Origin: an uncultured Thiomicrospira sp.
GTDB lineage: Bacteria > Pseudomonadota > Gammaproteobacteria > CAKMZV01
Length of the DNA stretch: 64,000 nucleotides
Assembly: GCA_965195345.1 (NCBI GenBank)
Contig: OZ239628.1
Coordinates: 352,001 to 416,000, forward strand
Reading direction: 5' to 3'
Made by a program: the position numbers and the translations under genes. The notes below the pieces were generated by a model. It had not been told where the DNA came from. It saw nothing but the letters and a program-made list of their open reading frames with translations, and did no database searches. This document shows, one piece after another, positions 1 to 64,000 of this stretch (positions within the stretch are counted from its first letter, which is position 1; each line of letters opens with the position of its first letter).

Positions 1-1208
1 ATATCAAGCGCTTTGCTCCAACTCTCTACTATTTGAGTAACGATGTTAAGTTTGCCAAGTTGCTGCTGACATTGCTCAAGGTGACGTTTCCCCTCAAGGC
101 AACAGACAATCTGTTTGGGCTGTAGTTTATGCGCATTGAGGACGCTTTTAAATCCTTCGCTCATTGAACTGTTTAATGGACGTAGGTCTGTATTGAGACT
201 GTTAAGCTGTAGATTTAAGCGTGCTCGTTGTAAGTAAAGAGGATTTTTTTTACTTAGTAAGTCTTTCAACAATTTAGGGTTAATGAAGAGTTCTTCTGGG
301 GGAACGCATGGTTGGCTCAAGTCTTGGCGCGTTTTATGTCGCTGTAAGCATTGATTCCAAAATATTTTGCCACTGGCTAATGCGCTTGGGCAGATAATTA
401 CTTGTGTTTCTTCGGGCAAATAATCAAAAAAAGAACACAACGTTGAAGTGTGAAGCCAAGGAAGGAAAAATTCAATCCCAGGAAACTCTTTTCCAGAGCT
501 TATTTTTTGATAGATTGTGCTGTGGGCAGAATTAATGCCTAATTGTCGAAATGACTTGCGAAATTTTTCTATGGTTTCAGATGTTAGACTAAATTCATTA
601 GAAGGCAATAAATCAATACTATCAACATTTTTTAATGTTCGTTGGCTTTCAGGGTTAAAGGATCGAATGCTTTCTATTTCGTAATCAAAAAAATCAAAGC
701 GATAGGGCACAGACGACCCCATAGGAAATACGTCAAAAATAGAACCTCGAGAAGAATATTGACGTGCTTCGTTTACTGTGGCTGTACGGGTGTACCCTGC
801 ACGGTCAAGTTGTTCTGAAAAATGCATCGTATTGAGACGATCACCTACCGTAAATTGGAAACGTTCTCCGTTTATCCAATCAGAAGGAGGAAGATAATGC
901 ATTAGAGTATTTGCTGAAATAACCATGATTTCTGGCATGCTATCACCCATGAGGGACAGCCTTTTAGACACTAAATCAGGAGGTGGTGAAAATGTATCGT
1001 AAGGTAATATTTCTCGATCGGGGAAACAGGCAATTTTTCTATTTGGGCAAAAGGAAGACAATTCATGCACTAATTGGTTTACTGCATGTATGTCCTTTTC
1101 AATAATTAGTACTTTGTCAGTATTCTTTAAATATTGATTTATGACGTAGGCGTTCGTTCCTTCAACAACGCCACCTAACGATTCAGGCAACTCTTTTTGA
1201 AAAGACAT
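1..1208 (-). CDS. mfd: Transcription-repair coupling factor, N-terminal part (runs off the window start)
   Basis: Not in the ORF track. Reading the minus strand from ATG at 1208 gives MSFQKELPESLGG...FPDREILPYDTFSPPPDLVSKRL...RGSIFDVFPMGSSVPYRFDFFDYEIESIRSFNPESQR, which matches Mfd N-terminal UvrB-homology motifs. Confidence 0.93.
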   Translation of the reverse strand, partial: MSFQKELPESLGGVVEGTNAYVINQYLKNTDKVLIIEKDIHAVNQLVHELSSFCPNRKIACFPDREILPYDTFSPPPDLVSKRLSLMGDSMPEIMVISANTLMHYLPPSDWINGERFQFTVGDRLNTMHFSEQLDRAGYTRTATVNEARQYSSRGSIFDVFPMGSSVPYRFDFFDYEIESIRSFNPESQRTLKNVDSIDLLPSNEFSLTSETIEKFRKSFRQLGINSAHSTIYQKISSGKEFPGIEFFLPWLHTSTLCSFFDYLPEETQVIICPSALASGKIFWNQCLQRHKTRQDLSQPCVPPEELFINPKLLKDLLSKKNPLYLQRARLNLQLNSLNTDLRPLNSSMSEGFKSVLNAHKLQPKQIVCCLEGKRHLEQCQQQLGKLNIVTQIVESWSKALD

Positions 1209-1634
1209 GTTCAATAGATTGACTCTTTAAGAGAGGGGTTATTTTAATTATGCGGATAAGATTTTTTGTAAACATAACTCTGGCTTTTTGAGTGCGTGTT
1301 TAATTTACGTTCGGCATTATAAGTGGAAGGAAAAATCTTTGAATGTCTTTCCTATGATGATTTTTTTCATTGTTGAAAATCAATGGTGATGTTTTTAAAA
1401 CATGCATCTAAACAGCTCTGTTTTAGGTTACGAGTAAATGAAATAATGGTTATTACAATTGTAAAATTCTACTTAGATGCAAAATCCCAAGTTGCCTTTC
1501 ACAACTAAAAGAAAAGTAATGCCTTAGATAGCCCTGAATTTCGTGTGGTTTAAGCGTAAAATACCGCCATCTTTTTGGCACATCGAAAGCTATCTAATTT
1601 TACAGCAATAAACGCAGACATTAATTTTGGTTAA

Positions 1635-1724
1635 TTGTGTGTTTCGTGCCTGCAGCACAAGCAACAACGCGCTTACTTTTTCTTCTCCGTTGAAACGAGG
1701 GTGGGTTCGGTTGTGCTAAGCCGA
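1635..1724 (+). promoter_or_regulatory. Candidate structured 5' leader of sulP (hairpins with an alternative pairing)
   Basis: Hairpins at 1635-1667, about 1684-1700 and 1707-1724. AGCACAA (1654-1660) is also complementary to TTGTGCT (1711-1717). The block is locally GC-richer than the surrounding intergenic DNA. Confidence 0.35.
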
Positions 1725-1796
1725 TAGTACAGAATTTGATAATACCAATTGAACCATTAAAACTTGCCAATCTCGTAAATTTTTTCAACATACTCT

Positions 1797-3410
1797 ATGA
1801 AACCATTTTTGCACCACTTTACGATTGACCCAAAGAACGATATTCTTTCAGGGCTAACAGTAGCGCTTGCGCTTATTCCAGAGGCAGTTGCCTTTGCCTT
1901 TATTGCGGGTATTGATCCTTTGGTCGCTTTATATGGCGCTTTTATGATGGGGTTAATAACGTCACTATTTGGTGGGCGACCCGGTATGATTTCTGGCGCA
2001 ACCGGTGCGATGGCAGTGGTTATGGTTCACATGATTCAGCAAGGGAATCAAGTGGGGCTCAGTTTAGCCGAACCTATAGAAAATTTAGGGCTTCAATGGT
2101 TGTTTATAACATTATTATTGGTGGGTGGGATACAAATTACCGCAGGCGTTTTTAGACTGGGTAAATTTGCACGTCTTATCCCACACTCTGTGATGATGGG
2201 GTTTGTCAATGGCTTAGCGATTGTCATTTTCCTTTCTCAATTAGGCATGTTTCAAACGAATAATAATGGTTCGATCTCTTGGTTAACGGGAAATTCGCTA
2301 TACACCATGATTGCACTGGTAGTGTTAACGATGGGCATTATGTACGGCTTGCCAAAGTTCACCAAAAAAGTACCAGCCGCATTGACTGCTATCCTGATTG
2401 TTGCGGCGATTACCATTTTTGGCGATATAGAGGTTAGTACTGTCGGTAGCTTCATTCGTGATGGTGGGGGAGAAGGGTTGCAAGGTTCGCTGCCGTCTTT
2501 TCAGTCTGGATTGTTTGCATTTGTTACAACTTTAGATGGTCATTGGGGTTTGATAATATCGACCGCATTTTTACTGGCTGCTGTTGGTTTAATTGAGTCT
2601 TTAATGACTTTAAACTTGATTGATGAGATGACTGAAAGGAGAGGGAGTGGCAATCGAGAATGCGTTGCACAAGGTGGTGCGAATGTTTTAAACGGTTTGT
2701 TCGGAGGCATGGGTGGTTGTGCAATGATAGGGCAATCTATCATTAACATTAACTCAGGTGGCAGAGGACGCTTATCGGGAGTTGTTGCCTCTATTGCGCT
2801 ACTTTGTTTTATTTTATTTGGCGCATCTATGATTGAACAGATCCCCATTGCTGCACTTGTAGGCGTGATGTTTATGGTTGTTGTAGGAACGTTTGCGTGG
2901 AGTAGCTTTAGAATTATAAATAAAATACCCAGATCGGATGCTTTTGTTCTGATTTTGGTTTCTGCAGTAACCGTTTGGCAAGACTTAGCCATTGCTGTGA
3001 TTGTTGGCGTTATTATTTCAGCGTTGGTGTTTGCTTGGAGAAACGCCACCATGATCCGAATTCGTAAAAGAATGAAAGAAGATGGCACCAAAGTTTATGC
3101 CGTCTGGGGACCTTTGTTTTTTGGTTCAGTGCTGAATTTTAATACCAAATTCATGGTAAAAGATGATCCTGATAAAGTAGAGATTGATTTTATTGAATCA
3201 AAGATAAGCGATCATTCTGGTGTTGAGGCTATTCAAGCTTTAGCCAACAGATATCTGGAAAGAGGGAAAAAATTAAGATTGACGCATCTAAGCCCAGATT
3301 GTATAAAAATTTTAATGACGATGGATCCTAAGCTTGAGGAAATAATCGATCGTTCAATCGATGATCCGCGCTATTACGTGGTTACAGACAAAGTTGACAT
3401 AGAAACATAA
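1797..3410 (+). CDS. SulP family inorganic anion (sulfate/bicarbonate) transporter with C-terminal STAS domain
   Basis: Motifs DILSGLTVALALIPEAVAF, GRPGMISGATG and GGMGGCAMIGQS; multiple TM helices; STAS-like tail GPLFFGS...DHSG. Confidence 0.95.
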   Translation: MKPFLHHFTIDPKNDILSGLTVALALIPEAVAFAFIAGIDPLVALYGAFMMGLITSLFGGRPGMISGATGAMAVVMVHMIQQGNQVGLSLAEPIENLGLQWLFITLLLVGGIQITAGVFRLGKFARLIPHSVMMGFVNGLAIVIFLSQLGMFQTNNNGSISWLTGNSLYTMIALVVLTMGIMYGLPKFTKKVPAALTAILIVAAITIFGDIEVSTVGSFIRDGGGEGLQGSLPSFQSGLFAFVTTLDGHWGLIISTAFLLAAVGLIESLMTLNLIDEMTERRGSGNRECVAQGGANVLNGLFGGMGGCAMIGQSIININSGGRGRLSGVVASIALLCFILFGASMIEQIPIAALVGVMFMVVVGTFAWSSFRIINKIPRSDAFVLILVSAVTVWQDLAIAVIVGVIISALVFAWRNATMIRIRKRMKEDGTKVYAVWGPLFFGSVLNFNTKFMVKDDPDKVEIDFIESKISDHSGVEAIQALANRYLERGKKLRLTHLSPDCIKILMTMDPKLEEIIDRSIDDPRYYVVTDKVDIET

Positions 3411-3610
3411 GCCTTAAAGCATTAGGGTCAAACGGTATCAAATGATTACTTAGAGCGCTTTAGCGAGAGGAAGTTACTGGAGCGTTTTGCCACACACCAT
3501 ATTCAACATAATACTATTTATTCACAAAATCACCTTCATCGTTGAAAGAATTGGATTACTATGGATTATGTCGTAAAATCTAGGGTTTTAAATTATCAAG
3601 TCAGACATTC

Positions 3611-4498
3611 ATGTCATCAAAACATCCAGTTGTAGCAATTACAGGCGCCAGTGGAGCAGGAACTACAACAGTTAAGCACGCGTTTGAAGCAATTTTTGCA
3701 ATAGAAAAATTAAATGTTGCTATGGTTGAAGGTGATAGTTTTCATCGTTACAGCAGGGAAGAAATGCGGGCTCGAACTGCTGAGTCAAGGCAATATAGCG
3801 AAAAAGTATTCACACACTACAATGAAAAAGCAAATCATTTAGGAAAACTTGAGAAACTCTTTAAAACCTACGGTGAATTAGGTTCAGGACGCGTGCGTCA
3901 CTATGTTCATGATAAGCATTCACGTGATTTTGAGAAAAAAAGAGGTGTTGGGGAGGGCGAGTTTACCCCATGGCATGAATTACCCAAAAATACGGATTTG
4001 CTAATGTACGAGGGGCTTCATGGGGGCGTGGTGACTAAAAGTGTTAATGTTGCTCAATGGGTTGATTTATTGGTCGGTGTTGTTCCTTGCATTAATATTG
4101 AGTGGATGCAGAAAATTTGGCGTGACTGTCGGGATAGACTCTACACTCCAGAACAAGTGAGTGATGTTATTTTAGAACGTCTGCCAGATTACATAAAATA
4201 TATTGCGCCCCAGTTTGACAGAACACATATTAATTTTCATCGCATTCCATTGATTGATACGGGAAATCCTTTTTCTTTTGGAAACCCAAAGCATGTTCCC
4301 ACACCAACGGAATCAATGGTTGTTATTTCGGCACGAAAAGTGGATATTGATTTAGCACCATTAATTGAAAATATTGAGGGGGCTAAGTGTTCCAATGAAC
4401 ACACAATTGTCATCCCAGGAGAAAGTATGCTGAAAGCTATGAATTTGTTATTATTGCCGATTATTAAAAAAATGGTCAACGTTGCCAAATCTACTTGA
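3611..4498 (+). CDS. prkB: Phosphoribulokinase (bacterial PrkB/CbbP type)
   Basis: P-loop HPVVAITGASGAGTTT and PRK motifs EGDSFHRYSR, YEGLHG and QKIWRD..DR. Confidence 0.92.
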   Translation: MSSKHPVVAITGASGAGTTTVKHAFEAIFAIEKLNVAMVEGDSFHRYSREEMRARTAESRQYSEKVFTHYNEKANHLGKLEKLFKTYGELGSGRVRHYVHDKHSRDFEKKRGVGEGEFTPWHELPKNTDLLMYEGLHGGVVTKSVNVAQWVDLLVGVVPCINIEWMQKIWRDCRDRLYTPEQVSDVILERLPDYIKYIAPQFDRTHINFHRIPLIDTGNPFSFGNPKHVPTPTESMVVISARKVDIDLAPLIENIEGAKCSNEHTIVIPGESMLKAMNLLLLPIIKKMVNVAKST

Positions 4499-4523
4499 CG
4501 AATAGCAAGTAAAAGCATACAAT
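4495..4523 (+). promoter_or_regulatory. Sigma70 promoter of the rpmH operon
   Basis: TTGACG (4495-4500), 17-nt spacer, TACAAT (4518-4523), then a GC-rich discriminator (TCGCCTCCC), 30 nt before the rpmH ATG. Confidence 0.75.
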
Positions 4524-4553
4524 TCGCCTCCCTTCAAAAAGCCAGTAGAAAAA

Positions 4554-4688
4554 ATGAAACGCACATTTCAACCAAGCACAATAAAACGTAAACGTACACA
4601 TGGATTTAGGGCTCGTATGGCCAGCGTTTCAGGACGTAAAATTCTTAATGCTCGTAGAGCAAAGGGACGCAAGCGTCTTAGTGCATAA
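4554..4688 (+). CDS. rpmH: 50S ribosomal protein L34
   Basis: Below the ORF-track size cutoff. Translates to [44 protein letters not shown] (44 aa), immediately upstream of rnpA. Confidence 0.99.
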
Positions 4689-4739
4689 ATTTTTGGCAAG
4701 TACAGTTGTTGCTTGTAATAAGTTGGTTGTTATTCAAAA

Positions 4740-5087
4740 TTGGCTATTGTCCCGCTTTCTTTTTCACGTAAATTTCGACTGGATAAAAAGTCAGAATTTA
4801 ATGCTGTTTTTAATGGCTGTAAAGCCTACAGAAGAGGGACTTCAACCGCATTAGTTTCCAAAAACACATTGTCTCATCCACGCTTAGGAGTAATTGTTTC
4901 AAAGCGGAAAGTGAATAAGTCGTACAGGAGGAACCATATCAAACGGCAAGTTCGAGAAATGTTTAGACTTAAACAACAGACTTTGCCAAATGTTGATATG
5001 ATAGTTATCGCTTCATCGCAGGCAATGAAAGTGGATAATGTCCGCTTTCGCAAAGATCTACAATCAATACTTGATTCATTGGAGTAA
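4740..5087 (+). CDS. rnpA: Ribonuclease P protein component
   Basis: PRLGVIVSKR and the RNR-like motif RRNHIKRQVREMFR; synteny with rpmH and yidC. Confidence 0.96.
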   Translation: MAIVPLSFSRKFRLDKKSEFNAVFNGCKAYRRGTSTALVSKNTLSHPRLGVIVSKRKVNKSYRRNHIKRQVREMFRLKQQTLPNVDMIVIASSQAMKVDNVRFRKDLQSILDSLE

Positions 5088-5090
5088 TTA

Positions 5091-6761
5091 ATGGAACAAT
5101 TACGGTGGTTTTGGTTAGCAATTTTTTTGGTCAGTCTTACTTGGCTAGGTGTGAATTACTCTGAATTTATTGAGAGAGAACCTCAAATACCTACTGCAAT
5201 AACGCAAAGCACCTCAGACATTCAACAATCCAAAGAGCGTATTAGTAGAGATACAACTGACGACATTCCTATCTTAGAGGATGACGATAGTACGGTTTTT
5301 GATGGAAATGGCGATACTGTTGCTTCAATACAAAACGTAAGTGGACGATTAATTCGTGTTGAAACAGATGTGTTCTCACTGCTTATAGATCAACGCGGGG
5401 GAACTATTATTCGAGCCGATCTTAAGAAATTTCCTATCAGCATTGAGCAAAAGGATATTCCAACGGAATTGTTAGATGAAGAAAGTTATAACATTCAGTC
5501 GGGATTGGTGTCTAAACAAGAGGCACCAACGCACGACGTCCTCTATGACTCACCTTCTGATGAGTACTTTATGGAAGGAAATAACATCCTTGAAGTGCCG
5601 CTGATTTGGCAAGAAAATGGTTTGCGCGTCGTTAAAACGTATCGTTTTAAACCAAATAGCTACGCTATTGAAATGCAAACATCAATCGAAAACAATGGGT
5701 CAGAAAGTTGGTCTGGTAATTTTTATGCGCAATTAATGCGTGACCGCCCACGAGACGAAGAAAGCAGCCGATTCATTTATACATATACAGGTCCTGCAAT
5801 ATACACTGGGGAAAACAATTATGAAAAAATAAGTTTTGATGACATTGATTCTGGAGATGGAAAGACACATCAAAGTCTTGGTAAGAAAATAAGCGATCCT
5901 TGGGTTGCTATGTTGCAACATTATTTTTTGGCGGCGCTTGTTCCAAATGAATCAGAACTTGTTAAATTATTTGCTCGTAAGGTAAAGGATAAATACTACA
6001 TTGGTTATACCAGTGAGCGTATCGTTGTCCCAGTTGGTGAAACGGCCATACTCGAACAAAATTTGTTTATAGGTCCAACGGAACAAAGCCGATTGACCAA
6101 ACTTCACCCAGATTTAAACTATGCCGTTGATTATGGGGTTTTTCATGTTATTGCTGCGCCGCTTTTCTGGTTGCTTAAAAACATTCACTCATTTGTTGGA
6201 AATTGGGGTTTTTCTATTATTCTTGTGACGATGCTGATTAAGTTGGTGTTTTTTAAATTAAGTGAGAAAAGCTATCGCTCAATGGCGAAAATGCGCAAGC
6301 TTTCTCCCAGAATTCAACAGTTGCGCGAACGATATTCTGACGATAAGCAAGAATTAAACAAACGGATGATGAGCATTTATAAAGACGAAAAAGTCAATCC
6401 CTTGGGGGGTTGTTTGCCTGTCTTGGTGCAGATCCCTGTTTTCATTAGCTTGTATTGGGTTCTGATTGAAAGTGTGGAACTGCGGCAAGCTCCGTTTATC
6501 CTATGGATTCATGACTTGAGTATTGCCGATCCATATTTCGTATTGCCCCTTATGATGGGTGTGTCAATGTGGTTTCAACAGCGTTTAAATCCTGCACCAC
6601 CAGATCCTATTCAAGCAAAAGTAATGCAATTTTTGCCAGTAATCTTTACTGTATTCTTCCTGTTCTTCCCTGCAGGACTTGTACTATATTGGGTGACTAA
6701 CAATGTTCTTTCGATTGCTCAACAATGGGTAATTACCAAACGCGTGGAAGCAGAAAAATAG
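5091..6761 (+). CDS. yidC: Membrane protein insertase YidC
   Basis: Motifs WVAMLQHYF, VDYG, GNWGFSII, NPLGGCLP and PAGLVLYW; large periplasmic domain. Confidence 0.98.
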   Translation: MEQLRWFWLAIFLVSLTWLGVNYSEFIEREPQIPTAITQSTSDIQQSKERISRDTTDDIPILEDDDSTVFDGNGDTVASIQNVSGRLIRVETDVFSLLIDQRGGTIIRADLKKFPISIEQKDIPTELLDEESYNIQSGLVSKQEAPTHDVLYDSPSDEYFMEGNNILEVPLIWQENGLRVVKTYRFKPNSYAIEMQTSIENNGSESWSGNFYAQLMRDRPRDEESSRFIYTYTGPAIYTGENNYEKISFDDIDSGDGKTHQSLGKKISDPWVAMLQHYFLAALVPNESELVKLFARKVKDKYYIGYTSERIVVPVGETAILEQNLFIGPTEQSRLTKLHPDLNYAVDYGVFHVIAAPLFWLLKNIHSFVGNWGFSIILVTMLIKLVFFKLSEKSYRSMAKMRKLSPRIQQLRERYSDDKQELNKRMMSIYKDEKVNPLGGCLPVLVQIPVFISLYWVLIESVELRQAPFILWIHDLSIADPYFVLPLMMGVSMWFQQRLNPAPPDPIQAKVMQFLPVIFTVFFLFFPAGLVLYWVTNNVLSIAQQWVITKRVEAEK

Positions 6762-8071
6762 CTTCTGCCACTATTGCAGCTATTGCTACCCCTTCAGGTT
6801 ATGGTGGCATCGGGGTAATCCGTATCTCGGGTAGTGAGTCGTTGTCTATATCTCGACAGTTAAGTCAAATTGAACCAGAGCCTAGACACGCCCATTTCGT
6901 CAATTTTTATGATGAAGATGGCTCCATTATTGACGATGGACTGCTTTTATATTTTCCTAGACCTCATTCCTATACTGGAGAAGATGTTATTGAGTTGCAT
7001 GGGCATGGTGGTCCAGTTGTTCTCAATCAACTTTTAAAACGGGTGTTTTCTTGCGGAGGCGAACCTGCAGATCCAGGTGCTTTTTCACAGCGTGCATTTA
7101 TCAACGACAAATTAAGCCTTGATCAAGCTGAAGCCATTATGGCACTCATTCATGCTTCATCCGAGCAAGCAGCGTCTGCCGCTCGAAATAGCTTGCAAGG
7201 AGAGTTTGCCAAAGAAGTTGAATCCTTGCGAGTAACCATTCAGCATATGCGTATTTGGGTGGAGTCGGCTATTGACTTTCCTGAAGAAGAGATAGATTTC
7301 TTGAACGACCAATCTTTGCTTGAACAGATGCAATTGAATGAAGATGCATTGCATGCTTTACAAGTAAAAAGCAAGACAGGGCAGTTGCTCACCGAAGGAG
7401 TACGTGTTGTTATTGCAGGTGCTCCTAACGTTGGTAAATCGAGCTTGTTGAACGCGTTGAGTGAGCAAGATAACGCGATAGTTTCTGATGTCGCAGGAAC
7501 AACTCGCGATGCAATAAACACACAAATTCTAATAGACGGATTATTGCTGAACATCACAGATACTGCTGGTTTAAGGGATAGCACAGACCCGATAGAACAA
7601 GAAGGAATAAAGCGAACCCATCAGGTGTTAGAAAAAGCTGATTTGGCTTTGATAATGTGCAGTGCTGACCAAATACAAAGTGACGAGAAAACGCAATTTC
7701 TTGATTGTCCGAGCATCGTTGTTTTTAATAAAATTGACTTGCTTACCGATGAAAGAAGAGTACCTGAAGGGGTAATTGCATTGTCATTGAAAACCATGCA
7801 AGGCTTTGAAGAGCTAAAAAAAGCAATTTTGGGAAAAGTTGGATTTATGCCCACAACGAGCACCTACAGTGTTCGACAACGCCATCTTGACATCATTGCT
7901 AAAGTGTCGGATCATCTCGCAAATGCCAGAAAGAATTTACAAAAACAAAGAGGGGAAATTCTTGCCGAAGAATTGCGTTTGGCAAGCGATGCACTTGGTG
8001 AAATCACAGGGAAAATGTTAGCTGATGATTTACTTGGAGATATTTTCTCAAAATTTTGTATTGGTAAATAG
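6725..8071 (+). CDS. mnmE: tRNA modification GTPase MnmE (TrmE)
   Basis: TIAAIATP, SYTGEDVIELHGHGG, GAPNVGKSS, GTTRD, DTAG and C-terminal FCIGK. The only nearby ATG overlaps the yidC 3' end by 37 nt. Confidence 0.97.
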   Translation: MGNYQTRGSRKIASATIAAIATPSGYGGIGVIRISGSESLSISRQLSQIEPEPRHAHFVNFYDEDGSIIDDGLLLYFPRPHSYTGEDVIELHGHGGPVVLNQLLKRVFSCGGEPADPGAFSQRAFINDKLSLDQAEAIMALIHASSEQAASAARNSLQGEFAKEVESLRVTIQHMRIWVESAIDFPEEEIDFLNDQSLLEQMQLNEDALHALQVKSKTGQLLTEGVRVVIAGAPNVGKSSLLNALSEQDNAIVSDVAGTTRDAINTQILIDGLLLNITDTAGLRDSTDPIEQEGIKRTHQVLEKADLALIMCSADQIQSDEKTQFLDCPSIVVFNKIDLLTDERRVPEGVIALSLKTMQGFEELKKAILGKVGFMPTTSTYSVRQRHLDIIAKVSDHLANARKNLQKQRGEILAEELRLASDALGEITGKMLADDLLGDIFSKFCIGK

Positions 8072-8140
8072 ATAGTAGGTGAAGCAGAATGTGTTTAAAA
8101 GATAAATACTCAAATATTAAGAGATATTGTTGGAAAAGGT

Positions 8141-8169
8141 TGGAGGCGCGACCTAAATTGAGATTAGGT
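8141..8169 (-). other. tRNA-Cys-like 3' fragment / hairpin (possible att-site remnant or terminator)
   Basis: Minus strand reads CCTAA-TCTCAAT-TTAGG-TCGCGCC-T-CCA: 5-bp stem, 7-nt loop, 7-nt acceptor strand, U discriminator and CCA. No matching 5' half. Confidence 0.4.
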
Positions 8170-8282
8170 TATGCGTTTAATAAAATCTTGTTGACTTGAA
8201 AAGTATGAAGCCACTAATGAAATATAGAGGTGGAAAGTCAAAAAACTCATTGAATGCCCGTCTATTAAAACTGCTTTTTATT

Positions 8283-8744
8283 TTATATGATGCCTTGGTC
8301 TAAGCTAACAGCCATAGTGGTTGATAGGGTCTGGCATTGGTCAAGGAAGGAATTTTTCCAATCACCGTGTAAAATGATAGCGGGTTGTACCCATCTCCAT
8401 CGCAGTCCAGCGGTAATGCTCTCCAAGGCGTTCTTTGTGCCTGTTCCATCTAATTTTGCTCGAATGACAGCGGCAACGGGCATCCCTTGTTTAATTTCAA
8501 GGCAAGGGTAGTATATACGGTCAAAAAAATCTTTCATGGCGCCACTCATATAACCTAAGTTCTCAGTGGTTGACAGTATTATTGCATCAGCCTCTAACAC
8601 CATTTGAGGAGTGGTTTTTAAAGGATGTTGTAGTTGAAAGCTGCTCTCTTCCAATATTTCGGACTGAGCGCCTATGCGTAATGCATCCGCAATGCGTTGA
8701 GTATTAGAGGATGGTGTGTGTGCAACAATTAGTAATTTTTTCAT
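8283..8744 (-). CDS. Flavodoxin family protein
   Basis: MKKLLIVAHTPSSNT, TENLGYMSGAMKDFFDR and DGTGT motifs. I chose the ATG at 8744 over the ORF-track start at 8783. Confidence 0.85.
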   Translation of the reverse strand: MKKLLIVAHTPSSNTQRIADALRIGAQSEILEESSFQLQHPLKTTPQMVLEADAIILSTTENLGYMSGAMKDFFDRIYYPCLEIKQGMPVAAVIRAKLDGTGTKNALESITAGLRWRWVQPAIILHGDWKNSFLDQCQTLSTTMAVSLDQGII

Positions 8745-8769
8745 TTTAATGCTTTTTGCCTTGACGCTT

Positions 8770-9627
8770 TCATGATGAATCATCAGTAGTGCGTTCTATC
8801 ATCCACGTATATAGTTTATTCCTATTATCGTTGGTGATCTTTGCCACTATTTTTGCAGCTCGAGTGTGTCCAATTTCTTTTGCTAAGGCAAGTGCAATGC
8901 TTTTTCCTTGCTCGCTAAGTTGATCGGTTTGTGTTGCAACTGAAGGAATAACGATAACAAATTCACCGCGAACCCAATCAGGGTTCTCATCAAATTGTTG
9001 TTTGATATCGACAGCACTTCCAACAATGAAACGCTCAAACCGTTTTGTCAGTTCTTTGGCAACGACAATGTTGGTCATATTTGGAACAATGGCGATTAAA
9101 TCGTCAATGGTGCTGAGGATACGATGAGGTGCTTCATAGAAAACACTGGTGTGATTTAGTTCAACTGCCGATATGAGTTGTTTGCGCCGAGATACTTGAC
9201 GGTTTGATAAGAAACCAAAAAAGGTGAATGGTTGCGTTGGAACACCTGCTGCACTCAACACAGCGGTTAATGAACTGGGTCCTGGAATTGGATGGACAGT
9301 GATTTTGTTTTTGTGGCATTCGCGGACTAAAACATAGCCTGGATCAGAAATAAGTGGTGTACCAGCATCACTAATTAAAGCAAAAGATTTTCCGTTCACT
9401 ATTGCTTCAATTATTTTTTTGGAGGTTTGTGCTTCATTGTATTCGTGATACGCTTGTAGGTTTTTTGCTCTTATTCCGAGTAAGTTGAGTAGGTTTTTAC
9501 TGGTTCGAGTGTCCTCACACAACACGGTATCAACGGTTTGTAATATTTCCATCGCGCGCATAGAAATGTCTTGAGAGTTTCCTATAGGGGTTGCTACTAT
9601 GTATAATTCACCTATGAATTCATTCAT
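8770..9627 (-). CDS. rsmI: 16S rRNA (cytidine1402-2'-O)-methyltransferase
   Basis: LYIVATPIGN, CEDTR, SDAGTPLISDPG, FYEAPHR, KELTKRFE, RGEFV. Confidence 0.97.
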   Translation of the reverse strand: MNEFIGELYIVATPIGNSQDISMRAMEILQTVDTVLCEDTRTSKNLLNLLGIRAKNLQAYHEYNEAQTSKKIIEAIVNGKSFALISDAGTPLISDPGYVLVRECHKNKITVHPIPGPSSLTAVLSAAGVPTQPFTFFGFLSNRQVSRRKQLISAVELNHTSVFYEAPHRILSTIDDLIAIVPNMTNIVVAKELTKRFERFIVGSAVDIKQQFDENPDWVRGEFVIVIPSVATQTDQLSEQGKSIALALAKEIGHTRAAKIVAKITNDNRNKLYTWMIERTTDDSS

Positions 9628-10864
9628 TCATTCATTTTATCCCTTACAGCAGGTTTTTACTTTATTGTTCATCCTATTTTGCTTGGGTTTGGGTGGTTGT
9701 GCGCAGACTCCTAAACAAAATCCCATTGAAGAAAACGAGCAAACGTTCAATGAGGATGCTGATATTCAAAAAATTTTGCAATTAGGAGAAAGTGAAGAGG
9801 GCGGCAATGAGAAAGGTACTATTACAAAAGCCGTTCCTAGAATAGAATTTTTATTGGATAGTGAAGAAAGCAATCAAGTAGCCGTGCTGTTGCCGCTAAG
9901 AGGGGAATTGATGCCTGCTGGCGAGGCTATTAAGGAAGGTATTTTACAAGCCTACTACGGACAAAACATCGGATACAAAGTGCAATTCTACGATACGCAT
10001 GGTAAAGACATTAATGCGCTCTACCAGCGTGTTCTGAAAAATGACGTTAACATGGTTATTGGTCCCTTACAAAAAAGTAACGTTGATGCATTAGGCTATT
10101 CTCCTAATGTGCTGAACATCCCCTTGAATCGCACAGGGAAAGCATCGAATGTATATCCTTTTGATATTACGGTTGAATCAGAGATCAAACAGCTTGCCGA
10201 AATTATTAAGCAAAGAGGATATTGCCGCATAATGTTTGTTTCATTGGATGGAAAGCGGGAAAGGCTTATCGGGGAAATGCTAAAACAGTATGTGCAGGAT
10301 AATGGAGGACAACTCAAAGAGCAGATTTACTTGCCTGTAAATCAAATTAATGAATCCACGAAAATACTAAGGAAAGCATTGCAGACAACGCGCATTCTGG
10401 AGGTGTCTGAAAATGAAAGGTTTGTCACTTTTGAAAGGGACGATTATCCGTTTGTTCGCCAAGATGTTGATGTTATTATCAGCCATTTGCCAGTGATTGA
10501 ATCTCGCCTTTATGTACCTCTATATAGATCGCTGGGTGGTGATTTGCCAGTGCTTTCTACCTCTGAGATGGTAGCTGGGGGGCATGATTTGGTTAGTGGC
10601 GATCCTGATTTAATTGGCATAGAATTTTTAGATCTTCCCTCGTCAAATATTAATAATGAAGGACGGCTTTTTCAAAACATTGGTTTCGACGCGATAATGT
10701 TAAGTAATGCTTTGCGCTTTTCTGAAAACTTTCAATTTCAAGGGAGAACAGGCAGTTATGAGTATAAAAACGGTAAAAGTATTAGGTTCTTAGATATTTA
10801 TCAAATAACTTCTGATGGGTTGAAAGTGAACGCACACGATCATCTTGTATTAGATGAGTCGTAA
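9614..10864 (+). CDS. lpoA: Penicillin-binding protein activator LpoA/LppC-like lipoprotein (short form)
   Basis: Lipobox LGGC; VAVLLPLRG and VIGPLQKSNV; lies between rsmI and yraN as in the conserved gammaproteobacterial cluster. Confidence 0.8.
   Translation: MNSFIHSFYPLQQVFTLLFILFCLGLGGCAQTPKQNPIEENEQTFNEDADIQKILQLGESEEGGNEKGTITKAVPRIEFLLDSEESNQVAVLLPLRGELMPAGEAIKEGILQAYYGQNIGYKVQFYDTHGKDINALYQRVLKNDVNMVIGPLQKSNVDALGYSPNVLNIPLNRTGKASNVYPFDITVESEIKQLAEIIKQRGYCRIMFVSLDGKRERLIGEMLKQYVQDNGGQLKEQIYLPVNQINESTKILRKALQTTRILEVSENERFVTFERDDYPFVRQDVDVIISHLPVIESRLYVPLYRSLGGDLPVLSTSEMVAGGHDLVSGDPDLIGIEFLDLPSSNINNEGRLFQNIGFDAIMLSNALRFSENFQFQGRTGSYEYKNGKSIRFLDIYQITSDGLKVNAHDHLVLDES
9621..9636. repeat. 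(CATT)4 tandem microsatellite
   Basis: cattcattcattcatt, overlapping the rsmI start codon and the first codons of lpoA. Confidence 0.85.
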
Positions 10865-11204
10865 GACGGGAGCTTTTTATGAAAAGCAAACCTGTGATTG
10901 GTTGATTGAGAATAATTACCAAATTCTTAAACAAAATTTTTCTTGTAGGCATGGTGAGATTGACATAATTGCTCAAAATCCTCAAGGGGTGCTTTGTTTT
11001 GTTGAAGTGCGCTATAGGAAAGAGAACTTATATGGTGGTGCGCTCGCGTCTGTTAGCCGATCAAAACAGCTAAAGGTTATTAAAGCAGCGTGTTATTTTT
11101 TAACAGAATATGCGAAATATCGTGATTTCCCAATACGTTTTGACGTTTTTGCATGGGAAAGCGATCGATCTCCCAATGTCATTCAAAATGCATTTTCTGA
11201 GTGA
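10854..11204 (+). CDS. yraN: YraN family protein (UPF0102, predicted endonuclease fold)
   Basis: GEIDII, FVEVRYR and RFDV motifs; synteny with lpoA. Confidence 0.93.
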   Translation: MSRKTGAFYEKQTCDWLIENNYQILKQNFSCRHGEIDIIAQNPQGVLCFVEVRYRKENLYGGALASVSRSKQLKVIKAACYFLTEYAKYRDFPIRFDVFAWESDRSPNVIQNAFSE

Positions 11205-11385
11205 AAAGATTGATTAAAGAAAAATTCTGTTAATTTTAAAAAACGCATTTTTTTGAAAATACTTTGAATATTCTATTAAAAAATAATGCGCTGAAGGTTG
11301 TTTTTCGGTTATATTGTTTTTATAGGATATTGTAAATATACTAACGAACATTTATTGAATACTAAAATATTATAGGAGAACTAGT

Positions 11386-12477
11386 ATGAAGAATTGGCTA
11401 ACTAACGTACTTGCAACATTAGTACTGGTATTTACTGCAACTGCTTTTGCCGAAGGGGGAGTAGTGCACGTTTACAATTGGTCGGATTACATTGATGAAA
11501 GTATTCTGAGTGATTTTGAAAAAGAAACAGGCATTAAAGTCGTTTATGATGTGTTTGATTCCAATGATATTTTGGAAACAAAACTGCTTGCAGGTAACTC
11601 AGGGTATGATGTTGTTGTTCCTTCAGGTGCTTTTTTACAACGTCAAATTAAGGCTGGTGTTTTTAAAAAATTGGATAGATCAAAATTAACGAATTTTGAC
11701 AATATGTGGGATGTTATTTCTAATCGCACGTCTCGCTATGATCCAAAAAATCAATACTCGATAAACTATATGTGGGGCACCACAGGTCTTGGTTTAAACG
11801 AGCCAAAGATAAATGAACGCATACCAAATGCGCCATTAGATTCATGGGCTTTAGTGTTCGATGAAAAGTACATTTCAAAACTGGCTGATTGCGGCGTTTA
11901 TATGCTTGATGCACCTGATGAAATGATTCCTGCAGCGTTGAACTACATTGGTGAGAACCCAGCGAGTCATGATCCTAAAGTAATCGCTAAAGCGGAAGAA
12001 GTACTCAAAAAAATCCGCCCTTATGTGAAGAAATTTCACTCGTCAGAGTATATCAATGGGTTAGCAAATGGTGACATCTGTCTTGCTGTAGGATGGTCAG
12101 GTGATATTTTGCAAGCGCGTGACAGAGCGGCGGAAGCAGATAATGGCGTTGAGGTTTCCTACGTAATCCCTAAGGAAGGCGCATTGATGTGGTTTGATCA
12201 ATTGGCAATACCTAAGGATGCTAAAAATTCAGAGAATGCTTTAAAGTTTATAAACTACATCATGAATGATAAAGTGATGGCTAAGGCTTCTAATTATGTT
12301 TATTATGCTAATGGCAATCTCGCTTCACAAAAATATCTTGAAGAGGATGTGATAGATGATCCTGCGATTTACCCGCCGAGCGATGTAATAGACAACTTGT
12401 ATGTTGTCGAAGCATATCCACCAAAGGCTCAGCGTGTATTGACTCGTCTTTGGACAAAAGTTAAAAGTAATCTTTAA
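11386..12477 (+). CDS. potF: Putrescine/polyamine ABC transporter substrate-binding protein
   Basis: Signal peptide; VYNWSDYI, GYDVVVPS, YMWGTTG and GWSGD motifs. Confidence 0.93.
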   Translation: MKNWLTNVLATLVLVFTATAFAEGGVVHVYNWSDYIDESILSDFEKETGIKVVYDVFDSNDILETKLLAGNSGYDVVVPSGAFLQRQIKAGVFKKLDRSKLTNFDNMWDVISNRTSRYDPKNQYSINYMWGTTGLGLNEPKINERIPNAPLDSWALVFDEKYISKLADCGVYMLDAPDEMIPAALNYIGENPASHDPKVIAKAEEVLKKIRPYVKKFHSSEYINGLANGDICLAVGWSGDILQARDRAAEADNGVEVSYVIPKEGALMWFDQLAIPKDAKNSENALKFINYIMNDKVMAKASNYVYYANGNLASQKYLEEDVIDDPAIYPPSDVIDNLYVVEAYPPKAQRVLTRLWTKVKSNL

Positions 12478-12510
12478 TTGCTAATAGTCTAAGTATTTGC
12501 GCTGACATTG

Positions 12511-13857
12511 ATGTTAGATTGGCTTCGAAAAAATAATATTGAGAATATTGAGTTTTCAATTGTTGATTACGCTGGTCTTTCTCGAGGGAAGATGGTTGAG
12601 GTTGAGACGCTCCATTGTGATAAAGCACAAAGAATACCAATTGATGCCTTTGCGCAGACAATTGAAGGCGAGTATGTTCAGGTGCTTAATGAGGAAGGGA
12701 AGAACTTCAATCCTTTGGATAGAGACGTTTTGATGATGGCGGATGAGACAACCATCCAGCCGATACCATGGCTCAATAGACCAAGTGCTTCTGTGATTTG
12801 TGATGCGGTTTATTCTGATGGATCCACTGTTGATTTTGCGCCTCGGCAAGTCCTAAAGAATGTCCTTAAACGTTATCATAGTAAAGGGTTAACTCCAGTC
12901 GTTGCTCCTGAGCTAGAATTCTATCTTTTTAAGGCGCCAGTGGCGACTGATGATGGGTTGCAATTTGCTCGAGGTATTAATACAGCGCACTTTATAGAAA
13001 GTCAGCCTTACAGCGTGGAATGCTTGAATGGGTTGGGTGATTTTTTTGATGAGGTTTGTACGGCGTGCCGTATTCAAAGTATTCATTGCGACACGTTGGT
13101 TAAAGAAGTTGCGGCTGGGCAATACGAGATTAATTTAAAACACGGTGATGCACTTGCTAGAGCAGATGAGGCGATGCGATTCAAGCGAACGGTGCGAAGT
13201 GTTGCTAAAAAGCACGGAATGCAAGCATGCTTTATGGCAAAGATTAAGGAAAAAATTCCTGGAAACTCTATGCACATTCATCAAAGTTTGCAGGATGAGT
13301 CAGGCAAAAACTTGTTCAGTGATGCAGACGGTAAGAATACAGAATTATTTAGATATTTTATAGGCGGATTGAAGAGGTATTTACCAGAAGCTACGGCGAT
13401 TTTAATGCCCTATGTTAACTCTTATAGACGTATAGAGCCTTATTTATGCGCGCCACTCAATGTGCAATGGTCACAAGATAATAGGACAGTTGGATTGCGC
13501 ATACCAGAGCCTGATAGTAAAGGATTTGATAGATCAAGACGCATTGAAAACCGAATACCTGGGGCCGATTGTAATCCATATTTGGCTTTTGCTGTGACAT
13601 TGGCAGCGGGTCTTCAAGGCATTGAAGAGTGTATTGACCCTGGTGCGCCTTATGCAGGAAATGCATATGAACTGCCATTAGAGTTTCCTTCTAACCTTAG
13701 TTCTGCGTTGGAGAAGTTTGAGGGCAGTGACACATTAAAGATGCTTCTTGGTTCCGAAAGTATTCGGTTTTTTAGTGCAATTAAGCGTGCTGAACTCAAA
13801 TCGTTTAAAACAGTAGTGACCCCTTGGGAATTTCAACACTTGTCAGGGGTAGTATAG
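12511..13857 (+). CDS. Glutamine synthetase family protein, probable gamma-glutamylputrescine synthetase (PuuA/SpuB-like)
   Basis: PELEFYL, GQYEINL, GNSMHIHQS, NSYRR, DNRT and ENRIPGADCNPY motifs; polyamine gene context. Confidence 0.88.
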   Translation: MLDWLRKNNIENIEFSIVDYAGLSRGKMVEVETLHCDKAQRIPIDAFAQTIEGEYVQVLNEEGKNFNPLDRDVLMMADETTIQPIPWLNRPSASVICDAVYSDGSTVDFAPRQVLKNVLKRYHSKGLTPVVAPELEFYLFKAPVATDDGLQFARGINTAHFIESQPYSVECLNGLGDFFDEVCTACRIQSIHCDTLVKEVAAGQYEINLKHGDALARADEAMRFKRTVRSVAKKHGMQACFMAKIKEKIPGNSMHIHQSLQDESGKNLFSDADGKNTELFRYFIGGLKRYLPEATAILMPYVNSYRRIEPYLCAPLNVQWSQDNRTVGLRIPEPDSKGFDRSRRIENRIPGADCNPYLAFAVTLAAGLQGIEECIDPGAPYAGNAYELPLEFPSNLSSALEKFEGSDTLKMLLGSESIRFFSAIKRAELKSFKTVVTPWEFQHLSGVV

Positions 13858-13900
13858 AGTAAATAAATGTGTTGATAGTGAACTTCAAACTTGGAAAATT

Positions 13901-15268
13901 ATGCATGATTTAACTAAAAAAATTCAAAACATGGATGCATCGCATCACATACATCCTTTCTCCGATTCAAAAATTCTCAATAAGAATGGCGCAAAAGTCA
14001 TTACAAAAGCCGACGGTGTTTGGCTTTGGGATTCGGATGGTAATAAAATTCTTGACGGCATGGCAGGTTTGTGGTGTGTCAATATCGGCTATGGACATAC
14101 GACTTTCGGCGATGTGCTGAAAAAGCAAGTAGAGGAATTGCCTTATTACAATTTGTTTTTTCAAACAACGCATCCGAAAATTGCCGAGCTTTCTCAAGTT
14201 CTTGATGCGTTAACGCCAGAGCATATGCATCACGTTTTTTTCTGTTCTTCAGGTTCAGAAGCAAACGACACAGTGGTGCGTATGGTACGCCACTATTGGG
14301 CAAGTAAAGGGCAAGCAGAAAAAAGCATAGTAATCAGTCGACATAATGCATATCACGGTTCAACAATGGCCGCCGCAAGTCTTGGTGGGATGAAGCCAAT
14401 GCATGCCCAAGGTGGTTTGCCTATACCAGGAATTGTTCATATTAACCAACCTTATTGGTATGGTGAGGGTGGAGATATGTCTCCTGAAGATTTTGGATTG
14501 AAGGTCGCTCGTGAGCTTGAAGAAAAAATCCTTGAGTTGGGTGAAGAAAAAGTGGCGGCTTTTATCGCTGAACCGATACAAGGCGCTGGAGGCGTTATTG
14601 TGCCACCATCGACATATTGGCCTGAAGTAAAAAGGATACTCGATAAATACGATATTTTATTTGTATGCGACGAAGTAATTTGTGGTTTTGGTCGTTTGGG
14701 TGAGTGGTTTGGGGCACAATCTTATGAATTGAAACCTGATTTGATGGCAATTGCAAAAGGCTTGACTTCAGGGTATGTGCCAATGGGAGGTGTGGTGATA
14801 TCGGAGAAAGTGGCGGATGTATTAATTAACCAAGGTGGTGAATTTACGCATGGTTATACGTATTCAGGACATCCATTATCCGCAGTTGCTGCATTAGAGA
14901 ATATTCGCATTTTTAAAGAATACAACTACGTTGACAAAGTACGTGAAGAAACTGGTCCATACCTACAAAAAAGATTCGAAGAGTTAAACGAATATTCACA
15001 TGTAGGGGAAACAAGAGGCAAAGGGATGCTTGCGGCGATAGAAATATGCAAGGATAAGGATACAAGAACTCCTTTTCATTCTGATCATAACATTGGAAAG
15101 ATGGGCGTTCGTATTTGTATTCAACATAATTTAGTCATGCGAGCAATTAAAAATTCAATGGTTGTCTCCCCTCCTCTATGCATAACGAAAGAGGAAATTG
15201 ATCAAATGATGGATAAAATACATGCTGTATTGAAACAACTTGGAGAAGAGATTAAAGGACTGGATTAA
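13901..15268 (+). CDS. spuC: Putrescine-pyruvate aminotransferase (class III PLP)
   Basis: LDGMAGLWC, SGSEAND, YHGST, AEPIQGAGG, DEVICGFGR, AKGLTSGY, HGYTYSGHP. Confidence 0.88.
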   Translation: MHDLTKKIQNMDASHHIHPFSDSKILNKNGAKVITKADGVWLWDSDGNKILDGMAGLWCVNIGYGHTTFGDVLKKQVEELPYYNLFFQTTHPKIAELSQVLDALTPEHMHHVFFCSSGSEANDTVVRMVRHYWASKGQAEKSIVISRHNAYHGSTMAAASLGGMKPMHAQGGLPIPGIVHINQPYWYGEGGDMSPEDFGLKVARELEEKILELGEEKVAAFIAEPIQGAGGVIVPPSTYWPEVKRILDKYDILFVCDEVICGFGRLGEWFGAQSYELKPDLMAIAKGLTSGYVPMGGVVISEKVADVLINQGGEFTHGYTYSGHPLSAVAALENIRIFKEYNYVDKVREETGPYLQKRFEELNEYSHVGETRGKGMLAAIEICKDKDTRTPFHSDHNIGKMGVRICIQHNLVMRAIKNSMVVSPPLCITKEEIDQMMDKIHAVLKQLGEEIKGLD

Positions 15269-15275
15269 AGCGAGT

Positions 15276-16424
15276 ATGAACAACAATAGCAGTGCTGATT
15301 CCCCTTGGATGGATGAGTCGATTCAGCCTTTTTTGAAAATTCAGAATTTAAGTAAATCATTCGAGAATGCTAAAGCTTTAGATAGTATTTCATTAGAAGT
15401 ATATCGGAAAGAATTTTTTGCTTTGCTGGGACCGTCCGGTTGTGGAAAATCAACTTTGCTAAGAATTCTTGCTGGATTTGAAGCTCCAGATGAAGGTGCT
15501 GTAACGCTTGAAAACGAATCCATTGTCGAAATTCCTGTTTATAAAAGACCAATAAATATGATGTTTCAGTCGTACGCGTTGTTTCCGCATATGACGGTAG
15601 AACAAAACATCGCTTTTGGCTTGAAGCAAGAAAAACTTGACAAATCAGAGATAAAAGAACGTACGGATAAAGCAATTGAGTTAGTTCAGTTAAATCAATT
15701 TGCCCGACGTAAACCCAATCAATTATCTGGAGGGCAACAGCAGAGAGCAGCATTAGCGCGTAGTTTGGTTAAAGGACCGAAATTATTATTGCTGGATGAG
15801 CCTCTTGGTGCTCTTGATAAAAAATTGCGGCAAGAAACTCAGTTTGAGCTGGTTGATTTGCAAGAGAAGTTAGAAATGACTTTCATTATTGTCACGCATG
15901 ACCAAGAAGAAGCAATGACGGTGGCATCGCGCATTGCTGTCATGGATCATGGGAAAGTTGTGCAAGTGGGTACGCCATTAGAAATGTATGAATTCCCTCA
16001 AACACGCTTTGTAGCTCATTTCATCGGTGATGTGAATATTTTTGATTCTGAGGTGACATCGGTGGAGGATGGATGTTGCTTTGTAGCGTGCGCTGATATA
16101 GGAAAAACATTAGGAGTGCAACAAGGACAGCCAGAATCAGCTTTTCATACAGGAGATAAGGTTGGCTTTGCTATTCGACCAGAAAAAATCAGCATCCACA
16201 AATCGAATGGAGAAAATAAGGACTCCAACAGCAGTGTTGAAGGGACGGTTTATGACATTGGTTATTTGGGAGGTTGCTCGGTTTACCATGTTCAGCTTGC
16301 AACTGGAAAAATGATGGTGGCGAGTGTCAACAATAATCTACGACAGGAGTTTATGCCTATTACATGGAACGATAAAGTCATACTAAGCTGGAATGTTACG
16401 TCAGGGCTGTTACTCAAATCATAA
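15276..16424 (+). CDS. potG: Polyamine ABC transporter ATP-binding protein
   Basis: Walker A GPSGCGKST, signature LSGGQQQR, LLLLDEP, TOBE-like tail. The ATG at 15276 follows the spuC stop. Confidence 0.93.
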   Translation: MNNNSSADSPWMDESIQPFLKIQNLSKSFENAKALDSISLEVYRKEFFALLGPSGCGKSTLLRILAGFEAPDEGAVTLENESIVEIPVYKRPINMMFQSYALFPHMTVEQNIAFGLKQEKLDKSEIKERTDKAIELVQLNQFARRKPNQLSGGQQQRAALARSLVKGPKLLLLDEPLGALDKKLRQETQFELVDLQEKLEMTFIIVTHDQEEAMTVASRIAVMDHGKVVQVGTPLEMYEFPQTRFVAHFIGDVNIFDSEVTSVEDGCCFVACADIGKTLGVQQGQPESAFHTGDKVGFAIRPEKISIHKSNGENKDSNSSVEGTVYDIGYLGGCSVYHVQLATGKMMVASVNNNLRQEFMPITWNDKVILSWNVTSGLLLKS

Positions 16425-16430
16425 TTTTTC

Positions 16431-17330
16431 ATGAACTTTAAGCGCTTACTTCCACAACCAAATAAGCGTTGGATTATAGCTATTCCCTACATTTGGTTAT
16501 TGCTTCTATTTCTTGCGCCGTTCTTTATCGTTTTTAAATTAAGTTTTTCTGATATTGCAATTGCGATCCCACCGTATACACCCATTGTTGAATTTGTAGA
16601 GGATGGGTACCTACAACTCACTTTAAACCTTAATAATTATTTACTATTATTTGAAGATAGTTTGTATATTTTTGCTTACTCCAACAGTGTACGTATTGCG
16701 TTGATATCGACACTGTTGACGCTTTTAATAGGATTCCCTCTTGCCTATGCAATGGCAAAGAGTTCAAAGCGTTTGGGTACGATACTGTTGCTGTTGATTA
16801 TTTTGCCTTTTTGGACTTCGTTTTTGATCAGAGTGTATGCTTGGATAGGCATTCTAAAAACGGAAGGATTGCTGAATCTTTTTTTATTAAAGTTGGGAAT
16901 AATTACTCAGCCGTTAGAGATTTTCGGAACAGATATTGCTGTTTTTATTGGGATCACCTATTCTTATTTGCCATTTATGGTATTACCTTTGTATGCAACT
17001 CTTGAGAAGATTGATCCTTCTCTGCTTGAAGCCGCTGCTGATCTGGGCTGTAAGCCTTTCAAAATTTTTTACTCGATTGTTATTCCTTTGGCAATGCCAG
17101 GTATTCTCGCTGGTTGTTTTTTGGTATTGATTCCTGCTATTGGGGAATTTGTCATTCCCGATTTATTAGGTGGATCAAATACAGTGATGATAGGAAATGT
17201 TTTGTGGTCTGAGTTTTTTGGCAATCGAGACTGGCCTTTGGCATCAGCGGCAACAGTCGTTTTATTACTGATATTAGTTGTGCCTATAGTTGTTCTCCAG
17301 AACTATCGTTCGAAGAGTCAAAATGAATAA
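16431..17330 (+). CDS. potH: Polyamine ABC transporter permease
   Basis: LPFWTSFLIRVYAW, EAAADLG loop, GEFVIPDLLGG. Confidence 0.93.
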   Translation: MNFKRLLPQPNKRWIIAIPYIWLLLLFLAPFFIVFKLSFSDIAIAIPPYTPIVEFVEDGYLQLTLNLNNYLLLFEDSLYIFAYSNSVRIALISTLLTLLIGFPLAYAMAKSSKRLGTILLLLIILPFWTSFLIRVYAWIGILKTEGLLNLFLLKLGIITQPLEIFGTDIAVFIGITYSYLPFMVLPLYATLEKIDPSLLEAAADLGCKPFKIFYSIVIPLAMPGILAGCFLVLIPAIGEFVIPDLLGGSNTVMIGNVLWSEFFGNRDWPLASAATVVLLLILVVPIVVLQNYRSKSQNE

Positions 17331-18105
17331 AAAACTCAATTGGTTTAATATCTCATCCCTAATTATTGGGTTTTCGTTTCTCTATATTCCAATATTATTA
17401 TTGGTGCTATTTAGTTTTAACGAATCTAAATTGGTTACTGTATGGGCGGGATTCTCAACAAAATGGTACGCTTCTCTTTTTGAGAATGATCAGCTTTTGG
17501 ATGCTGCGTGGGTTACGCTCCGCATTGCCTTTATTTCTTCGACAGTAGCGACGGTGCTTGGAACATTAGCGGGATATGTGTTGGTAAGATTTACCTATTT
17601 TCGAGGGAAAACTCTTTTTTATGGCATGATTTATGCGCCTTTGGTCATGCCAGAAATTATTACAGGTCTGTCACTGTTATTGATGTTCATAGCGATTTCT
17701 CTTGATAGGGGTTTTGTGACCATTACATTGGCGCACATCACTTTTTCCATGTGCTATGTGGCAGTTGTTATTCAGTCGCGCTTGTCTACTTTCGATAAAT
17801 CGGTAGAAGAGGCAGCAATGGATTTAGGTGCTCCACCGTTTAAAACATTTTTGGTTATTACATTGCCAATTATTATGCCAGCTGTTCTTGCAGGCTGGTT
17901 GTTATCATTCACGCTGTCATTAGATGATTTGGTGATTGCTAGCTTTACTACAGGTCCAGGAGCTACAACACTCCCTATGCAAATATATAGCCAAGTACGG
18001 CTTGGTGTTAAACCAGAAATTAATGCGATATCGACTATATTAATTGGTTTGGTTGCAGCAGGTGTTGTTATTTCCTCATTCCTACTTAAAAGAAAAATGA
18101 AATGA
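17323..18105 (+). CDS. potI: Polyamine ABC transporter permease
   Basis: PLVMPEIITG, EEAAMDLGA, FTLSLDDLVI, PEINA. Confidence 0.93.
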   Translation: MNKKLNWFNISSLIIGFSFLYIPILLLVLFSFNESKLVTVWAGFSTKWYASLFENDQLLDAAWVTLRIAFISSTVATVLGTLAGYVLVRFTYFRGKTLFYGMIYAPLVMPEIITGLSLLLMFIAISLDRGFVTITLAHITFSMCYVAVVIQSRLSTFDKSVEEAAMDLGAPPFKTFLVITLPIIMPAVLAGWLLSFTLSLDDLVIASFTTGPGATTLPMQIYSQVRLGVKPEINAISTILIGLVAAGVVISSFLLKRKMK

Positions 18106-19424
18106 AAATTGATTACGATCGTGTTTTAAAACGCAATCCATTGACGCATTCTCGAGTATATCCAACATCATATTATGCTGCGAGTGCTAATTCGCACTCG
18201 GCATACCCTGCCCTAGAAAAAAATGTAGACTGTGATGTTTGCATTATTGGTGGTGGTTTCAGTGGGGTGAATTGTGCTCTTGAGCTTGCTGAAAGAGGTA
18301 TTGACGTTTGCTTGTTAGAAGCACGTCGAATTGGTTGGGGCGCCTCTGGGCGTAACGGTGGGCAGGTTTTGCATGGGATTGGTCAGAATAATCAAAAATT
18401 TCACTCAATCATTGGACAAAAAGGGATTGATCAATTAGAAGAAATGGGCGATGAAGGAATAGAAATTTTATTGAATCGCGCAAAGAAATACGATATTAAG
18501 TGTGATGTGAAGCGTGGGTCAACATTGGTTGCGCTAAAAAAACGGCACCTGCAAGAGTTTGATGCGTATCAAAAACATTTTGAAAACAGAAAGTATCCTT
18601 TTTCTATAATTAGGCATGATGCAAAAAATTTACATGAGGCTATTGGATCAAAACGTTATATTGGAGCGTTATCTCTGGGAGGAGATGCACACATCCACCC
18701 ATTGAATTTATGCTTAGGTGAGGCAGATGCAGCCAGTAGTCTTGGAGTAAAGTTATTTGAAAACTCTGCAGTTGAAAAAATAGAAGAAGGTGAAAGCATT
18801 CGCGTTCACACTGAGAGAGGGAGTGTAAAAGCCAATGTATTAGTTATGTGTTGCAATGCTTATGGCAGCAACTTACACAACAGAATAAGCAATAAAATCC
18901 TTCCAGCAGGAAGTTATATTATTGCAACGGAACCGTTATCCGAGCAACAAGCTAATGAATTGTTGCCTTTAGATAGTGCTGTTTGTGATCTGAACTACGC
19001 ACTTGATTACTTTCGATTGAGCGCTGATAAAAGACTGTTGTTTGGCGGGATGTGTAATTATTCAGGACGTGATCCTGTAGATATAAAATCCGTGTTGAGA
19101 CCTAAAATGCTGAGAGTTTTTCCGCAATTGGAACGGGTAGGAATTGATTACCAGTGGGGTGGTATGATTGGGGTAGGAATAAACCGACTTCCACAAGTGG
19201 GTCGCACATCCCCTAATGTGTATCATGCTCAAGCCTATGCTGGTCATGGAGTCAATGCCACGCATTTGACAGCGCGCGTGATTGCAGAGTCCATTACAGG
19301 AGAAAGCAGGCGTATTGAGCTGTTTGAATCTATAAAACATTGGGGTTTTCCTGGAGGGAAGCTCTTACAATCGCCTCTTTTTGCAATAGGAATGGCGTAT
19401 TTTAGGATGAAAGATGCATTTTAA
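18102..19424 (+). CDS. puuB: FAD-dependent oxidoreductase, gamma-glutamylputrescine oxidase-like
   Basis: GGGFSG dinucleotide motif, GASGRNGGQ, HPLNL, LDYFRLSADKRLLFGG, YAGHGV. Confidence 0.85.
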   Translation: MKIDYDRVLKRNPLTHSRVYPTSYYAASANSHSAYPALEKNVDCDVCIIGGGFSGVNCALELAERGIDVCLLEARRIGWGASGRNGGQVLHGIGQNNQKFHSIIGQKGIDQLEEMGDEGIEILLNRAKKYDIKCDVKRGSTLVALKKRHLQEFDAYQKHFENRKYPFSIIRHDAKNLHEAIGSKRYIGALSLGGDAHIHPLNLCLGEADAASSLGVKLFENSAVEKIEEGESIRVHTERGSVKANVLVMCCNAYGSNLHNRISNKILPAGSYIIATEPLSEQQANELLPLDSAVCDLNYALDYFRLSADKRLLFGGMCNYSGRDPVDIKSVLRPKMLRVFPQLERVGIDYQWGGMIGVGINRLPQVGRTSPNVYHAQAYAGHGVNATHLTARVIAESITGESRRIELFESIKHWGFPGGKLLQSPLFAIGMAYFRMKDAF

Positions 19425-19456
19425 AAAATCAAGACGTCGTCAATACAGGAGTTAGT

Positions 19457-20422
19457 ATGTCGAAAGGTGATCAAGCATTTAGGGTGGATGGTTTGAAAGA
19501 AAACTGGTCCGAAATGACTTATGCAGGTGCTTCCAGCTTCTTACGCAGGAAGTATACTCGTGACTTAACAGGGGTTGATGTTGCTGTTAGTGGTATCCCA
19601 TTTGATTGTGCGACGACATATAGAGCTGGTTGCCGATTCGGTCCTAAAGCCGTGCGAGAAGGCTCGGCTCAGCTTACTGAGTTAAAGGCATTTCCATATG
19701 GTTTTGACCCATTAGTTCATTTGGCGGTTATTGATTATGGAGACTGCTTTCTAGATCCACATCATCCGCATACCGTAGTGCAATCTATTGAAGATCATGC
19801 ACATGGAATTTTACAAAGTAATGCAAAGATGCTAACGATTGGAGGCGACCATTTTGTCACGTACCCTTTGCTTAAAGCGCACGCAAAAAAATATGGACCA
19901 ATTGCTTTGATTCAGTTTGATGCGCATTGCGATACTTGGATTGGTGAACCATCGAGAATGGATCATGGAACCATGTTTGCAAAAGCGGTTGATGAAGGGA
20001 TCATCGATGTAGAGCATTCGATCCAAGTAGGACTAAGAACGTACAACGACACGGACTACGGGTTCAAGATTTTAACCAGTCAATGGATACATCGGCATGG
20101 CATCCATATGGCTATTGAAGAAGTTATTAAGAGGGTTGGTGATAAACAAGTGTATTTGACGTTTGATATTGATGGACTGGATCCTGCTTATGCACCAGGG
20201 ACAGGGACACCCGTATCAGGTGGTTTGGCAAGTTGGCAAGGGATAGAATTTATTCAAGGGTTGAAAGATTTAAACTTGCTGGCAATGGATATAGTAGAAG
20301 TAGCGCCCCAATACGATAACAGTCAAATAACGGCTATTGCTGCATCGACTATGGCATATCAGTGGCTGTGTTTACTTGCTTTGAAAAAAGGTGCAAAAAC
20401 ACACCCAATCGGAAAGGTTTAA
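19457..20422 (+). CDS. speB: Agmatinase (ureohydrolase family)
   Basis: Mn-binding motifs GGDH, DAHCD and DIDGLDPAYAPGTGTP. Confidence 0.9.
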   Translation: MSKGDQAFRVDGLKENWSEMTYAGASSFLRRKYTRDLTGVDVAVSGIPFDCATTYRAGCRFGPKAVREGSAQLTELKAFPYGFDPLVHLAVIDYGDCFLDPHHPHTVVQSIEDHAHGILQSNAKMLTIGGDHFVTYPLLKAHAKKYGPIALIQFDAHCDTWIGEPSRMDHGTMFAKAVDEGIIDVEHSIQVGLRTYNDTDYGFKILTSQWIHRHGIHMAIEEVIKRVGDKQVYLTFDIDGLDPAYAPGTGTPVSGGLASWQGIEFIQGLKDLNLLAMDIVEVAPQYDNSQITAIAASTMAYQWLCLLALKKGAKTHPIGKV

Positions 20423-20454
20423 GATTGGAAGTCTAACAGAAAGAGATTTAAGAC

Positions 20455-20504
20455 AAATGACACCAAAACTTCCAACGACGGTCGTTAGAAGATTTGGTTC
20501 ATTT
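20455..20504. terminator. Long imperfect hairpin between convergent speB and the BMP gene; candidate bidirectional terminator
   Basis: Nested pairings AAATGA/TCATTT, ACCAAA/TTTGGT, CTTC/GAAG and AACGAC/GTCGTT. Confidence 0.55.
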
Positions 20505-20516
20505 AATATTGTTGAG

Positions 20517-21569
20517 TTATAGTTTGCCCTCTACGCCTTTAACAAAATAATTCATCTGCGTGAGCATTTGGTCATTGGCAACAAAATTTTTGGCAAGTCG
20601 AACATTGCCTGCTTGATCAGTAATGGGACCGGTAAATGGGTGGAAACTTCTATTGGCGATTCCTTTTCTATGTTGCTCAATTAGTTCAGCAGTGTTCTTA
20701 TCCAATTCACTTGTCACTTTAAAGTCGACCAAGCCTTCTGGAATGCCTTGCCATAAAGATTGGCTTTTCCAAGTTCCATTAAGCACCTGCTCTATTTTCG
20801 CAATATAGAATTTCCCCCAATTGTGAACAACAGCACCTATTTGAGCTTCTTTGCCGTGTTTTTTCATGTCTGAATGATATGAAATAGCATTTATTCCATT
20901 ATCCTTTGCTGTTTTGACGACGGCGATTGAGTCTGTGTGATGTGTTAATATATCAGCATTCTGGGCAATCAAGCTATTAGCTGCTTCGCTTTCTTTACCT
21001 GGATCAAACCATGAGTTTGTCCATAAAACTTTCACCTTAACGTTAGGGTTAACGCTCTGCGCTCCCAAAGTAAAGGCATTGATGCCGCGCACGACTTCAG
21101 GAATTGGGAAAGCAGCAACATAACCGATGATGTTTGATTTGGTTTTTTTGCCTGCGGCTATGCCAGCAAGATAACGTCCTTCATAGAAACGAGGAGAGAA
21201 ATTCCCCATGTTTTTAGATTTTTTGTATCCTGTAGCATGTTCAAAAACCACTTCTGGAAAAGCGCTTGCTACTTTAAGTGTTGGATTCATATAGCCAAAA
21301 GACGTTGCAAAAATCAGATCATACCCACTGCTTGCAAGTTTACGAATGATTCGCTCAGCGTCGGGCCCTTCTCCAATACTTTCAAAATATTTGGTTTCGA
21401 CTTTATCACCGAATTTCTTTTCAACTGCTAATCGTCCGAGATCGTGTTGATAGGTCCAGCCTGCGTCACCAATAGGGCTAACGTAAACAAACCCTACCTT
21501 CAAAGGTGCGGCCATGGCCATGGTATTTAATAAAAATAGCCCAATGGACAAAGTTAAAATTTTCTTCAT
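20517..21569 (-). CDS. BMP family ABC transporter substrate-binding protein (purine/nucleoside)
   Basis: KVGFVYVSPIGDAGWTYQH, TSFGYM, FEHATGY, FPIPEVVRGINAF, SWFDP. Confidence 0.92.
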   Translation of the reverse strand: MKKILTLSIGLFLLNTMAMAAPLKVGFVYVSPIGDAGWTYQHDLGRLAVEKKFGDKVETKYFESIGEGPDAERIIRKLASSGYDLIFATSFGYMNPTLKVASAFPEVVFEHATGYKKSKNMGNFSPRFYEGRYLAGIAAGKKTKSNIIGYVAAFPIPEVVRGINAFTLGAQSVNPNVKVKVLWTNSWFDPGKESEAANSLIAQNADILTHHTDSIAVVKTAKDNGINAISYHSDMKKHGKEAQIGAVVHNWGKFYIAKIEQVLNGTWKSQSLWQGIPEGLVDFKVTSELDKNTAELIEQHRKGIANRSFHPFTGPITDQAGNVRLAKNFVANDQMLTQMNYFVKGVEGKL

Positions 21570-21599
21570 TAGATTCTCCCACTAAGAGTAATTGTATAT

Positions 21600-21616
21600 G
21601 TGCAATCAAATTGCAC
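21600..21616. promoter_or_regulatory. Perfect palindrome upstream of the BMP gene (possible operator or mRNA hairpin)
   Basis: GTGCAAT-CAA-ATTGCAC in the short gap between the permease stop and the BMP start. Confidence 0.35.
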
Positions 21617-21636
21617 TGATTCCGCTTTTATCGCTT

Positions 21637-22563
21637 TCATTTTGCTTCAAATGGTATCCCAAGATTGGCGGGAGCACCAAACGAATGTTTCATTTTAATG
21701 GACGAAATGAAAATTAGCACGATAATAGTTGTTAAATAGGGGAGCATTGCAAAAAATTCCGCAGGGATTTGGCTAAAAATTCCTTGATTGCCTTGAAGAA
21801 AGAGCTGTGAAATACTGACGAATCCGAATAGAAAAGCGCCGATGAGCAATCGTGACGGTAACCAAGTAGAAAAAACAACCAAAGCTAAAACAATCCAACC
21901 TCGTCCAGCAGTCATGTTTTCAGCCCATAGAGGCGTATATACCAAAGACAGGTAAGAGCCTCCAAGGCCTGCCATTGCTCCACCAAATATAACTGCCAAA
22001 AAGCGTATTTTCAAGATGGAATACCCCATCGAATAAGCTGAATTATGATTTTCTCCAACAGCGCGCAATATAAGACCTAATCGAGTATGGAAAAGGAAAA
22101 AGTGCGTACCTACCAATAGCATGAAAGCCATATATACTAGAAAATCGTGTTGAAATAAAATTTTTCCGAAGAATGGAATCTCTGCAAGAAGGGGAATGTT
22201 TAATTTCCCTAATCCCGTGATAGGGACACCCACATACTTAAGTCCCATAAAAGCACTAAGACCTACACCAAAAATAGTCAGTGCCAAGCCAGTAGCTACT
22301 TGATTGGTTCTAAGCAATATGGTGAGTGTTGCAAAGATACTTGACATGAGAACACCAGATACCGTTGCCATTAAAAAACCAAAAAAAACATTACCCGTTA
22401 CAGCAGTAGCGATAAATCCGCTAATAGCACCTACTAGCATCATTCCTTCAATGCCTAAATTTAATACACCTGCTTTTTCACAAACTAATTCACCGATTCC
22501 TGCAATAAGTAATGGCGTGAGAGAAAGAATTGAGGCATAAATAATAATACTAATATATTCCAT
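21637..22563 (-). CDS. Nucleoside-type ABC transporter permease
   Basis: EKAGVLNLGIEGMM, RAVGEN, AGRGWIVLA. Confidence 0.92.
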   Translation of the reverse strand: MEYISIIIYASILSLTPLLIAGIGELVCEKAGVLNLGIEGMMLVGAISGFIATAVTGNVFFGFLMATVSGVLMSSIFATLTILLRTNQVATGLALTIFGVGLSAFMGLKYVGVPITGLGKLNIPLLAEIPFFGKILFQHDFLVYMAFMLLVGTHFFLFHTRLGLILRAVGENHNSAYSMGYSILKIRFLAVIFGGAMAGLGGSYLSLVYTPLWAENMTAGRGWIVLALVVFSTWLPSRLLIGAFLFGFVSISQLFLQGNQGIFSQIPAEFFAMLPYLTTIIVLIFISSIKMKHSFGAPANLGIPFEAK

Positions 22564-22571
22564 AAAGAGAC

Positions 22572-23633
22572 CTATTTAATTTGGATTTTATACAGCAGGA
22601 AAAAATCCGATGCAAGCAAGCAAAATAAAATTAACCCTTGAAAAATACCTCCAATCGAGACAGGCAAGCCAAGATTGAGTTGTGCCGATTCAGAGCCGAT
22701 ATAGATAAGTGCCATGAGAAAACCAGAAAAAATTATGCCTACAGGATGCAGTCGCCCTAGGAATGCCACAATGATGGCGGTAAAGCCATATCCTGGTGAT
22801 ATGACAGGAATAAGTTGAGAAATATTGGATGAGACCTCGCTGATGCCTGCTAAACCAGCTAATCCTCCACAAATGACAAAGCTCAACCAAACAGTTCTTT
22901 TTTCGCTGAATCCAGCATAACGGATAGCGGGGATGGAAAACCCCGAAACACGCAGTTGAAATCCCAAGTATGAATGTTTAAGAAAAATATAGATCAGTGG
23001 AAAAATTATGATAAGAAATAAAGGGGTTATGCTAAGGCGTGTGCCCTCAATCAAGTATGGATAGATGGCAGAATCACTAAAGTAAACACTCTGAGGGAAA
23101 TTAAGTCCGTCTGGGTCTTTAATAGGACCGTGGGTGAGGTAGCTTAGAAAGAGTTGAGCAATGTAAACGAGCATAAGGGAAGTAAGAATTTCATTGGTGT
23201 TGAATCGATTTTTAAGCAGTGCAGGAATCAATGACCATAGAATGCCTCCAATAATCCCTGCTACAATCATTAGAGGGATGATGTAAAACCCTTGTTTTTC
23301 GTGAAAATAAAGTGCGACTAATCCACCAAAAATGCCGCCCATAATGAGTTGTCCCTCTGCGCCGATATTCCATATATTGGCTTTAAAACCAACGGTTAAT
23401 CCCAATGCAATTATGATGAGGATGCTTGCTTTCATGATTACTTCAGAAAAATCATAAAGCGAACTAATGGGATCGATGAAAAAATAATAAAAGGTCGAAA
23501 GTGGAGGATATCCGAGTGCCGTAAGAAGCATTGAACTTAGAATGCCCGTTGCAACAATCGCACTAAAAGGCGAAGCTAAACTACGGTATATACTTGTTTT
23601 TTCAGAGCTTCTTTTGCGAATGCTTATTTTCAT
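22572..23633 (-). CDS. Nucleoside-type ABC transporter permease
   Basis: WNIGAEGQ, NEILTSLML, GYGFTAIIVAFLGRLHP. Confidence 0.92.
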   Translation of the reverse strand: MKISIRKRSSEKTSIYRSLASPFSAIVATGILSSMLLTALGYPPLSTFYYFFIDPISSLYDFSEVIMKASILIIIALGLTVGFKANIWNIGAEGQLIMGGIFGGLVALYFHEKQGFYIIPLMIVAGIIGGILWSLIPALLKNRFNTNEILTSLMLVYIAQLFLSYLTHGPIKDPDGLNFPQSVYFSDSAIYPYLIEGTRLSITPLFLIIIFPLIYIFLKHSYLGFQLRVSGFSIPAIRYAGFSEKRTVWLSFVICGGLAGLAGISEVSSNISQLIPVISPGYGFTAIIVAFLGRLHPVGIIFSGFLMALIYIGSESAQLNLGLPVSIGGIFQGLILFCLLASDFFLLYKIQIK

Positions 23634-23643
23634 GTACTAATAC

Positions 23644-25119
23644 TCATAGTGTCATCATTAGTCCAACTTGCTCTTTTGTAAGAGAATGAACTGGGTATGT
23701 GGTGCTTAAATTATTTTCTTTAATAACGGTTATTTCATCACAAATGGTAAACATTTCATCAAGATCTTCAGAAGCTACGAATACGGCAACGCCTTGATCG
23801 CGCAAAGCAATTAGCTGATTACGTATGAAAATAGCCGCGCTGATGTCAACCCCCCATGTTGGATTTGCAATAAGGAGCACCTTAGGGTTTTGTAGGATGG
23901 TGCGCCCGACAATGAACTTTTGTAAATTGCCACCCGATAGATTGGTTGCTAATGATAGATTGTCTTTTGTTCGGACGTCAAATTTCTCAATAATTTCATT
24001 CGAAAAACTTTGCAAGGTGGTTTTTTTTATTAATGCGTTTTTTATTAGAAAATTCCTGCGGTTGGAAACGCCAAGCAATGCGTTTTCATATAAAGTCATT
24101 TGTGGGATTGCTGCCCGTCCAAGCCTTTCAGTTGGGACGAATAAAATACCAGCGCTATTGCGTTTGGCAACCCCCCAATTGCTGATGTCTTCACCATTGA
24201 AATGGATGTTATTTTTCGTACCTATCTCACCGGCAAGGGCAGCCATTAAAATGTCTTGCCCATTTCCTGCAATACCTGCAATACCAGTAATGCAACCAGA
24301 CTTTATTTGAATTTCTTCAATGGTCAAAGGCAATGAGCTAGTAGGTTTGCAACGCATAGTCAGAATGGATCTTGCTTCAATCGTTTCATCGCGCTTCGCA
24401 TAATCACTTATTTGTTTTCCTACCATCAATTGTGCGATTTGCGCTACATTGATATTTTCAAGATCGTAATCTCCGATTGATTTTCCTTGGCGAAGGATGG
24501 TTGCATGAGAGCACACTTGTTTAATTTCATCCAATTTATGTCCAATGAAAAGAATTGAACAGCCATCTTCACGCAGAGTATTTAATGTTTTAAATAGATG
24601 CTGTGTCTCCACTGGAGTTAGCACAGAAGTTGGCTCGTCAAGGATTAATAACTTAGGCTGTTGCAACAAGCAACGGATTATTTCAATGCGTTGTTTTTCG
24701 CCAGACGAAAGTGTTTTGACGCGTGCATTTGGATCGACCTGTAGAGTATAGCGATCGCATATCTCAATAATGCGTTCTCTTAAGGTTTGCATGTTTCCGT
24801 GATAGTCTATGCCCAGTGCAATGTTTTCAACAGCACTCATAGAATCAAATAAGGCAAAGTGCTGAAAAACAATACCTATTCCCATTCGGCGCGCGATAAC
24901 AGGTGATGCAATCTCTACAAGATTGTCTTCCCAAAATATCTTACCTGTGTCCGATTCAACTAAGCCATAAATAATGTTAACCAAAGTGCTTTTCCCTGCG
25001 CCATTTTCGCCCAGCAATGCATGTATAGAATTAGGCTTTATTTTTAGACTTATATTGTCGTTGGCTTTATTTTCGCCGTACGACTTGCTAATATTTTGAA
25101 GTTGCAGTTGGTATTTCAA
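23644..25119 (-). CDS. Nucleoside-type ABC transporter ATP-binding protein (two ABC domains)
   Basis: GENGAGKST, LDEPTSVLTP, LSGGNLQK, PTWGVD. TTG start. Confidence 0.93.
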   Translation of the reverse strand: MKYQLQLQNISKSYGENKANDNISLKIKPNSIHALLGENGAGKSTLVNIIYGLVESDTGKIFWEDNLVEIASPVIARRMGIGIVFQHFALFDSMSAVENIALGIDYHGNMQTLRERIIEICDRYTLQVDPNARVKTLSSGEKQRIEIIRCLLQQPKLLILDEPTSVLTPVETQHLFKTLNTLREDGCSILFIGHKLDEIKQVCSHATILRQGKSIGDYDLENINVAQIAQLMVGKQISDYAKRDETIEARSILTMRCKPTSSLPLTIEEIQIKSGCITGIAGIAGNGQDILMAALAGEIGTKNNIHFNGEDISNWGVAKRNSAGILFVPTERLGRAAIPQMTLYENALLGVSNRRNFLIKNALIKKTTLQSFSNEIIEKFDVRTKDNLSLATNLSGGNLQKFIVGRTILQNPKVLLIANPTWGVDISAAIFIRNQLIALRDQGVAVFVASEDLDEMFTICDEITVIKENNLSTTYPVHSLTKEQVGLMMTL

Positions 25120-25120
25120 A

Positions 25121-26230
25121 TTATGTGCTTTGTTGGGCGTTTAGTTGGAGGATAAGTTCTGCTGCAATAGAAATGGCTACGGCAACAGGGGACTTGAAAT
25201 GCTTAAAATTTGCTCCGATGGGGCAACTAAAGCGAGCAAGTGTTGTTTTATCAATGTCCTCATCCTTTAGCCTATGTTTAAAACGTTTTCCTTTTATTTT
25301 TGACCCAATCATGCCAAGCCAAGAAAACCTATTTTCTTTTAAAATCGCTGAGCAAACAGAATAATCAATATCGTGAGAAAAAGTCATAACTAAATGATAA
25401 GCCTTGTTTGGTGATACAGGTACTACTTCAATAAAGTCAGTACAGATTATACGTAAGTTTTCAGGCGGGTCTATTAAATACGTAAATTGTTCGGCACGGC
25501 TGTCAACCCAAGTAATCATTACAGGAAGTTGGCAGATTAGAGGAATGAGCGATTGGGCAACATGCCCAGCGCCATAAAGTACAACTTGAGGTATTGTTGC
25601 AAAATGAAAGCATTCAATCAGGTAGGTGGTTTCGTCCAATATGATCACTTTATTTTGATAATAACGCTCACAACCAAATTGCTTGGCAGTGTTGTGTAGT
25701 TCAGTTGGAATAAATGCACCATTGATTTCATCAGGCGTATCAGGGCATAGTAAAAACTTGCTTGGGAGGTTTGAAGTTGTGCTGGGTGTGCTAGTGACTA
25801 ATATTGTCGATAGTGCGTTTTTTTTTGAAGCTGCTTTAGCTTTTGCAGAGAGAGTTGGTAATGTTGGCGACGCTATGAGTGATTTAAATTGCAATAGCCA
25901 CTCTGGGTTTGAATGCATGTCAATAGGTTCAAAATATATTTTCAAAGTGCCACCGCAACATTGAGAAAACGCGCTACTGAGTGCAAACTCCTCAATGATG
26001 GGATGAAAGTTTGTGTATGACAGTAGTTGATGTGCTTTTTTGATTACTTGCAACTCTAATTGCCCACCACCGATGGTTCCCGATACGAGCTTATCAGCAT
26101 CAACGACTAATTTTTCGCCAATATTGCAAGGGGTTGACCCATTGGTTTCAATAACAGTTATTAACGCAAATACTGATGGTGGCAGAGTGCTGAGAGAATT
26201 CAACCAATGAGGCAAGTATGAATGTTCCAA
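25121..26230 (-). CDS. xdhC: Xanthine dehydrogenase accessory protein XdhC
   Basis: GSTP, GTIGGGQLE, QCCGG, YGAGHVA, MTFSHDID, GMIGSKIK and CPIG motifs. Confidence 0.9.
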   Translation of the reverse strand: MEHSYLPHWLNSLSTLPPSVFALITVIETNGSTPCNIGEKLVVDADKLVSGTIGGGQLELQVIKKAHQLLSYTNFHPIIEEFALSSAFSQCCGGTLKIYFEPIDMHSNPEWLLQFKSLIASPTLPTLSAKAKAASKKNALSTILVTSTPSTTSNLPSKFLLCPDTPDEINGAFIPTELHNTAKQFGCERYYQNKVIILDETTYLIECFHFATIPQVVLYGAGHVAQSLIPLICQLPVMITWVDSRAEQFTYLIDPPENLRIICTDFIEVVPVSPNKAYHLVMTFSHDIDYSVCSAILKENRFSWLGMIGSKIKGKRFKHRLKDEDIDKTTLARFSCPIGANFKHFKSPVAVAISIAAELILQLNAQQST

Positions 26231-26395
26231 TGAATCTCCAAGGACATATCAAAAAAGGTAATTTTAACGTCCAATGCGCATGCGTACTTTCTTTTGTGAG
26301 AAATGGTAGATTAACATATTGCCGAGATAGGCACGACACATTTAAAATTGTAAACAGAGTGTTTTAAATATTGCTTTAATGGAAAGGCGTTATTT

Positions 26396-27283
26396 TTATC
26401 TTTTCTTCTGCTTAATTATTTCTATTGCATCTCTCATATATTGAGGCATGTAAATTGATCTGTGCCAAGCAATTTGGGTTACAGATGTAGGCGACCCTTC
26501 CAATGGTATTAAAATCAAATCAAGGTCTTTATCTTGGGAAAAAGCCATATTGGCAATGATTCCAGCGCCAAAACCAAGGCGCACGTACGTTTTGATTACA
26601 TCTGTATCAGTCGCCGAGAGAACAACGTTAGGGCGGATTTTTTTCTCTTCAAATGCCATTTGGAGAGCTTCTCGCCCAGTAAAGCCCGGCACATAGGTGA
26701 TGACGGGCATCAGATGGAAATCTTCCAAAGAGAGTTTTGTGGCGCTTGCAAATTTATGATCGCGAGGCACAATTGCAGCGTGTTGCCAAGAGTAACAATC
26801 TTTACATATTAAGTTGGAGTGTTTGCCTATTGCTTCGGTACATACACCAATATCTGCCAGTTGATTTTCTAGAATTCGGACAATTTCACTGGGTGAGGTT
26901 TGTTGCATTTTAAGTACTACTTTAGGGTATTTTTTTCTTAAAGTGCGGATTACGTCTGGTAGAAAATATTTAGCTTGAGTGTGGGTTGTTGCAATTCGTA
27001 ACAGACCAGTCTGAGGATCTGACTGGTCTTTTGCCATTTCTACGATATATTTTTCTTCGTGAATTATTTTCCTGCCATGTTCGACGACCTTTTCTCCAAA
27101 TTTGGTTAAATGCAGTAAACGCTTACCGTTACGTTCGAATAAGGGAGAGTTTAATTCATGTTCTAATAACTGAATATAGCGACTAATAGCTGATTGCGCG
27201 GTAAAAAGACTTTCCGCAGTTCTTGTGATATTTAGATCATGTTCTACTAATCGAACCAGTGCTTTTAATTGGGCAAGCTTCAT
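26396..27283 (-). CDS. cysB: LysR family regulator, CysB/Cbl type
   Basis: N-terminal HTH; IATTHTQAKYFLP and DTDVIKTYVRLGFG are CysB-family signatures. Confidence 0.85.
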   Translation of the reverse strand: MKLAQLKALVRLVEHDLNITRTAESLFTAQSAISRYIQLLEHELNSPLFERNGKRLLHLTKFGEKVVEHGRKIIHEEKYIVEMAKDQSDPQTGLLRIATTHTQAKYFLPDVIRTLRKKYPKVVLKMQQTSPSEIVRILENQLADIGVCTEAIGKHSNLICKDCYSWQHAAIVPRDHKFASATKLSLEDFHLMPVITYVPGFTGREALQMAFEEKKIRPNVVLSATDTDVIKTYVRLGFGAGIIANMAFSQDKDLDLILIPLEGSPTSVTQIAWHRSIYMPQYMRDAIEIIKQKKR

Positions 27284-27464
27284 GATTTGAATTCCCGAAG
27301 GTATCTAAAAAAATATTATTATATCTCTTAAATTGATATTGGCGGGATTTTAATTAAATCCCATCTATTCTTTCCTGGGATATATGTCCCGTAATTGACT
27401 TTTAAATTATCTTAAGTATAGTATGCATTGGTCATTTAATTTGAGGTCTATTTAAGAGCGAAAT

Positions 27465-27513
27465 AAAGAAAAGAACATATTTTAATTTTGAATTAAAATA
27501 TGTTCTTTTCTTT
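27465..27513. repeat. Perfect 23-bp inverted repeat with 3-nt spacer
   Basis: AAAGAAAAGAACATATTTTAATT-TTG-AATTAAAATATGTTCTTTTCTTT, ending 12 nt before the ATG at 27526. Confidence 0.95.
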
Positions 27514-27525
27514 GATGGTGCTGCT

Positions 27526-28755
27526 ATGAATGCGTTGATGGATGATTTTCGTGAAAGAATTTATGAGTTGCTTGCTGAACATTCAATAATTATATTTTAT
27601 GGTGCTGGACAATTAGAAAATGCAAAAACGGACTTTGAATTTCTCACGGAATTTGAATTCTTAAGTCTCTATCGTTTACAGGATAATCTAAAGCTCATCC
27701 GAAGTTTACCTGAAATATTGGACTCCAGACATGTGTTAGTAGAAGGACTTGAAGAAAATGCAGAGTTATTTCAACGCCTATGCGAGCGGCATACTGCTAG
27801 TCAGCAATTAGCAGGCGATGCAAATAAGTGCATTTTGATTTCAATGCAAACCAAACAAAGCGTTAAGCGAATTCTCGGAAAAAATGCAGAGGGAGTCCAT
27901 TTTGAGAAAATAACAAAACCCGCGTTAGAAGAGATGCCTATGCAGTATCAGCAACTACCTCTTTGGCAAGTTGTATTGGAAAAGTATCACGAGGAAAAAT
28001 GCGTAAGCGAATATGATTATACGCATCGGTATGAAGCAAAAGAACAAGATTTTTATTGTAAGCGCTTCATCGATTTGGTCTGTTGGAAAGAAATTCGAGG
28101 TGACTCAAAAACAAAATTCTATTTGTTCATGTACATTTGTGCTGTTCAAAGCACGGGCGTTATCAACTACAGTGCGATTGCTCGGCAATGTAACATCACA
28201 TCGAATACGGCAAAATACTGGACAGCGGTACTTGAAGATTACGAAGTTATAACTTTAATAAAACCTTACATTCATGGTTATTCAAAGCGTCTTTTAGCGG
28301 GAAGCAAACTGGTGTTTAATAATACAGCATTACTTTGTTATTTGCTTCAATTGAATCTGGATGAGGTGCTCAATTCTAAGACCACTCGGGTGAAAATTTT
28401 TGCAAATTGGGTAATGAGTGAAATGATCAAATTAAAAAGTAATCGCACAATAAATTGCGATGCAAAAGAAATATATTATTGGTGTGATAGTAAAGGCAGG
28501 CATGCGGATTTAATTATCAGCACCCCAAAGCTTGAAAAAGAAGAGCGGTTTTGCGCCCTGTCAATAGACGCAATGGGCACAGAAAATGACGATGGAAAAG
28601 TAAAGGATCTCATTTATCTTGATAAGATAGCAAAAGGCGCATGCTCAAAGCTCGTATTAATACATGAAGGTGGCCGCTCTAATTTCAAAAATTTGGTGTC
28701 ATTTGTTTCTTGGAGGAATTTGCAAACAGTTTTTGCTGATGGAGTAGTATCCTAA
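27526..28755 (+). CDS. COG1373 / AAA_14-DUF4143 family protein with degenerate motifs
   Basis: The wHTH segment INYSAIARQCNITSNTAKYWTAVLE, SKRLLAGSKLVFNNTALL and YYWCDSKGRHADLII follow the family pattern, but the Walker A/B motifs are not canonical. Confidence 0.75.
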   Translation: MNALMDDFRERIYELLAEHSIIIFYGAGQLENAKTDFEFLTEFEFLSLYRLQDNLKLIRSLPEILDSRHVLVEGLEENAELFQRLCERHTASQQLAGDANKCILISMQTKQSVKRILGKNAEGVHFEKITKPALEEMPMQYQQLPLWQVVLEKYHEEKCVSEYDYTHRYEAKEQDFYCKRFIDLVCWKEIRGDSKTKFYLFMYICAVQSTGVINYSAIARQCNITSNTAKYWTAVLEDYEVITLIKPYIHGYSKRLLAGSKLVFNNTALLCYLLQLNLDEVLNSKTTRVKIFANWVMSEMIKLKSNRTINCDAKEIYYWCDSKGRHADLIISTPKLEKEERFCALSIDAMGTENDDGKVKDLIYLDKIAKGACSKLVLIHEGGRSNFKNLVSFVSWRNLQTVFADGVVS

Positions 28756-28810
28756 GACAGGTATGTTTTTTAATAAGCAATAGCGTATATTCAACAGTTT
28801 GAGCTACGAT

Positions 28811-28819
28811 TGGTATAAT
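28811..28819 (+). promoter_or_regulatory. Extended -10 promoter element for gltBD
   Basis: TG-G-TATAAT about 70 nt upstream of the gltB ATG. Confidence 0.55.
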
Positions 28820-28888
28820 GCCTGCCCTTTTTTGAAAAATACAGGTTGAAAATCAGCCTTCAAATGAATACTAAGATATGGATTATGC

Positions 28889-34788
<5,900 letters not shown>

Positions 34789-34799
34789 AGACGATTGCG

Positions 34800-35231
34800 A
34801 TGAAAACGTGTGTAACCGATGTTTGTGTGTATGATTGGTTGAATTCTTTGAAGGAACCAGTACGCAAAGCAGATTGTATTCAATTAGTTGGTTTAATGAA
34901 GCAAGTTTGCGATTGTGAACCACGAATGTGGGGGAATAGCATCGTTGGGTTTGGACACTATCATTACAAGTACAGCTCAGGGCATGCAGGCAGCTGGTTT
35001 CTTACGGGCTTTGCATCACGTAAAAATAATCTTGTTGTTTATATTATGGATGGTGTTAACGAATATTCTGATTTACTTGAAAAACTCGATAAAGAAGGGA
35101 AAAAAATAAAGTCGGGTGTATCCTGTCTATATCTTGGTTTATTGAGTCGGTTGGATATGGAGCTACTTGAGCAAGTCATTCGAGTGTCCGTTGATAATAT
35201 GCAAACAATCTACCCTGAAAATCATTGCTGA
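34800..35231 (+). CDS. DUF1801 (YdhG-like) domain protein
   Basis: MWGNSIVGFGHYHYKYSSG..G.WFLTGFASRK and GVSCLY motifs. Confidence 0.85.
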   Translation: MKTCVTDVCVYDWLNSLKEPVRKADCIQLVGLMKQVCDCEPRMWGNSIVGFGHYHYKYSSGHAGSWFLTGFASRKNNLVVYIMDGVNEYSDLLEKLDKEGKKIKSGVSCLYLGLLSRLDMELLEQVIRVSVDNMQTIYPENHC

Positions 35232-35232
35232 T

Positions 35233-36084
35233 ATGTACGTATCAAGTCTGAATATCTTTCCAGTCAAGTCATTGAGAGGCGTCGCTTTGGAACAAAGTAT
35301 GCTGACTAAAAGAGGATTAGTGGATGATCGATTATGGATGGTAACGGATGCTAATTATGGTTTTATAACACAACGACAAATTCCAAAAATGGCAACTATT
35401 GAGGTCGATCTTTGTGAAAGTGCATTAGTCCTTTCTCATTTAGGGAAATCTCCTTTGATTGTTAAACGTAGTCGGGTATTGCAACACTTGGTATGCGCTC
35501 AAGTTTGGGCGGATAAATGTGCGGCATTTGATGAAGGAGAGCAAGCATCGAAATGGTTGACTGAAATTCTTGGACCGTGGAAAAAAAAACCACTTCGGTT
35601 AGTTCGCTTTGATGATACAAGCATAAGAGAAGTTCACTCTAAATATCTTCAAGGGGAAGAAGCTCACGCAACTTTTGCTGATCAATATCCATTACTAATA
35701 ACTGTAACTTCCAGTCTCCACGCCTTAAACGATAATTTAGTAGAGCGCGGTAATGCACCAATAACGATGGATCGTTTTCGAGCCAATGTTGTTGTCAATT
35801 CAAAACAGCCCTTTACAGAGCACTCACTCGATAATGTTAGAGAAATTAGTGGGCAATATACCATTGGGATGAGGAAAGCTTGCGAGCGATGTTCTATTAC
35901 AACCACCGATCAAGAAAGTGGAGAAATAATTGATGCATTAGAACCTATAAAAACACTGCGCAAAATTAACCCACAACCTAATAAAAAAGGTGCGTATTTT
36001 GGACAAAACGCAACGCTTTTATATGGAGAAGGATGCACTATTAAAGTAGGCGATATGTTGGTCCCGAGTGCGCAGTTGGCGTAA
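35233..36084 (+). CDS. MOSC domain-containing protein (YcbX/mARC-like)
   Basis: IFPVKS, DRLWMV, FADQYP, RFRANVV, CERC and FGQN. The ATG at 35233 lies just after the upstream stop. Confidence 0.9.
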   Translation: MYVSSLNIFPVKSLRGVALEQSMLTKRGLVDDRLWMVTDANYGFITQRQIPKMATIEVDLCESALVLSHLGKSPLIVKRSRVLQHLVCAQVWADKCAAFDEGEQASKWLTEILGPWKKKPLRLVRFDDTSIREVHSKYLQGEEAHATFADQYPLLITVTSSLHALNDNLVERGNAPITMDRFRANVVVNSKQPFTEHSLDNVREISGQYTIGMRKACERCSITTTDQESGEIIDALEPIKTLRKINPQPNKKGAYFGQNATLLYGEGCTIKVGDMLVPSAQLA

Positions 36085-36123
36085 TACGTATATATAAATA
36101 TTTAATAAAACGAGAGTTAAAAA

Positions 36124-36588
36124 ATGGAAAAAGCATGTTTTGGAGCAGGGTGTTTTTGGGGTATTCAACAACGGTTTGCTCGTTTAGATGGTGTCATTGA
36201 TACCCAAGTTGGCTATAGTGGGGGGAATACCAACAATCCAACCTATAAGGAAATTTGTTCGGGAACTACCAATCATGCAGAAGTGTGTGAAGTACATTTT
36301 GATCCGCAGAAAAATTCTTTTGAACAGCTTATTGAAGTCTTTTGGAAGATGCATGATCCAACCACGTTAAATCGTCAGGGTCCAGATTTTGGCACGCAAT
36401 ATCGATCGGCTATTTTCACATATAGTGACGAACAAGAACAAATAGCTCAACAGGCAAAAACGGAGGCCGCAAGTCGGTTTAGAAATCCCATAGTGACGCA
36501 AATTGCGCCCATTAATGTTTTTTGGCCAGCTGAAGACTATCATCAACACTATTTTCAGAAGCGCGGCATGGTTGGCGGTTGCCATTAG
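36124..36588 (+). CDS. msrA: Peptide-methionine (S)-S-oxide reductase
   Basis: GCFWG, GYSGG, HAE, QYRSAIF, AEDYHQ. Confidence 0.97.
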   Translation: MEKACFGAGCFWGIQQRFARLDGVIDTQVGYSGGNTNNPTYKEICSGTTNHAEVCEVHFDPQKNSFEQLIEVFWKMHDPTTLNRQGPDFGTQYRSAIFTYSDEQEQIAQQAKTEAASRFRNPIVTQIAPINVFWPAEDYHQHYFQKRGMVGGCH

Positions 36589-36663
36589 TGGAGTGCATAT
36601 AAGACGAGCCTCTCTTCGGAGAAGAAGTAGATATGCTATCGGCTGTATGGGCGAAGTGTTCGC

Positions 36664-38622
36664 TTAGCGTATATCCAACACTTGGTTAAGGTCTTGGCAA
36701 ACATTTTGGTCATTGCTATTGCACACCCTAATCGTTATTGTTGAAATGCCCGTTGCTACAGTACTGCTTGCTGCATAGGTAATCCTAGAAAAGGGTGTAG
36801 CAGAAAAGCCACCATTGTCATCCATCGTTGCTATTGATGAATTCGATGCCTCGATACCTTCAGGTAAATTTTGGTATTCAACACTCCATGAGTTGGTTGA
36901 ATCAGGGAAACCTATATCATAAGGCAAAAATGAATAGCTATTAGTAACCGAACTACCACGAACTATCTGACAACCATCTGCGCAAGGCAATCTACTGGTT
37001 ATCCTTACGGGTATTTTCCTAGTAGGAATTATTGGACTTAACCGAAGATCAAACGATATTCTCTCGTCATCAGTATGACGAACGAGATTCTCGACATAAA
37101 CTCCGAGTGCCTCAGCGATATAACCATCAGATGTTAGTGCAATGTTCAATTGATCCGGAAAGCTGTGCTCATACATTCCGATTATCGGGTTGTACCTCAC
37201 AGGAGTGTTTGTCCCTGTGCTGAATTGGACTGAAGCTGGAGAAGCATCTAACAACATATTTCCTTGATAAACCAAGAGTCCATTCACTGAATTAGTAAAT
37301 GATGAATGTCTTAGACTATAGTTGATCGTACTCGCCGCGATATTTTGTATCCATAAATCGCTCGCCCAATACCCTTGAAAATCAATTCTAATTGAATTAT
37401 GGCCTAAGGTGCTGTTCTCAGGATATAAGGTTACACTATATGTCTGAGTCGCCTCATTAGGAGGTGTGGCTTTTATTATTCTTGTTGAAGAACTATCAAA
37501 CCAGCCAGACATATTACGATTAAGTGGATTCAGGATATTGGAAAATATTCTAGATGAACCCATTAAGTCATAGAAATTAAAACTGTGGTTTACACAGATG
37601 TCACCTATGGGGGAAGTTGGACTATTACAGCTTAATAGCGCTGGATGGATGGCATTGCCCTTAGTGTGTATATATTCATGCACTAGAACACTGTCAATGT
37701 TGAAAAAACCATTGTTGCTGCTAATACACTCATCGCTTTGAGTAAATAGAACTTGGTGGCCAAAGCATTGGTCAGTCAATAAAGAGGAAGTAGAGCCATA
37801 AATGCCTATCACCGCAGTTTCGCCATAGCTCGTTCCAGCAATATTCACAGGTTCTTTTGCCGCTCCAGTATTTCCCATCAACCCTCCTGTATCAGTGCTT
37901 TCGTAGACGGCATAAATAATGTCATAATTTTGTGGGATGAACTGATTGGTCTGAACAGCCAAGATCACATCAGCGTTTGTCATCCAATAGTCTGGACCAA
38001 CTCTTGTGGCAGTAATCGTTGATATATTTTCAGCGGATAGGAAATAAGGTCCGAAACTATCAATTGTGCCGACTGACTCTTGATTCAAGCTCGCCGATTC
38101 TAGAAGTGTTCTCGCATTATTACTACCATTGTCTGCAAAACGACTGCTGATGGAAGTGGTTGTCAATCCAGTGGTGCTTCCTGTTTCTTTGAACAAAATA
38201 ACAGCTATACTTTGATCTCGTACAGCATCCTTAATCATTGAGAAACCAGCATTGATTGTTTCATTAAAACTCATGGAGATGGTTAAAGTACCATCAGCGA
38301 GGCTGGCTATATCTATATTTGGAAGCAGGAGTCTTGGGGTAAGTTGCATACCACTGCCATTGACGGTATTAGAGTTTTGGTCAGTAATTGAGTAGGTATA
38401 TCTTGTATCGGAGGGAATATTGCTAAAAATAATATCCAATGAATTTAATGGATATCTAGGAGAAATACTAATCTCTGGCGCGATCTCATTTCGTAGGTCG
38501 ATCATAGGATCAGTGCCATTTCCTAAATTCCCCGAACCGCCTTCTGTGCCGTCTGAACCACCACAACCACTGATGATAAGGAAACTCAAGGTGATAAGCA
38601 GTATTCTATTAAATCTTAACAT
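36664..38622 (-). CDS. Hypothetical lipoprotein with Ig-like segments and a zinc-metallopeptidase motif
   Basis: Lipobox ISGC followed by a Gly-rich linker; Ig-like DIASLADGTLTIS; HEYIHTKGNAIH; Met-turn-like YDLMGS. Confidence 0.65.
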   Translation of the reverse strand: MLRFNRILLITLSFLIISGCGGSDGTEGGSGNLGNGTDPMIDLRNEIAPEISISPRYPLNSLDIIFSNIPSDTRYTYSITDQNSNTVNGSGMQLTPRLLLPNIDIASLADGTLTISMSFNETINAGFSMIKDAVRDQSIAVILFKETGSTTGLTTTSISSRFADNGSNNARTLLESASLNQESVGTIDSFGPYFLSAENISTITATRVGPDYWMTNADVILAVQTNQFIPQNYDIIYAVYESTDTGGLMGNTGAAKEPVNIAGTSYGETAVIGIYGSTSSLLTDQCFGHQVLFTQSDECISSNNGFFNIDSVLVHEYIHTKGNAIHPALLSCNSPTSPIGDICVNHSFNFYDLMGSSRIFSNILNPLNRNMSGWFDSSSTRIIKATPPNEATQTYSVTLYPENSTLGHNSIRIDFQGYWASDLWIQNIAASTINYSLRHSSFTNSVNGLLVYQGNMLLDASPASVQFSTGTNTPVRYNPIIGMYEHSFPDQLNIALTSDGYIAEALGVYVENLVRHTDDERISFDLRLSPIIPTRKIPVRITSRLPCADGCQIVRGSSVTNSYSFLPYDIGFPDSTNSWSVEYQNLPEGIEASNSSIATMDDNGGFSATPFSRITYAASSTVATGISTITIRVCNSNDQNVCQDLNQVLDIR

Positions 38623-38734
38623 TCGTATTTTGAAAATAATGAACTATCTTTATTAATAACTCTGTGCCTCCACAAGCAGTACATTGTACAGGATATACTT
38701 TTTAACTGCCCTTAGTTTAAAGATTAAGGATTTT

Positions 38735-41164
38735 TCAGCTTTTCAGACGAGCATTGTCGGGGTCAAAAACAGGATTTAGTTCAACGTGACCATGGCGCAT
38801 GCCAAGTGTTGTTAGCACTTGTAAAGGCAAAGATTGTTGATTTATTTCAGGCGAAACATAAGCAAAAGCGAGACTGCGCCCGACACGATGACCAAATGCG
38901 CCACTGGTTGTCAAGCCAACAAGGATACCCTCAGAATAGACGGCCTCGTTGCCCCAGCATTCGCAAGGAATGTCATCATCAAAAACAATAAAGACTAATT
39001 GCTGATCAACGCTGTTTTGCATACGTTGAACGAGATTGTCTCGACCAATAAAATCTCGGGATGTATCAACAAATCTTTGCATTCCAGCTTCTACTGCGCT
39101 TATTTCTTCAGTGAATTCATGCCCCCAAGCACGATAGGCTTTTTCCATGCGCATGCAATTCATGGTGTATCCGCCAAAGTGGCAGAGACCTTTACTTTCT
39201 GAGCAGACTTTTTCCCCTGCCTGTTGCAGTGATTCATAAATTGACATCAATTGCCAAGTGGGCATGTGCAACTCGTAGCCTAACTCGCCAACATAGGATA
39301 CCCGTGTTAGCTGCACAGAGGCACTGTCGAATATTACATTTTTAGAGGAAAGCCAAGGCATAGCGGCGTTTGATAAATCTGCTTCAGTACAATGTTGTAA
39401 TACATCGCGTGATTTTGGACCTGTAACTAAAACGGCACCTATTGAGTCAGTAACGTTCTCTAAATGAATGTTAAAGTTTTTTGCATGCGTTTGCAACCAA
39501 TGAAAATCACGATGCTCAGCGGCGATTGCGCTTTGTAAATAGTAGTTTTCTTCATCAATGCAAGTAATGGATAATTCGGATACGATGCCACCATTTCGGT
39601 TATGTAGTAAGGTTAATCCGATGCGCCCTTTTTTTGGTAATTTATTAGCAGATAATTGATTTAAAAATATATTTGCATCTTTACCAGTCACTTTAAACTT
39701 CGCTGATCCAGATACATCAGATATTCCAGCTGAATTGTGAATTGTTTGACATTCTTGGGCAACGGCATAGTGCGCTTCACTGCGAGACCATGTAGATGCT
39801 TCTTTTGGTGTTTCAAGTGTCTTAAACCATAAGGGTTTCTCGTAACCTTGTACAACCCCGTGTTCAGCACCATTAGCAGCCAATTCAGCATAGAGCGGAC
39901 TAGTACGTTTTGCGCGGGCAACGTGTCGGTTTTCATTAGCGCCCATAGCAGTGTACATAACCTCATAAGATTCAATGCCTTTTGTAATGCAATAGTCTTG
40001 ATCTGCCCAATTACTAAAACGGCGAGAATCGAGGGGTGCCATATTGATTTCAGTTTGTCCGTGTACCATCCACTGCGCCATAAACTTGCCAACTCCACCC
40101 TGAGCAATGCCGATGCTTGATCCGCATAAATTCCAAAAATTTTGTAGCCCTGCTTGTGGACCCGCTAATAAGTTATCATCTGGTGTGTGTGTAATCGGAC
40201 CGTTGATGATAGTGCTAACACCGACTTCAGCAAAGGCAGGAGTGAGTTCCATGCAACGTTCAAGAAAAGGCATTAATCTTGTTAAATCGCCTTGAAATAA
40301 CTCCCGATCAAAGCCCCAGTCGACGCCATTCAAAGCCCATGGTTTTGATCCAAATGTTTCGTAAGGACCAACTAAAAAGCCGTCCCCTTCTTGACGAATG
40401 TATGAACATGAATAAGAGTCGCGGCATACTGGAAGCTCAAAATCAAGCGCTTTAATTGCTTCGTGCGCGTCTGTGACTAAATATTGGTGCTCCAAATTTA
40501 CAATTGGTAATTGCACACCTACCATATTAGCAACTTGAGGGGCAAAACAACCTGCCGCATTGACCACATGTTCGGCAATAATGGTGCCTTTTTCAGTCAC
40601 TACTTGCCACTCACCGCTATCTAGTGGATTGATTTCTAAAACTCTATTAAAGCGTTCAATAGTTGCACCGTTAGCGCGTGCCAATTGCGATAAAGGCATA
40701 ACTACAGAGGTCGGATCCACATGCCCATCATCTGGGGTGCTGACGATGGTGCGCGCACGTGAGAAATCCATTAAAGGGTTTAATTCTTGAGCCTCTTCTT
40801 TGCTAATAAAGTTAAAAGCACAGGGAACGTTTTTAGAACGACTCAACAAATTGTTAAACCATTCTTCTTCCAATGCGCTGTAACCAATTCTCAAACTGCC
40901 TGTCGTATGAAATGGCGTTGGTTCACCTGTTTCTTTGGGAAGAATGTCTCTATACAATTCAATCGAATATTGATGGATTTTTGCCACCGTCATGTTGCCA
41001 ATAAAATTGGAGCAAAGACCCGCAGCATGCCAAGTTGATCCGCTTGTAATTTCGCCTTTTTCAACAAGCATGACATCAGTCCAGCCTTCTTTGGTGAGGT
41101 GATAAAGCAGACTTACTCCAAGGGATCCTCCACCAATGATTAAAACTTGAGTATGTGTTTTCAT
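38735..41164 (-). CDS. Dimethylglycine/sarcosine dehydrogenase-like protein (FAD-dependent oxidoreductase fused to a GcvT folate-binding domain)
   Basis: IIGGGSLG, SGSTWHAAG, DGHVDP, NGPITHTPD, RVSYVGELGYELH, RMEKAYRAWG; 809 aa. Confidence 0.88.
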   Translation of the reverse strand: MKTHTQVLIIGGGSLGVSLLYHLTKEGWTDVMLVEKGEITSGSTWHAAGLCSNFIGNMTVAKIHQYSIELYRDILPKETGEPTPFHTTGSLRIGYSALEEEWFNNLLSRSKNVPCAFNFISKEEAQELNPLMDFSRARTIVSTPDDGHVDPTSVVMPLSQLARANGATIERFNRVLEINPLDSGEWQVVTEKGTIIAEHVVNAAGCFAPQVANMVGVQLPIVNLEHQYLVTDAHEAIKALDFELPVCRDSYSCSYIRQEGDGFLVGPYETFGSKPWALNGVDWGFDRELFQGDLTRLMPFLERCMELTPAFAEVGVSTIINGPITHTPDDNLLAGPQAGLQNFWNLCGSSIGIAQGGVGKFMAQWMVHGQTEINMAPLDSRRFSNWADQDYCITKGIESYEVMYTAMGANENRHVARAKRTSPLYAELAANGAEHGVVQGYEKPLWFKTLETPKEASTWSRSEAHYAVAQECQTIHNSAGISDVSGSAKFKVTGKDANIFLNQLSANKLPKKGRIGLTLLHNRNGGIVSELSITCIDEENYYLQSAIAAEHRDFHWLQTHAKNFNIHLENVTDSIGAVLVTGPKSRDVLQHCTEADLSNAAMPWLSSKNVIFDSASVQLTRVSYVGELGYELHMPTWQLMSIYESLQQAGEKVCSESKGLCHFGGYTMNCMRMEKAYRAWGHEFTEEISAVEAGMQRFVDTSRDFIGRDNLVQRMQNSVDQQLVFIVFDDDIPCECWGNEAVYSEGILVGLTTSGAFGHRVGRSLAFAYVSPEINQQSLPLQVLTTLGMRHGHVELNPVFDPDNARLKS

Positions 41165-41289
41165 GAGTCGTTATTTAGATTTTGTACGCATTATACGCAT
41201 TTAGAATTGTCACATAAAAGCGTTTTTTGTACGATTGATTACAATCAGTATGCAGAATTGGGAACCGCAGATGCGGCATAAGCTCAAAA

Positions 41290-42672
41290 TTAAAGCGATT
41301 TTAAAACTTCATCAAGGCATGTTTGAGCATTGCCAAATAACATACGAGTGTTAGGCATATAAAACAAAGGATTATCAACGCCAGCATAGCCAGTTGCCAT
41401 TGATCGTTTAAGCACAACACAAGTCTGACTTTTCCATACTTCAAGTACAGGCATGCCAGCAATAGGACTATCGGGTTGATCTAAAGCAGATGGATTGACG
41501 ATATCATTCGCACCAACAACTATCGTGACGTCAACATTTGGAAAATCATCGTTAATTTCTTCCATTTCAAAAACAATATCATAAGGTACTTTTGCCTCAG
41601 CTAACAGAACGTTCATATGTCCAGGCATACGACCAGCAACAGGATGAATAGCAAAACGTACATCAATGTCTTTCTTTTTAAGTGTTTTGGTGATCTCGGA
41701 AACCGTGTGCTGCGCTTGTGCTACAGCCATACCATAGCCAGGAACGATGACTACTCGTTTGGCGTTTTTGAGAAGTTCTGCCACTTCGTTGGCATCGGTT
41801 GGTGTTACTTCGCCCTCAATTTTAGTCGCTGCTGAAGGTTTGGAAATGCCAAAGCCACCAGAAATCACAGAGAGAAAATTACGATTCATTGCTTTACACA
41901 TGATGTAGCTAAGGATCGCACCAGAAGAACCTACCAGCGCACCAGTCAAAATAAGCAAATCATTGCTTAACATGAAGCCCATAGCAGAAGCTGCCCATCC
42001 TGAATAGCTGTTAAGCATAGAAATGACCACAGGCATGTCTGCGCCACCTATTGAGGCAACGAGATGAATGCCCAAGATCAAAGCCATAACCGTTACTAAA
42101 ATAAGCCAAATAAGTGCAGTATTTGAATCTGCTGTCGAGACAAATTGAATGCATCCATAAATGGCTACTGCAATAATTATTAAATTTATGACATGTTTTA
42201 AGGGCAATACTAAAGGATTACCGCTTATCTTAGCACTTAACTTGAGATAAGCAACGATTGACCCTGAAAAAGTAATTGCACCGATAAGAATACCAATACT
42301 TGTTTCAACCAGATTAATAGTGTATTCGACACCTACGTGCTTAATAATTGGGTCAAAGAAGTTCCCAAAACCAACGAGAATAGCAGCCATGCCTACAAGG
42401 CTATGGAGGACAGCTACAAGCTCTGGCATTTGGGTCATTTGTACTTTACGTGCCAATACAACGCCAATCGTTCCGCCAACGACCAGCCCCCCAATAAGAA
42501 TTACAATGTTATTGGAAGTGAGCGCAACGGTTGCTACTATAGCGAGTGCCATACCAATCATACCGTACAGATTGCCTAATCGAGCGGTTTCAGGGTGGCT
42601 GAGACCACGAAGAGTTAGTATAAATAAAATGGCGGCGCCAAGATAAGTAGCAGTTACTAAAGTTTCTAACAT
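41290..42672 (-). CDS. pntB: NAD(P) transhydrogenase subunit beta
   Basis: [49 protein letters not shown]. Confidence 0.98.
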
Positions 42673-42709
42673 TATTCTTCCCAGATATTAATTTATTCGT
42701 TTAATTGGA

Positions 42710-44266
42710 TTATCTTTGAAACATGCCAAGCATGCGTTTGGTTACAGCAAAACCGCCAAAGATATTGATAGCAGTGATCGTACAGGCAATAGCAGCAAGT
42801 ATCAACACGATGTTTTGTTGAGAATCTATTTGTAAGACAGCTCCGACAATGATGATACTACTAATGGCATTGGTGACACTCATCAATGGCGTGTGTAGTG
42901 CTGGTGTCACATTCCAAACAACCATGTAGCCAATGAAGCAAGATAATATAAATACGGTAAAGTGTGCCATAAAGGACGCAGGTGCTGTCAAACCGACTCC
43001 AACCAAACACAACGCCCCCAATACAAATGCCCATGCAGACTTATTGGATGATTCAGGTTTTTCAGGGACAACAGGTATTTCCTTTGGTTTTGCAACTGGT
43101 GGAGCAGATACTTTCACTTCGGGAGGTGGCCAAGTAACTTTGCCATCGTGTACAACTGTCAAGCCACGAATAACGTCATCTTCCATATCAACTACGAGCA
43201 TTCCGTCTTTTTCTGGACACATGTCATTAAGAAGATGGCGAACATTGGTTGCGTAAAGTTGGCTCGCTTGTGTTGGCATACGACTGGGCAGGTCTGTGTA
43301 ACCAATAATGCTAACCCCATTTTTGACGACTACCTTATCCATTTGAGTGAGTTCGCAATTGCCGCCTTGTTCGGCAGCCAAGTCAACAATAACACTGCCA
43401 TTTTTCATGAGTGCAACAGTATCCGCTGTAATTAACTTAGGTGCAGGGCGTCCAGGAATGAGGGCAGTGGTAATGATAATGTCGACTTCTTTTGCTTGTT
43501 CAGCAAACAATGCCATTTCAGCCTTAATAAATTCATCACTCATTACTTTGGCATATCCACCTTCACCAGAGCCATCTTCTTCAAACGCCAATTCGAGAAA
43601 CTCAGCGCCCATGCTTTCAACCTGCTCTTTAACTTCAAGGCGCGTATCAAAAGCACGAACTATTGCCCCCATGCTGCCAGCCACACCAATAGAAGCAAGA
43701 CCAGCCACACCCACTCCAATGACCATTACTTTAGCGGGTTGAACCTTTCCAGCAGCGGTGATTTGTCCTGCAAAAAAACGGCCAAAATGTTGAGCGGCTT
43801 CAATAACTGCTCGATAACCTGCAATATTTGCAGTCGAGCTTCTAGCGTCAAGTTTTTGTGCTCTGGAGATTCTTGGAACATTGTCCATTGCCAAAGCCAA
43901 TAATCCTTTTTCCGCAAATTTTTTCAATAAATCTGGATTTTGGGCGGGCCAGATATGGGTAATTAGTGTTTGTCCTTTTTTAAGAAGATCAATTTCTTCA
44001 CAACCGAGATTTGACTGGAAACCTAATTCACCGACTTTAATAATAATGTCGTTGTTCTCCCATAAAGAACGCGCGCAGGAATCAATAGTGGCACCGGCTT
44101 CTTGATAGTCTGCATCACTGTATTTCGCTTCTTTCCCAGCGTCCTTTTCCACATTGACTTGAAAACCAAGTTTGATTAAATGAACGACCACTTCAGGGGT
44201 GATGGATACCCGTTTTTCCGCCGGGTTGGTCTCAAGTGGGATTCCAATTTTCATTCCAGAACTCAT
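42710..44266 (-). CDS. pntA: NAD(P) transhydrogenase subunit alpha (unsplit)
   Basis: PRISRAQ, GVGVAGL, TALIPG, DLAAEQGGNC, LHTPLMSVTNAIS. The ATG at 44266 has a GAGG RBS. Confidence 0.98.
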   Translation of the reverse strand: MSSGMKIGIPLETNPAEKRVSITPEVVVHLIKLGFQVNVEKDAGKEAKYSDADYQEAGATIDSCARSLWENNDIIIKVGELGFQSNLGCEEIDLLKKGQTLITHIWPAQNPDLLKKFAEKGLLALAMDNVPRISRAQKLDARSSTANIAGYRAVIEAAQHFGRFFAGQITAAGKVQPAKVMVIGVGVAGLASIGVAGSMGAIVRAFDTRLEVKEQVESMGAEFLELAFEEDGSGEGGYAKVMSDEFIKAEMALFAEQAKEVDIIITTALIPGRPAPKLITADTVALMKNGSVIVDLAAEQGGNCELTQMDKVVVKNGVSIIGYTDLPSRMPTQASQLYATNVRHLLNDMCPEKDGMLVVDMEDDVIRGLTVVHDGKVTWPPPEVKVSAPPVAKPKEIPVVPEKPESSNKSAWAFVLGALCLVGVGLTAPASFMAHFTVFILSCFIGYMVVWNVTPALHTPLMSVTNAISSIIIVGAVLQIDSQQNIVLILAAIACTITAINIFGGFAVTKRMLGMFQR

Positions 44267-44709
44267 GTTAACCTCTTGTAAAAATCTTTCCTGTGTTTGG
44301 TAATGCGTATTCAACGTATTTGTATTTCAGCATGCAGCAAAAACTTATCCGTTACGCGTTTTGGTATTGCCTCTATAGGCAAAGGGTTGGGTATTTTACT
44401 TTGTTCTGGCATGTTAGTTGGGTCAAAAAACGACAGTCATCAAAAAATTGCATTGGAAGACTTATGAAAAACATTTTGGTTACATCTTACAAAAAGCTGT
44501 TTTAAATTTAATTTAGCAGTAATTTCAAATGAAATGACGAGGCTATAGAAAGTAATAAAATTTGCGCTTTTAGTCGAGTACCGACTCAGATTATTAAATC
44601 TCTACTATGCATTGTGCACAACGCGCTACTCGTTTCTCACATCAACTATATTGGTACTATAATGCGCTATATATTTTTTTAATTTTTCAATTTAAAATAT
44701 GTAGTAGTT

Positions 44710-45516
44710 ATGACGGTGCAAAAATTTGACATAAAGGTTTTTGAAAAGGGCGTAATGTCGAGACGCGCTGTTGAACCTGTGGCAATTGAAAGCGCAGTAA
44801 GCATCACAGTTTATGAACGAGACGAAGAACATGTTTTGGTTACTACTTTATGCACGCCGTGTGATTTAAAGCAGATGGTTTTGGGTTTTTTGTTTTCGGA
44901 AGGTTTAATCAGCAGACATTCCGATGTTAATATTACTTTTAACGATACCAACCCTTTTCAAGCGCAAGTGAGATTCGTGCAAAAGGTTCATTGGAAGCAA
45001 TCTATACGATCTTTTGTGCAACATGGCGGTTGTGGTTTATGCAGTAAAGCAGTGTTGGAAAAAATTAATAAGCCAGTGCAAGGAATGGCAAAAGAAGCGA
45101 GGCTGCAAGTATTAACTCCAAGTAATATTATTCATCTTTATCAGCAGTTATCCCTCAAGCAACCACTATTCTCTGATACTGGAGGGACACACGCTGCAGC
45201 ACTATTCGATTTTAAGGGTAAGATTCTGGGTGTTTATGAAGATGTGGGTCGACATAATGCAGTTGATAAAGCAATCGGACATGCTTTACAAAATGATTGG
45301 GAAATTCATAATAAAATTTTATGGGTGAGTGGGCGCGCAGGATTTGAATTGGTTCAAAAGGCAGTGAATGCCAATTTTGCTGTGATGTTATCAATTGGAG
45401 CGCCTACGTCGATGGCGGTCGAATTGGCAGCGGGAACGGGATTGGTGTTAATTGGGTTTTTTAAATATGGAGAGGAAGGGCTCTCTGATAGTTCGTATAA
45501 CATTTATAATGAATAA
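44710..45516 (+). CDS. fdhD: Formate dehydrogenase accessory sulfurtransferase (FdhD/FdsC)
   Basis: GFLFSEG, GCGLC, TGGTHAA, EDVGRHNAVDK, SGR. Confidence 0.95.
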   Translation: MTVQKFDIKVFEKGVMSRRAVEPVAIESAVSITVYERDEEHVLVTTLCTPCDLKQMVLGFLFSEGLISRHSDVNITFNDTNPFQAQVRFVQKVHWKQSIRSFVQHGGCGLCSKAVLEKINKPVQGMAKEARLQVLTPSNIIHLYQQLSLKQPLFSDTGGTHAAALFDFKGKILGVYEDVGRHNAVDKAIGHALQNDWEIHNKILWVSGRAGFELVQKAVNANFAVMLSIGAPTSMAVELAAGTGLVLIGFFKYGEEGLSDSSYNIYNE

Positions 45517-45558
45517 TTATGTAAATTAGAATATTTTTGATTTGTTTTTCAAACTAAA

Positions 45559-45939
45559 ATGAACACTATGAAATTAAGAATTTGGGGGAATAAGATTCGC
45601 TTGCGTCTTAGAACGGATGATTTTGATGCATTGCTCAGTGGTGATGGGGTTGTTGAACATATGCTTGAGATGCCAAGCGAGCAAAGTTTCATGTATCGAT
45701 TGAAGGTAAGCAATGGCGAAAAAAAGGTCGATCCAATTTTTAAAAATGGTGTGCTTGATGTAGTCGTACCGATGAAAGCATTAGAGGCTTTGCTCAATTC
45801 GCCCGAACAAGAAGGACTGCATTATCAATTTGATACAGCAGGTACGCCATTAAAGGTTGCTGTTGAGAAAGATTTTCCGTGTCAACATGACCATGTTGAT
45901 GAACCGAATGATTATTCAACGTGCTTTGACAGATTTTGA
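45559..45939 (+). CDS. Conserved hypothetical protein (DUF7009-like)
   Basis: N-terminal MKLRIWGNKIRLRL and C-terminal VEKDFPC resemble a small uncharacterized family; the gene sits inside the FDH operon. Confidence 0.65.
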   Translation: MNTMKLRIWGNKIRLRLRTDDFDALLSGDGVVEHMLEMPSEQSFMYRLKVSNGEKKVDPIFKNGVLDVVVPMKALEALLNSPEQEGLHYQFDTAGTPLKVAVEKDFPCQHDHVDEPNDYSTCFDRF

Positions 45940-46403
45940 AGCCAATAGTTAGAGAGAATGCAATGAGTATTGAAGCTATTATTGATAAATGGATTGACCA
46001 GTCAGGTCCTTTGTTGCCTATTTTGCTTGATGTCAAGAAAGAATATGGCTCTATCAGTGATGAGGCAATCGATGAGATAAGTAAAGGGCTAAATTTAAGC
46101 CGTGCTGAAGTATATGGAGTGGTTAGCTTTTATGAAGATTTTCATCGTGACTCCCTCGTAAATTCTAAGGCAAAGCGCATTATAAAAGTATGCACTGCTG
46201 AAGCTTGTCAAGCTCAGGGTTGTCGTACGCTGGTCAACCAGTTGGAAGAAAAACACAAGCAGAAACTCAATGAGAAAGGAACAGATATCACTATTGAGTC
46301 GGTGTATTGTCTAGGAAACTGTGCGTTAGGTCCGAGTGTGATGTTAGGAGATTGCGTTTTTGGTAGAGCAACTTTGGAGAAAGTAGATAAATGGATAGCG
46401 TAA
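45936..46403 (+). CDS. fdsG: NAD-dependent formate dehydrogenase gamma subunit (NuoE-like, 2Fe-2S)
   Basis: NLSRAEVYGVVSFY, VCTAEACQA, VYCLGNCALGP. The true start may be the ATG at 45963. Confidence 0.93.
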   Translation: MKPIVRENAMSIEAIIDKWIDQSGPLLPILLDVKKEYGSISDEAIDEISKGLNLSRAEVYGVVSFYEDFHRDSLVNSKAKRIIKVCTAEACQAQGCRTLVNQLEEKHKQKLNEKGTDITIESVYCLGNCALGPSVMLGDCVFGRATLEKVDKWIA

Positions 46404-47917
46404 AATTTTATATTCCATTCGACACCAGTGCAGTTTCTGTAGGAGCAAGCGCGGTGGCTGAGGCTGTGATGAAGGCTTATCCAAACACAACGATTGTACG
46501 TAATGGATCACATGGTGCTTTATGGCTTGAGCCTTTGGTTGAAGTGGAAAGCAAAGGCGTTCGATATGCTTTTGGCAATTGTTCTGTTGAATGCGTTAGC
46601 ACATTGATTCAAAATGGTGCGATTAATACGCAACATGAAAACTATCTGGGTGAGACAAAATCTCTTGATTTCTTTGCTAGTCAAAAGCGGGTAGTGTTTG
46701 ATAAGTGTGGCTGGATTGATCCTTTTGATTTCTCTCAGTGGTCAGCATATGGAGGAGGCGTTGGTTTAAGACATGCTGTTCAAATATCTGGTCAAGAAAT
46801 TATAGACAATGTTAAGTCTTCAGGACTGCGCGGACGTGGAGGCGCAGCGTTTCCAACGGGAATAAAATGGCAGACGGTACATGATGCGCAAGCAGATCAG
46901 AAATACATAGTGTGCAATGCCGATGAAGGTGATAGCGGAACGTATGCTGATCGAATGCTGATGGAAGGGGATCCACTAACACTCATAGAAGGGATGGCAA
47001 TTGCTGGCGTTGCAGTCAATGCAACAGTAGGATTTATTTACATTCGCTCAGAATATCCAATTGCCATTAAGCACTTTAAGAAAGCCATTCTGTTGGCTTA
47101 TGAGAACAACATGTTAGGGCGCGATATATTCGGTAGCGGCAAGCACTTTGATATGGAAATTCGCGAGGGGGCGGGTGCGTATATATGCGGTGAAGAAACA
47201 TCGTTATTGGAAAGCCTTGAAGGAAAACAAGGCACGATTCGTTTTAAACCACCATTGCCAGCTTTGGAAGGGATGCTGGGTAAACCAACGGTTGTTAATA
47301 ATGTCATTAGCCTTGCGAGTTGTCCGTATATATTGTCTAATCCGGGAAATTTTGAAAAGCTAGGTTGCAATCGTTCAACAGGAACGTTGACTGTACAACT
47401 ATGTGGGAATGTTAGACATGGTGGTTTGTATGAAATGGAATTTGGTTTTAATTTGAAAGATATGGTTGAGCAGATAGGTGGCGGTACGCTAACTGGCAAA
47501 CCAGTGCGTACTATGCAAGTAGGAGGCCCGCTTGGTCCGTATTTGCATCCAGACGAATTTGATACTCCGTGTGATTATGAAGAATATGCAGCGAAGAAGT
47601 TGATGATTGGACATGGAGGAGTAGTTGTTTTTGATGATGATGTTGATATGAGTGAACAAGCTAAGTTTTCTATGCAATTTTGTGCGGATGAGTCTTGTGG
47701 AAAATGCACTCCTTGTCGCATTGGGTCAACGCGTGGGGTAGAATTGATTGCTGCTATTCAAAAAGGTGAGAAAAGACAGCATTACAAATTAGTTTTAGAA
47801 GAATTGTGCGATACGATGGAAAAAACATCTTTATGCGCAATGGGGGGGCTGACACCGATGCCCGTTATGTCAGCAGTAAATAAATTCCCTACTGACTTTG
47901 GGTTTGAAAAAGATTAG
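46391..47917 (+). CDS. fdsB: NAD-dependent formate dehydrogenase beta subunit (NuoF-like)
   Basis: WLEPLVEV, GLRGRGGAAFP, NADEGDSG, GAYICGEETS, ESCGKCTPCRIG. Confidence 0.95.
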   Translation: MDSVKFYIPFDTSAVSVGASAVAEAVMKAYPNTTIVRNGSHGALWLEPLVEVESKGVRYAFGNCSVECVSTLIQNGAINTQHENYLGETKSLDFFASQKRVVFDKCGWIDPFDFSQWSAYGGGVGLRHAVQISGQEIIDNVKSSGLRGRGGAAFPTGIKWQTVHDAQADQKYIVCNADEGDSGTYADRMLMEGDPLTLIEGMAIAGVAVNATVGFIYIRSEYPIAIKHFKKAILLAYENNMLGRDIFGSGKHFDMEIREGAGAYICGEETSLLESLEGKQGTIRFKPPLPALEGMLGKPTVVNNVISLASCPYILSNPGNFEKLGCNRSTGTLTVQLCGNVRHGGLYEMEFGFNLKDMVEQIGGGTLTGKPVRTMQVGGPLGPYLHPDEFDTPCDYEEYAAKKLMIGHGGVVVFDDDVDMSEQAKFSMQFCADESCGKCTPCRIGSTRGVELIAAIQKGEKRQHYKLVLEELCDTMEKTSLCAMGGLTPMPVMSAVNKFPTDFGFEKD

Positions 47918-47934
47918 GAAATCTGGAGATCGCC

Positions 47935-50718
47935 ATGAAATATATTGACTTGACAGACTACGGAACGCCTGTTTCAAAAAATACTACTATGGTCAATTTG
48001 ACTATAGATGGCGTTAATGTTAGGGTTGCAGAAGGGACGAGTTTGATGCGTGCTGCAATCGAAGGGGGAATTCATATCCCTAAACTGTGCGCAACGGATT
48101 CACTTAATCCTTTTGGCTCATGTCGTTTGTGTATGGTTGAAATAGTCGGTCGTCCTAATCCAGTTGCTTCGTGTCATACGAATGTGACTGAAGGGCTAAT
48201 TATTCGCACACAAAACGAACAATTGGCGAAGTGGCGTAAGAATCTTATGGAGTTGTACATATCTGATCATCCTTTAGATTGTTTGACTTGTGCCGCTAAT
48301 GGCGATTGTGAGCTACAGGATATGGCAGGAGTGGTTGGCTTGCGTGATGTGCGTTATCCTAAAGGAGGCATAACGCATTTGGAGCAAGAAAAAGACGAAT
48401 CCAATCCTTATTTCACATTTGACCCAAGCAAGTGTATTTTGTGCTCTCGTTGTGTGCGTGCTTGCGATGAGGTGCAAGGAACATTAGCGTTAACCATAGA
48501 AAAGCGAGGATTTAACTCAAAAGTTTCAGTGGCAAATGTTGACTTTATGGCTTCTGATTGCGTTTCGTGTGGCGCATGTGTTCAAGCCTGTCCAACAGCT
48601 ACGTTGATGGAAAAAAGTGTTATTGCATTCGGTTTGGGTGAGAACAAAACAATTACCACTTGTGCTTATTGCGGAGTAGGTTGTAATTTTGTTGCACACA
48701 CTCAAGGCGAACAAGTGACGCACATGGTGCCTTATAAAGACGGGAAAGCGAACCATGGTCACTCTTGTGTTAAAGGGCGATTTGCTTGGCAATATGCGAC
48801 CCATGAAGAACGAATAACAAAACCTTTAGTCCGTGAGAGTATTCATGATGAATGGAGAGAGGTTAGTTGGGATGAAGCTTTTGAGTTTGCTGCAACAAGG
48901 TTGAAGAATATCCAAGAAAAATACGGTGTTGATTCGATTGGAGGTATTACTTCGTCGAGGTGTACTAATGAGGAAACCTATTTGGTGCAAAAACTCGTAC
49001 GAGCTACTTTTAAAAATAACAATGTTGATACTTGTGCTCGAGTTTGTCATTCACCCACAGGATATGGACTAAAACGTACTTTTGGAGCATCGGCAGGCAC
49101 TCAAAATTTTGACTCAGTACAGCATACTGATTTGATCTTTGTAGTTGGAGCCAACCCTACGGATGCGCATCCAGTGTTTGGATCTCGTATGAAACGTCGT
49201 TTGCGTGAAGGGGCGCAGTTAATAGTGCTTGATCCACGGCAAATAGATTTGGTCAAAAGTCCTCATATTAAAGCGAATGTGCACTTGCCCCTAACTCCAG
49301 GAACAAATGTTGCTGTTCTTAATGCTATCGCTCACACGATCGTTAAGGAAGGACTGCAAGATCAAGATTTTATAAGCAAACGCTGTGATTTAGACACCTT
49401 TAAAGATTGGCTAACCTTTATTCAACATGAAAAAAATGCACCTGAGACGATCGCCTCTCAATCAGGACTGGACGTAAATGACATTAAAAAAGCAGCAAGG
49501 CTGTATGCTAAAGCACCGAATGCTGCGATTTACTATGGGTTGGGAGTTACGGAGCATTCGCAAGGGTCTTCAACAGTAATGGCAATAGCTAATTTGGCAA
49601 TGTTGACAGGGAATATTGGTCGAGAAGGTGTTGGTGTTAACCCATTACGTGGACAAAATAATGTACAGGGCGCATGTGATATGGGTTCTTTCCCTCATGA
49701 GTTGCCCGGTTATCGTCACGTTGGTGATCCTAAAGTACGCGAATTATTCGAATCAGAGTGGGATGTTGAATTGTCCGCTGATCCTGGATTGCGCATTCCT
49801 AATATGTTTGATGCCGCCACTGCTGGTTGGTACAAAGGCATGTATATTCAGGGTGAAGACTTAGTGCAATCTGATCCGAACTCTCATCATGTGATAAAGG
49901 CCTTTGAAAACATGGAGTGCGTTATAGTCCATGATCTGTTTTTGAATGAAACGGCTAAATACGCACATGTTTTTTTTCCAGGAGCTTCCTTTTTGGAAAA
50001 AGATGGAACATTTACTAACGCAGAAAGGCGTGTTAATCGTGTTCGTAAAGTCATGTCACCGTTAGGTGGTATGTCAGAGTGGGAAGTAATCTGTGCTTTA
50101 GCAAAAGCAATGGGGTACTCAATGGAGTACAACCATCCTAGTGAAATCATGGATGAAATTGCGCGAACTACTCCAGGATTTGCTAATGTAAGCTATGACT
50201 TGCTTGATGAGAAAGGAAGTATTCAATGGCCTTGCAATGACGCATCACCAGAAGGGACGCCTATTATGCACCAAGAATATTTTGTGCTTGGTAAAGGACA
50301 TTTTATCAATACTGAATACGTGCCCACAAGTGAAAAAACCAATCGTAAATATCCCTTATTACTTACTACTGGACGAGTATTGCATCACTATAACGTAGGC
50401 ACACAAACGAGGCGCACGGCCAATTCAAAGTGGCAACCAGAAGACATATTAGAAATTCATCCAAGCGATGCGGAGTCAAGAGGTATTGTTGACGATATGC
50501 GCGTTGCAGTCACTTCACGCTCAGGTGAAACTTATTTGCACGTGCGCGTTTCAGAAAAAATGGAACCAGGTGTTGTTTATACAACTTTTCATTTTCCAGA
50601 AAGCAATACCAATGTTATTACTACGGATAATTCAGATTGGGCAACAAACTGTCCCGAGTACAAGGTGACGGCTGTGGAAGTTCGTCCTCATGATCAGGCT
50701 ATTCCTAAAGTTGGGTGA
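47935..50718 (+). CDS. fdsA: NAD-dependent formate dehydrogenase alpha subunit (Mo-bisPGD, Cys-ligated)
   Basis: N-terminal Fe-S motifs, CAYCGVGC, active site DTCARVCHSPT, RGQNNVQG, CPEYKVTAV. Confidence 0.97.
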   Translation: MKYIDLTDYGTPVSKNTTMVNLTIDGVNVRVAEGTSLMRAAIEGGIHIPKLCATDSLNPFGSCRLCMVEIVGRPNPVASCHTNVTEGLIIRTQNEQLAKWRKNLMELYISDHPLDCLTCAANGDCELQDMAGVVGLRDVRYPKGGITHLEQEKDESNPYFTFDPSKCILCSRCVRACDEVQGTLALTIEKRGFNSKVSVANVDFMASDCVSCGACVQACPTATLMEKSVIAFGLGENKTITTCAYCGVGCNFVAHTQGEQVTHMVPYKDGKANHGHSCVKGRFAWQYATHEERITKPLVRESIHDEWREVSWDEAFEFAATRLKNIQEKYGVDSIGGITSSRCTNEETYLVQKLVRATFKNNNVDTCARVCHSPTGYGLKRTFGASAGTQNFDSVQHTDLIFVVGANPTDAHPVFGSRMKRRLREGAQLIVLDPRQIDLVKSPHIKANVHLPLTPGTNVAVLNAIAHTIVKEGLQDQDFISKRCDLDTFKDWLTFIQHEKNAPETIASQSGLDVNDIKKAARLYAKAPNAAIYYGLGVTEHSQGSSTVMAIANLAMLTGNIGREGVGVNPLRGQNNVQGACDMGSFPHELPGYRHVGDPKVRELFESEWDVELSADPGLRIPNMFDAATAGWYKGMYIQGEDLVQSDPNSHHVIKAFENMECVIVHDLFLNETAKYAHVFFPGASFLEKDGTFTNAERRVNRVRKVMSPLGGMSEWEVICALAKAMGYSMEYNHPSEIMDEIARTTPGFANVSYDLLDEKGSIQWPCNDASPEGTPIMHQEYFVLGKGHFINTEYVPTSEKTNRKYPLLLTTGRVLHHYNVGTQTRRTANSKWQPEDILEIHPSDAESRGIVDDMRVAVTSRSGETYLHVRVSEKMEPGVVYTTFHFPESNTNVITTDNSDWATNCPEYKVTAVEVRPHDQAIPKVG

Positions 50719-50745
50719 ATACAGGAAACTAAAAGGTATTATTTC

Positions 50746-50958
50746 ATGAAACAATCACGATTTGACCCCGATCGCATTGTATCGCTCGCTAATCAAATAG
50801 CTGAAAATCAATTTGGTATGAGTGAGACTGAGGCAGTGAAGATGGTGGCGACGCATATTAATGCTTTTTGGAACTCCAGCATGAAACAAGTTTTACATTC
50901 GTTGGACGAAAAAAAACTACACCCATTTTGTGCAAAAGCGCTTGAAGATATTAACTGA
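50746..50958 (+). CDS. fdsD: Formate dehydrogenase delta subunit
   Basis: ANQIA...VATHINAFWNSSM motif; position after fdsA. Confidence 0.9.
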   Translation: MKQSRFDPDRIVSLANQIAENQFGMSETEAVKMVATHINAFWNSSMKQVLHSLDEKKLHPFCAKALEDIN

Positions 50959-51103
50959 TCTTACCAATAATGTATTTGCTGAACTAAATAGAATGATGAG
51001 TGCCGAATCAAAATAAGTTATTCATCGTACTAATGTCCATAAAATCGTCATAGAGGGAAGGGTTAACTTTAATCTGTGATTTTAAAACTACTTTTCTAAT
51101 ACT

Positions 51104-52333
51104 ATGTTTTTTTCATGTAATAAGATAAAGAAAGATGTTTTTAAATCTTCAAAGATGCTTTTTTTGGGAGCATACTTTGTTATTTTATTGTCATCTGCTT
51201 TCATGACATTACCCGCGAATGCCGACGAACACGAACAGGCTACAGAAACCTCAACAAATACTATTCAGCCAAGAGAACAAGCAAAAAAAGAAAATCCAGA
51301 GGTGCTGCCCTCTCACTTGCCGATTAAGAATATTCAATTCACTCCCTCTAAAAAAGAAAAAATTTTCTTTCATCATAACGATGAAAGAGACGAAGAACTT
51401 AGGGTGATCATATTGCAACAATTATTTGATCCTCTATTATGGGAAAAGGCAAAAGTGAGCGCCATACAGTCAAAAATTGAATCTGCTTATATTGTTTATG
51501 ATGATTCTAAAGGGGAGCGACAACATAGCCCTGATTTTTACGATAGCTTAGAAAGCGCTCTGCTTAAAAAGATGGTTCAAACTACAGATATATCATTCAA
51601 AGGATGTGCTTACTCTTGTGTGCAGAAAAAAACAATCACCATAACACAAAGTCGCTTGATTATTAGTACGAAGAACTTAAATAGACGCATTCGAAAAGAA
51701 ATTGAATCGGGTGAAGTACAGGGCATTTTAAAATGGAGTTTCTTCTCAAATGCAGCTGGCAGTAAAGGAGGAATATCTGTTAGCCTACTCAATGCAAACA
51801 ATAAGATTGTTTGGACCGATACGATTTTTGCAGACATTAATGAGTTAATAGTAGCTGACGAAAACAAAGCGTCAGAAGGTGAAAGCCAATTAGGTATAGC
51901 ATTGATGAGTCAGAGAATTCAGTTTGAAGAAGGAACGGATCCAGTAACAGAATCAAACCAAAATGTTGTGGTGAGTTTTGGTTATAGAGAACGCATTACA
52001 CCGTTCACCAGACTTAAATATTATTTAGGGGGGCGTGTGCTGTATAGCACTGGTTTAGCAAATAACTATTTTGCCATTTCAGCGAGTGCTCGTATAGGTT
52101 ATACCATTTTTAATCTGCCCAAACGCGACGTTGATTTTTTCATAGGATTCGAGCAAGACCTCATATTAGTTCAAGGATTTAATGGCACACTTGCTGTAGA
52201 TTGGCAGCTGAGTGATGCTTTTTATTTGCGAGGGATTTATGAGCTGCCGTTGGATTCAGAACGCACAGATAATTTTGGTCAAGAGTATACCCTTAGTCCG
52301 GGTTTTTTGTTAGAAATGGGGGTTAAACTGTGA
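51104..52333 (+). CDS. Hypothetical secreted protein: alpha/beta periplasmic domain plus C-terminal outer-membrane beta-barrel
   Basis: Signal-peptide cleavage site ...LPANA|DE; alternating amphipathic strands in the C-terminal ~160 aa ending LLEMGVKL; GTGA overlap with the next gene. The start may be the ATG at 51155. Confidence 0.7.
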   Translation: MFFSCNKIKKDVFKSSKMLFLGAYFVILLSSAFMTLPANADEHEQATETSTNTIQPREQAKKENPEVLPSHLPIKNIQFTPSKKEKIFFHHNDERDEELRVIILQQLFDPLLWEKAKVSAIQSKIESAYIVYDDSKGERQHSPDFYDSLESALLKKMVQTTDISFKGCAYSCVQKKTITITQSRLIISTKNLNRRIRKEIESGEVQGILKWSFFSNAAGSKGGISVSLLNANNKIVWTDTIFADINELIVADENKASEGESQLGIALMSQRIQFEEGTDPVTESNQNVVVSFGYRERITPFTRLKYYLGGRVLYSTGLANNYFAISASARIGYTIFNLPKRDVDFFIGFEQDLILVQGFNGTLAVDWQLSDAFYLRGIYELPLDSERTDNFGQEYTLSPGFLLEMGVKL

Positions 52334-52899
52334 ACGGGCTTAAAATATTATTTATCATCTCTGCAGTGATTTTTTTGTCAGGCTGCAGTTCAACAGAAGA
52401 GTTACAAACTTTGGATGCGGGCAGAGCAATCAAAGAGGGAGACGGTAAGGAAAATCTACCCTCGTCATTAATTGTTGAAAATGGCGTTATTTTTTTTAGA
52501 AAAGAAAGTGGTGGTGAAAAAATCGAATTTATTTTTAATATTGGTGAAAATGAAAACATCGAGTACGAGATAGAATTTGCTCCCCCTGAGAAAGAAAAGA
52601 GCGATCATCTTCCTGCCCAAAATAGTACCTCTGTAAGTGGCGAGTCTAAAAAGCTTGCGGATCGATTATTCCTATCTGCACAAGGCTATTTTTTAGAAGG
52701 AAATTATCGTCGAGCTTTGGTTGAGGTTAATCGAGCGCTACGAGAAGACATGAAGTCTGGACTTCTTTGGGCTTTAAAGGGTTCCATACACTATAAGCTT
52801 AATGAATTTGGATTGGCACGCAATGCATGGAGTAAGTCGCAGGAATTAGACAAAGATATTACAGGCGTTCGAGAAATGTTATTAAAAATAGGGACGTAA
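52330..52899 (+). CDS. TPR-repeat lipoprotein
   Basis: Lipobox LSGC with +2 Ser; TPR-like AQGYFLEGNYRRALVEVNRAL and LWALKGSIHYKLNEFGLARNAWSKSQELD. Confidence 0.8.
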   Translation: MNGLKILFIISAVIFLSGCSSTEELQTLDAGRAIKEGDGKENLPSSLIVENGVIFFRKESGGEKIEFIFNIGENENIEYEIEFAPPEKEKSDHLPAQNSTSVSGESKKLADRLFLSAQGYFLEGNYRRALVEVNRALREDMKSGLLWALKGSIHYKLNEFGLARNAWSKSQELDKDITGVREMLLKIGT

Positions 52900-52927
52900 T
52901 TAAGAATTAATTTGTGAGTATGAAACC

Positions 52928-55111
52928 ATGAAAAGTTTTTTTGTAAAAATCATAGCAAATGTAGTCACTATTTTTGTGATTGCCGTTACGGGGGTACATG
53001 CACAAGAGATTGAACGAGCAGGGCAAGTAGATGCCATAAAGCAGAGTGTTTTTGAGCGGGATTTGGAAAATAATATTAGCAGTGCGCTCAGGTTACAGCT
53101 CGGTAGCATTCCTTTTTTGGTTCAAGTGAGTGCTGAATTGCGCTCGATAAAAACATACGCGATTGATACTGTCTCCATATATCAGCCGAGTTCTGTTGAA
53201 GCGCCTTCTCTTGAAAGTAAAAAAACAATTGTGAGACAACAGCTGCAAGAAGTTGATGCTGGTAGAACGAATCAAAACATTGATCCTGCTGACGATGGAG
53301 GCCAAGGTATTTCAAATGCTTTGCCAGGAGCCCCAATTCTTTTGACGAATAGTGACGATGGATCTGAGCAAAATCAGCCGAGAAGAAGTCAACCTATAAC
53401 TGAGGTCATTCAATCAACTGAGCCTATCAGTGAAGCGTCAGAAAGTCAACCGAGAAGTGTTGGTCGATTTGTGAATACCACCCGTGAAACGTTCATTGAA
53501 AGTCATGTGTTAATTGACAGAATTGACGTCAAGCTATGGCTTCCATCTGATTTGGAACCTAGTAGAATTCGTTTTCTCAAACACTTGGTTTCTGAAAAAG
53601 CAAGAATTAATTTAATAAGGGGCGATCAGTTTACAACTATTTTAACAAATTTTCCAGAAACTGAAAAAAAGGAAGATACCCTAACAACTAACCAGAATAG
53701 CTCAACTGAGTCTATAAATATTGATAATATTGGTCGGAGAATAGGATTAGATAGAGTAGTAAGTGAGCTGAGTCAAAACAATTGGTTACCTTGGGCGCTT
53801 GCTGGGTTACTCTTTTTATGGTTATTGTTTTTGCTTTTCCGCAAAAAAAGAACCGCGCATCACCAACCGCCGATCGCAACGTACCATCACAGCGATGTTC
53901 CATTTAACCCTCCATCATTAACGAACATCAACCCTCCTGAATCCGCATCTCTTGAAGATAAACAACAAGATCACGAACATAAACAGCGATTGAAAATTCT
54001 TAATGAAGACATAGTGAGTAATATCATGCTGCATGAAGGGTTGTTGCTGAATGCGCTAAATAACCCTAACCTTGCAATAGAAAAAGTACGATTTACGGCT
54101 TGGTTGATTAAATTGCTTGGCACAGCCGTGGTTGCAAAGTATGCATATGATCAGCTTAATGAAAGCGAATTAAAAAACGCGAATGCGTTGCAAGAAGTTA
54201 TTGAACAAAGCACATTGATAGAACAATGTGAATGGGCAGCAAAGGTGCATAGAAGCTTACGCGATAGTGAGTCGCTTTCTAATAAAAATATTTCCCAACC
54301 TTTTGATTTCTTAAATGAAATGAATGATCAGAAATTGAAACGCTTGCTAAATGAAGAGCATGTGCAGGCAAAAGCACTGATACTTTCTCAAATTGATCAA
54401 CGACGCTCGGCAGCAATCCTTGCTATGTTTTCTGCTGAGGAACAAGCAAGTATTGCCATAGCAATGGGGAAACTTACGACACTTCCAGTATCTTCATTTC
54501 ATGACATAGCTAATCAATTAGCTCGTAAGGCTCAAAGCATTCCAGAAGTAAATGAGCTTAACATTGATGGAACGGAAGCGCTAGTGCAGATGATAGAGTC
54601 CATGGATTTGGCGAATGGAACAGCGTTCCTGAATGAATTGAGAAAACAAAATCCTGATCAATATTATCGCATTAAGAAATTGTATATGGGCTTTGAGGAT
54701 ATTCCAAAAATTCCGAAGGCTATATTGAAAAACTTTTTGCGTGAAATTGAACGAGAAGAGTTGGTTACGGCACTGTACGATGAGGAAGATGCTTTTAGAG
54801 AACAGTTACTCAGTGCGCTTCCTGATCGAGCAAAGGCATTAGTTCAGCAGTTATTGAGTGAAATACAAACACCAACTGCAGCAAAGATTATGCAATCGAA
54901 AAAAATGATTAGCACCAAAGCAAGGCAGTTATTGCGAGCTAAAGTATTTGAATTACCAACAGATGAAGAGACCTTCACAGCGTCTTCAACATCTGAAGCA
55001 GGGCTACAAGAAGAGTCTATAGTTCCCTCTATAGAGGTTGAGTCAAGGCTTTCGGAAGAGTCAAACACAGGGTCAAGAAGCTCCTCAAACCTTAATAACT
55101 TAGAAAAATGA
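52928..55111 (+). CDS. FliF(RBM3)-TM-FliG fusion protein
   Basis: Signal peptide VHA|Q; FliF RBM3-like FERDLENNISSAL...VQVSAEL and IDRIDVKL...LKHLVSEKARINLIRGDQF; one TM helix; FliG-M PFDFL...EHVQAKALILS; FliG-C YMGFED...LREIE...ALPDRA. Confidence 0.85.
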   Translation: MKSFFVKIIANVVTIFVIAVTGVHAQEIERAGQVDAIKQSVFERDLENNISSALRLQLGSIPFLVQVSAELRSIKTYAIDTVSIYQPSSVEAPSLESKKTIVRQQLQEVDAGRTNQNIDPADDGGQGISNALPGAPILLTNSDDGSEQNQPRRSQPITEVIQSTEPISEASESQPRSVGRFVNTTRETFIESHVLIDRIDVKLWLPSDLEPSRIRFLKHLVSEKARINLIRGDQFTTILTNFPETEKKEDTLTTNQNSSTESINIDNIGRRIGLDRVVSELSQNNWLPWALAGLLFLWLLFLLFRKKRTAHHQPPIATYHHSDVPFNPPSLTNINPPESASLEDKQQDHEHKQRLKILNEDIVSNIMLHEGLLLNALNNPNLAIEKVRFTAWLIKLLGTAVVAKYAYDQLNESELKNANALQEVIEQSTLIEQCEWAAKVHRSLRDSESLSNKNISQPFDFLNEMNDQKLKRLLNEEHVQAKALILSQIDQRRSAAILAMFSAEEQASIAIAMGKLTTLPVSSFHDIANQLARKAQSIPEVNELNIDGTEALVQMIESMDLANGTAFLNELRKQNPDQYYRIKKLYMGFEDIPKIPKAILKNFLREIEREELVTALYDEEDAFREQLLSALPDRAKALVQQLLSEIQTPTAAKIMQSKKMISTKARQLLRAKVFELPTDEETFTASSTSEAGLQEESIVPSIEVESRLSEESNTGSRSSSNLNNLEK

Positions 55112-55887
55112 AAACACTAATTAGTCGATTAATAGCAATGGCTTTGGTAGGGTACGCAGCTTACAGCATTATTGTTTTTCCAGAGCATACAGCTCTTTTT
55201 ACGCATGCAGAATCAGTGATTTTGGTATTGGGTGGTACATTCGCAGCAAGCCTGATGAGCTTTAATATTGAGACAATATTGAAGGCATTTTTAAGCTTTT
55301 TTAAAGGTCTTATTTATGCCTCAGACAATCAGTCAAAGATCAGAGAAATAAAAGAAATCATTACAATTGCAGAACGCGTTAATGAAACAAACGGATTCGG
55401 ATGTATTGATGATATGTTAGAACAAAAAAAAAAATATTCAGATTTTGTGCGATTAGGATTAGAGCTGATTTCTGCGGGTTACAGCGAAGTTGGACTTAGA
55501 GTACAGCTAACAAATTTTGCAGATGAACTAGATGAAGAAGAGCGTTTGATGGAAGACGTTTGGTTTCAATTTGCAAACTATGCTCCAGCTTTGGGAATGG
55601 TTGGAACAGTTATAGGGTTGATTCTTATGTTGGATAATCTTGATGTCAATAGTTTAAATATTGGAGCTGGACTTTCATTGGCACTGTTGACTACTTTGTA
55701 CGGTGTTTGTATAGCGAACTTTATTTTCAAACCAACTGCTCGGTTTTTAGCTGAAGAACGATTGAAAAAATCCAGAAATTTAGCACTTTATTTAGAAGCA
55801 ATGCTAATGGTACAAAAAAAAACAAGTCCAATTTTAATGAAAGATTACTTAAATAGTAGCTTGCCTATTAAATTGCAATTAAAGTAA
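55108..55887 (+). CDS. MotA/PomA-like stator subunit
   Basis: SVILVLGGT, YAPALGMVGTVIGLILML, ALLTTLYG...ANFIFKP; ATGA overlap with the FliF-FliG gene. Confidence 0.92.
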   Translation: MKTLISRLIAMALVGYAAYSIIVFPEHTALFTHAESVILVLGGTFAASLMSFNIETILKAFLSFFKGLIYASDNQSKIREIKEIITIAERVNETNGFGCIDDMLEQKKKYSDFVRLGLELISAGYSEVGLRVQLTNFADELDEEERLMEDVWFQFANYAPALGMVGTVIGLILMLDNLDVNSLNIGAGLSLALLTTLYGVCIANFIFKPTARFLAEERLKKSRNLALYLEAMLMVQKKTSPILMKDYLNSSLPIKLQLK

Positions 55888-55903
55888 TGTTAAGAATAAG
55901 CCT

Positions 55904-55932
55904 AAAATCAACTTCTGTGAAGATTGATTTTT
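55904..55932 (+). terminator. Hairpin with U-tail between the motA-like and motB-like genes
   Basis: AAAATCAA-CTTC-TGT-GAAG-A-TTGATTTT(T). Confidence 0.4.
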
Positions 55933-55953
55933 CGTAACTAAGGATACGGCTTC

Positions 55954-56673
55954 ATGAATTCAGTTTTACGCAAAAAAAAGTCTATCAATAGAACAGATAA
56001 CCTTTGGTTAATAACCTATTCAGATGTTGTGACGTTACTGTTGGTTTTTTTTGTGCTAATCATCGCTTTTTCAGTCGTTGATCAATCTAAATTTGAAGTG
56101 ATTGCTGAAGCCATAAAAGCAAATAAGTTCGATGGGAAAAAGACGCTTCCTTTTCAAAAATTTGAACAAGAATTGCAAAAAATTATCGAAAAAAATGATT
56201 TAGAAGAAAAGGTTGTTGTAAATAAACAACCTCTAGGCGTTAGTATTGAACTTTCTGGTGAAAGTCTATTCCAATCTGGAGAAGCTATTTTGAATGCAAC
56301 GGGTAGCCTCGCAATAAAACAATTAGCGAAGGCTATAAAAAACATTGAATATCCTAACTATCAAGTAGAGATTGAAGGACATACCGATGATGTGCCAATA
56401 AATAATGAGAAATACTCTTCCAATTGGGAATTGTCTGTCTTTCGCGCCATTGATGTGCTTAAGCTGTTAACAGAGCAGGGAATACCCAATGATAAATTCA
56501 AAATAGCTGGTTACGGAGAAACAAAACCTAAATATTCAAATGAAACGGCTGATGGTTTACCTAATGTCGCTAACAGAGCTAAAAACAGACGAATAGAGAT
56601 TAATGTTTTTCGTAAGGAGCGGCGTTATAGGGAATCGTCAACAAAAGAGGAAAATCAAAACACAGAAAAGTAG
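55954..56673 (+). CDS. MotB/PomB-like stator subunit with OmpA-type peptidoglycan-binding domain
   Basis: TM WLITYSDVVTLLLVFFV with the conserved Asp; LFQSGEA, IEGHTDDVP, NWELSVFRA, GYGETKP, NRRIEI. Confidence 0.95.
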   Translation: MNSVLRKKKSINRTDNLWLITYSDVVTLLLVFFVLIIAFSVVDQSKFEVIAEAIKANKFDGKKTLPFQKFEQELQKIIEKNDLEEKVVVNKQPLGVSIELSGESLFQSGEAILNATGSLAIKQLAKAIKNIEYPNYQVEIEGHTDDVPINNEKYSSNWELSVFRAIDVLKLLTEQGIPNDKFKIAGYGETKPKYSNETADGLPNVANRAKNRRIEINVFRKERRYRESSTKEENQNTEK

Positions 56674-56733
56674 TTTTTATAATATTTTTTGATTTTTGGC
56701 ACGCATTGAGACTATTTTTAAGCAGGTTCTAAA

Positions 56734-58149
56734 ATGCAAAGAAAGGGTATGGGATTCATATTTAACCGAATAAATGCTCTTACTTTTTCTAGTATGAGAA
56801 AAAAAAATCCAATTCTACTGGTCTGCTCTTTTGTGGTGTTTCTCTCCTTCCCTATAAAAGCAACGAGCAATTTTCAACCTTCCCAATTGAGAACTTTGTT
56901 TAATCCTGCCGCTGAGAATCCATCAGCAGCAGTTATCTACAGTTACTTATTCAATGATAGTGATATCGGGTTGCAAGTATATGGAGAAGCGCAAGGACTA
57001 GTAGAAAACACCATAGATGAGAATCAACTTCTAATGGAGTTGAACGGTATTATAAATTCTAATATTGGCGTTAATTCTATTAATCAATTTGAAACACAAA
57101 TAAATAATTTCCTTAGAACTACTCAACCTATTCTTCGTGGTAATGCAAACGCAATCCTCGCTTTTCGAAAAGGATCAAATACAAAAAAAACTGCTGTCAC
57201 TCTTAGTTATGATGATAGTCTCTTGTACTATCAACAATTGCGATTTATCAATGGCGTTGATGTTGATGTGCCGGCAGTAACAGCCTTAATTGCGGGCAAC
57301 ACGACCATTGATTCTGCAGATTTTTTGAACGCTATTGATACTGATGTGGGCATTAATAATACATTGGCACGTATCAGAACGTTCAGCTTAGGATATAGCC
57401 ATCGCTACACGATTAATCCAATAATTAAATTCAGCTATGGTGTGCGTTTTAAAGCACAATCGGCATCTATTTCTTCAAACTTGGTGGACTTTCGAACAGT
57501 TATATCCACGACCAATGAGGTAGTTCAGTTAGAAAGTGCTGATATATTTGGAAATTTTGACACAGCAAACGAGCATATATATGGTAATGTTGATTTAGCT
57601 CTAACATTGCATGGAAGACAATATTTTATAAGCATATACTCACTGGATACCATACCGCAAAGGTTAGCATTACCAAGTTTTTCCGATACATGCGAGTCTG
57701 TAAATGATTGTGCTATATCAGCACTGTATCCAAATGGGAATGAGTTTTTTTATATCGACCCTAAAGTGCGTTTTGAATACAGCTATCTGTCACGACGCAA
57801 GCAATTTCGCTTTAGCTTTTTGTACGATATACTCCCTTGGAGAGATGGAAGTACTGCCGAGCGCCAACTGCTAACTATCCATACTGAAATTGCGACGACT
57901 AAGCGAAACACTAATAGACCCTATTGGGGACATCCCTCCCCTTCGATAAGGCTATCTGCTTTTATAGATGATGCTTCTTCTTTCGTGAATGATACTCTTA
58001 TTCAGACAGGGTTCAGTGCATGGTTTATAGATTTAAACTTCACATTTGGCTTTAGAAAACCAGGTATATTAGTCTCTAGACCATCTAGAATTGAGAACAG
58101 CAGGACACTTCTACGCGGCATTCAGTTGGGAGTTAACGTTGATTTTTAA
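56734..58149 (+). CDS. Putative outer-membrane beta-barrel protein, TraF_2-like
   Basis: Signal peptide ending PIKA; LFNPAA near the mature N-terminus; amphipathic strands such as TFSLGYSHR and FSYGVRFK; C-terminal GVNVDF (BAM-type terminal Phe). Confidence 0.55.
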   Translation: MQRKGMGFIFNRINALTFSSMRKKNPILLVCSFVVFLSFPIKATSNFQPSQLRTLFNPAAENPSAAVIYSYLFNDSDIGLQVYGEAQGLVENTIDENQLLMELNGIINSNIGVNSINQFETQINNFLRTTQPILRGNANAILAFRKGSNTKKTAVTLSYDDSLLYYQQLRFINGVDVDVPAVTALIAGNTTIDSADFLNAIDTDVGINNTLARIRTFSLGYSHRYTINPIIKFSYGVRFKAQSASISSNLVDFRTVISTTNEVVQLESADIFGNFDTANEHIYGNVDLALTLHGRQYFISIYSLDTIPQRLALPSFSDTCESVNDCAISALYPNGNEFFYIDPKVRFEYSYLSRRKQFRFSFLYDILPWRDGSTAERQLLTIHTEIATTKRNTNRPYWGHPSPSIRLSAFIDDASSFVNDTLIQTGFSAWFIDLNFTFGFRKPGILVSRPSRIENSRTLLRGIQLGVNVDF

Positions 58150-58163
58150 AAGCGATATTCTTA

Positions 58164-58751
58164 TTATTTTACAGAATCGATTAATTCCATTAAATTGCCT
58201 TTATGCATTCTAATTTCATCTTCAGATAAGCCGACTAATTCGTGAGGGAATACTAGCCAGTCGGTTGTTTTATGCACGTGAAAATCGGGTTCAATAACTG
58301 TTTGATTATTATTTGGTTTGTAATAAGCAGTGGCAATCTTTATTTTGGGAGTGTTTTTTCGGCAATGAAGTTTGATGTCATTTACCACCTGCTGGATACT
58401 CAAACCAGTATCAAAAACATCGTCAACGATGAGTAAAGAATCGGTATCATTAACGTTTTCAATAATATAGTGTAGGCCATGAACGCGGATATTACGTTCA
58501 CGCTCAGCAATACCAGTATAAGAAGAAGTACGTATGGCGATGTGATCGGTTTTAATGCCAAGATATTGTAGCAACTCCTGTACGGCAATACCGACGGGTG
58601 TTCCTCCACGCCATATTCCGACAATGTAGTTTGGGACGAAGTTGCTTTTGTGGATTTCAATGGCTAGTTGGTAAGAAACATCAAGCAATTCTTGGCTGCT
58701 TAAGTATACTTTAGGGACGGTTTCCTTGTTGTCTGGGTGGTTAGTTGACAT
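58164..58751 (-). CDS. Type I phosphoribosyltransferase (purine PRT-like)
   Basis: GIWRGG and PRPP-binding LIVDDVFDTG, WLVFPHE. The ATG at 58751 has a GGAG RBS. Confidence 0.88.
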   Translation of the reverse strand: MSTNHPDNKETVPKVYLSSQELLDVSYQLAIEIHKSNFVPNYIVGIWRGGTPVGIAVQELLQYLGIKTDHIAIRTSSYTGIAERERNIRVHGLHYIIENVNDTDSLLIVDDVFDTGLSIQQVVNDIKLHCRKNTPKIKIATAYYKPNNNQTVIEPDFHVHKTTDWLVFPHELVGLSEDEIRMHKGNLMELIDSVK

Positions 58752-58752
58752 A

Positions 58753-59364
58753 TTACTCCATGTTTTTTTTGTGCTGATTGTAAACAATAAGGCTATGAAA
58801 AATAATTTGGGCAAGTAAAGAAGTTATGATTTGTTGAGTAAAAGCAGAGATGATGCAAAATATAAGTCCACCGATTGCCGCACTCAACCATTCTTTGCTT
58901 GGGCAGAAACGCCAAAGAGACCAAGCTAAAGTACTGACTATGATGACTTTCCAAGAGGGCAGTTCATAGAACCAATTAAAGATGCTTGCACGAAATAGTA
59001 ATTCCTCACCAAGAGGAATTAAGGCAACAAATACAAAAATTGCGATAGGGTTTTTACCGCCACAAAAAACAGGTAACTTGAAAAAGTGAAATGAAAGCAT
59101 GAACAAAACCGCACCCAAGAAAATACCCAGCAGTAATGCTAATGGCATGCTCGAAGTGAATAAGTAATCTTCAAAGTCAAATACAAAGTCTTCGCGTGTG
59201 AAAAACCATGCAAAGTAAAACCCAATCAAAATGACGAAGCGCAAGCGCATGATAGAAACGGATAGAAGATCGCTTTTTTTACTAATTTTAGCCAACAAAA
59301 ATATTGCTAATATAAGCATTCCAGGTGTAAAAAGCCAAATTAGATTAAGAATTGTTTCGGTCAT
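58753..59364 (-). CDS. CPBP (CAAX protease/Abi) family intramembrane protein, divergent
   Basis: Multi-TM protein with GEELLFR motif 1; the later His motifs are altered. Confidence 0.7.
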   Translation of the reverse strand: MTETILNLIWLFTPGMLILAIFLLAKISKKSDLLSVSIMRLRFVILIGFYFAWFFTREDFVFDFEDYLFTSSMPLALLLGIFLGAVLFMLSFHFFKLPVFCGGKNPIAIFVFVALIPLGEELLFRASIFNWFYELPSWKVIIVSTLAWSLWRFCPSKEWLSAAIGGLIFCIISAFTQQIITSLLAQIIFHSLIVYNQHKKNME

Positions 59365-59486
59365 GAAGAGTGCTCGTTTTTGTCAAAGTATATTTTAAGA
59401 AGCTTAGTTATGAGAACCATAAGCACGACACCTAACGCTATTATGGTGATTGCTATGATGAATAGTGAACCGTGGGTGATAAGCAT
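59361..59486 (-). CDS. Small single-TM membrane protein (41 aa), not in the ORF track
   Basis: MLITHGSLFIIAITIIALGVVLMVLITKLLKIYFDKNEHSS. It fills the gap between trhP and the CPBP gene, and its stop overlaps the CPBP start (ATGA). Confidence 0.6.
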   Translation of the reverse strand: MLITHGSLFIIAITIIALGVVLMVLITKLLKIYFDKNEHSS

Positions 59487-59497
59487 AGGAGTTAAAC

Positions 59498-60784
59498 TTA
59501 CAAATAACGCGCTAACATGACAAATGGGCCGTTGATTTCGGGAAGTGGTAATTTTATAGTGACTCCGCCACCTTTTGCTTCCTCAATTTTTTGTCCCTTG
59601 TCCGTTTCAATGTGCTCTACATGAATATCAAAATTACCTTGCGGTTGGACTACTTCAAGGCGATCTCCAGTCTTTATTTTGTTTTTGGTGAGTACAGTTG
59701 CAATACCATTGTTGTAATCTGTAACTTCAGCACAAAATTGTTGCTGACGAGAGGTTGAATGTGAATCAACATAATTCTGATAGTCAGCGTTATGATGTCG
59801 CTGAAAAAAACCATCGGTATAACCTCTATTAGATAAGTTTTCTAAGTCGGAGATAAGGTTAGGGTCGAATGGCTTGTTTGAACAAGCATCATCGATAGCT
59901 TGACGGTAAGATTGGGCAGTACGGGCTACGTAGTAATGTGATTTAGTGCGTCCTTCAATTTTCAAACAATGCACACCAAGTTTGGCTAGTGCATGGACAT
60001 GTTCGATTGCGCGCAAATCTTTGGAGTTCATGATGTATGTGCCATGATCATCTTCTTCAATTGGAAGGAATTCACCAGGACGGTTGCTCTCTTCCAATAA
60101 CCACGTTTTCTGTGGAGGTGGACTAATTTCTTTGATGATGGTGCCTTTTTGTTCATCATTGACGCCTTCATGGACCTGATAGTTCCAGCGACAAGCATTA
60201 GTACAAGTGCCTTGATTTGGATCGCGATGGTTAAAATAACCTGATAAAAGGCACCGTCCTGAATAGGCAATACATAGGGCACCGTGGACAAAAACTTCCA
60301 GTTCAACTCCAGGACAGTGATCTTTAATAGATTCAATTTCGGTTAGTGAAAGTTCTCGAGAAAGAATGACACGTTCGATGTTTGCAACTTCATGCCAAAA
60401 GCGTACGCTTGCCCAGTTGACGGCATTGGCCTGTACTGAAAGGTGAATTGGAATGTCGGGCCAATTTTCTCTTGTAAGTGCTATCAATCCAGGGTCGGCC
60501 ATGATTAGAGCATCTGGATTACAGTCAATGATTTCCTCTATATCTTTAACAAACGTTTTAAGTTTAGAGTTGTGAGGTAAAAGATTAACGGTGCAGTAAA
60601 ATTTCTTGCCTTGAGCATGCACTTCTTCAATGCCCTTTGCAAGATTAGGAATAGTAAATTCATTATTGCGGGCACGCAGTGAATACCGAGGAGGCCCAGC
60701 GTATACTGCATCTGCTCCAAAGGCCAATGCAAAGCGCATGTTCTTTAAAGTTCCAGCGGGTGAGAGGAGTTCAGGTTTTTGCAT
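59498..60784 (-). CDS. trhP: tRNA 5-hydroxyuridine modification protein, U32 peptidase family (YegQ)
   Basis: PELLSPAG, GADAVYAG, HGALCIAYSGRC, CTNACRW, HGTYIMNSKDL, KIEGRTKS. Confidence 0.93.
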   Translation of the reverse strand: MQKPELLSPAGTLKNMRFALAFGADAVYAGPPRYSLRARNNEFTIPNLAKGIEEVHAQGKKFYCTVNLLPHNSKLKTFVKDIEEIIDCNPDALIMADPGLIALTRENWPDIPIHLSVQANAVNWASVRFWHEVANIERVILSRELSLTEIESIKDHCPGVELEVFVHGALCIAYSGRCLLSGYFNHRDPNQGTCTNACRWNYQVHEGVNDEQKGTIIKEISPPPQKTWLLEESNRPGEFLPIEEDDHGTYIMNSKDLRAIEHVHALAKLGVHCLKIEGRTKSHYYVARTAQSYRQAIDDACSNKPFDPNLISDLENLSNRGYTDGFFQRHHNADYQNYVDSHSTSRQQQFCAEVTDYNNGIATVLTKNKIKTGDRLEVVQPQGNFDIHVEHIETDKGQKIEEAKGGGVTIKLPLPEINGPFVMLARYL

Positions 60785-60823
60785 AGTAATGGTTAGAAGG
60801 GTAAGAGGGAAGCTATATGATTG

Positions 60824-61429
60824 CTATTTAAAACTATCCAAGATAGACTTCAACTCCTTTGGATTAGGGTTCGTATGTTTCAAATTATTAAAGATACCTT
60901 TTAGTTGATCGCAAGCACTTTTAAAATCGGCGTTAATTATTAAGTAGTCGTATTTTGTATGGTTTTTAATCTCATTACGCGCTTCTTGTAAACGTCGTGA
61001 TATGACATCAATCGCATCGGTAGAACGCGCACGTAGGCGAGTTGCTAAAGTTTGAAAATTAGGAGGGATGATGAAAATACTTTGGGTATCACTTTTCTTT
61101 GAGCGAATTTGATCCGCGCCCTGCCAGTCAATTTCAAGTACAACATGCTTACCATTATCTAAGTTTTTTTCCACAGTGCTTCGTGCAGTGCCATAAAGAT
61201 TACCAAACACATAAGCATATTCCAAAAAAGCATCTTGTTCGATGAGTTCTAAGAATTTTTGTTCATTAACAAAGTAGTAATTTTCGCCATCAGTCTCATT
61301 ATTGCGAATAGGTCGAGTCGTGTGAGAAATAGACAAAACCGTATTGTTCAACTCACTAAGAGCACTTGCAAGAAGGGAGGATTTGCCTGTTCCAGAAGGA
61401 GCAGATACTATAAAAAGTGTCCCTCGCAT
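60824..61429 (-). CDS. gmk: Guanylate kinase
   Basis: SAPSGTGKSS, SHTTR, YGT, LEIDWQGA. Confidence 0.97.
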   Translation of the reverse strand: MRGTLFIVSAPSGTGKSSLLASALSELNNTVLSISHTTRPIRNNETDGENYYFVNEQKFLELIEQDAFLEYAYVFGNLYGTARSTVEKNLDNGKHVVLEIDWQGADQIRSKKSDTQSIFIIPPNFQTLATRLRARSTDAIDVISRRLQEARNEIKNHTKYDYLIINADFKSACDQLKGIFNNLKHTNPNPKELKSILDSFK

Positions 61430-61443
61430 ATTCTAAAAAGGAG

Positions 61444-62568
61444 TTATATGGTCATCGGCATGATGACGTGCTGCAAGTGTACATCATCATCTTTTTCTTC
61501 AATAAGAACGCTGGCAGTGGGCGTGGATATTTTTATATTGATGATGGGTTGACTTAATGTGCTTATCGTTTGCTGTAGGTAGCCTTCATTAAAGGCAATT
61601 TCAAGATGTTCACCATCATAAGAAGCAGACATGACAACTTCGGACTTTTCCTGCTCGGCATTTAAGCAAGTTATCGTAGCAGTGTCGTCTTCTTTGGCTA
61701 TTAAGCGCACCTGCCTCGTAGAATCTTTGTTAATAAGCGTCGCCTGTTTCAATGTTTTTGAGAAGCTGTCGCAATCAGCACTGAAGGTGTAATCATTATT
61801 TTGAGGGATAACACCGGCGTAGGAAGGAAAAGAACCAACGATTAATTTGCTGGCAAACGTTAGGTTTTCTGTGCGCTTTAGCTGAAATGAAATGAAATTG
61901 TCACTGATTGAAAGAGTCAGGTCTCCTTTTTCATCTTCAAGCAATCTTTTAATTTCAGTGACTGCTTTGAGCGGAATAATAATACTACAATCGCTATCAA
62001 TTTCTTTTTCTAAAGAAGATACCGCACTTGCTAAACGATGACCATCGGTGGCGACTACTCGGATTTGAGTTCCTTGGGCTTCAAGTAACATGCCTCGCAA
62101 AGGCGCTCTGATATCCTTAGTTGAAATGGCAAAAGATACTTTATTGATAAGTGTTTTTAGTGTTTTCTTAGAAACAGTTATTGATTGATCAAAGTTGGTA
62201 AGGTCTAGCTGCGGAAATCCTTCGGAAGGCAAGGTTGAAAGATTGTAGCGTGCGTAATCAGTATGAATGACCGCTTGTGTATCAGAAAATTCAATGGCGA
62301 TGGTTTCTGCTGTGGTGCTTGACACGATGTCGAGAAGTTTTTGAGCTCCAAGTGTCGTATCAAATTTACCTCCAGCGATCTCTCCTTCAGGCATTGGTAG
62401 TTGAGCAACCATTTGCAATTCAGTATCTGTAGTGGTGAGGACCATTCCAGATTCATCAACTTGCAGTTTTACGTTGCCAAGGATCGGCAAAATTTTCACA
62501 CGATCAATAACACTTGCTATATTTTGTAGCACTTGATAGAGTGGCTTTCTCTCAAATAATAGTTTCAT
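61444..62568 (-). CDS. dnaN: DNA polymerase III beta sliding clamp
   Basis: LPILGNV, TDTEL, ATDGHRL, C-terminal VIMPM; directly downstream of dnaA. Confidence 0.96.
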   Translation of the reverse strand: MKLLFERKPLYQVLQNIASVIDRVKILPILGNVKLQVDESGMVLTTTDTELQMVAQLPMPEGEIAGGKFDTTLGAQKLLDIVSSTTAETIAIEFSDTQAVIHTDYARYNLSTLPSEGFPQLDLTNFDQSITVSKKTLKTLINKVSFAISTKDIRAPLRGMLLEAQGTQIRVVATDGHRLASAVSSLEKEIDSDCSIIIPLKAVTEIKRLLEDEKGDLTLSISDNFISFQLKRTENLTFASKLIVGSFPSYAGVIPQNNDYTFSADCDSFSKTLKQATLINKDSTRQVRLIAKEDDTATITCLNAEQEKSEVVMSASYDGEHLEIAFNEGYLQQTISTLSQPIINIKISTPTASVLIEEKDDDVHLQHVIMPMTI

Positions 62569-62576
62569 GGGTTAGT

Positions 62577-63902
62577 CTAGTTGGACAAGGTTATAAAAAG
62601 ATTGTTAAAGTCGTTCTCAAAATTGGTATTTTCTTTTCGCAATCGTTCAACATTACGACAAGCATGCAAAACAGTGGTATGGTCTCGAGCGAATGCATCT
62701 CCAATTTCTGACAAACTTAGATTGGTGAGTTGTTTTGCCATAGCCATAGCCATATGGCGTGCACGAACAACAGGTTGACGGCGGACTTTACCAAGTAAGT
62801 CGGTTGAGCGTAAACGGAAGTAGGAGGCAACGGTTTTAATGATTTGGTCCACTGATACAGCGCGCGAATGTGAAGCAAAAACATTATCCAATGCTTCATG
62901 AGTGCTAAGCAGTGTCATAGGTTTACCACTGAAGTCGTGGTAGGCTTTGAGTGTCGCAAGTGCGCTCTGAAGTTCGCGAACGTTCGAACGAATTTTTTGG
63001 GCGACTAAGAAAGCAATTTCTTCTGGTAGGTCAAGGGAAACTTCGCGAGCTTTTGCCTTAAGTATGGCTACACGGAGTTCGAGCTCTGGTGGTTTAAGCT
63101 CAATAGCTAATCCAGCTCCAAAGCGCGAGCGCAACCGATCACTAAATCCACTCAGATCTTTCGGATAGCGGTCACAAGTAAAGACTACTTGTTTATGACC
63201 TTCAAGCATAAGATTGACTATTTGAAAAAGCTCTTCTTGTGTGCTGGCTTTTTCTGCGAAAAAATGCACATCATCAATCAAAAGAACGTCAAAGCTACGA
63301 TAAAACCTTTTGAACTGTGGCATTGTCTTCTCGTTTAGAGAAGCGATGAAGTTAGAAACAAAACGAGGAGCGTGCTGATAGAAAACTTTTGTGTTTGTAT
63401 GGCGAATCATATGATTGCCAATTGAATAAAGTATGTGCGTTTTTCCTAGTCCAGAGCGACCATATATAAAGAAAGGGTTGTAAATGCTCGCTTGAGTGTT
63501 TTCGGCAATTTGTTTGGCAATAGATGACACCATAGTATTGGACTCGCCAGTAACAAAATTGCTAAATGAAAATTGTGGTTGCAATCCTGCTTCTTTAATG
63601 CGCTCATTGACATCGGCATGATTAGCGCGCGCTTGTAGTCGAGAAATTGAGTTTTCTTCAATATCTTCTTCGGCTTCTAGGTGTATGTGCAAAGTTTGGG
63701 GGCTTGCAGAGTCAATCGTGCTTTTTAGTATTTCCCAATGAGCATTGGCATGTAAGCAATCTGCGAAATGTTCGTTTGGAGCTATGATGTGAAGTTTATT
63801 TCCATTAAGCTTTGCTCTTAAGGGAGCGACCCACCGCTCAAAGTCATGTTGCTCTAACGTATTCTCAAGTAGCCTAACACATCTGTTCCAGATGTCACTC
63901 AT
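62577..63902 (-). CDS. dnaA: Chromosomal replication initiator DnaA
   Basis: YNPFFIYGRSGLGKTH, LLIDDV, RLRSRF, NVREL, RDHTTVLHA. Confidence 0.99.
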   Translation of the reverse strand: MSDIWNRCVRLLENTLEQHDFERWVAPLRAKLNGNKLHIIAPNEHFADCLHANAHWEILKSTIDSASPQTLHIHLEAEEDIEENSISRLQARANHADVNERIKEAGLQPQFSFSNFVTGESNTMVSSIAKQIAENTQASIYNPFFIYGRSGLGKTHILYSIGNHMIRHTNTKVFYQHAPRFVSNFIASLNEKTMPQFKRFYRSFDVLLIDDVHFFAEKASTQEELFQIVNLMLEGHKQVVFTCDRYPKDLSGFSDRLRSRFGAGLAIELKPPELELRVAILKAKAREVSLDLPEEIAFLVAQKIRSNVRELQSALATLKAYHDFSGKPMTLLSTHEALDNVFASHSRAVSVDQIIKTVASYFRLRSTDLLGKVRRQPVVRARHMAMAMAKQLTNLSLSEIGDAFARDHTTVLHACRNVERLRKENTNFENDFNNLFITLSN

Positions 63903-64000
63903 TCGTTCTCCTATTTGTTGGTCGGTTTTAAAAAAAGCCTCACGGTTTGCTTTTCTTTGAAAATATTATAGATGTCAAGTTATTTTTATATTTCTAAAAC

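Follow-up and report, generated by a model that had tools for sequence, protein, structure and literature searches.

A one-chain FliF-FliG protein in a putative non-flagellar rotor-stator gene cluster

The closest described relatives of the system analysed here are the flagellar MS-ring and C-ring of Salmonella and Vibrio, together with their MotAB or PomAB stators. In the MS-ring protein FliF, the ring-building motif RBM3 forms the S-ring, and RBM1 and RBM2 hold the export gate; in FliG, EHPQR is the FliM-binding motif. Engineered FliF-FliG fusions support motility in Salmonella and Vibrio. Some of these elements have counterparts elsewhere: the N domain of MgtE has a FliG-like fold, the N-terminal domain of FlgT is TolB_N-like, and the TPR protein CpoB belongs to the tol-pal operon. 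To our knowledge, none of the TolQR, ExbBD, AglRQS and GldLM systems uses FliG or an MS-ring-like ring.

Here we describe a gene cluster which appears to combine a flagellar-type rotor and stator with outer-membrane (OM) proteins. It lies in a stretch of 64 kb (the window), within a genome assembled as one contig of 1.92 Mb that is 99.7% (99.71%) complete.

A six-gene cluster and its one-chain FliF-FliG protein

The cluster (51104-58149) comprises six tightly packed, co-directional genes (Table 1), and all ORFs lie where an earlier note on this DNA had placed them. Both couplings named there are present: a GTGA overlap (52330-52333) sets the start of gene 2 on the stop of gene 1, and an ATGA overlap (55108-55111) sets the start of gene 4 on the stop of gene 3. 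The proposed boundaries, fdsD and a convergent PRTase gene, were likewise recovered.

Table 1. Features of the cluster, of the gene 3 product and of the cluster boundaries (nucleotide positions in the window)
Feature	Position	Strand	Description	Basis
Gene 1	51104..52333	+	409 aa; OM protein, TolB_N/LpoB-like domain and 8-stranded barrel	ORF, AF2 model, structure matches
Gene 2	52330..52899	+	189 aa; TPR lipoprotein	TPR_2 and LPAM_1 matches, lipobox
Gene 3	52928..55111	+	727 aa; single-chain FliF(RBM3+collar)-TM-FliG(N/M/C), putative rotor subunit	Pfam, AF2, structure matches
Gene 3, periplasmic FliF RBM3 and beta-collar-like domain	53024..53656	+	aa 33-243	structure superposition
Gene 3, LPG motif	53321-53329		aa 132-134, in a disordered insert (aa 90-177) of the RBM3/collar domain	family alignment
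Gene 3, transmembrane helix, then basic residues	53786..53857	+	aa 287-310	helix in AF2 model; hydrophobic block kept in family alignment
Gene 3, cytoplasmic FliG N, M and C domains	54080..54955	+	aa 385-676, including torque-helix region	structure superposition
Gene 4	55108..55887	+	259 aa; PomA-like MotA stator subunit	MotA_ExbB, NCBIfam PomA
Gene 5	55954..56673	+	239 aa; MotB, plug, TM helix with conserved Asp, OmpA-like peptidoglycan-binding domain	Pfam
Gene 6	56734..58149	+	471 aa; candidate TraF_2/PorP_SprF-like OM barrel	language-model features
FdsD (PF11390)	50746-50958		one cluster boundary
Pribosyltran gene	58164-58814	convergent	other cluster boundary

Gene 3 had been read as a FliF-FliG fusion. 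Its C-terminal half matches Pfam FliG_M (E 6e-12) and FliG_C (E 1e-16), and YscJ_FliF finds no match in its presumed FliF half. In an AF2 model (pLDDT 72.5), residues 33-243 superpose on residues 231-438 of Salmonella FliF, which span RBM3 and collar (7cg7_A; Z 14.4, rmsd 2.3 Å over 99 residues), and match the Vibrio S-ring almost equally well (8z5v_A; Z 14.0). Residues 385-684 correspond to Salmonella FliG 5-331 (8umx_B; Z 16.9), and residues 588-675 to FliG_C of a MotAB-FliG complex (8ucs_H; Z 15.0, rmsd 1.4 over 88). The N-terminal part of a fusion-family HMM also weakly matches FliF ORFs adjoining fliG in three genomes (E 4e-5 to 9e-4). By this model and its Foldseek matches, gene 3 encodes one chain in which a FliF RBM3/collar domain and a single transmembrane helix are joined to FliG in full (N, M and C); the fusion is thereby supported, but its FliF portion is partial, as RBM1 and RBM2 are cleanly missing across the family, with a signal peptide in their place. 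L132, P133 and G134 are nearly invariant in the family alignment, and R231, G232 and D233 are conserved. Of the EHPQR motif the E alone is retained, and a weak MgtE_N match (E 8.9e-4, below cut-off) overlaps FliG_M.

No match for FHIPEP (FlhA), YscJ_FliF (the FliF RBM1/2 family), Flagellin_N, Flg_bb_rod or FliMN_C occurs in the whole genome, and its single FliG_C match is gene 3. None of the families searched for FliM/N, export gate, rod, hook or filament was found. The lack of flagellar genes previously described for the window thus extends to the entire genome for every family searched. The genome also has a TolQ-like gene.

Stator subunits and envelope partners

Genes 4 and 5 had been assigned to MotA and to MotB with an OmpA domain, and the profile searches agree. 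Gene 4 matches MotA_ExbB (E 2.4e-17), and its best NCBIfam model is PomA (E 3e-33; 115 bits, under the 341-bit cut-off), against only E 0.002-0.007 for the TolQ and ExbB models; all NCBIfam equivalog scores are far under their cut-offs. Gene 5 matches MotB_plug (E 2.3e-15) and OmpA (E 3.4e-19). The equivalent of D32 is kept in all 33 aligned family MotBs, and those of P173 and P222 in all 36 aligned MotAs, including gene 4. Judged from their sequences, the two genes specify a PomAB-like stator of the flagellar type, with plug and OmpA domains, in which the ion-path residues are intact.

At the rotor-stator interface, the R90 and E98 positions are R and E in 33 of the 36 MotAs. The R281 position is R or K in 34/34 fused FliG domains aligned from MotAB-linked loci (19/20 fusion members in a separate alignment), and the D289 position is E or D in all 34 but three, namely those of this window and of the compared genomes G004 and G071. 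Where no plug-type MotB was found (G375), the R281 position is T. The predicted MotA-FliG charge pairs are accordingly kept in most family members and in this window for one of the two: the E98-R281 pair persists as D and R, and the R90-D289 pair is lost on both sides together, here and in G004. Since the acidic pair D288/D289 of the torque helix is replaced by Q and L in gene 3, R90 of MotA by E in gene 4, and K264 and R297 are not conserved, the interface in this window is weaker than, or different from, the flagellar one.

Gene 1, earlier described as a secreted protein with a C-terminal barrel, carries a signal peptide, a periplasmic TolB_N/LpoB-like domain and a modelled 8-stranded OM beta-barrel (aa 257-409), which resembles NspA (Z 16.2, rmsd 2.5 over 139) and the OmpA TM domain (Z 16.0) and bears out that description; the AF2 model reaches a pLDDT of only 65. 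Its N-terminal domain matches LpoB (4q6l; E 7.7e-4, TMt 0.55) and TolB (E 1e-5). The protein is homologous to one of about 355 aa at the same operon position in 41 loci (hhalign 53%, E 1.4e-4), and in the family alignment C168, C172, W211, W237 and G406 are invariant, with both cysteines in the TolB_N/LpoB-like domain. The family also shows a weak FlgT_M match (E 0.0087, below cut-off). Gene 2, correctly recognized as a TPR lipoprotein, matches TPR_2 (E 2.5e-6) and LPAM_1. In this OM-anchored protein a small beta domain is combined with two TPR repeats at the C terminus, and the lipobox Cys19 is invariant in an alignment of 17 homologues.

Pfam searches gave no match for genes 1 and 6, nor did NCBIfam for gene 6. 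The gene 6 product has an internal Met at position 21, ahead of a stretch that resembles a signal peptide, and ends in Phe. The TraF-like barrel suggested for it remains a candidate that rests on language-model (atlas) features only (score 0.97 to TraF_2/PorP_SprF clusters), and with its sole orthologue found in G004 (34% identity) gene 6 is considered a lineage-specific accessory outside the conserved core.

Family distribution and competing explanations

The fusion is one member of a large and unnamed family, in which 118 of the 150 best 50%-identity cluster representatives have at least 540 aa. In a FastTree of FliG regions, eight flagellar FliGs group with ten short representatives (support 0.90), and the 132 long forms fall outside their clade. 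Among 14 fusion groups clustered at 60% identity, a TPR lipoprotein is found within four genes of the fusion in 13, MotA and MotB in 10, and the gene 1 family barrel protein in 9, and these five proteins form the conserved core. The expected co-occurrence with MotAB and OM genes therefore holds for most groups, but in 4/14 no MotAB adjoins the fusion. The TPR lipoprotein is likewise close in 47 of the 49 loci with room for it; a single subfamily served as bait in retrieving the metagenome loci, which are close relatives of one another, and per-locus counts overstate their independence.

Divergent genomes and metagenome contigs carry the cassette as well. Its distribution within the GTDB family is patchy, as G004 alone among G001-G004 possesses it; there, all six genes are intact at 34-57% identity, without the decay that would have spoken against the original proposal. 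G071 harbours the cassette, and other contigs encode a FliF and an FlhA of its own; FlhA was not found in G001-G004, G033, G130, G301 and G375. MotB_plug was not found genome-wide in the carriers G001, G002 and G375, nor any relative of the gene 4 MotA in G001 and G002; therefore some family members work without this stator, or are decaying. The genome with the window encodes a second, C-terminally truncated paralogue, whose positional counterpart in G001 is fragmented, and genomes of this lineage are reduced (1.8-2.1 Mb). Sel1 proteins, of which one has a SPOR septal-peptidoglycan domain, lie beside family members in G071 and G375 and beside this paralogue, and a glucosaminidase gene is located two genes downstream of the G130 fusion.

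We consider it fairly probable that the cluster encodes a rotor-stator machine which is driven by ions, is not part of a flagellum and has its scaffold in the periplasm and OM; there are no experimental, imaging or expression data. Genome content, structure, recurrence and coexistence with canonical FliF and FlhA in G071 all support the stand-alone cluster that the earlier note had envisaged. By homology only, fusion subunits would assemble like FliF RBM3 to give a ring in the membrane and so present a ring of FliG_C domains. Peptidoglycan-anchored MotA5B2-type units would pass H+ or Na+ and push FliG_C via the conserved E98-R281-type charge pair, and in most family members also via the R90-D289-type pair, so that the ring may turn relative to the wall. 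A periplasmic and OM scaffold like MotX/FlgT or the spirochaete collar could be built from the TPR lipoprotein and the barrel protein. It would hold the stators in place or take up the output, perhaps by way of the long, disordered loop of the fusion's collar and the conserved LPG(L)P motif in that loop. The locus would then represent a bare flagellar rotary engine, rotor ring and ion-driven stator without shaft or propeller, in a bacterium without flagellum genes; joined to OM proteins, such an engine probably drives an envelope component whose identity is unknown. Our best guess, by inference, is that a component of the envelope or OM, not a filament, is moved or remodelled. No rotated load has been identified, RBM1/2 are absent, and no rod is available to transmit torque, all of which count against a rotor.

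The same components might instead form a static, envelope-spanning scaffold, where the ring is an inner-membrane platform that recruits and gates MotAB without spinning freely and relays proton-motive force to both the TPR lipoprotein and the OM barrel. Such a scaffold would serve to maintain the envelope, remodel peptidoglycan or divide the cell, in a role comparable to that of Tol-Pal with CpoB and TolB. This energy transducer is unlikely, yet it would accommodate the TolB_N/LpoB-like domain of gene 1, an obligatory TPR partner as in the tol-pal operon, the Sel1, SPOR and glucosaminidase neighbours, the members lacking MotAB and the want of a rod or other load. Its weaknesses are a stator of the flagellar rather than the Tol/Exb type, a TolQ-like gene already present in the genome, and cytoplasmic charge pairs kept in most of the family, which only make sense if MotA acts on FliG_C.

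More doubtful still is a device without mechanical output, in which FliG-like cytoplasmic domains sense a cue and gate MotAB, or the ring reports envelope stress. The FliM-binding motif is lost, so the FliG middle domain would be free for another ligand, and both the faint MgtE_N similarity and the unidentified load are compatible with such a role; however, the full FliG and the S-ring domain are retained, plug and OmpA domains imply anchored, torque-bearing stators, and the operon has no conserved regulator or signalling domain. Least credible, and already largely refuted, is a flagellar remnant or a set of dispersed flagellar parts with no function of its own. Genome reduction, the patchy occurrence, the truncated and fragmented copies and the partial loss of torque-helix charges in gene 3 would agree with decay, but other flagellar families searched are missing from the complete genome, none of the six ORFs is disrupted in this genome or in the divergent G004, architecture and operon recur in 14 divergent groups with non-flagellar partners, RBM1/2 gave way to a signal peptide family-wide, and the long forms are separate from flagellar FliG. 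We also disfavour a remnant because G071 carries the cassette on top of its own FliF and FlhA.

Comparison with known systems

A description of this FliF-FliG/MotAB/OM system was not found in the literature searched. The putative rotor-stator machine shares with its flagellar counterpart the FliF RBM3/collar and FliG N/M/C folds, a FliG_C as in the MotAB-FliG complex, a plug and OmpA MotB with the channel Asp, a MotA with both conserved prolines and the E98-R281-type pair. It differs by its one-chain FliF and FliG, the absent RBM1/RBM2, the lost EHPQR and D288/D289 residues, the lack of FliM/N, export gate, rod, hook and filament families in the genome, the low NCBIfam scores, and its operon partners, an OM barrel protein and a TPR lipoprotein. 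According to the accessible parts of the sources, a covalent FliF-FliG chain still assembles rings in Vibrio (10.1101/2023.02.06.527414; PMC11481574). Engineered fusions are laboratory constructs with full-length FliF in a complete flagellum, whereas the present family is natural and lacks RBM1/2 as well as a flagellum.

The available section of one source (Table 2, PMC13277936) states that stator assembly needs periplasmic TPR/Sel1-type proteins and lists MotX and FlcA as TPR proteins. The Vibrio T-ring and H-ring (MotX, MotY, FlgT) and the spirochaete collar (FlcA) thus resemble the cluster in their TPR protein and in the FlgT_M and TolB_N-like features of the gene 1 family; unlike them, this cluster encodes a lipoprotein and a barrel integral to the OM, without data on rotor or stator binding, and MotX, MotY and FlgT show no significant sequence match to cluster proteins. 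SctJ/PrgK of injectisomes and SpoIIIAG of sporulation share the ring-building-motif fold with an inserted beta-hairpin, but their matches to gene 3 (SpoIIIAG 5wc3, Z 8.7; Shigella T3SS inner-membrane ring, Z 8.1) are much weaker than that of FliF RBM3 (Z 14), and their rings have neither FliG nor stator. TolQR with TolA, TolB, Pal and CpoB, ExbBD-TonB, AglRQS-Glt and GldLM similarly show genetic linkage of an inner-membrane, ion-driven motor to a TPR protein, a TolB_N-like domain and OM barrels, without a filament. As far as the consulted part of the source extends, their B subunits (TolQR, ExbBD, AglRQS, GldLM) lack the plug and OmpA architecture (PMC12505986), whereas the stator models that fit the present cluster are the flagellar ones.

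Layout of the cluster and flagellar gene content of the genome

The six co-directional open reading frames that an earlier note had read from this DNA lie exactly where it placed them, and the start/stop overlaps described between genes 1 and 2 (GTGA) and between genes 3 and 4 (ATGA) are both real in the sequence, the remaining intergenic gaps measuring 28, 66 and 60 bases. The boundaries named at the time hold as well: a gene for FdsD (PF11390, E 2e-12), located 3' of the gene for the formate dehydrogenase alpha subunit, precedes the cluster, and a convergent phosphoribosyltransferase gene follows it. The GC content ranges from 0.34 to 0.40 over the cluster, compared with 0.398 for the genome. 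A promoter and terminator scan remained at chance level (26 promoter-like signals versus 27.6 expected; 6 terminator-like signals versus 5.2 expected).

Positions of the cluster genes, their neighbours and related loci
Feature	Sequence	Position	Strand	Product length
Gene 1, predicted outer membrane (OM) barrel protein	window	51104-52333	+	409 aa
Gene 2, TPR lipoprotein	window	52330-52899	+	189 aa
Gene 3, putative FliF-FliG fusion	window	52928-55111	+	727 aa
Gene 4, MotA	window	55108-55887	+	259 aa
Gene 5, MotB	window	55954-56673	+	239 aa
Gene 6, TraF_2/PorP-like barrel candidate	window	56734-58149	+	471 aa
NAD-dependent formate dehydrogenase alpha subunit and FdsD genes, directly upstream of cluster	window	47935-50958		927 aa; 70 aa
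Rce1-like CAAX protease gene, downstream of cluster	window	58753-59364	-	
Peptidase U32 gene, downstream of cluster	window	59498-60784	-	
Third MotA/ExbB-type system	G000:C1 (L004)	865151-868390		354, 175 and 317+ aa
Second, diverged fusion paralogue	G000:C1 (L017:7915-9843)	1257915-1259843	-	642 aa
Sel1-repeat protein	L017	9862-11340		
Sel1-repeat protein with SPOR domain	L022 (G071)	12974-14545		
Sel1-repeat protein	L025 (G375)	6331-7827		
Protein between TPR and fusion genes	L025 (G375)	2660-3952		430 aa
Glucosaminidase gene	L024 (G130)	6453-7196		
TPR-fusion-MotA-MotB followed by common block	L021 (G033)	11828-15371		
TPR-fusion-MotA-MotB followed by common block	L075	11627-15359		

The host genome (G000) is a single contig of 1,920,693 bp with 39.8% GC and a completeness of 99.71%. 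Its ParE is 72% identical to the closest records, which stem from metagenome-assembled genomes (MAGs) of uncultured Gammaproteobacteria, and no named genus exceeds 62% identity. On these grounds, an affiliation with the Legionellales/Coxiellales was dropped, and the host is taken to be an unclassified gammaproteobacterium with a small genome. Family searches of the whole genome yielded no matches to FHIPEP/FlhA, YscJ_FliF, Flagellin_N, Flg_bb_rod or FliMN_C, while the same searches gave matches in four flagellated genomes used as a positive control. For these families, the lack of flagellar genes noted in the window extends to the entire genome, and a complete flagellum elsewhere that draws on these parts, the case that would have refuted the earlier reading, is not seen. 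Membership in a bacterial flagellum is unmet, as families of the export apparatus, the rod/hook and the filament were not found in this genome. Gene 3 is the only FliG_C match of the whole-genome family search, and the MotA_ExbB matches number three: a TolQ-like gene, gene 4 and, near 866 kb, the weak match of a third system. This third system, an uncharacterised Tol/Exb-like motor, adjoins lepA and comprises a MotA/ExbB-type gene (C-terminal MotA_ExbB, E 1.4e-5) followed by two small single-TM proteins.

Domain architecture of the putative rotor, stator and envelope proteins

Gene 3 contains FliG_M (E 6e-12) and FliG_C (E 1e-16) in residues 468-671, and no Pfam family covers its N-terminal half. 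When an AlphaFold2 model of the protein (pLDDT 72.5 overall, 80-96 in the structured parts) is set against PDB structures, its residues 33-243 superpose on residues 231-438 of Salmonella FliF (Z 14.4, rmsd 2.3 Å over 99 residues), which comprise RBM3 and the beta-collar, the S-ring-forming part of FliF. The same region matches FliF by Foldseek (E 3e-4, TMt 0.50-0.55), and the model also resembles the Vibrio S-ring (Z 14.0). Farther along the chain, residues 385-684 align with residues 5-331 of full-length Salmonella FliG (Z 16.9), and residues 588-675 with FliG_C of the MotAB-FliG cryo-EM complex (Z 15.0, rmsd 1.4 Å over 88 residues). Independently, in three flagellated relatives the N-terminal part of the family HMM weakly matches the FliF ORFs that adjoin fliG (E 4e-5 to 9e-4). 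Because superpositions and HMM matches agree, gene 3 is, as far as a predicted structure and sequence comparison can tell, a natural FliF(RBM3/collar)-TM-FliG(N/M/C) fusion. The one-chain FliF-FliG rotor proposed initially is upheld for these domains and fails for FliF RBM1 and RBM2: the corresponding Pfam family, YscJ_FliF, matches neither this protein nor any other in the genome, and the mature N-terminus begins at the RBM3-like domain. In FliF, RBM1 and RBM2 surround the export gate.

An alignment of 20 full-length fusion members (A1) reveals a common architecture. A signal peptide with an AxA-like end is followed by a helix and a long strand, a variable low-complexity insert harbouring a nearly invariant L-P-G motif, and then a returning long strand, a helix and a strand terminating in an almost invariant R-G-D. 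The C-terminal half consists of one TM helix, a variable linker, a helical domain, FliG_M and FliG_C. Within the FliM-binding EHPQR motif only the Glu is kept (19/20 members), and H, P, Q and R160 (E. coli numbering, here and below) are not conserved, a loss that fits a genome without FliM/N. Among the torque-helix charges, R281 is R or K in 19 of the 20 members, K264 and R297 are not conserved, and the D288/D289 equivalents are Q and L in the window's gene 3.

Gene 4 matches MotA_ExbB in Pfam, with PomA as its best NCBIfam model (E 3e-33; 115.1 bits, cut-off 341), and gene 5 combines MotB_plug and OmpA domains, scoring 165.8 bits against MotD (cut-off 283). Gene 3 reaches 75.1 bits with the FliG equivalog TIGR00207 (cut-off 226.7). 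Since all NCBIfam equivalog scores fall far below the cut-offs, the genes are diverged relatives rather than orthologues of the named flagellar proteins. Genes 4 and 5 do have the following features of a flagellar-type stator: MotA has four TM helices and equivalents of P173 and P222, and MotB has a plug and an OmpA-like domain besides its channel Asp.

Residues were mapped onto MotA, MotB and FliG from an annotated E. coli K-12 record. Throughout the family, the channel Asp (D32) is kept in 33/33 aligned MotBs and P173 and P222 in 36/36 MotAs, 33 of which also have R at position 90 and E at position 98. In a MotAB survey, the pairs R90-D289 and E98-R281 are described as rotor-stator contacts (PMC12505986). 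In the alignment of fused FliG domains from MotAB-linked loci, all 34 carry R or K at position 281, and all except those of the window, G004 (its closest orthologue) and G071 carry E or D at position 289. The window's MotA has E for R90 and D for E98. In the window and in G004 alike, the R90-D289 pair is changed on both sides (MotA E or T; FliG L), with the E98(D)-R281(R) pair retained. Position 281 is T in G375, a genome without any MotB_plug match. The sample is small and its members are related; even so, the residue pattern is what a working MotA-FliG_C interface would predict.

Of the partner proteins, genes 1 and 6 have no Pfam or NCBIfam match. The AlphaFold2 model of gene 1 (pLDDT 65) predicts a C-terminal eight-stranded barrel at residues 257-409, resembling NspA (Z 16.2) and the OmpA TM domain (Z 16.0), and an N-terminal alpha/beta domain similar to LpoB and TolB_N, in agreement with leads from the Atlas. 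Gene 1 is homologous to a protein of about 355 aa at the same operon position elsewhere (hhalign 53%, E 1.4e-4), which itself matches FlgT_M below threshold, and two Cys and two Trp are invariant in the gene 1 family. Gene 2 encodes a TPR_2 protein with a lipoprotein signal; its family always has the lipobox Cys, together with a small beta domain and two TPRs. A complex prediction for the periplasmic part of the fusion (aa 25-250) and the TPR lipoprotein (aa 20-189) scored 0.01, the mark being 0.32, and is evidence neither way. For gene 6, the likeness to TraF_2/PorP_SprF barrels rests on language-model features only (Atlas 0.97 to clusters that are 100% TraF_2), no Pfam family matches at E up to 1, and an orthologue was found in G004 only.

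Distribution and gene neighbourhoods of the fusion family

An exhaustive profile-free search returned 2227 relatives of the fusion at E <= 1e-3, and 118 of the best 150 cluster representatives among them comprise at least 540 aa. A word-index protein search found only two relatives of the fusion and one of gene 1, and a single fusion protein used as query against genome contigs retrieved no related loci. Look-ups of ten family representatives gave unnamed or "hypothetical protein" entries from MAGs. At a threshold of E <= 1e-40, full-length members occur in G000, G001, G002, G004 (all of one GTDB family) and G033 among 41 relatives, and in 7/400 genomes of a class-wide sample, the window's genome included. 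None was detected in 400 other genomes of a phylum-wide sample or in 301 genomes from the phylum of G783, where all eight matches were ordinary FliG proteins of 291-354 aa. In a FastTree phylogeny of FliG regions, eight flagellar FliGs and ten short representatives form a clade (support 0.90) apart from 132 long forms. The sample was picked by similarity to the query and the tree midpoint-rooted, and no direction of descent is claimed.

A scan of metagenome contigs, baited with one subfamily (sub-alignment A3), added 49 loci. The ORFs of all 57 loci were clustered, a neighbourhood being defined as four genes on either side of the fusion and fusion groups at 60% identity. The dominant gene order is gene-1-family, TPR, fusion, MotA, MotB, hereafter the cassette. 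Where the locus leaves room, the fusion is accompanied by the TPR lipoprotein in 47/49 loci (13/14 fusion groups), the gene 1 family in 32/38 (9/14), MotA in 35/41 (10/14) and MotB in 31/37 (10/14). The anticipated co-occurrence of these genes is borne out in most of the 14 groups. Decay in relatives, which would have spoken against a functional system, is not apparent in G004, where all six genes are intact at 34-57% identity.

Some members deviate from this order. G001 and G002 harbour the fusion alone, with no MotB_plug match and no relative of the window's MotA genome-wide, and in G375 the locus consists of TPR, an extra periplasmic-domain paralogue, fusion and a Sel1 protein. As these members lack any plug-type stator, the family is not uniformly stator-dependent. 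G130 has TPR and fusion, with MotAB unlinked elsewhere in the genome, and in two loci (L069 and L073) the fusion is found with a TPR protein of 560 aa and a member of the gene 1 family. FlhA was not found in G001-G004, G033, G130, G301 or G375. G071, from a flagellated lineage of 4.4 Mb, possesses the cassette and, on other contigs, both FlhA and a canonical FliF of 596 aa.

Several observations concern the surroundings of family members. The extra G375 protein falls into the ORF cluster of the fusion family and shares its periplasmic-domain motif at the N-terminus, but lacks FliG domains. Outside the window, G000 encodes a second, diverged paralogue with FliG_M and without FliG_C, located between parE and a 492-aa Sel1-repeat protein; counterparts beside parE are split into three fragments in G001 and contain one internal TGA in G002. 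Sel1-repeat proteins repeatedly adjoin family members, the one of G071 bearing a C-terminal SPOR (septal peptidoglycan-binding) domain, and in G130 the second gene downstream of the fusion codes for a glucosaminidase. The divergent carriers L021 and L075 have a common block directly after TPR-fusion-MotA-MotB (ORF clusters 31, 32 and 33), which starts with a MoxR AAA+ gene, followed in G033 by genes for DUF58, a vWA protein and a pilin-like protein. This block may reflect a functional link or a conserved neighbourhood.

Proposed mechanism, rival explanations and relation to the flagellar motor

The evidence best supports a rotor-stator pair as the mechanism; that a ring forms, that it rotates and what the OM proteins do is inference throughout. 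Fusion subunits would assemble into a ring, as inferred from FliF (a ~33-34-mer), and expose FliG_C to MotAB units that are anchored in the peptidoglycan and conduct ions. The TolB_N-like barrel protein and the TPR lipoprotein might do here what MotX/FlgT, or the TPR collar protein of spirochaetes, do at flagellar motors, or else they might themselves be what is moved. A possible tether is the long, disordered loop of the collar, in which the LPG motif is conserved.

The main rival to a non-flagellar, ion-driven rotor-stator machine is an envelope energiser akin to Tol-Pal. It is supported by the repeated occurrence of Sel1 proteins (one with SPOR) and by the glucosaminidase next to family members, which point tentatively to a role in peptidoglycan or division. 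Membership of the stator genes in the Tol/Exb-type motors is unmet: gene 4 matches TolQ and ExbB at E 0.0067 and 0.0019, compared with 3e-33 for PomA, and gene 5 matches ExbD at E 0.79 and carries MotB_plug, unlike the plug-less TolR/ExbD type. A flagellar remnant, or dispersed parts of a flagellum, is contradicted by the cassette being intact, conserved and present in multiple lineages, by operon partners that are not flagellar genes, by its coexistence with full FliF and FlhA, and by the clean domain re-architecture of the fusion. We rate the cassette as a flagellar motor core in a non-flagellar machine.

With an S-ring domain, FliG and a stator only, and no flagellar export or filament genes found, the cassette would show that the torque-generating core is usable alone. 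Its five proteins offer a far simpler object for work on rotor-stator coupling and ring assembly, and ideas on the order in which the flagellum evolved could be tested on it. It probably also serves an envelope function not known before, in uncultured Gammaproteobacteria with small genomes and in marine lineages. For annotation, a FliG or MotAB match does not imply motility.

To our knowledge, FliG and the MS-ring have until now been treated as flagellum-specific. Searches of the full-text literature, excluding paper supplements, which could hold gene lists, turned up no FliF-FliG or FliG-MotAB system that is both natural and non-flagellar; the FliF-FliG literature found covers engineered fusions and flagellar work only. 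Stators with plug and OmpA domains are a flagellar speciality, according to the MotAB survey (PMC12505986). We hold it possible, while leaning slightly the other way, that the cassette is the first FliG-based rotary motor outside the flagellum: a self-contained S-ring/FliG rotor with PomAB-like stators, tied to OM proteins and widespread in uncultured bacteria. Should rotation and an independent output be demonstrated, it would be fit to be called a new kind of machine. As its long forms are separate from flagellar FliG in the tree, the family could represent an ancient sister group of the flagellar motor and not a flagellum reduced to its core. If that reading holds, the cassette would be an extant rotor-stator module that functions in the absence of type III export, with a direct bearing on the evolutionary assembly of the flagellum.

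Follow-up and report, generated by a model that had tools for sequence, protein, structure and literature searches.

In the flagellar rotor, RBM1 and RBM2 of FliF house the export gate, which is held by RBM2, and the EHPQR motif of the FliG middle domain (FliG_M) binds FliM. Motors of the 5:2 MotAB family also operate elsewhere, in Tol-Pal (TolQ-TolR-TolA-TolB-Pal-CpoB), ExbBD-TonB, AglRQS-Glt gliding, GldLM/T9SS and Zorya, none of which, to our knowledge, uses a FliF/FliG rotor. Regarding the stators, a plug together with an OmpA-like domain marks B subunits of the flagellar type (the 'FIT' clade), whereas the machines just listed use 'generic' (GIT) stators that have neither plug nor OmpA-like anchor (PMC12505986). 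In flagella, the equivalents of the collar loops discussed below contact and hold rod proteins (PMC11481574). Full-length FliF-FliG fusions have been engineered in Salmonella and Vibrio (PDB 8z4d/8z4g; PMC11481574, PMC6079021) and assemble S-rings of 34-35 subunits (PMC11481574); therefore, a 1:1 fused rotor can form. Moreover, Chlamydiaceae, bacteria not thought to be flagellated, naturally encode a truncated FliF fused to a FliG-like part (Bergeron 2016, PMC4768692). As described there, this protein of ~330 aa contains an RBM2-like region of SctJ homology and one further RBM-like stretch, has no SpoIIIAG-like domain, carries only FliG_M in its cytosolic part and occurs alongside FlhA and an injectisome, no MotAB operon being described.

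The locus presented here belongs to an uncultured Thiomicrospira sp. (assembly GCA_965195345.1) and lies within positions 352,001-416,000 of the forward strand of contig OZ239628.1, a stretch of 64,000 nt that was analysed as a whole and is referred to as the window. Six intact and closely packed ORFs occupy positions 51104-58149 of the window, with 4-nt overlaps between the OMP1 and lipoprotein genes and between the stop codon of the fusion and the start of MotA. The features are as follows:

51104-52333, + strand: OMP1, 409 aa, with signal peptide, disordered linker, periplasmic alpha/beta domain and C-terminal 8-stranded barrel, as predicted (AF2, VIA, Foldseek)
52330-52899, + strand: lipoprotein, 189 aa, with lipobox, small beta-rich module and C-terminal TPR pair (TPR_2, LPAM_1)
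52928-55111, + strand: FliF(RBM3-collar)-FliG fusion, P0001, 727 aa, intact, ATG start (profile, profile-profile, AF2/Foldseek)
The lines with residue numbers are parts of the fusion:
52928-53002, + strand: residues 1-25, N-terminal hydrophobic segment (sequence, AF2, hydropathy)
53033-53185, + strand: residues 36-86, RBM3 alpha1 and first long strand, beta1 into the collar (AF2, hhalign)
53186-53464, + strand: residues 87-179, flexible low-complexity loop, collar top, LPG motif (AF2, hhalign)
53465-53647, + strand: residues 180-240, returning collar strand, RBM3 alpha2, beta3, RGD motif (AF2, hhalign)
53783-53839, + strand: residues 286-304, transmembrane helix, equivalent of FliF TM2 (hydropathy, AF2)
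53840-54076, + strand: residues 305-383, cytoplasmic linker resembling the FliF C-terminal tail (profile alignment, not residue by residue)
54077-54262, + strand: residues 384-445, FliG N-terminal domain (hhalign, family profile)
54329-54544, + strand: residues 468-539, FliG middle domain (PF14841)
54635-54940, + strand: residues 570-671, FliG C-terminal (torque) domain (PF01706)
54965-55111, + strand: residues 680-727, Ser/Glu-rich C-terminal tail and stop codon (beyond the hhalign FliG match)
55108-55887, + strand: MotA/PomA-like stator A subunit, 259 aa (MotA_ExbB, PomA structures)
55954-56673, + strand: MotB-like stator B subunit, 239 aa, with channel Asp D24, plug and OmpA-type peptidoglycan-binding domain (Pfam, NCBIfam)
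56734-58149, + strand: OMP2, 471 aa, with signal peptide, ending in ...VNVDF (synteny)

The central gene of the locus encodes the S-ring half of FliF and a complete FliG in one natural polypeptide that lacks RBM1 and RBM2. Its family is large, diverse and unannotated: it comprises no fewer than 119 clusters (50% identity), whose members are labelled 'hypothetical' where they are named at all.

The FliF-like part is visible by profile or fold only, since residues 1-456 taken alone match no Pfam model at E<=10, PF08345 included. In an hhalign comparison of the 119-member family with the C-terminal halves of 13 genuine FliF proteins, query residues 37-245 matched over 142 columns (Prob 98.1, E 1.1e-13). 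The segment FERDLENN...VQVSAEL, likened to the start of RBM3 in an earlier note made from the letters of this DNA, corresponds in this alignment to RBM3 alpha1-beta1, and the other two resemblances that the note had pointed out hold as well: the LPG of the long insert aligns with GVPGALSN of FliF, and IDRIDVKLWL...LIRGDQFTTILTNF with the ...RGD...F block. Both motifs are well kept in the family, LPG (residues 132-134, nt 53321-53329) with L132 in 113, P133 in 117 and G134 in 113 of the 119 members, and RGD (residues 231-233, nt 53618-53626) with G232 in 110/119 and D233 in 113/119. The AF2 model predicts a helix at 36-58 and a strand at 64-86 (pLDDT per block 89-98 for residues 31-80 and 79 for 81-90), followed by a strand at 180-206, a helix at 211-225 and a strand at 234-240 (pLDDT 92-98), i.e., the RBM3 topology alpha-beta-(loop)-beta-alpha-beta at pLDDT above 90. 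The long insert that the earlier note had described, with predicted beta-collar strands, lies at residues 87-179 between the two long strands and is modelled at pLDDT ~46-66 per 10-residue block; the whole model has a mean pLDDT of 73 and a pTM of 0.49.

Searched with Foldseek, residues 1-345 of this model gave 18 matches at E<=0.001, all of them FliF MS-ring, S-ring or RBM3 chains (E 2e-8 to 1e-5, TM ~0.5 per target), with large rmsd values because of the disordered loop. SpoIIIAG shares the RBM3-like fold with a beta-collar insertion, but it was rejected as the closest relative, since it ranks 19th, behind the 18 FliF chains (E 0.03, TMt 0.48), and its profile match is also much weaker (E 0.049 versus 2e-10 for FliF); it further differs in that it lacks both a FliG domain and a stator and belongs to Firmicutes sporulation. 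Against PDB, the family profile matches FliF 6scn_A at E 2.1e-10, positions 29-311 covering residues 226-558 of the 560 of Salmonella FliF, while its top match is the engineered FliF-FliG fusion 8z4d (2.9e-48). YscJ_FliF_C (PF08345) is detected in 13/43 relatives (best 7e-8). The single transmembrane segment was recovered by hydropathy at residues 286-304 (nt 53783-53839; AF2 helix 286-308), as previously placed.

At the N-terminus, residues 1-25 (MKSFFVKIIANVVTIFVIAVTGVHA, followed by QE) are present as noted before, with a helix at 2-26 in the AF2 model, a hydropathy segment at 5-23 and Ala at the aligned position before Q/E in 5/6 close relatives. This segment could be a Sec signal peptide cleaved between VHA and Q; alternatively, it could stay in place as TM1, as it does in FliF. 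Only ~10 residues separate it from RBM3 alpha1 in the model, in agreement with the proposed lack of RBM1/RBM2; across the family, alpha1 starts at a median residue of 44, and PF01514 (YscJ_FliF, RBM1/RBM2) has no match in the whole genome. Of the FliF hallmarks, RBM3 with its beta-collar is therefore present and RBM1/RBM2 are absent.

All three FliG domains follow in canonical order. Aligned with 12 genuine FliG proteins (hhalign, Prob 99.9, E 4e-33), query residues 384-676 cover FliG 8-328 of 336. FliG_N, the TAWLIKLLG... segment, spans residues 384-445; the family profile matches the FliG_N chain 5tdy_B at 4.5e-5, and the FliG_N Pfam model is found in 31/43 relatives. The residues preceding it can be aligned with FliF as far as residue 558/560, which bears out the suggested junction of a FliF-C-like linker with FliG_N. 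The middle and C-terminal domains, already read from the sequence, exceed the Pfam cut-offs (PF14841, 6.2e-12 at 468-539; PF01706, 9.8e-17 at 570-671) and match 43/43 relatives, and FliG_C aligns with T. maritima FliG 3ajc (5.4e-13); TIGR00207 scores 75 bits, far under its equivalog cut-off of 226.7. Since the FliF and FliG parts are covalently fused, the 1:1 stoichiometry envisaged earlier is given by the polypeptide itself. The EHPQ motif reads EHVQ in the fusion, and the family keeps only its E (109/119), the H, P and Q positions being variable. In the torque helix, R634 is the equivalent of E. coli R281 and is R or K in 103/119 members, while Q641, L642 and A651 occupy the positions of D288, D289 and R297, so that three of the four classic charges examined are replaced. 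The numbering of R281, D288 and D289 follows PMC12505986. The C-terminal tail (680-727) has no FliG counterpart and is not conserved in close relatives. In the tree, one branch (SH-aLRT 100) separates the fusion-type FliGs from canonical FliG.

Beyond what the earlier note had considered, OMP1, the lipoprotein, the fusion, MotA and MotB form a conserved operon. Synteny extends over all six genes in G004 and over lipoprotein-fusion-MotA-MotB in G033, and the same five genes occur in another order in G466. Among 47 metagenomic loci, drawn from a ~23%-identical subfamily, MotA lies directly 3' of the fusion in 38 of the 40 with enough flank (36 counted by script plus L070 and L072, in both of which it overlaps the fusion by 4 nt), and MotB then follows in 30/32. 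MotAB is not next to the fusion in G522, G756, L087 and L091. In two genomes of the same genus, G001 and G002, the fusion homologue is intact (771-774 aa), and the PomA-like MotA, the lipoprotein and OMP1 were not found in G001, G002 or G003 with the queries used; by these queries, the fusion can thus persist without a dedicated stator.

The stator is of flagellar type, judging from the architecture of the A subunit and from the channel Asp, plug and OmpA domain predicted in the B subunit. MotA matches MotA_ExbB (Pfam, 2.4e-17) and every flagellar MotA/PomA/MotP model of NCBIfam, each under its equivalog cut-off (PomA, 3.3e-33, 115 bits, cut-off 341), and aligns over its full length with the Vibrio PomA structures 8brd/8bri (1.2e-24, residues 12-251 versus 8-241), as befits an A subunit with four TM helices and a large cytoplasmic torque-generating domain, D101 standing at the position of PomA E96 and N at that of R88. 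MotB carries MotB_plug (2.3e-15) and OmpA (3.4e-19) domains and a channel Asp read from the sequence as D24, and matches NCBIfam MotD at 1.4e-48 (166 bits, cut-off 283). The rotor-stator interface was compared in 32 loci having both fusion and MotA genes. The MotA E98 equivalent is acidic and the FliG R281 equivalent basic in 32/32, and an acidic FliG D289 equivalent occurs together with an Arg beside the MotA R90 equivalent in the same 30/32, so both charge pairs are kept in these 30. The exceptions, in which both residues are missing together, are the window and its sister L022, and these changes of charge on both sides count as one evolutionary event.

Of all partners, the lipoprotein accompanies the fusion most constantly; it lies directly 5' of it in 37/40 metagenomic loci with enough flank, adjoins it in G004, G033, G466, G522 and G685 and is found ~1.2 kb upstream in G756. 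It has a lipobox (...LSGC, with Ser at +2) whose Cys19 is invariant in 35/35 aligned homologues, a small conserved beta-rich module, and TPR_2 (2.5e-6) and LPAM_1 matches. OMP1 has no Pfam or NCBIfam match; its AF2 model (mean pLDDT 67.7) predicts a periplasmic domain at ~92-256 and an OmpA/NspA-type barrel at ~257-409, for which VIA retrieves NspA 1p4t (Z 13.3, rmsd 3.0, 140 aa), OprF-N (Z 12.5) and OmpW (Z 11.7) over residues 252/256/259-409. For the periplasmic domain, a TolB-N/LpoB-like fold is a lead only: Foldseek matches the LpoB C-domain 4q6l (E 2.4e-3, TMt 0.50) and TolB 4r40 (E 1e-5, TM only 0.17), and the Atlas gives TolB_N/LpoB/CsgG leads for the OMP1-type partner. OMP1 may be homologous to the metagenomic F6 family, with which it aligns at 17-20% identity and shares 11 invariant columns including C168-x3-C172 (hhalign P 0.0024). 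OMP2, probably a larger outer-membrane barrel, has no Pfam or NCBIfam match and no similarity to F6; it is restricted to the clade of the window (G000, G004), with a syntenic homologue in L022 (2e-67), and its Atlas look-alikes, likewise a lead only, are TraF_2/PorP_SprF clusters (score 0.97, 204/256 features).

These outer-membrane partners are not flagellar genes. In this genome, a single contig of 1.92 Mb that is 99.71% complete, FHIPEP, FliP, FliMN_C, Flg_bb_rod, Flagellin_N and PF01514 have 0 matches, each of these searches being positive in 4/14 control genomes; the absence of FHIPEP/FlhA and FliP extends to the level of the genome the earlier view that no type III export gate is present. 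FHIPEP is also absent from 8/9 fusion-bearing genomes tested. Compared with the flagellar rotor and MotAB/PomAB, the homologous RBM3/collar, TM2, C-terminal tail and FliG N/M/C are shared, as are the PomA architecture, the plug, Asp and anchor of MotB and the R281/E98-type pair, whereas RBM1/RBM2 are missing, a retained TM1 may be missing too, FliF and FliG form one polypeptide, EHPQ is not conserved, FliM/N, export apparatus, rod, hook-type rod-family proteins and flagellin are lacking, and the conserved partners are an outer-membrane lipoprotein with TPRs and a protein with an outer-membrane barrel. As in the engineered fusions, the FliF C-terminus is joined to the FliG N-terminus, but those were made in the laboratory from complete FliF (945 aa, RBM1-3) and work in a normal flagellum, whereas this fusion is natural and has neither RBM1/2 nor a flagellum. 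The Chlamydiaceae fusion, as described, is the converse: here, RBM3 and collar are the only FliF ring parts, FliG is complete, a stator is adjacent and FlhA is absent. An assignment to that type was rejected on the length of 727 aa, the presence of RBM3, the absence of RBM2 and the complete FliG.

No description of such a FliF-FliG/MotAB module turned up in literature searches. Since the fusion stands in a conserved operon with stator and outer-membrane proteins and no other flagellar genes are present, an undescribed rotary envelope machine is suggested. We consider it reasonably probable that the operon at 51104-58149 encodes a free-standing, ion-driven rotor machine, made of parts of the flagellar motor, powered by its stator and coupled to outer-membrane partners, that is not a flagellum.

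With the other 5:2-motor machines, the module shares the principle of an ion-driven inner-membrane motor that acts via a periplasm-spanning transducer on outer-membrane lipoproteins or barrels, and the TolB-N/LpoB-like and OmpA-like folds and the TPR lipoprotein recall parts of Tol-Pal; it differs in that its stator is flagellar-type and its transducer a FliF/FliG fusion. These likenesses lend some credit to an alternative without a rotating ring, in which the fusion would act as a monomer or small oligomer like TolA/TonB, MotAB pulling on its FliG-like cytoplasmic domain or rotating against it, and RBM3 relaying a conformational change to the lipoprotein and OMP1 in a Tol-Pal-like system of envelope maintenance. 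The set of parts (5:2-type stator, inner-membrane transducer, OmpA-like barrel, TPR lipoprotein), the TolB and LpoB matches and Atlas leads of the OMP1 periplasmic domain, and the non-conserved FliM-binding EHPQ are consistent with it. Nevertheless, in all relatives of solved structure (FliF, SpoIIIAG) RBM3 with collar is a module dedicated to building rings, both long strands of the collar are predicted with high confidence, the stator has the plug and OmpA-like anchor of the flagellar rather than the Tol/Exb type, the TolB match reaches a TM of only 0.17, and a strong TolQ/ExbB-type match (7e-38) is found separately in the genome. We therefore regard this alternative as unlikely.

The module could also be all that is left of a lost flagellum or of a motor that once functioned, now non-functional or a static scaffold, retained by chance or for some minor structural role. 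The five genomes of the order all lack FlhA while flagellated relatives exist within the class; G001, G002 and G003 keep only the fusion homologue by the queries used, the G002 copy being on a long branch (0.91); the torque helix in the window has lost three classic charges; and the genome encodes a second, more degenerate paralogue with FliG_M only. Such decay is difficult to reconcile with six intact and tightly spaced ORFs, with near-invariant motifs across at least 119 clusters, with a five-gene module kept across ~23%-identical subfamilies and after a change of gene order, or with charge pairs kept in 30/32 loci. Moreover, the single branch from canonical FliG misfits repeated independent decay, and G466 has the five-gene module alongside an FHIPEP protein, so the module is not simply a residue of flagellar loss. 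This reading is distinctly improbable.

Very improbable is a cryptic axial organelle, reduced and flagellum- or pilus-like, whose ring would house or drive a diverged filament or export conduit made of, e.g., OMP2 or the products of unlinked genes. It would account for the retained collar loop, rod-contacting in flagella, with its near-invariant LPG, and OMP2 resembles, as a lead only, TraF_2/PorP_SprF barrels, companions of surface-filament and adhesin systems; a pilin gene near the module in G033 has also been counted in its favour. However, FHIPEP, FliP, rod-family and flagellin searches of the genome gave no matches, the fusion lacks RBM2, the holder of the export gate, OMP2 is limited to the clade of the window, and the pilin neighbour belongs to a MoxR/VWA cluster. 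This neighbour was seen in L025; L093 has the same gene families at this place by clustering only.

Finally, a misassembly or sequencing frameshift that merged two genes, for which nothing was found in favour, can be set aside as virtually impossible, since contigs of a second sample spanning 52860-54006 and 53762-54111 show 0 differences and no indels while crossing the TM-to-FliG_N junction, a 727-aa protein 98% identical to the fusion is present in another assembly, and proteins of the same architecture occur in 119 clusters, in 47 metagenomic loci and in 8 further genomes.

In the free-standing rotor machine that we favour, ~30 or more copies of the fusion would assemble via RBM3 and collar into an inner-membrane ring, as FliF does, a step that we infer from homology to FliF RBM3, and each subunit would carry one FliG on the cytoplasmic face. 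MotAB units anchored to peptidoglycan would conduct ions and push the torque helix of FliG_C via the pair formed by the MotA acidic residue and FliG R634, turning the ring. CheY-type switching is not expected, because FliM, FliN and a conserved EHPQ are lacking. With no rod to hold, the collar may engage, through its LPG loops, the lipoprotein anchored in the outer membrane and/or the periplasmic domain of OMP1. In this way, proton- or sodium-motive force would reach the outer membrane in the form of mechanical work, with surface movement, the movement or remodelling of outer-membrane proteins, or secretion as possible outputs.

The 727-amino-acid protein encoded at 52928–55111 (+ strand) unites RBM3 and the collar of FliF with FliG, stands beside genes for a stator of flagellar type in a conserved five-gene module (OMP1 or its metagenomic counterpart F6, a TPR lipoprotein, the fusion, MotA and MotB), and occurs in a genome from which the rest of the flagellum is absent. 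The earlier note had described the gene as a natural FliF–FliG fusion. That observation is borne out, and its reading of the domains is supported by the open reading frame, Pfam, hhalign, AlphaFold2 and Foldseek, and contigs from a second sample. The finding is larger than first noted, being a conserved, unannotated rotor–stator module with outer-membrane partners in flagellum-less bacteria.

The reading frame is free of stops throughout, as claimed, and Pfam places FliG_M at residues 468–539 (6.2e-12) and FliG_C at 570–671 (9.8e-17), both above the cut-offs, in agreement with the proposed FliG-M and FliG-C. Among solved structures, those of the middle/C-terminal part of Thermotoga FliG are closest in sequence (3ajc, 5.4e-13). 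The N-terminal half had no match in Pfam or NCBIfam, residues 1–456 giving none in Pfam even at E ≤ 10, so that the FliF reading required more sensitive tests. Searched against PDB sequences, a profile of 43 relatives matched Salmonella FliF 6scn_A with an E-value of 2.1e-10, profile positions 29–311 covering FliF 226–558 of 560, a span that comprises RBM3, the collar, TM2 and the C-terminal tail. A second FliF (8z5s) followed at 2e-7, and the FliG_N chain 5tdy_B was matched at 4.5e-5, directly after the FliF span. Compared singly with Pfam, these 43 relatives, which had been picked for alignment over the N-terminal or middle part, yielded YscJ_FliF_C in 13 cases (best 7e-8), FliG_N in 31, and FliG_M and FliG_C in all 43. 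Moreover, the 119-member family alignment was compared by hhalign with 13 genuine FliF C-terminal halves and 12 FliG sequences from flagellated relatives of the same class. The claimed RBM3 and collar were recovered at query 37–245 (Prob 98.1, E 1.1e-13), with the family LPG motif falling on GVPGALSN of FliF and RGD on RGD, and the claimed FliG-N/M/C at query 384–676, equivalent to FliG 8–328 of 336 (Prob 99.9, E 4e-33).

An AlphaFold2 model of residues 1–345, computed on the 119-row alignment (core pLDDT > 90, mean 73), predicts the following elements.

Residues 2–26: N-terminal hydrophobic segment, helix
Residues 36–58: helix
Residues 64–86: long strand
Residues 87–179: loop, low confidence
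Residues 180–206: long strand
Residues 211–225: helix
Residues 234–240: strand
Residues 286–308: TM helix

As modelled, this topology matches the RBM3 motif (alpha-beta-beta-alpha-beta), carrying a collar hairpin topped by a loop. The same motif, hairpin and an unseen loop on top are described for S-rings from Vibrio and Salmonella in PMC11481574. When the model was compared with the PDB by Foldseek, every one of the 18 matches at E ≤ 0.001 was a FliF chain of the MS-ring, S-ring or RBM3 (E between 2e-8 and 1e-5), those to RBM3-only FliF entries having a TM of about 0.5 per target; SpoIIIAG ranked 19th (E 0.03). As had been proposed, the protein has neither RBM1 nor RBM2, because its N-terminal segment and RBM3 lie only about 10 residues apart; in the family as a whole, the median start of the first RBM3 helix is residue 44. 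At the opposite end, the protein carries a 48-residue Ser/Glu-rich tail (54965–55108) that has no FliG counterpart and is unconserved in close relatives.

The fusion is the third of six genes on one strand in an operon at 51104–58149, in which two junctions are 4-nt overlaps and the other gaps measure 28–66 nt.

51104–52333 (+): OMP1, no family match; AlphaFold2 model on an alignment with relatives, mean pLDDT 67.7
52330–52899 (+): lipoprotein, 189 aa, with a lipobox Cys and a TPR pair
52928–55111 (+): the fusion
Fourth gene (+): MotA, matching Vibrio PomA structures from end to end (1.2e-24)
Fifth gene (+): MotB, with channel Asp D24, plug (2.3e-15) and OmpA domain (3.4e-19)
56734–58149 (+): OMP2, no family match; Atlas look-alikes are TraF_2/PorP_SprF barrels, a lead only

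The OMP1 model consists of a disordered linker, an alpha/beta domain and a C-terminal 8-stranded barrel. By Foldseek, the alpha/beta domain finds LpoB (4q6l, E 2.4e-3, TMt 0.50) and TolB (E 1e-5, TM only 0.17). The barrel resembles NspA, OprF-N and OmpW (VIA Z 11.7–13.3), in VIA rows that cover the barrel only, so that the periplasmic domain is barely probed by them; the Atlas look-alikes of the OMP1-type partner are, as for OMP2, leads only. Complex prediction with fusion residues 26–285 and lipoprotein residues 20–189 scored 0.13 and 0.12 against a mark of 0.32, which tells neither way. Scans for promoters (24 found, 22.6 expected) and terminators (5 found, 5.3 expected) stayed at chance, and the GC content of the operon (35–40%, flanks 38–44%) gave no clear sign of horizontal transfer. 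Directly upstream lies an NAD-linked formate dehydrogenase operon (45936–50718, +) with gamma/NuoE-like, beta/NuoF-like and 927-aa alpha subunits (TIGR01591, 1e-274), itself preceded by a DUF7009 protein at 45559–45939.

In a 2025 MotAB phylogeny, the plug and OmpA domain mark flagellar-type B subunits as opposed to those of Tol/Exb type, stators that have both are treated as flagellar, and their clade is named flagellar ion transporters (PMC12505986). The surfaces on which rotor and stator would meet were compared in the 32 loci that have both genes. The MotA acidic residue at the position of PomA E96 (E. coli E98) is present in 32/32 (E in 30, D in 2, D101 in the window), and the equivalent of FliG R281 is basic in every one (K 28, R 4), being R634 in the query. 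The equivalent of FliG D289 is acidic in 30 of the 32, and the same 30 have an Arg beside the equivalent of PomA R88. Only the window and its sister locus L022 are without the Arg, and these same two are the only ones without the acidic residue: the window MotA has N at the PomA R88 position, and the fusion has Q and L at those of E. coli FliG D288 and D289, with A at that of R297. This paired loss of charge, seen in aligned sequences, is the pattern expected of contacting surfaces; it represents one evolutionary event and carries no statistics. A Tol-like transducer that forms no ring is not the favoured account beside this flagellar-type stator, and we regard it as unlikely, yet as the strongest competitor of a rotary reading. 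The EHPQ motif of FliG_M binds FliM; only its E is kept in the family (109/119 members), which fits the absence of FliM.

Conservation extends well beyond the window. A family member occurs in 5/5 species genomes of the order; the genome of another genus in the family has all six genes in unchanged order, and that of another family (G033) has lipoprotein–fusion–MotA–MotB. When metagenomes were scanned from a subfamily that shares only about 23% identity with the query, 56 loci came back, and the fusion is present in 47 of these at E < 1e-20. Forty loci have 400 nt or more of flank; in 38 of them MotA is the immediate downstream neighbour (36 by script, plus L070 and L072, where MotA overlaps the fusion end by 4 nt), MotB is next in 30/32, and the lipoprotein is upstream in 37/40. 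The exceptions are L086, which is frameshifted, and L087 (8749–13660) and L091, GC-rich contigs without adjacent MotAB, where genes for a 560-aa TPR protein and an F6 protein come after the fusion. F6 (about 355 aa, signal peptide, C-terminal ...LGVRF) takes the position of OMP1 in metagenomic loci. Aligned from end to end, the two share 11 invariant columns, a C-x3-C pair among them, though hhalign alone gives a Prob of only 12% (P 0.0024); hhalign found no similarity between OMP2 and F6 or OMP1 and OMP2. The F6 relatives of OMP1 (L048:7097–8164) show a sub-threshold Pfam match (E 0.0087, 16.7 bits, cut-off 31.2) to FlgT_M, which in Vibrio forms the middle of the H-ring protein FlgT; this is a lead that tentatively links the outer-membrane partner with the proteins of flagellar outer rings. 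In a class-wide sample of 400 genomes the fusion occurs in 7, the window's genome included, and an even 400-genome sample of the phylum contained no other carrier. Among individual carriers, G685 has the module in standard order, and G466 (4.4 Mb) has MotA–MotB–F6–lipoprotein–fusion on one strand (L107, C79, 7413–12961). MotAB is not adjacent in G522, where the lipoprotein directly adjoins the fusion, or in G756, where it lies about 1.2 kb upstream. PhoX-like, MoxR, VWA and pilin neighbours were not counted among the system's parts, being lineage-specific. Downstream of MotB in G033 (L025:12329–15872) lie MoxR AAA ATPase, DUF58, VWA and pilin-like genes of a Bat/MoxR-type cluster, and the same MoxR-type families occur at L093, by clustering only.

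Two genomes of the same genus, G001 (L024:8607–10931) and G002 (L023:8861–11176), carry an intact homologue of 771–774 aa with FliG_M and FliG_C among unrelated neighbours (Bmp ABC transporter, KAP NTPase, DUF599). With the queries used, these genomes and G003, of the same order, yielded no PomA-like MotA, lipoprotein or OMP1; thus, family members are able to persist without a dedicated stator, which reflects either a role that needs none or decay. A functionless or merely structural relic, set against the module kept in most of the metagenomic loci, appears quite improbable for the window.

The window's genome is a single contig of 1,920,693 bp (99.71% complete), in which whole-genome Pfam searches gave 0 matches each for YscJ_FliF (PF01514), FHIPEP (FlhA), FliP, FliMN_C, Flg_bb_rod and Flagellin_N, while each search detected its own family in 4 of 14 control genomes. 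The lack of a type III export gate, claimed from the window alone, therefore holds for the whole genome as regards FHIPEP and FliP. FliG_C occurs once, in the fusion gene, and MotA_ExbB three times: a strong Tol/Exb-type match, the neighbour of the fusion and one weak match. Of 9 fusion-bearing genomes tested, 8 lack FHIPEP (FlhA/SctV-type) and one, G466, encodes it, so that the module occurs mostly without an export apparatus, although coexistence is possible. A cryptic axial organelle, set against the lack of rod and export matches in the window's genome, seems a shade less credible still than a relic. Outside the window, the genome also encodes a degenerate 642-aa paralogue (G000:C1:1257916–1259844, −; L028:8916–10844, −) with a signal-like N-terminus, one TM helix, FliG_M only (2e-12; no FliG_C) and 'EKGD...ENFP' as a remnant of the RGD..FP block. 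It adjoins a 492-aa Sel1-repeat protein and parE, and a 643-aa copy in G002 (L027) resembles it.

The family comprises at least 119 sequence clusters. Against 1.84 billion cluster representatives, phmmer gave 2227 matches at E ≤ 0.001, 31 of them at E ≤ 1e-30, and most of the best 150 are 560–780 aa long, with alignments that span much or all of the query. A word-indexed homologue search returned only one protein (727 aa, 98% identical, from another assembly); a search for related loci gave no match with the single query protein and one named relative, labelled Gammaproteobacteria MAG, with a 3-sequence alignment. Named members are publicly labelled 'hypothetical protein' and assigned to Gammaproteobacteria, Saccharospirillaceae and Pseudomonadales. 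The stretch is found in four public runs from two samples of one study, with no RNA run listed. Coverage by contigs from runs X2–X4 is low and fragmentary. Contigs of the second sample span 52860–54006, 53762–54111 and other segments with 0 differences, indels or joints, so that they run through the TM helix and linker into the start of FliG_N. Since the junction is bridged and the architecture recurs in relatives, the objection of an assembly artefact is removed and can practically be disregarded.

In a quickly built maximum-likelihood tree for the FliG region, one branch separates 119 fusions from 19 canonical FliGs (SH-aLRT 100, length 1.0), which is compatible with a single origin of the fusion family; in the FliG-domain tree the G002 copy clusters with the window protein on a long branch. 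Because the tree is unrooted and the canonical rows are all from Pseudomonadota, no direction is claimed, and the fusion clade may be derived from flagellar FliG or be its sister. A natural RBM3-only FliF–FliG fusion with MotAB is undescribed in the literature searched, supplements and subscription journals lying outside it. The FliF–FliG fusions of Salmonella and Vibrio that are treated in PMC11481574 and PMC6079021 are engineered. The Chlamydiaceae fusion, as described in PMC4768692, shows the opposite truncation, RBM2 being kept and RBM3 lost, and, unlike the present module, has FliG_M only and no stator operon.

Taken as a whole, a rotary reading coupled to the outer membrane is probable. 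The fusion would assemble as an S-ring-like ring with one FliG per subunit, and peptidoglycan-anchored MotAB would turn it. The collar, with its rod-gripping loops and LPG motif retained, would, in place of a rod, engage the outer-membrane lipoprotein, OMP1 or both. More tentatively, and with slightly less than an even chance, the module may be the first known member of a class of bacterial rotary nanomachine not yet described: a self-contained minimal FliF(S-ring)–FliG rotor with flagellar-type MotAB, unrelated to flagellar assembly or swimming, whose collar drives or loads the TPR lipoprotein and the OMP1/F6 barrel. As a bolder corollary, a module of this rotor-only kind may resemble the stage in which rotor and stator existed earlier than the type III export apparatus, or separately from it.

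The flagellar motor is the rotary nanomachine of the textbooks, and its FliF/FliG rotor and stators are regarded as flagellum-specific. Here the rotor–stator core is a compact five-gene module with outer-membrane partners, found in carriers that lack every other flagellar component searched for, plus one genome with FHIPEP. If the reading is true, this would be the first case in which the FliF/FliG rotor, and a stator of flagellar type, serve outside a flagellum. Should the module rotate, it would provide a natural minimal one-polypeptide rotor, with FliF:FliG fixed at 1:1 and neither C-ring nor export gate, ideal for structural and single-molecule torque work and for the question of FliF/FliG symmetry. 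Motility predictors that count FliG or MotAB in genomes would then be misled. Moreover, rotor and export apparatus would be separable in nature, which bears on the evolutionary assembly of the flagellum, and the module would point to a new process at the outer membrane of Gram-negative cells that is powered by rotation.
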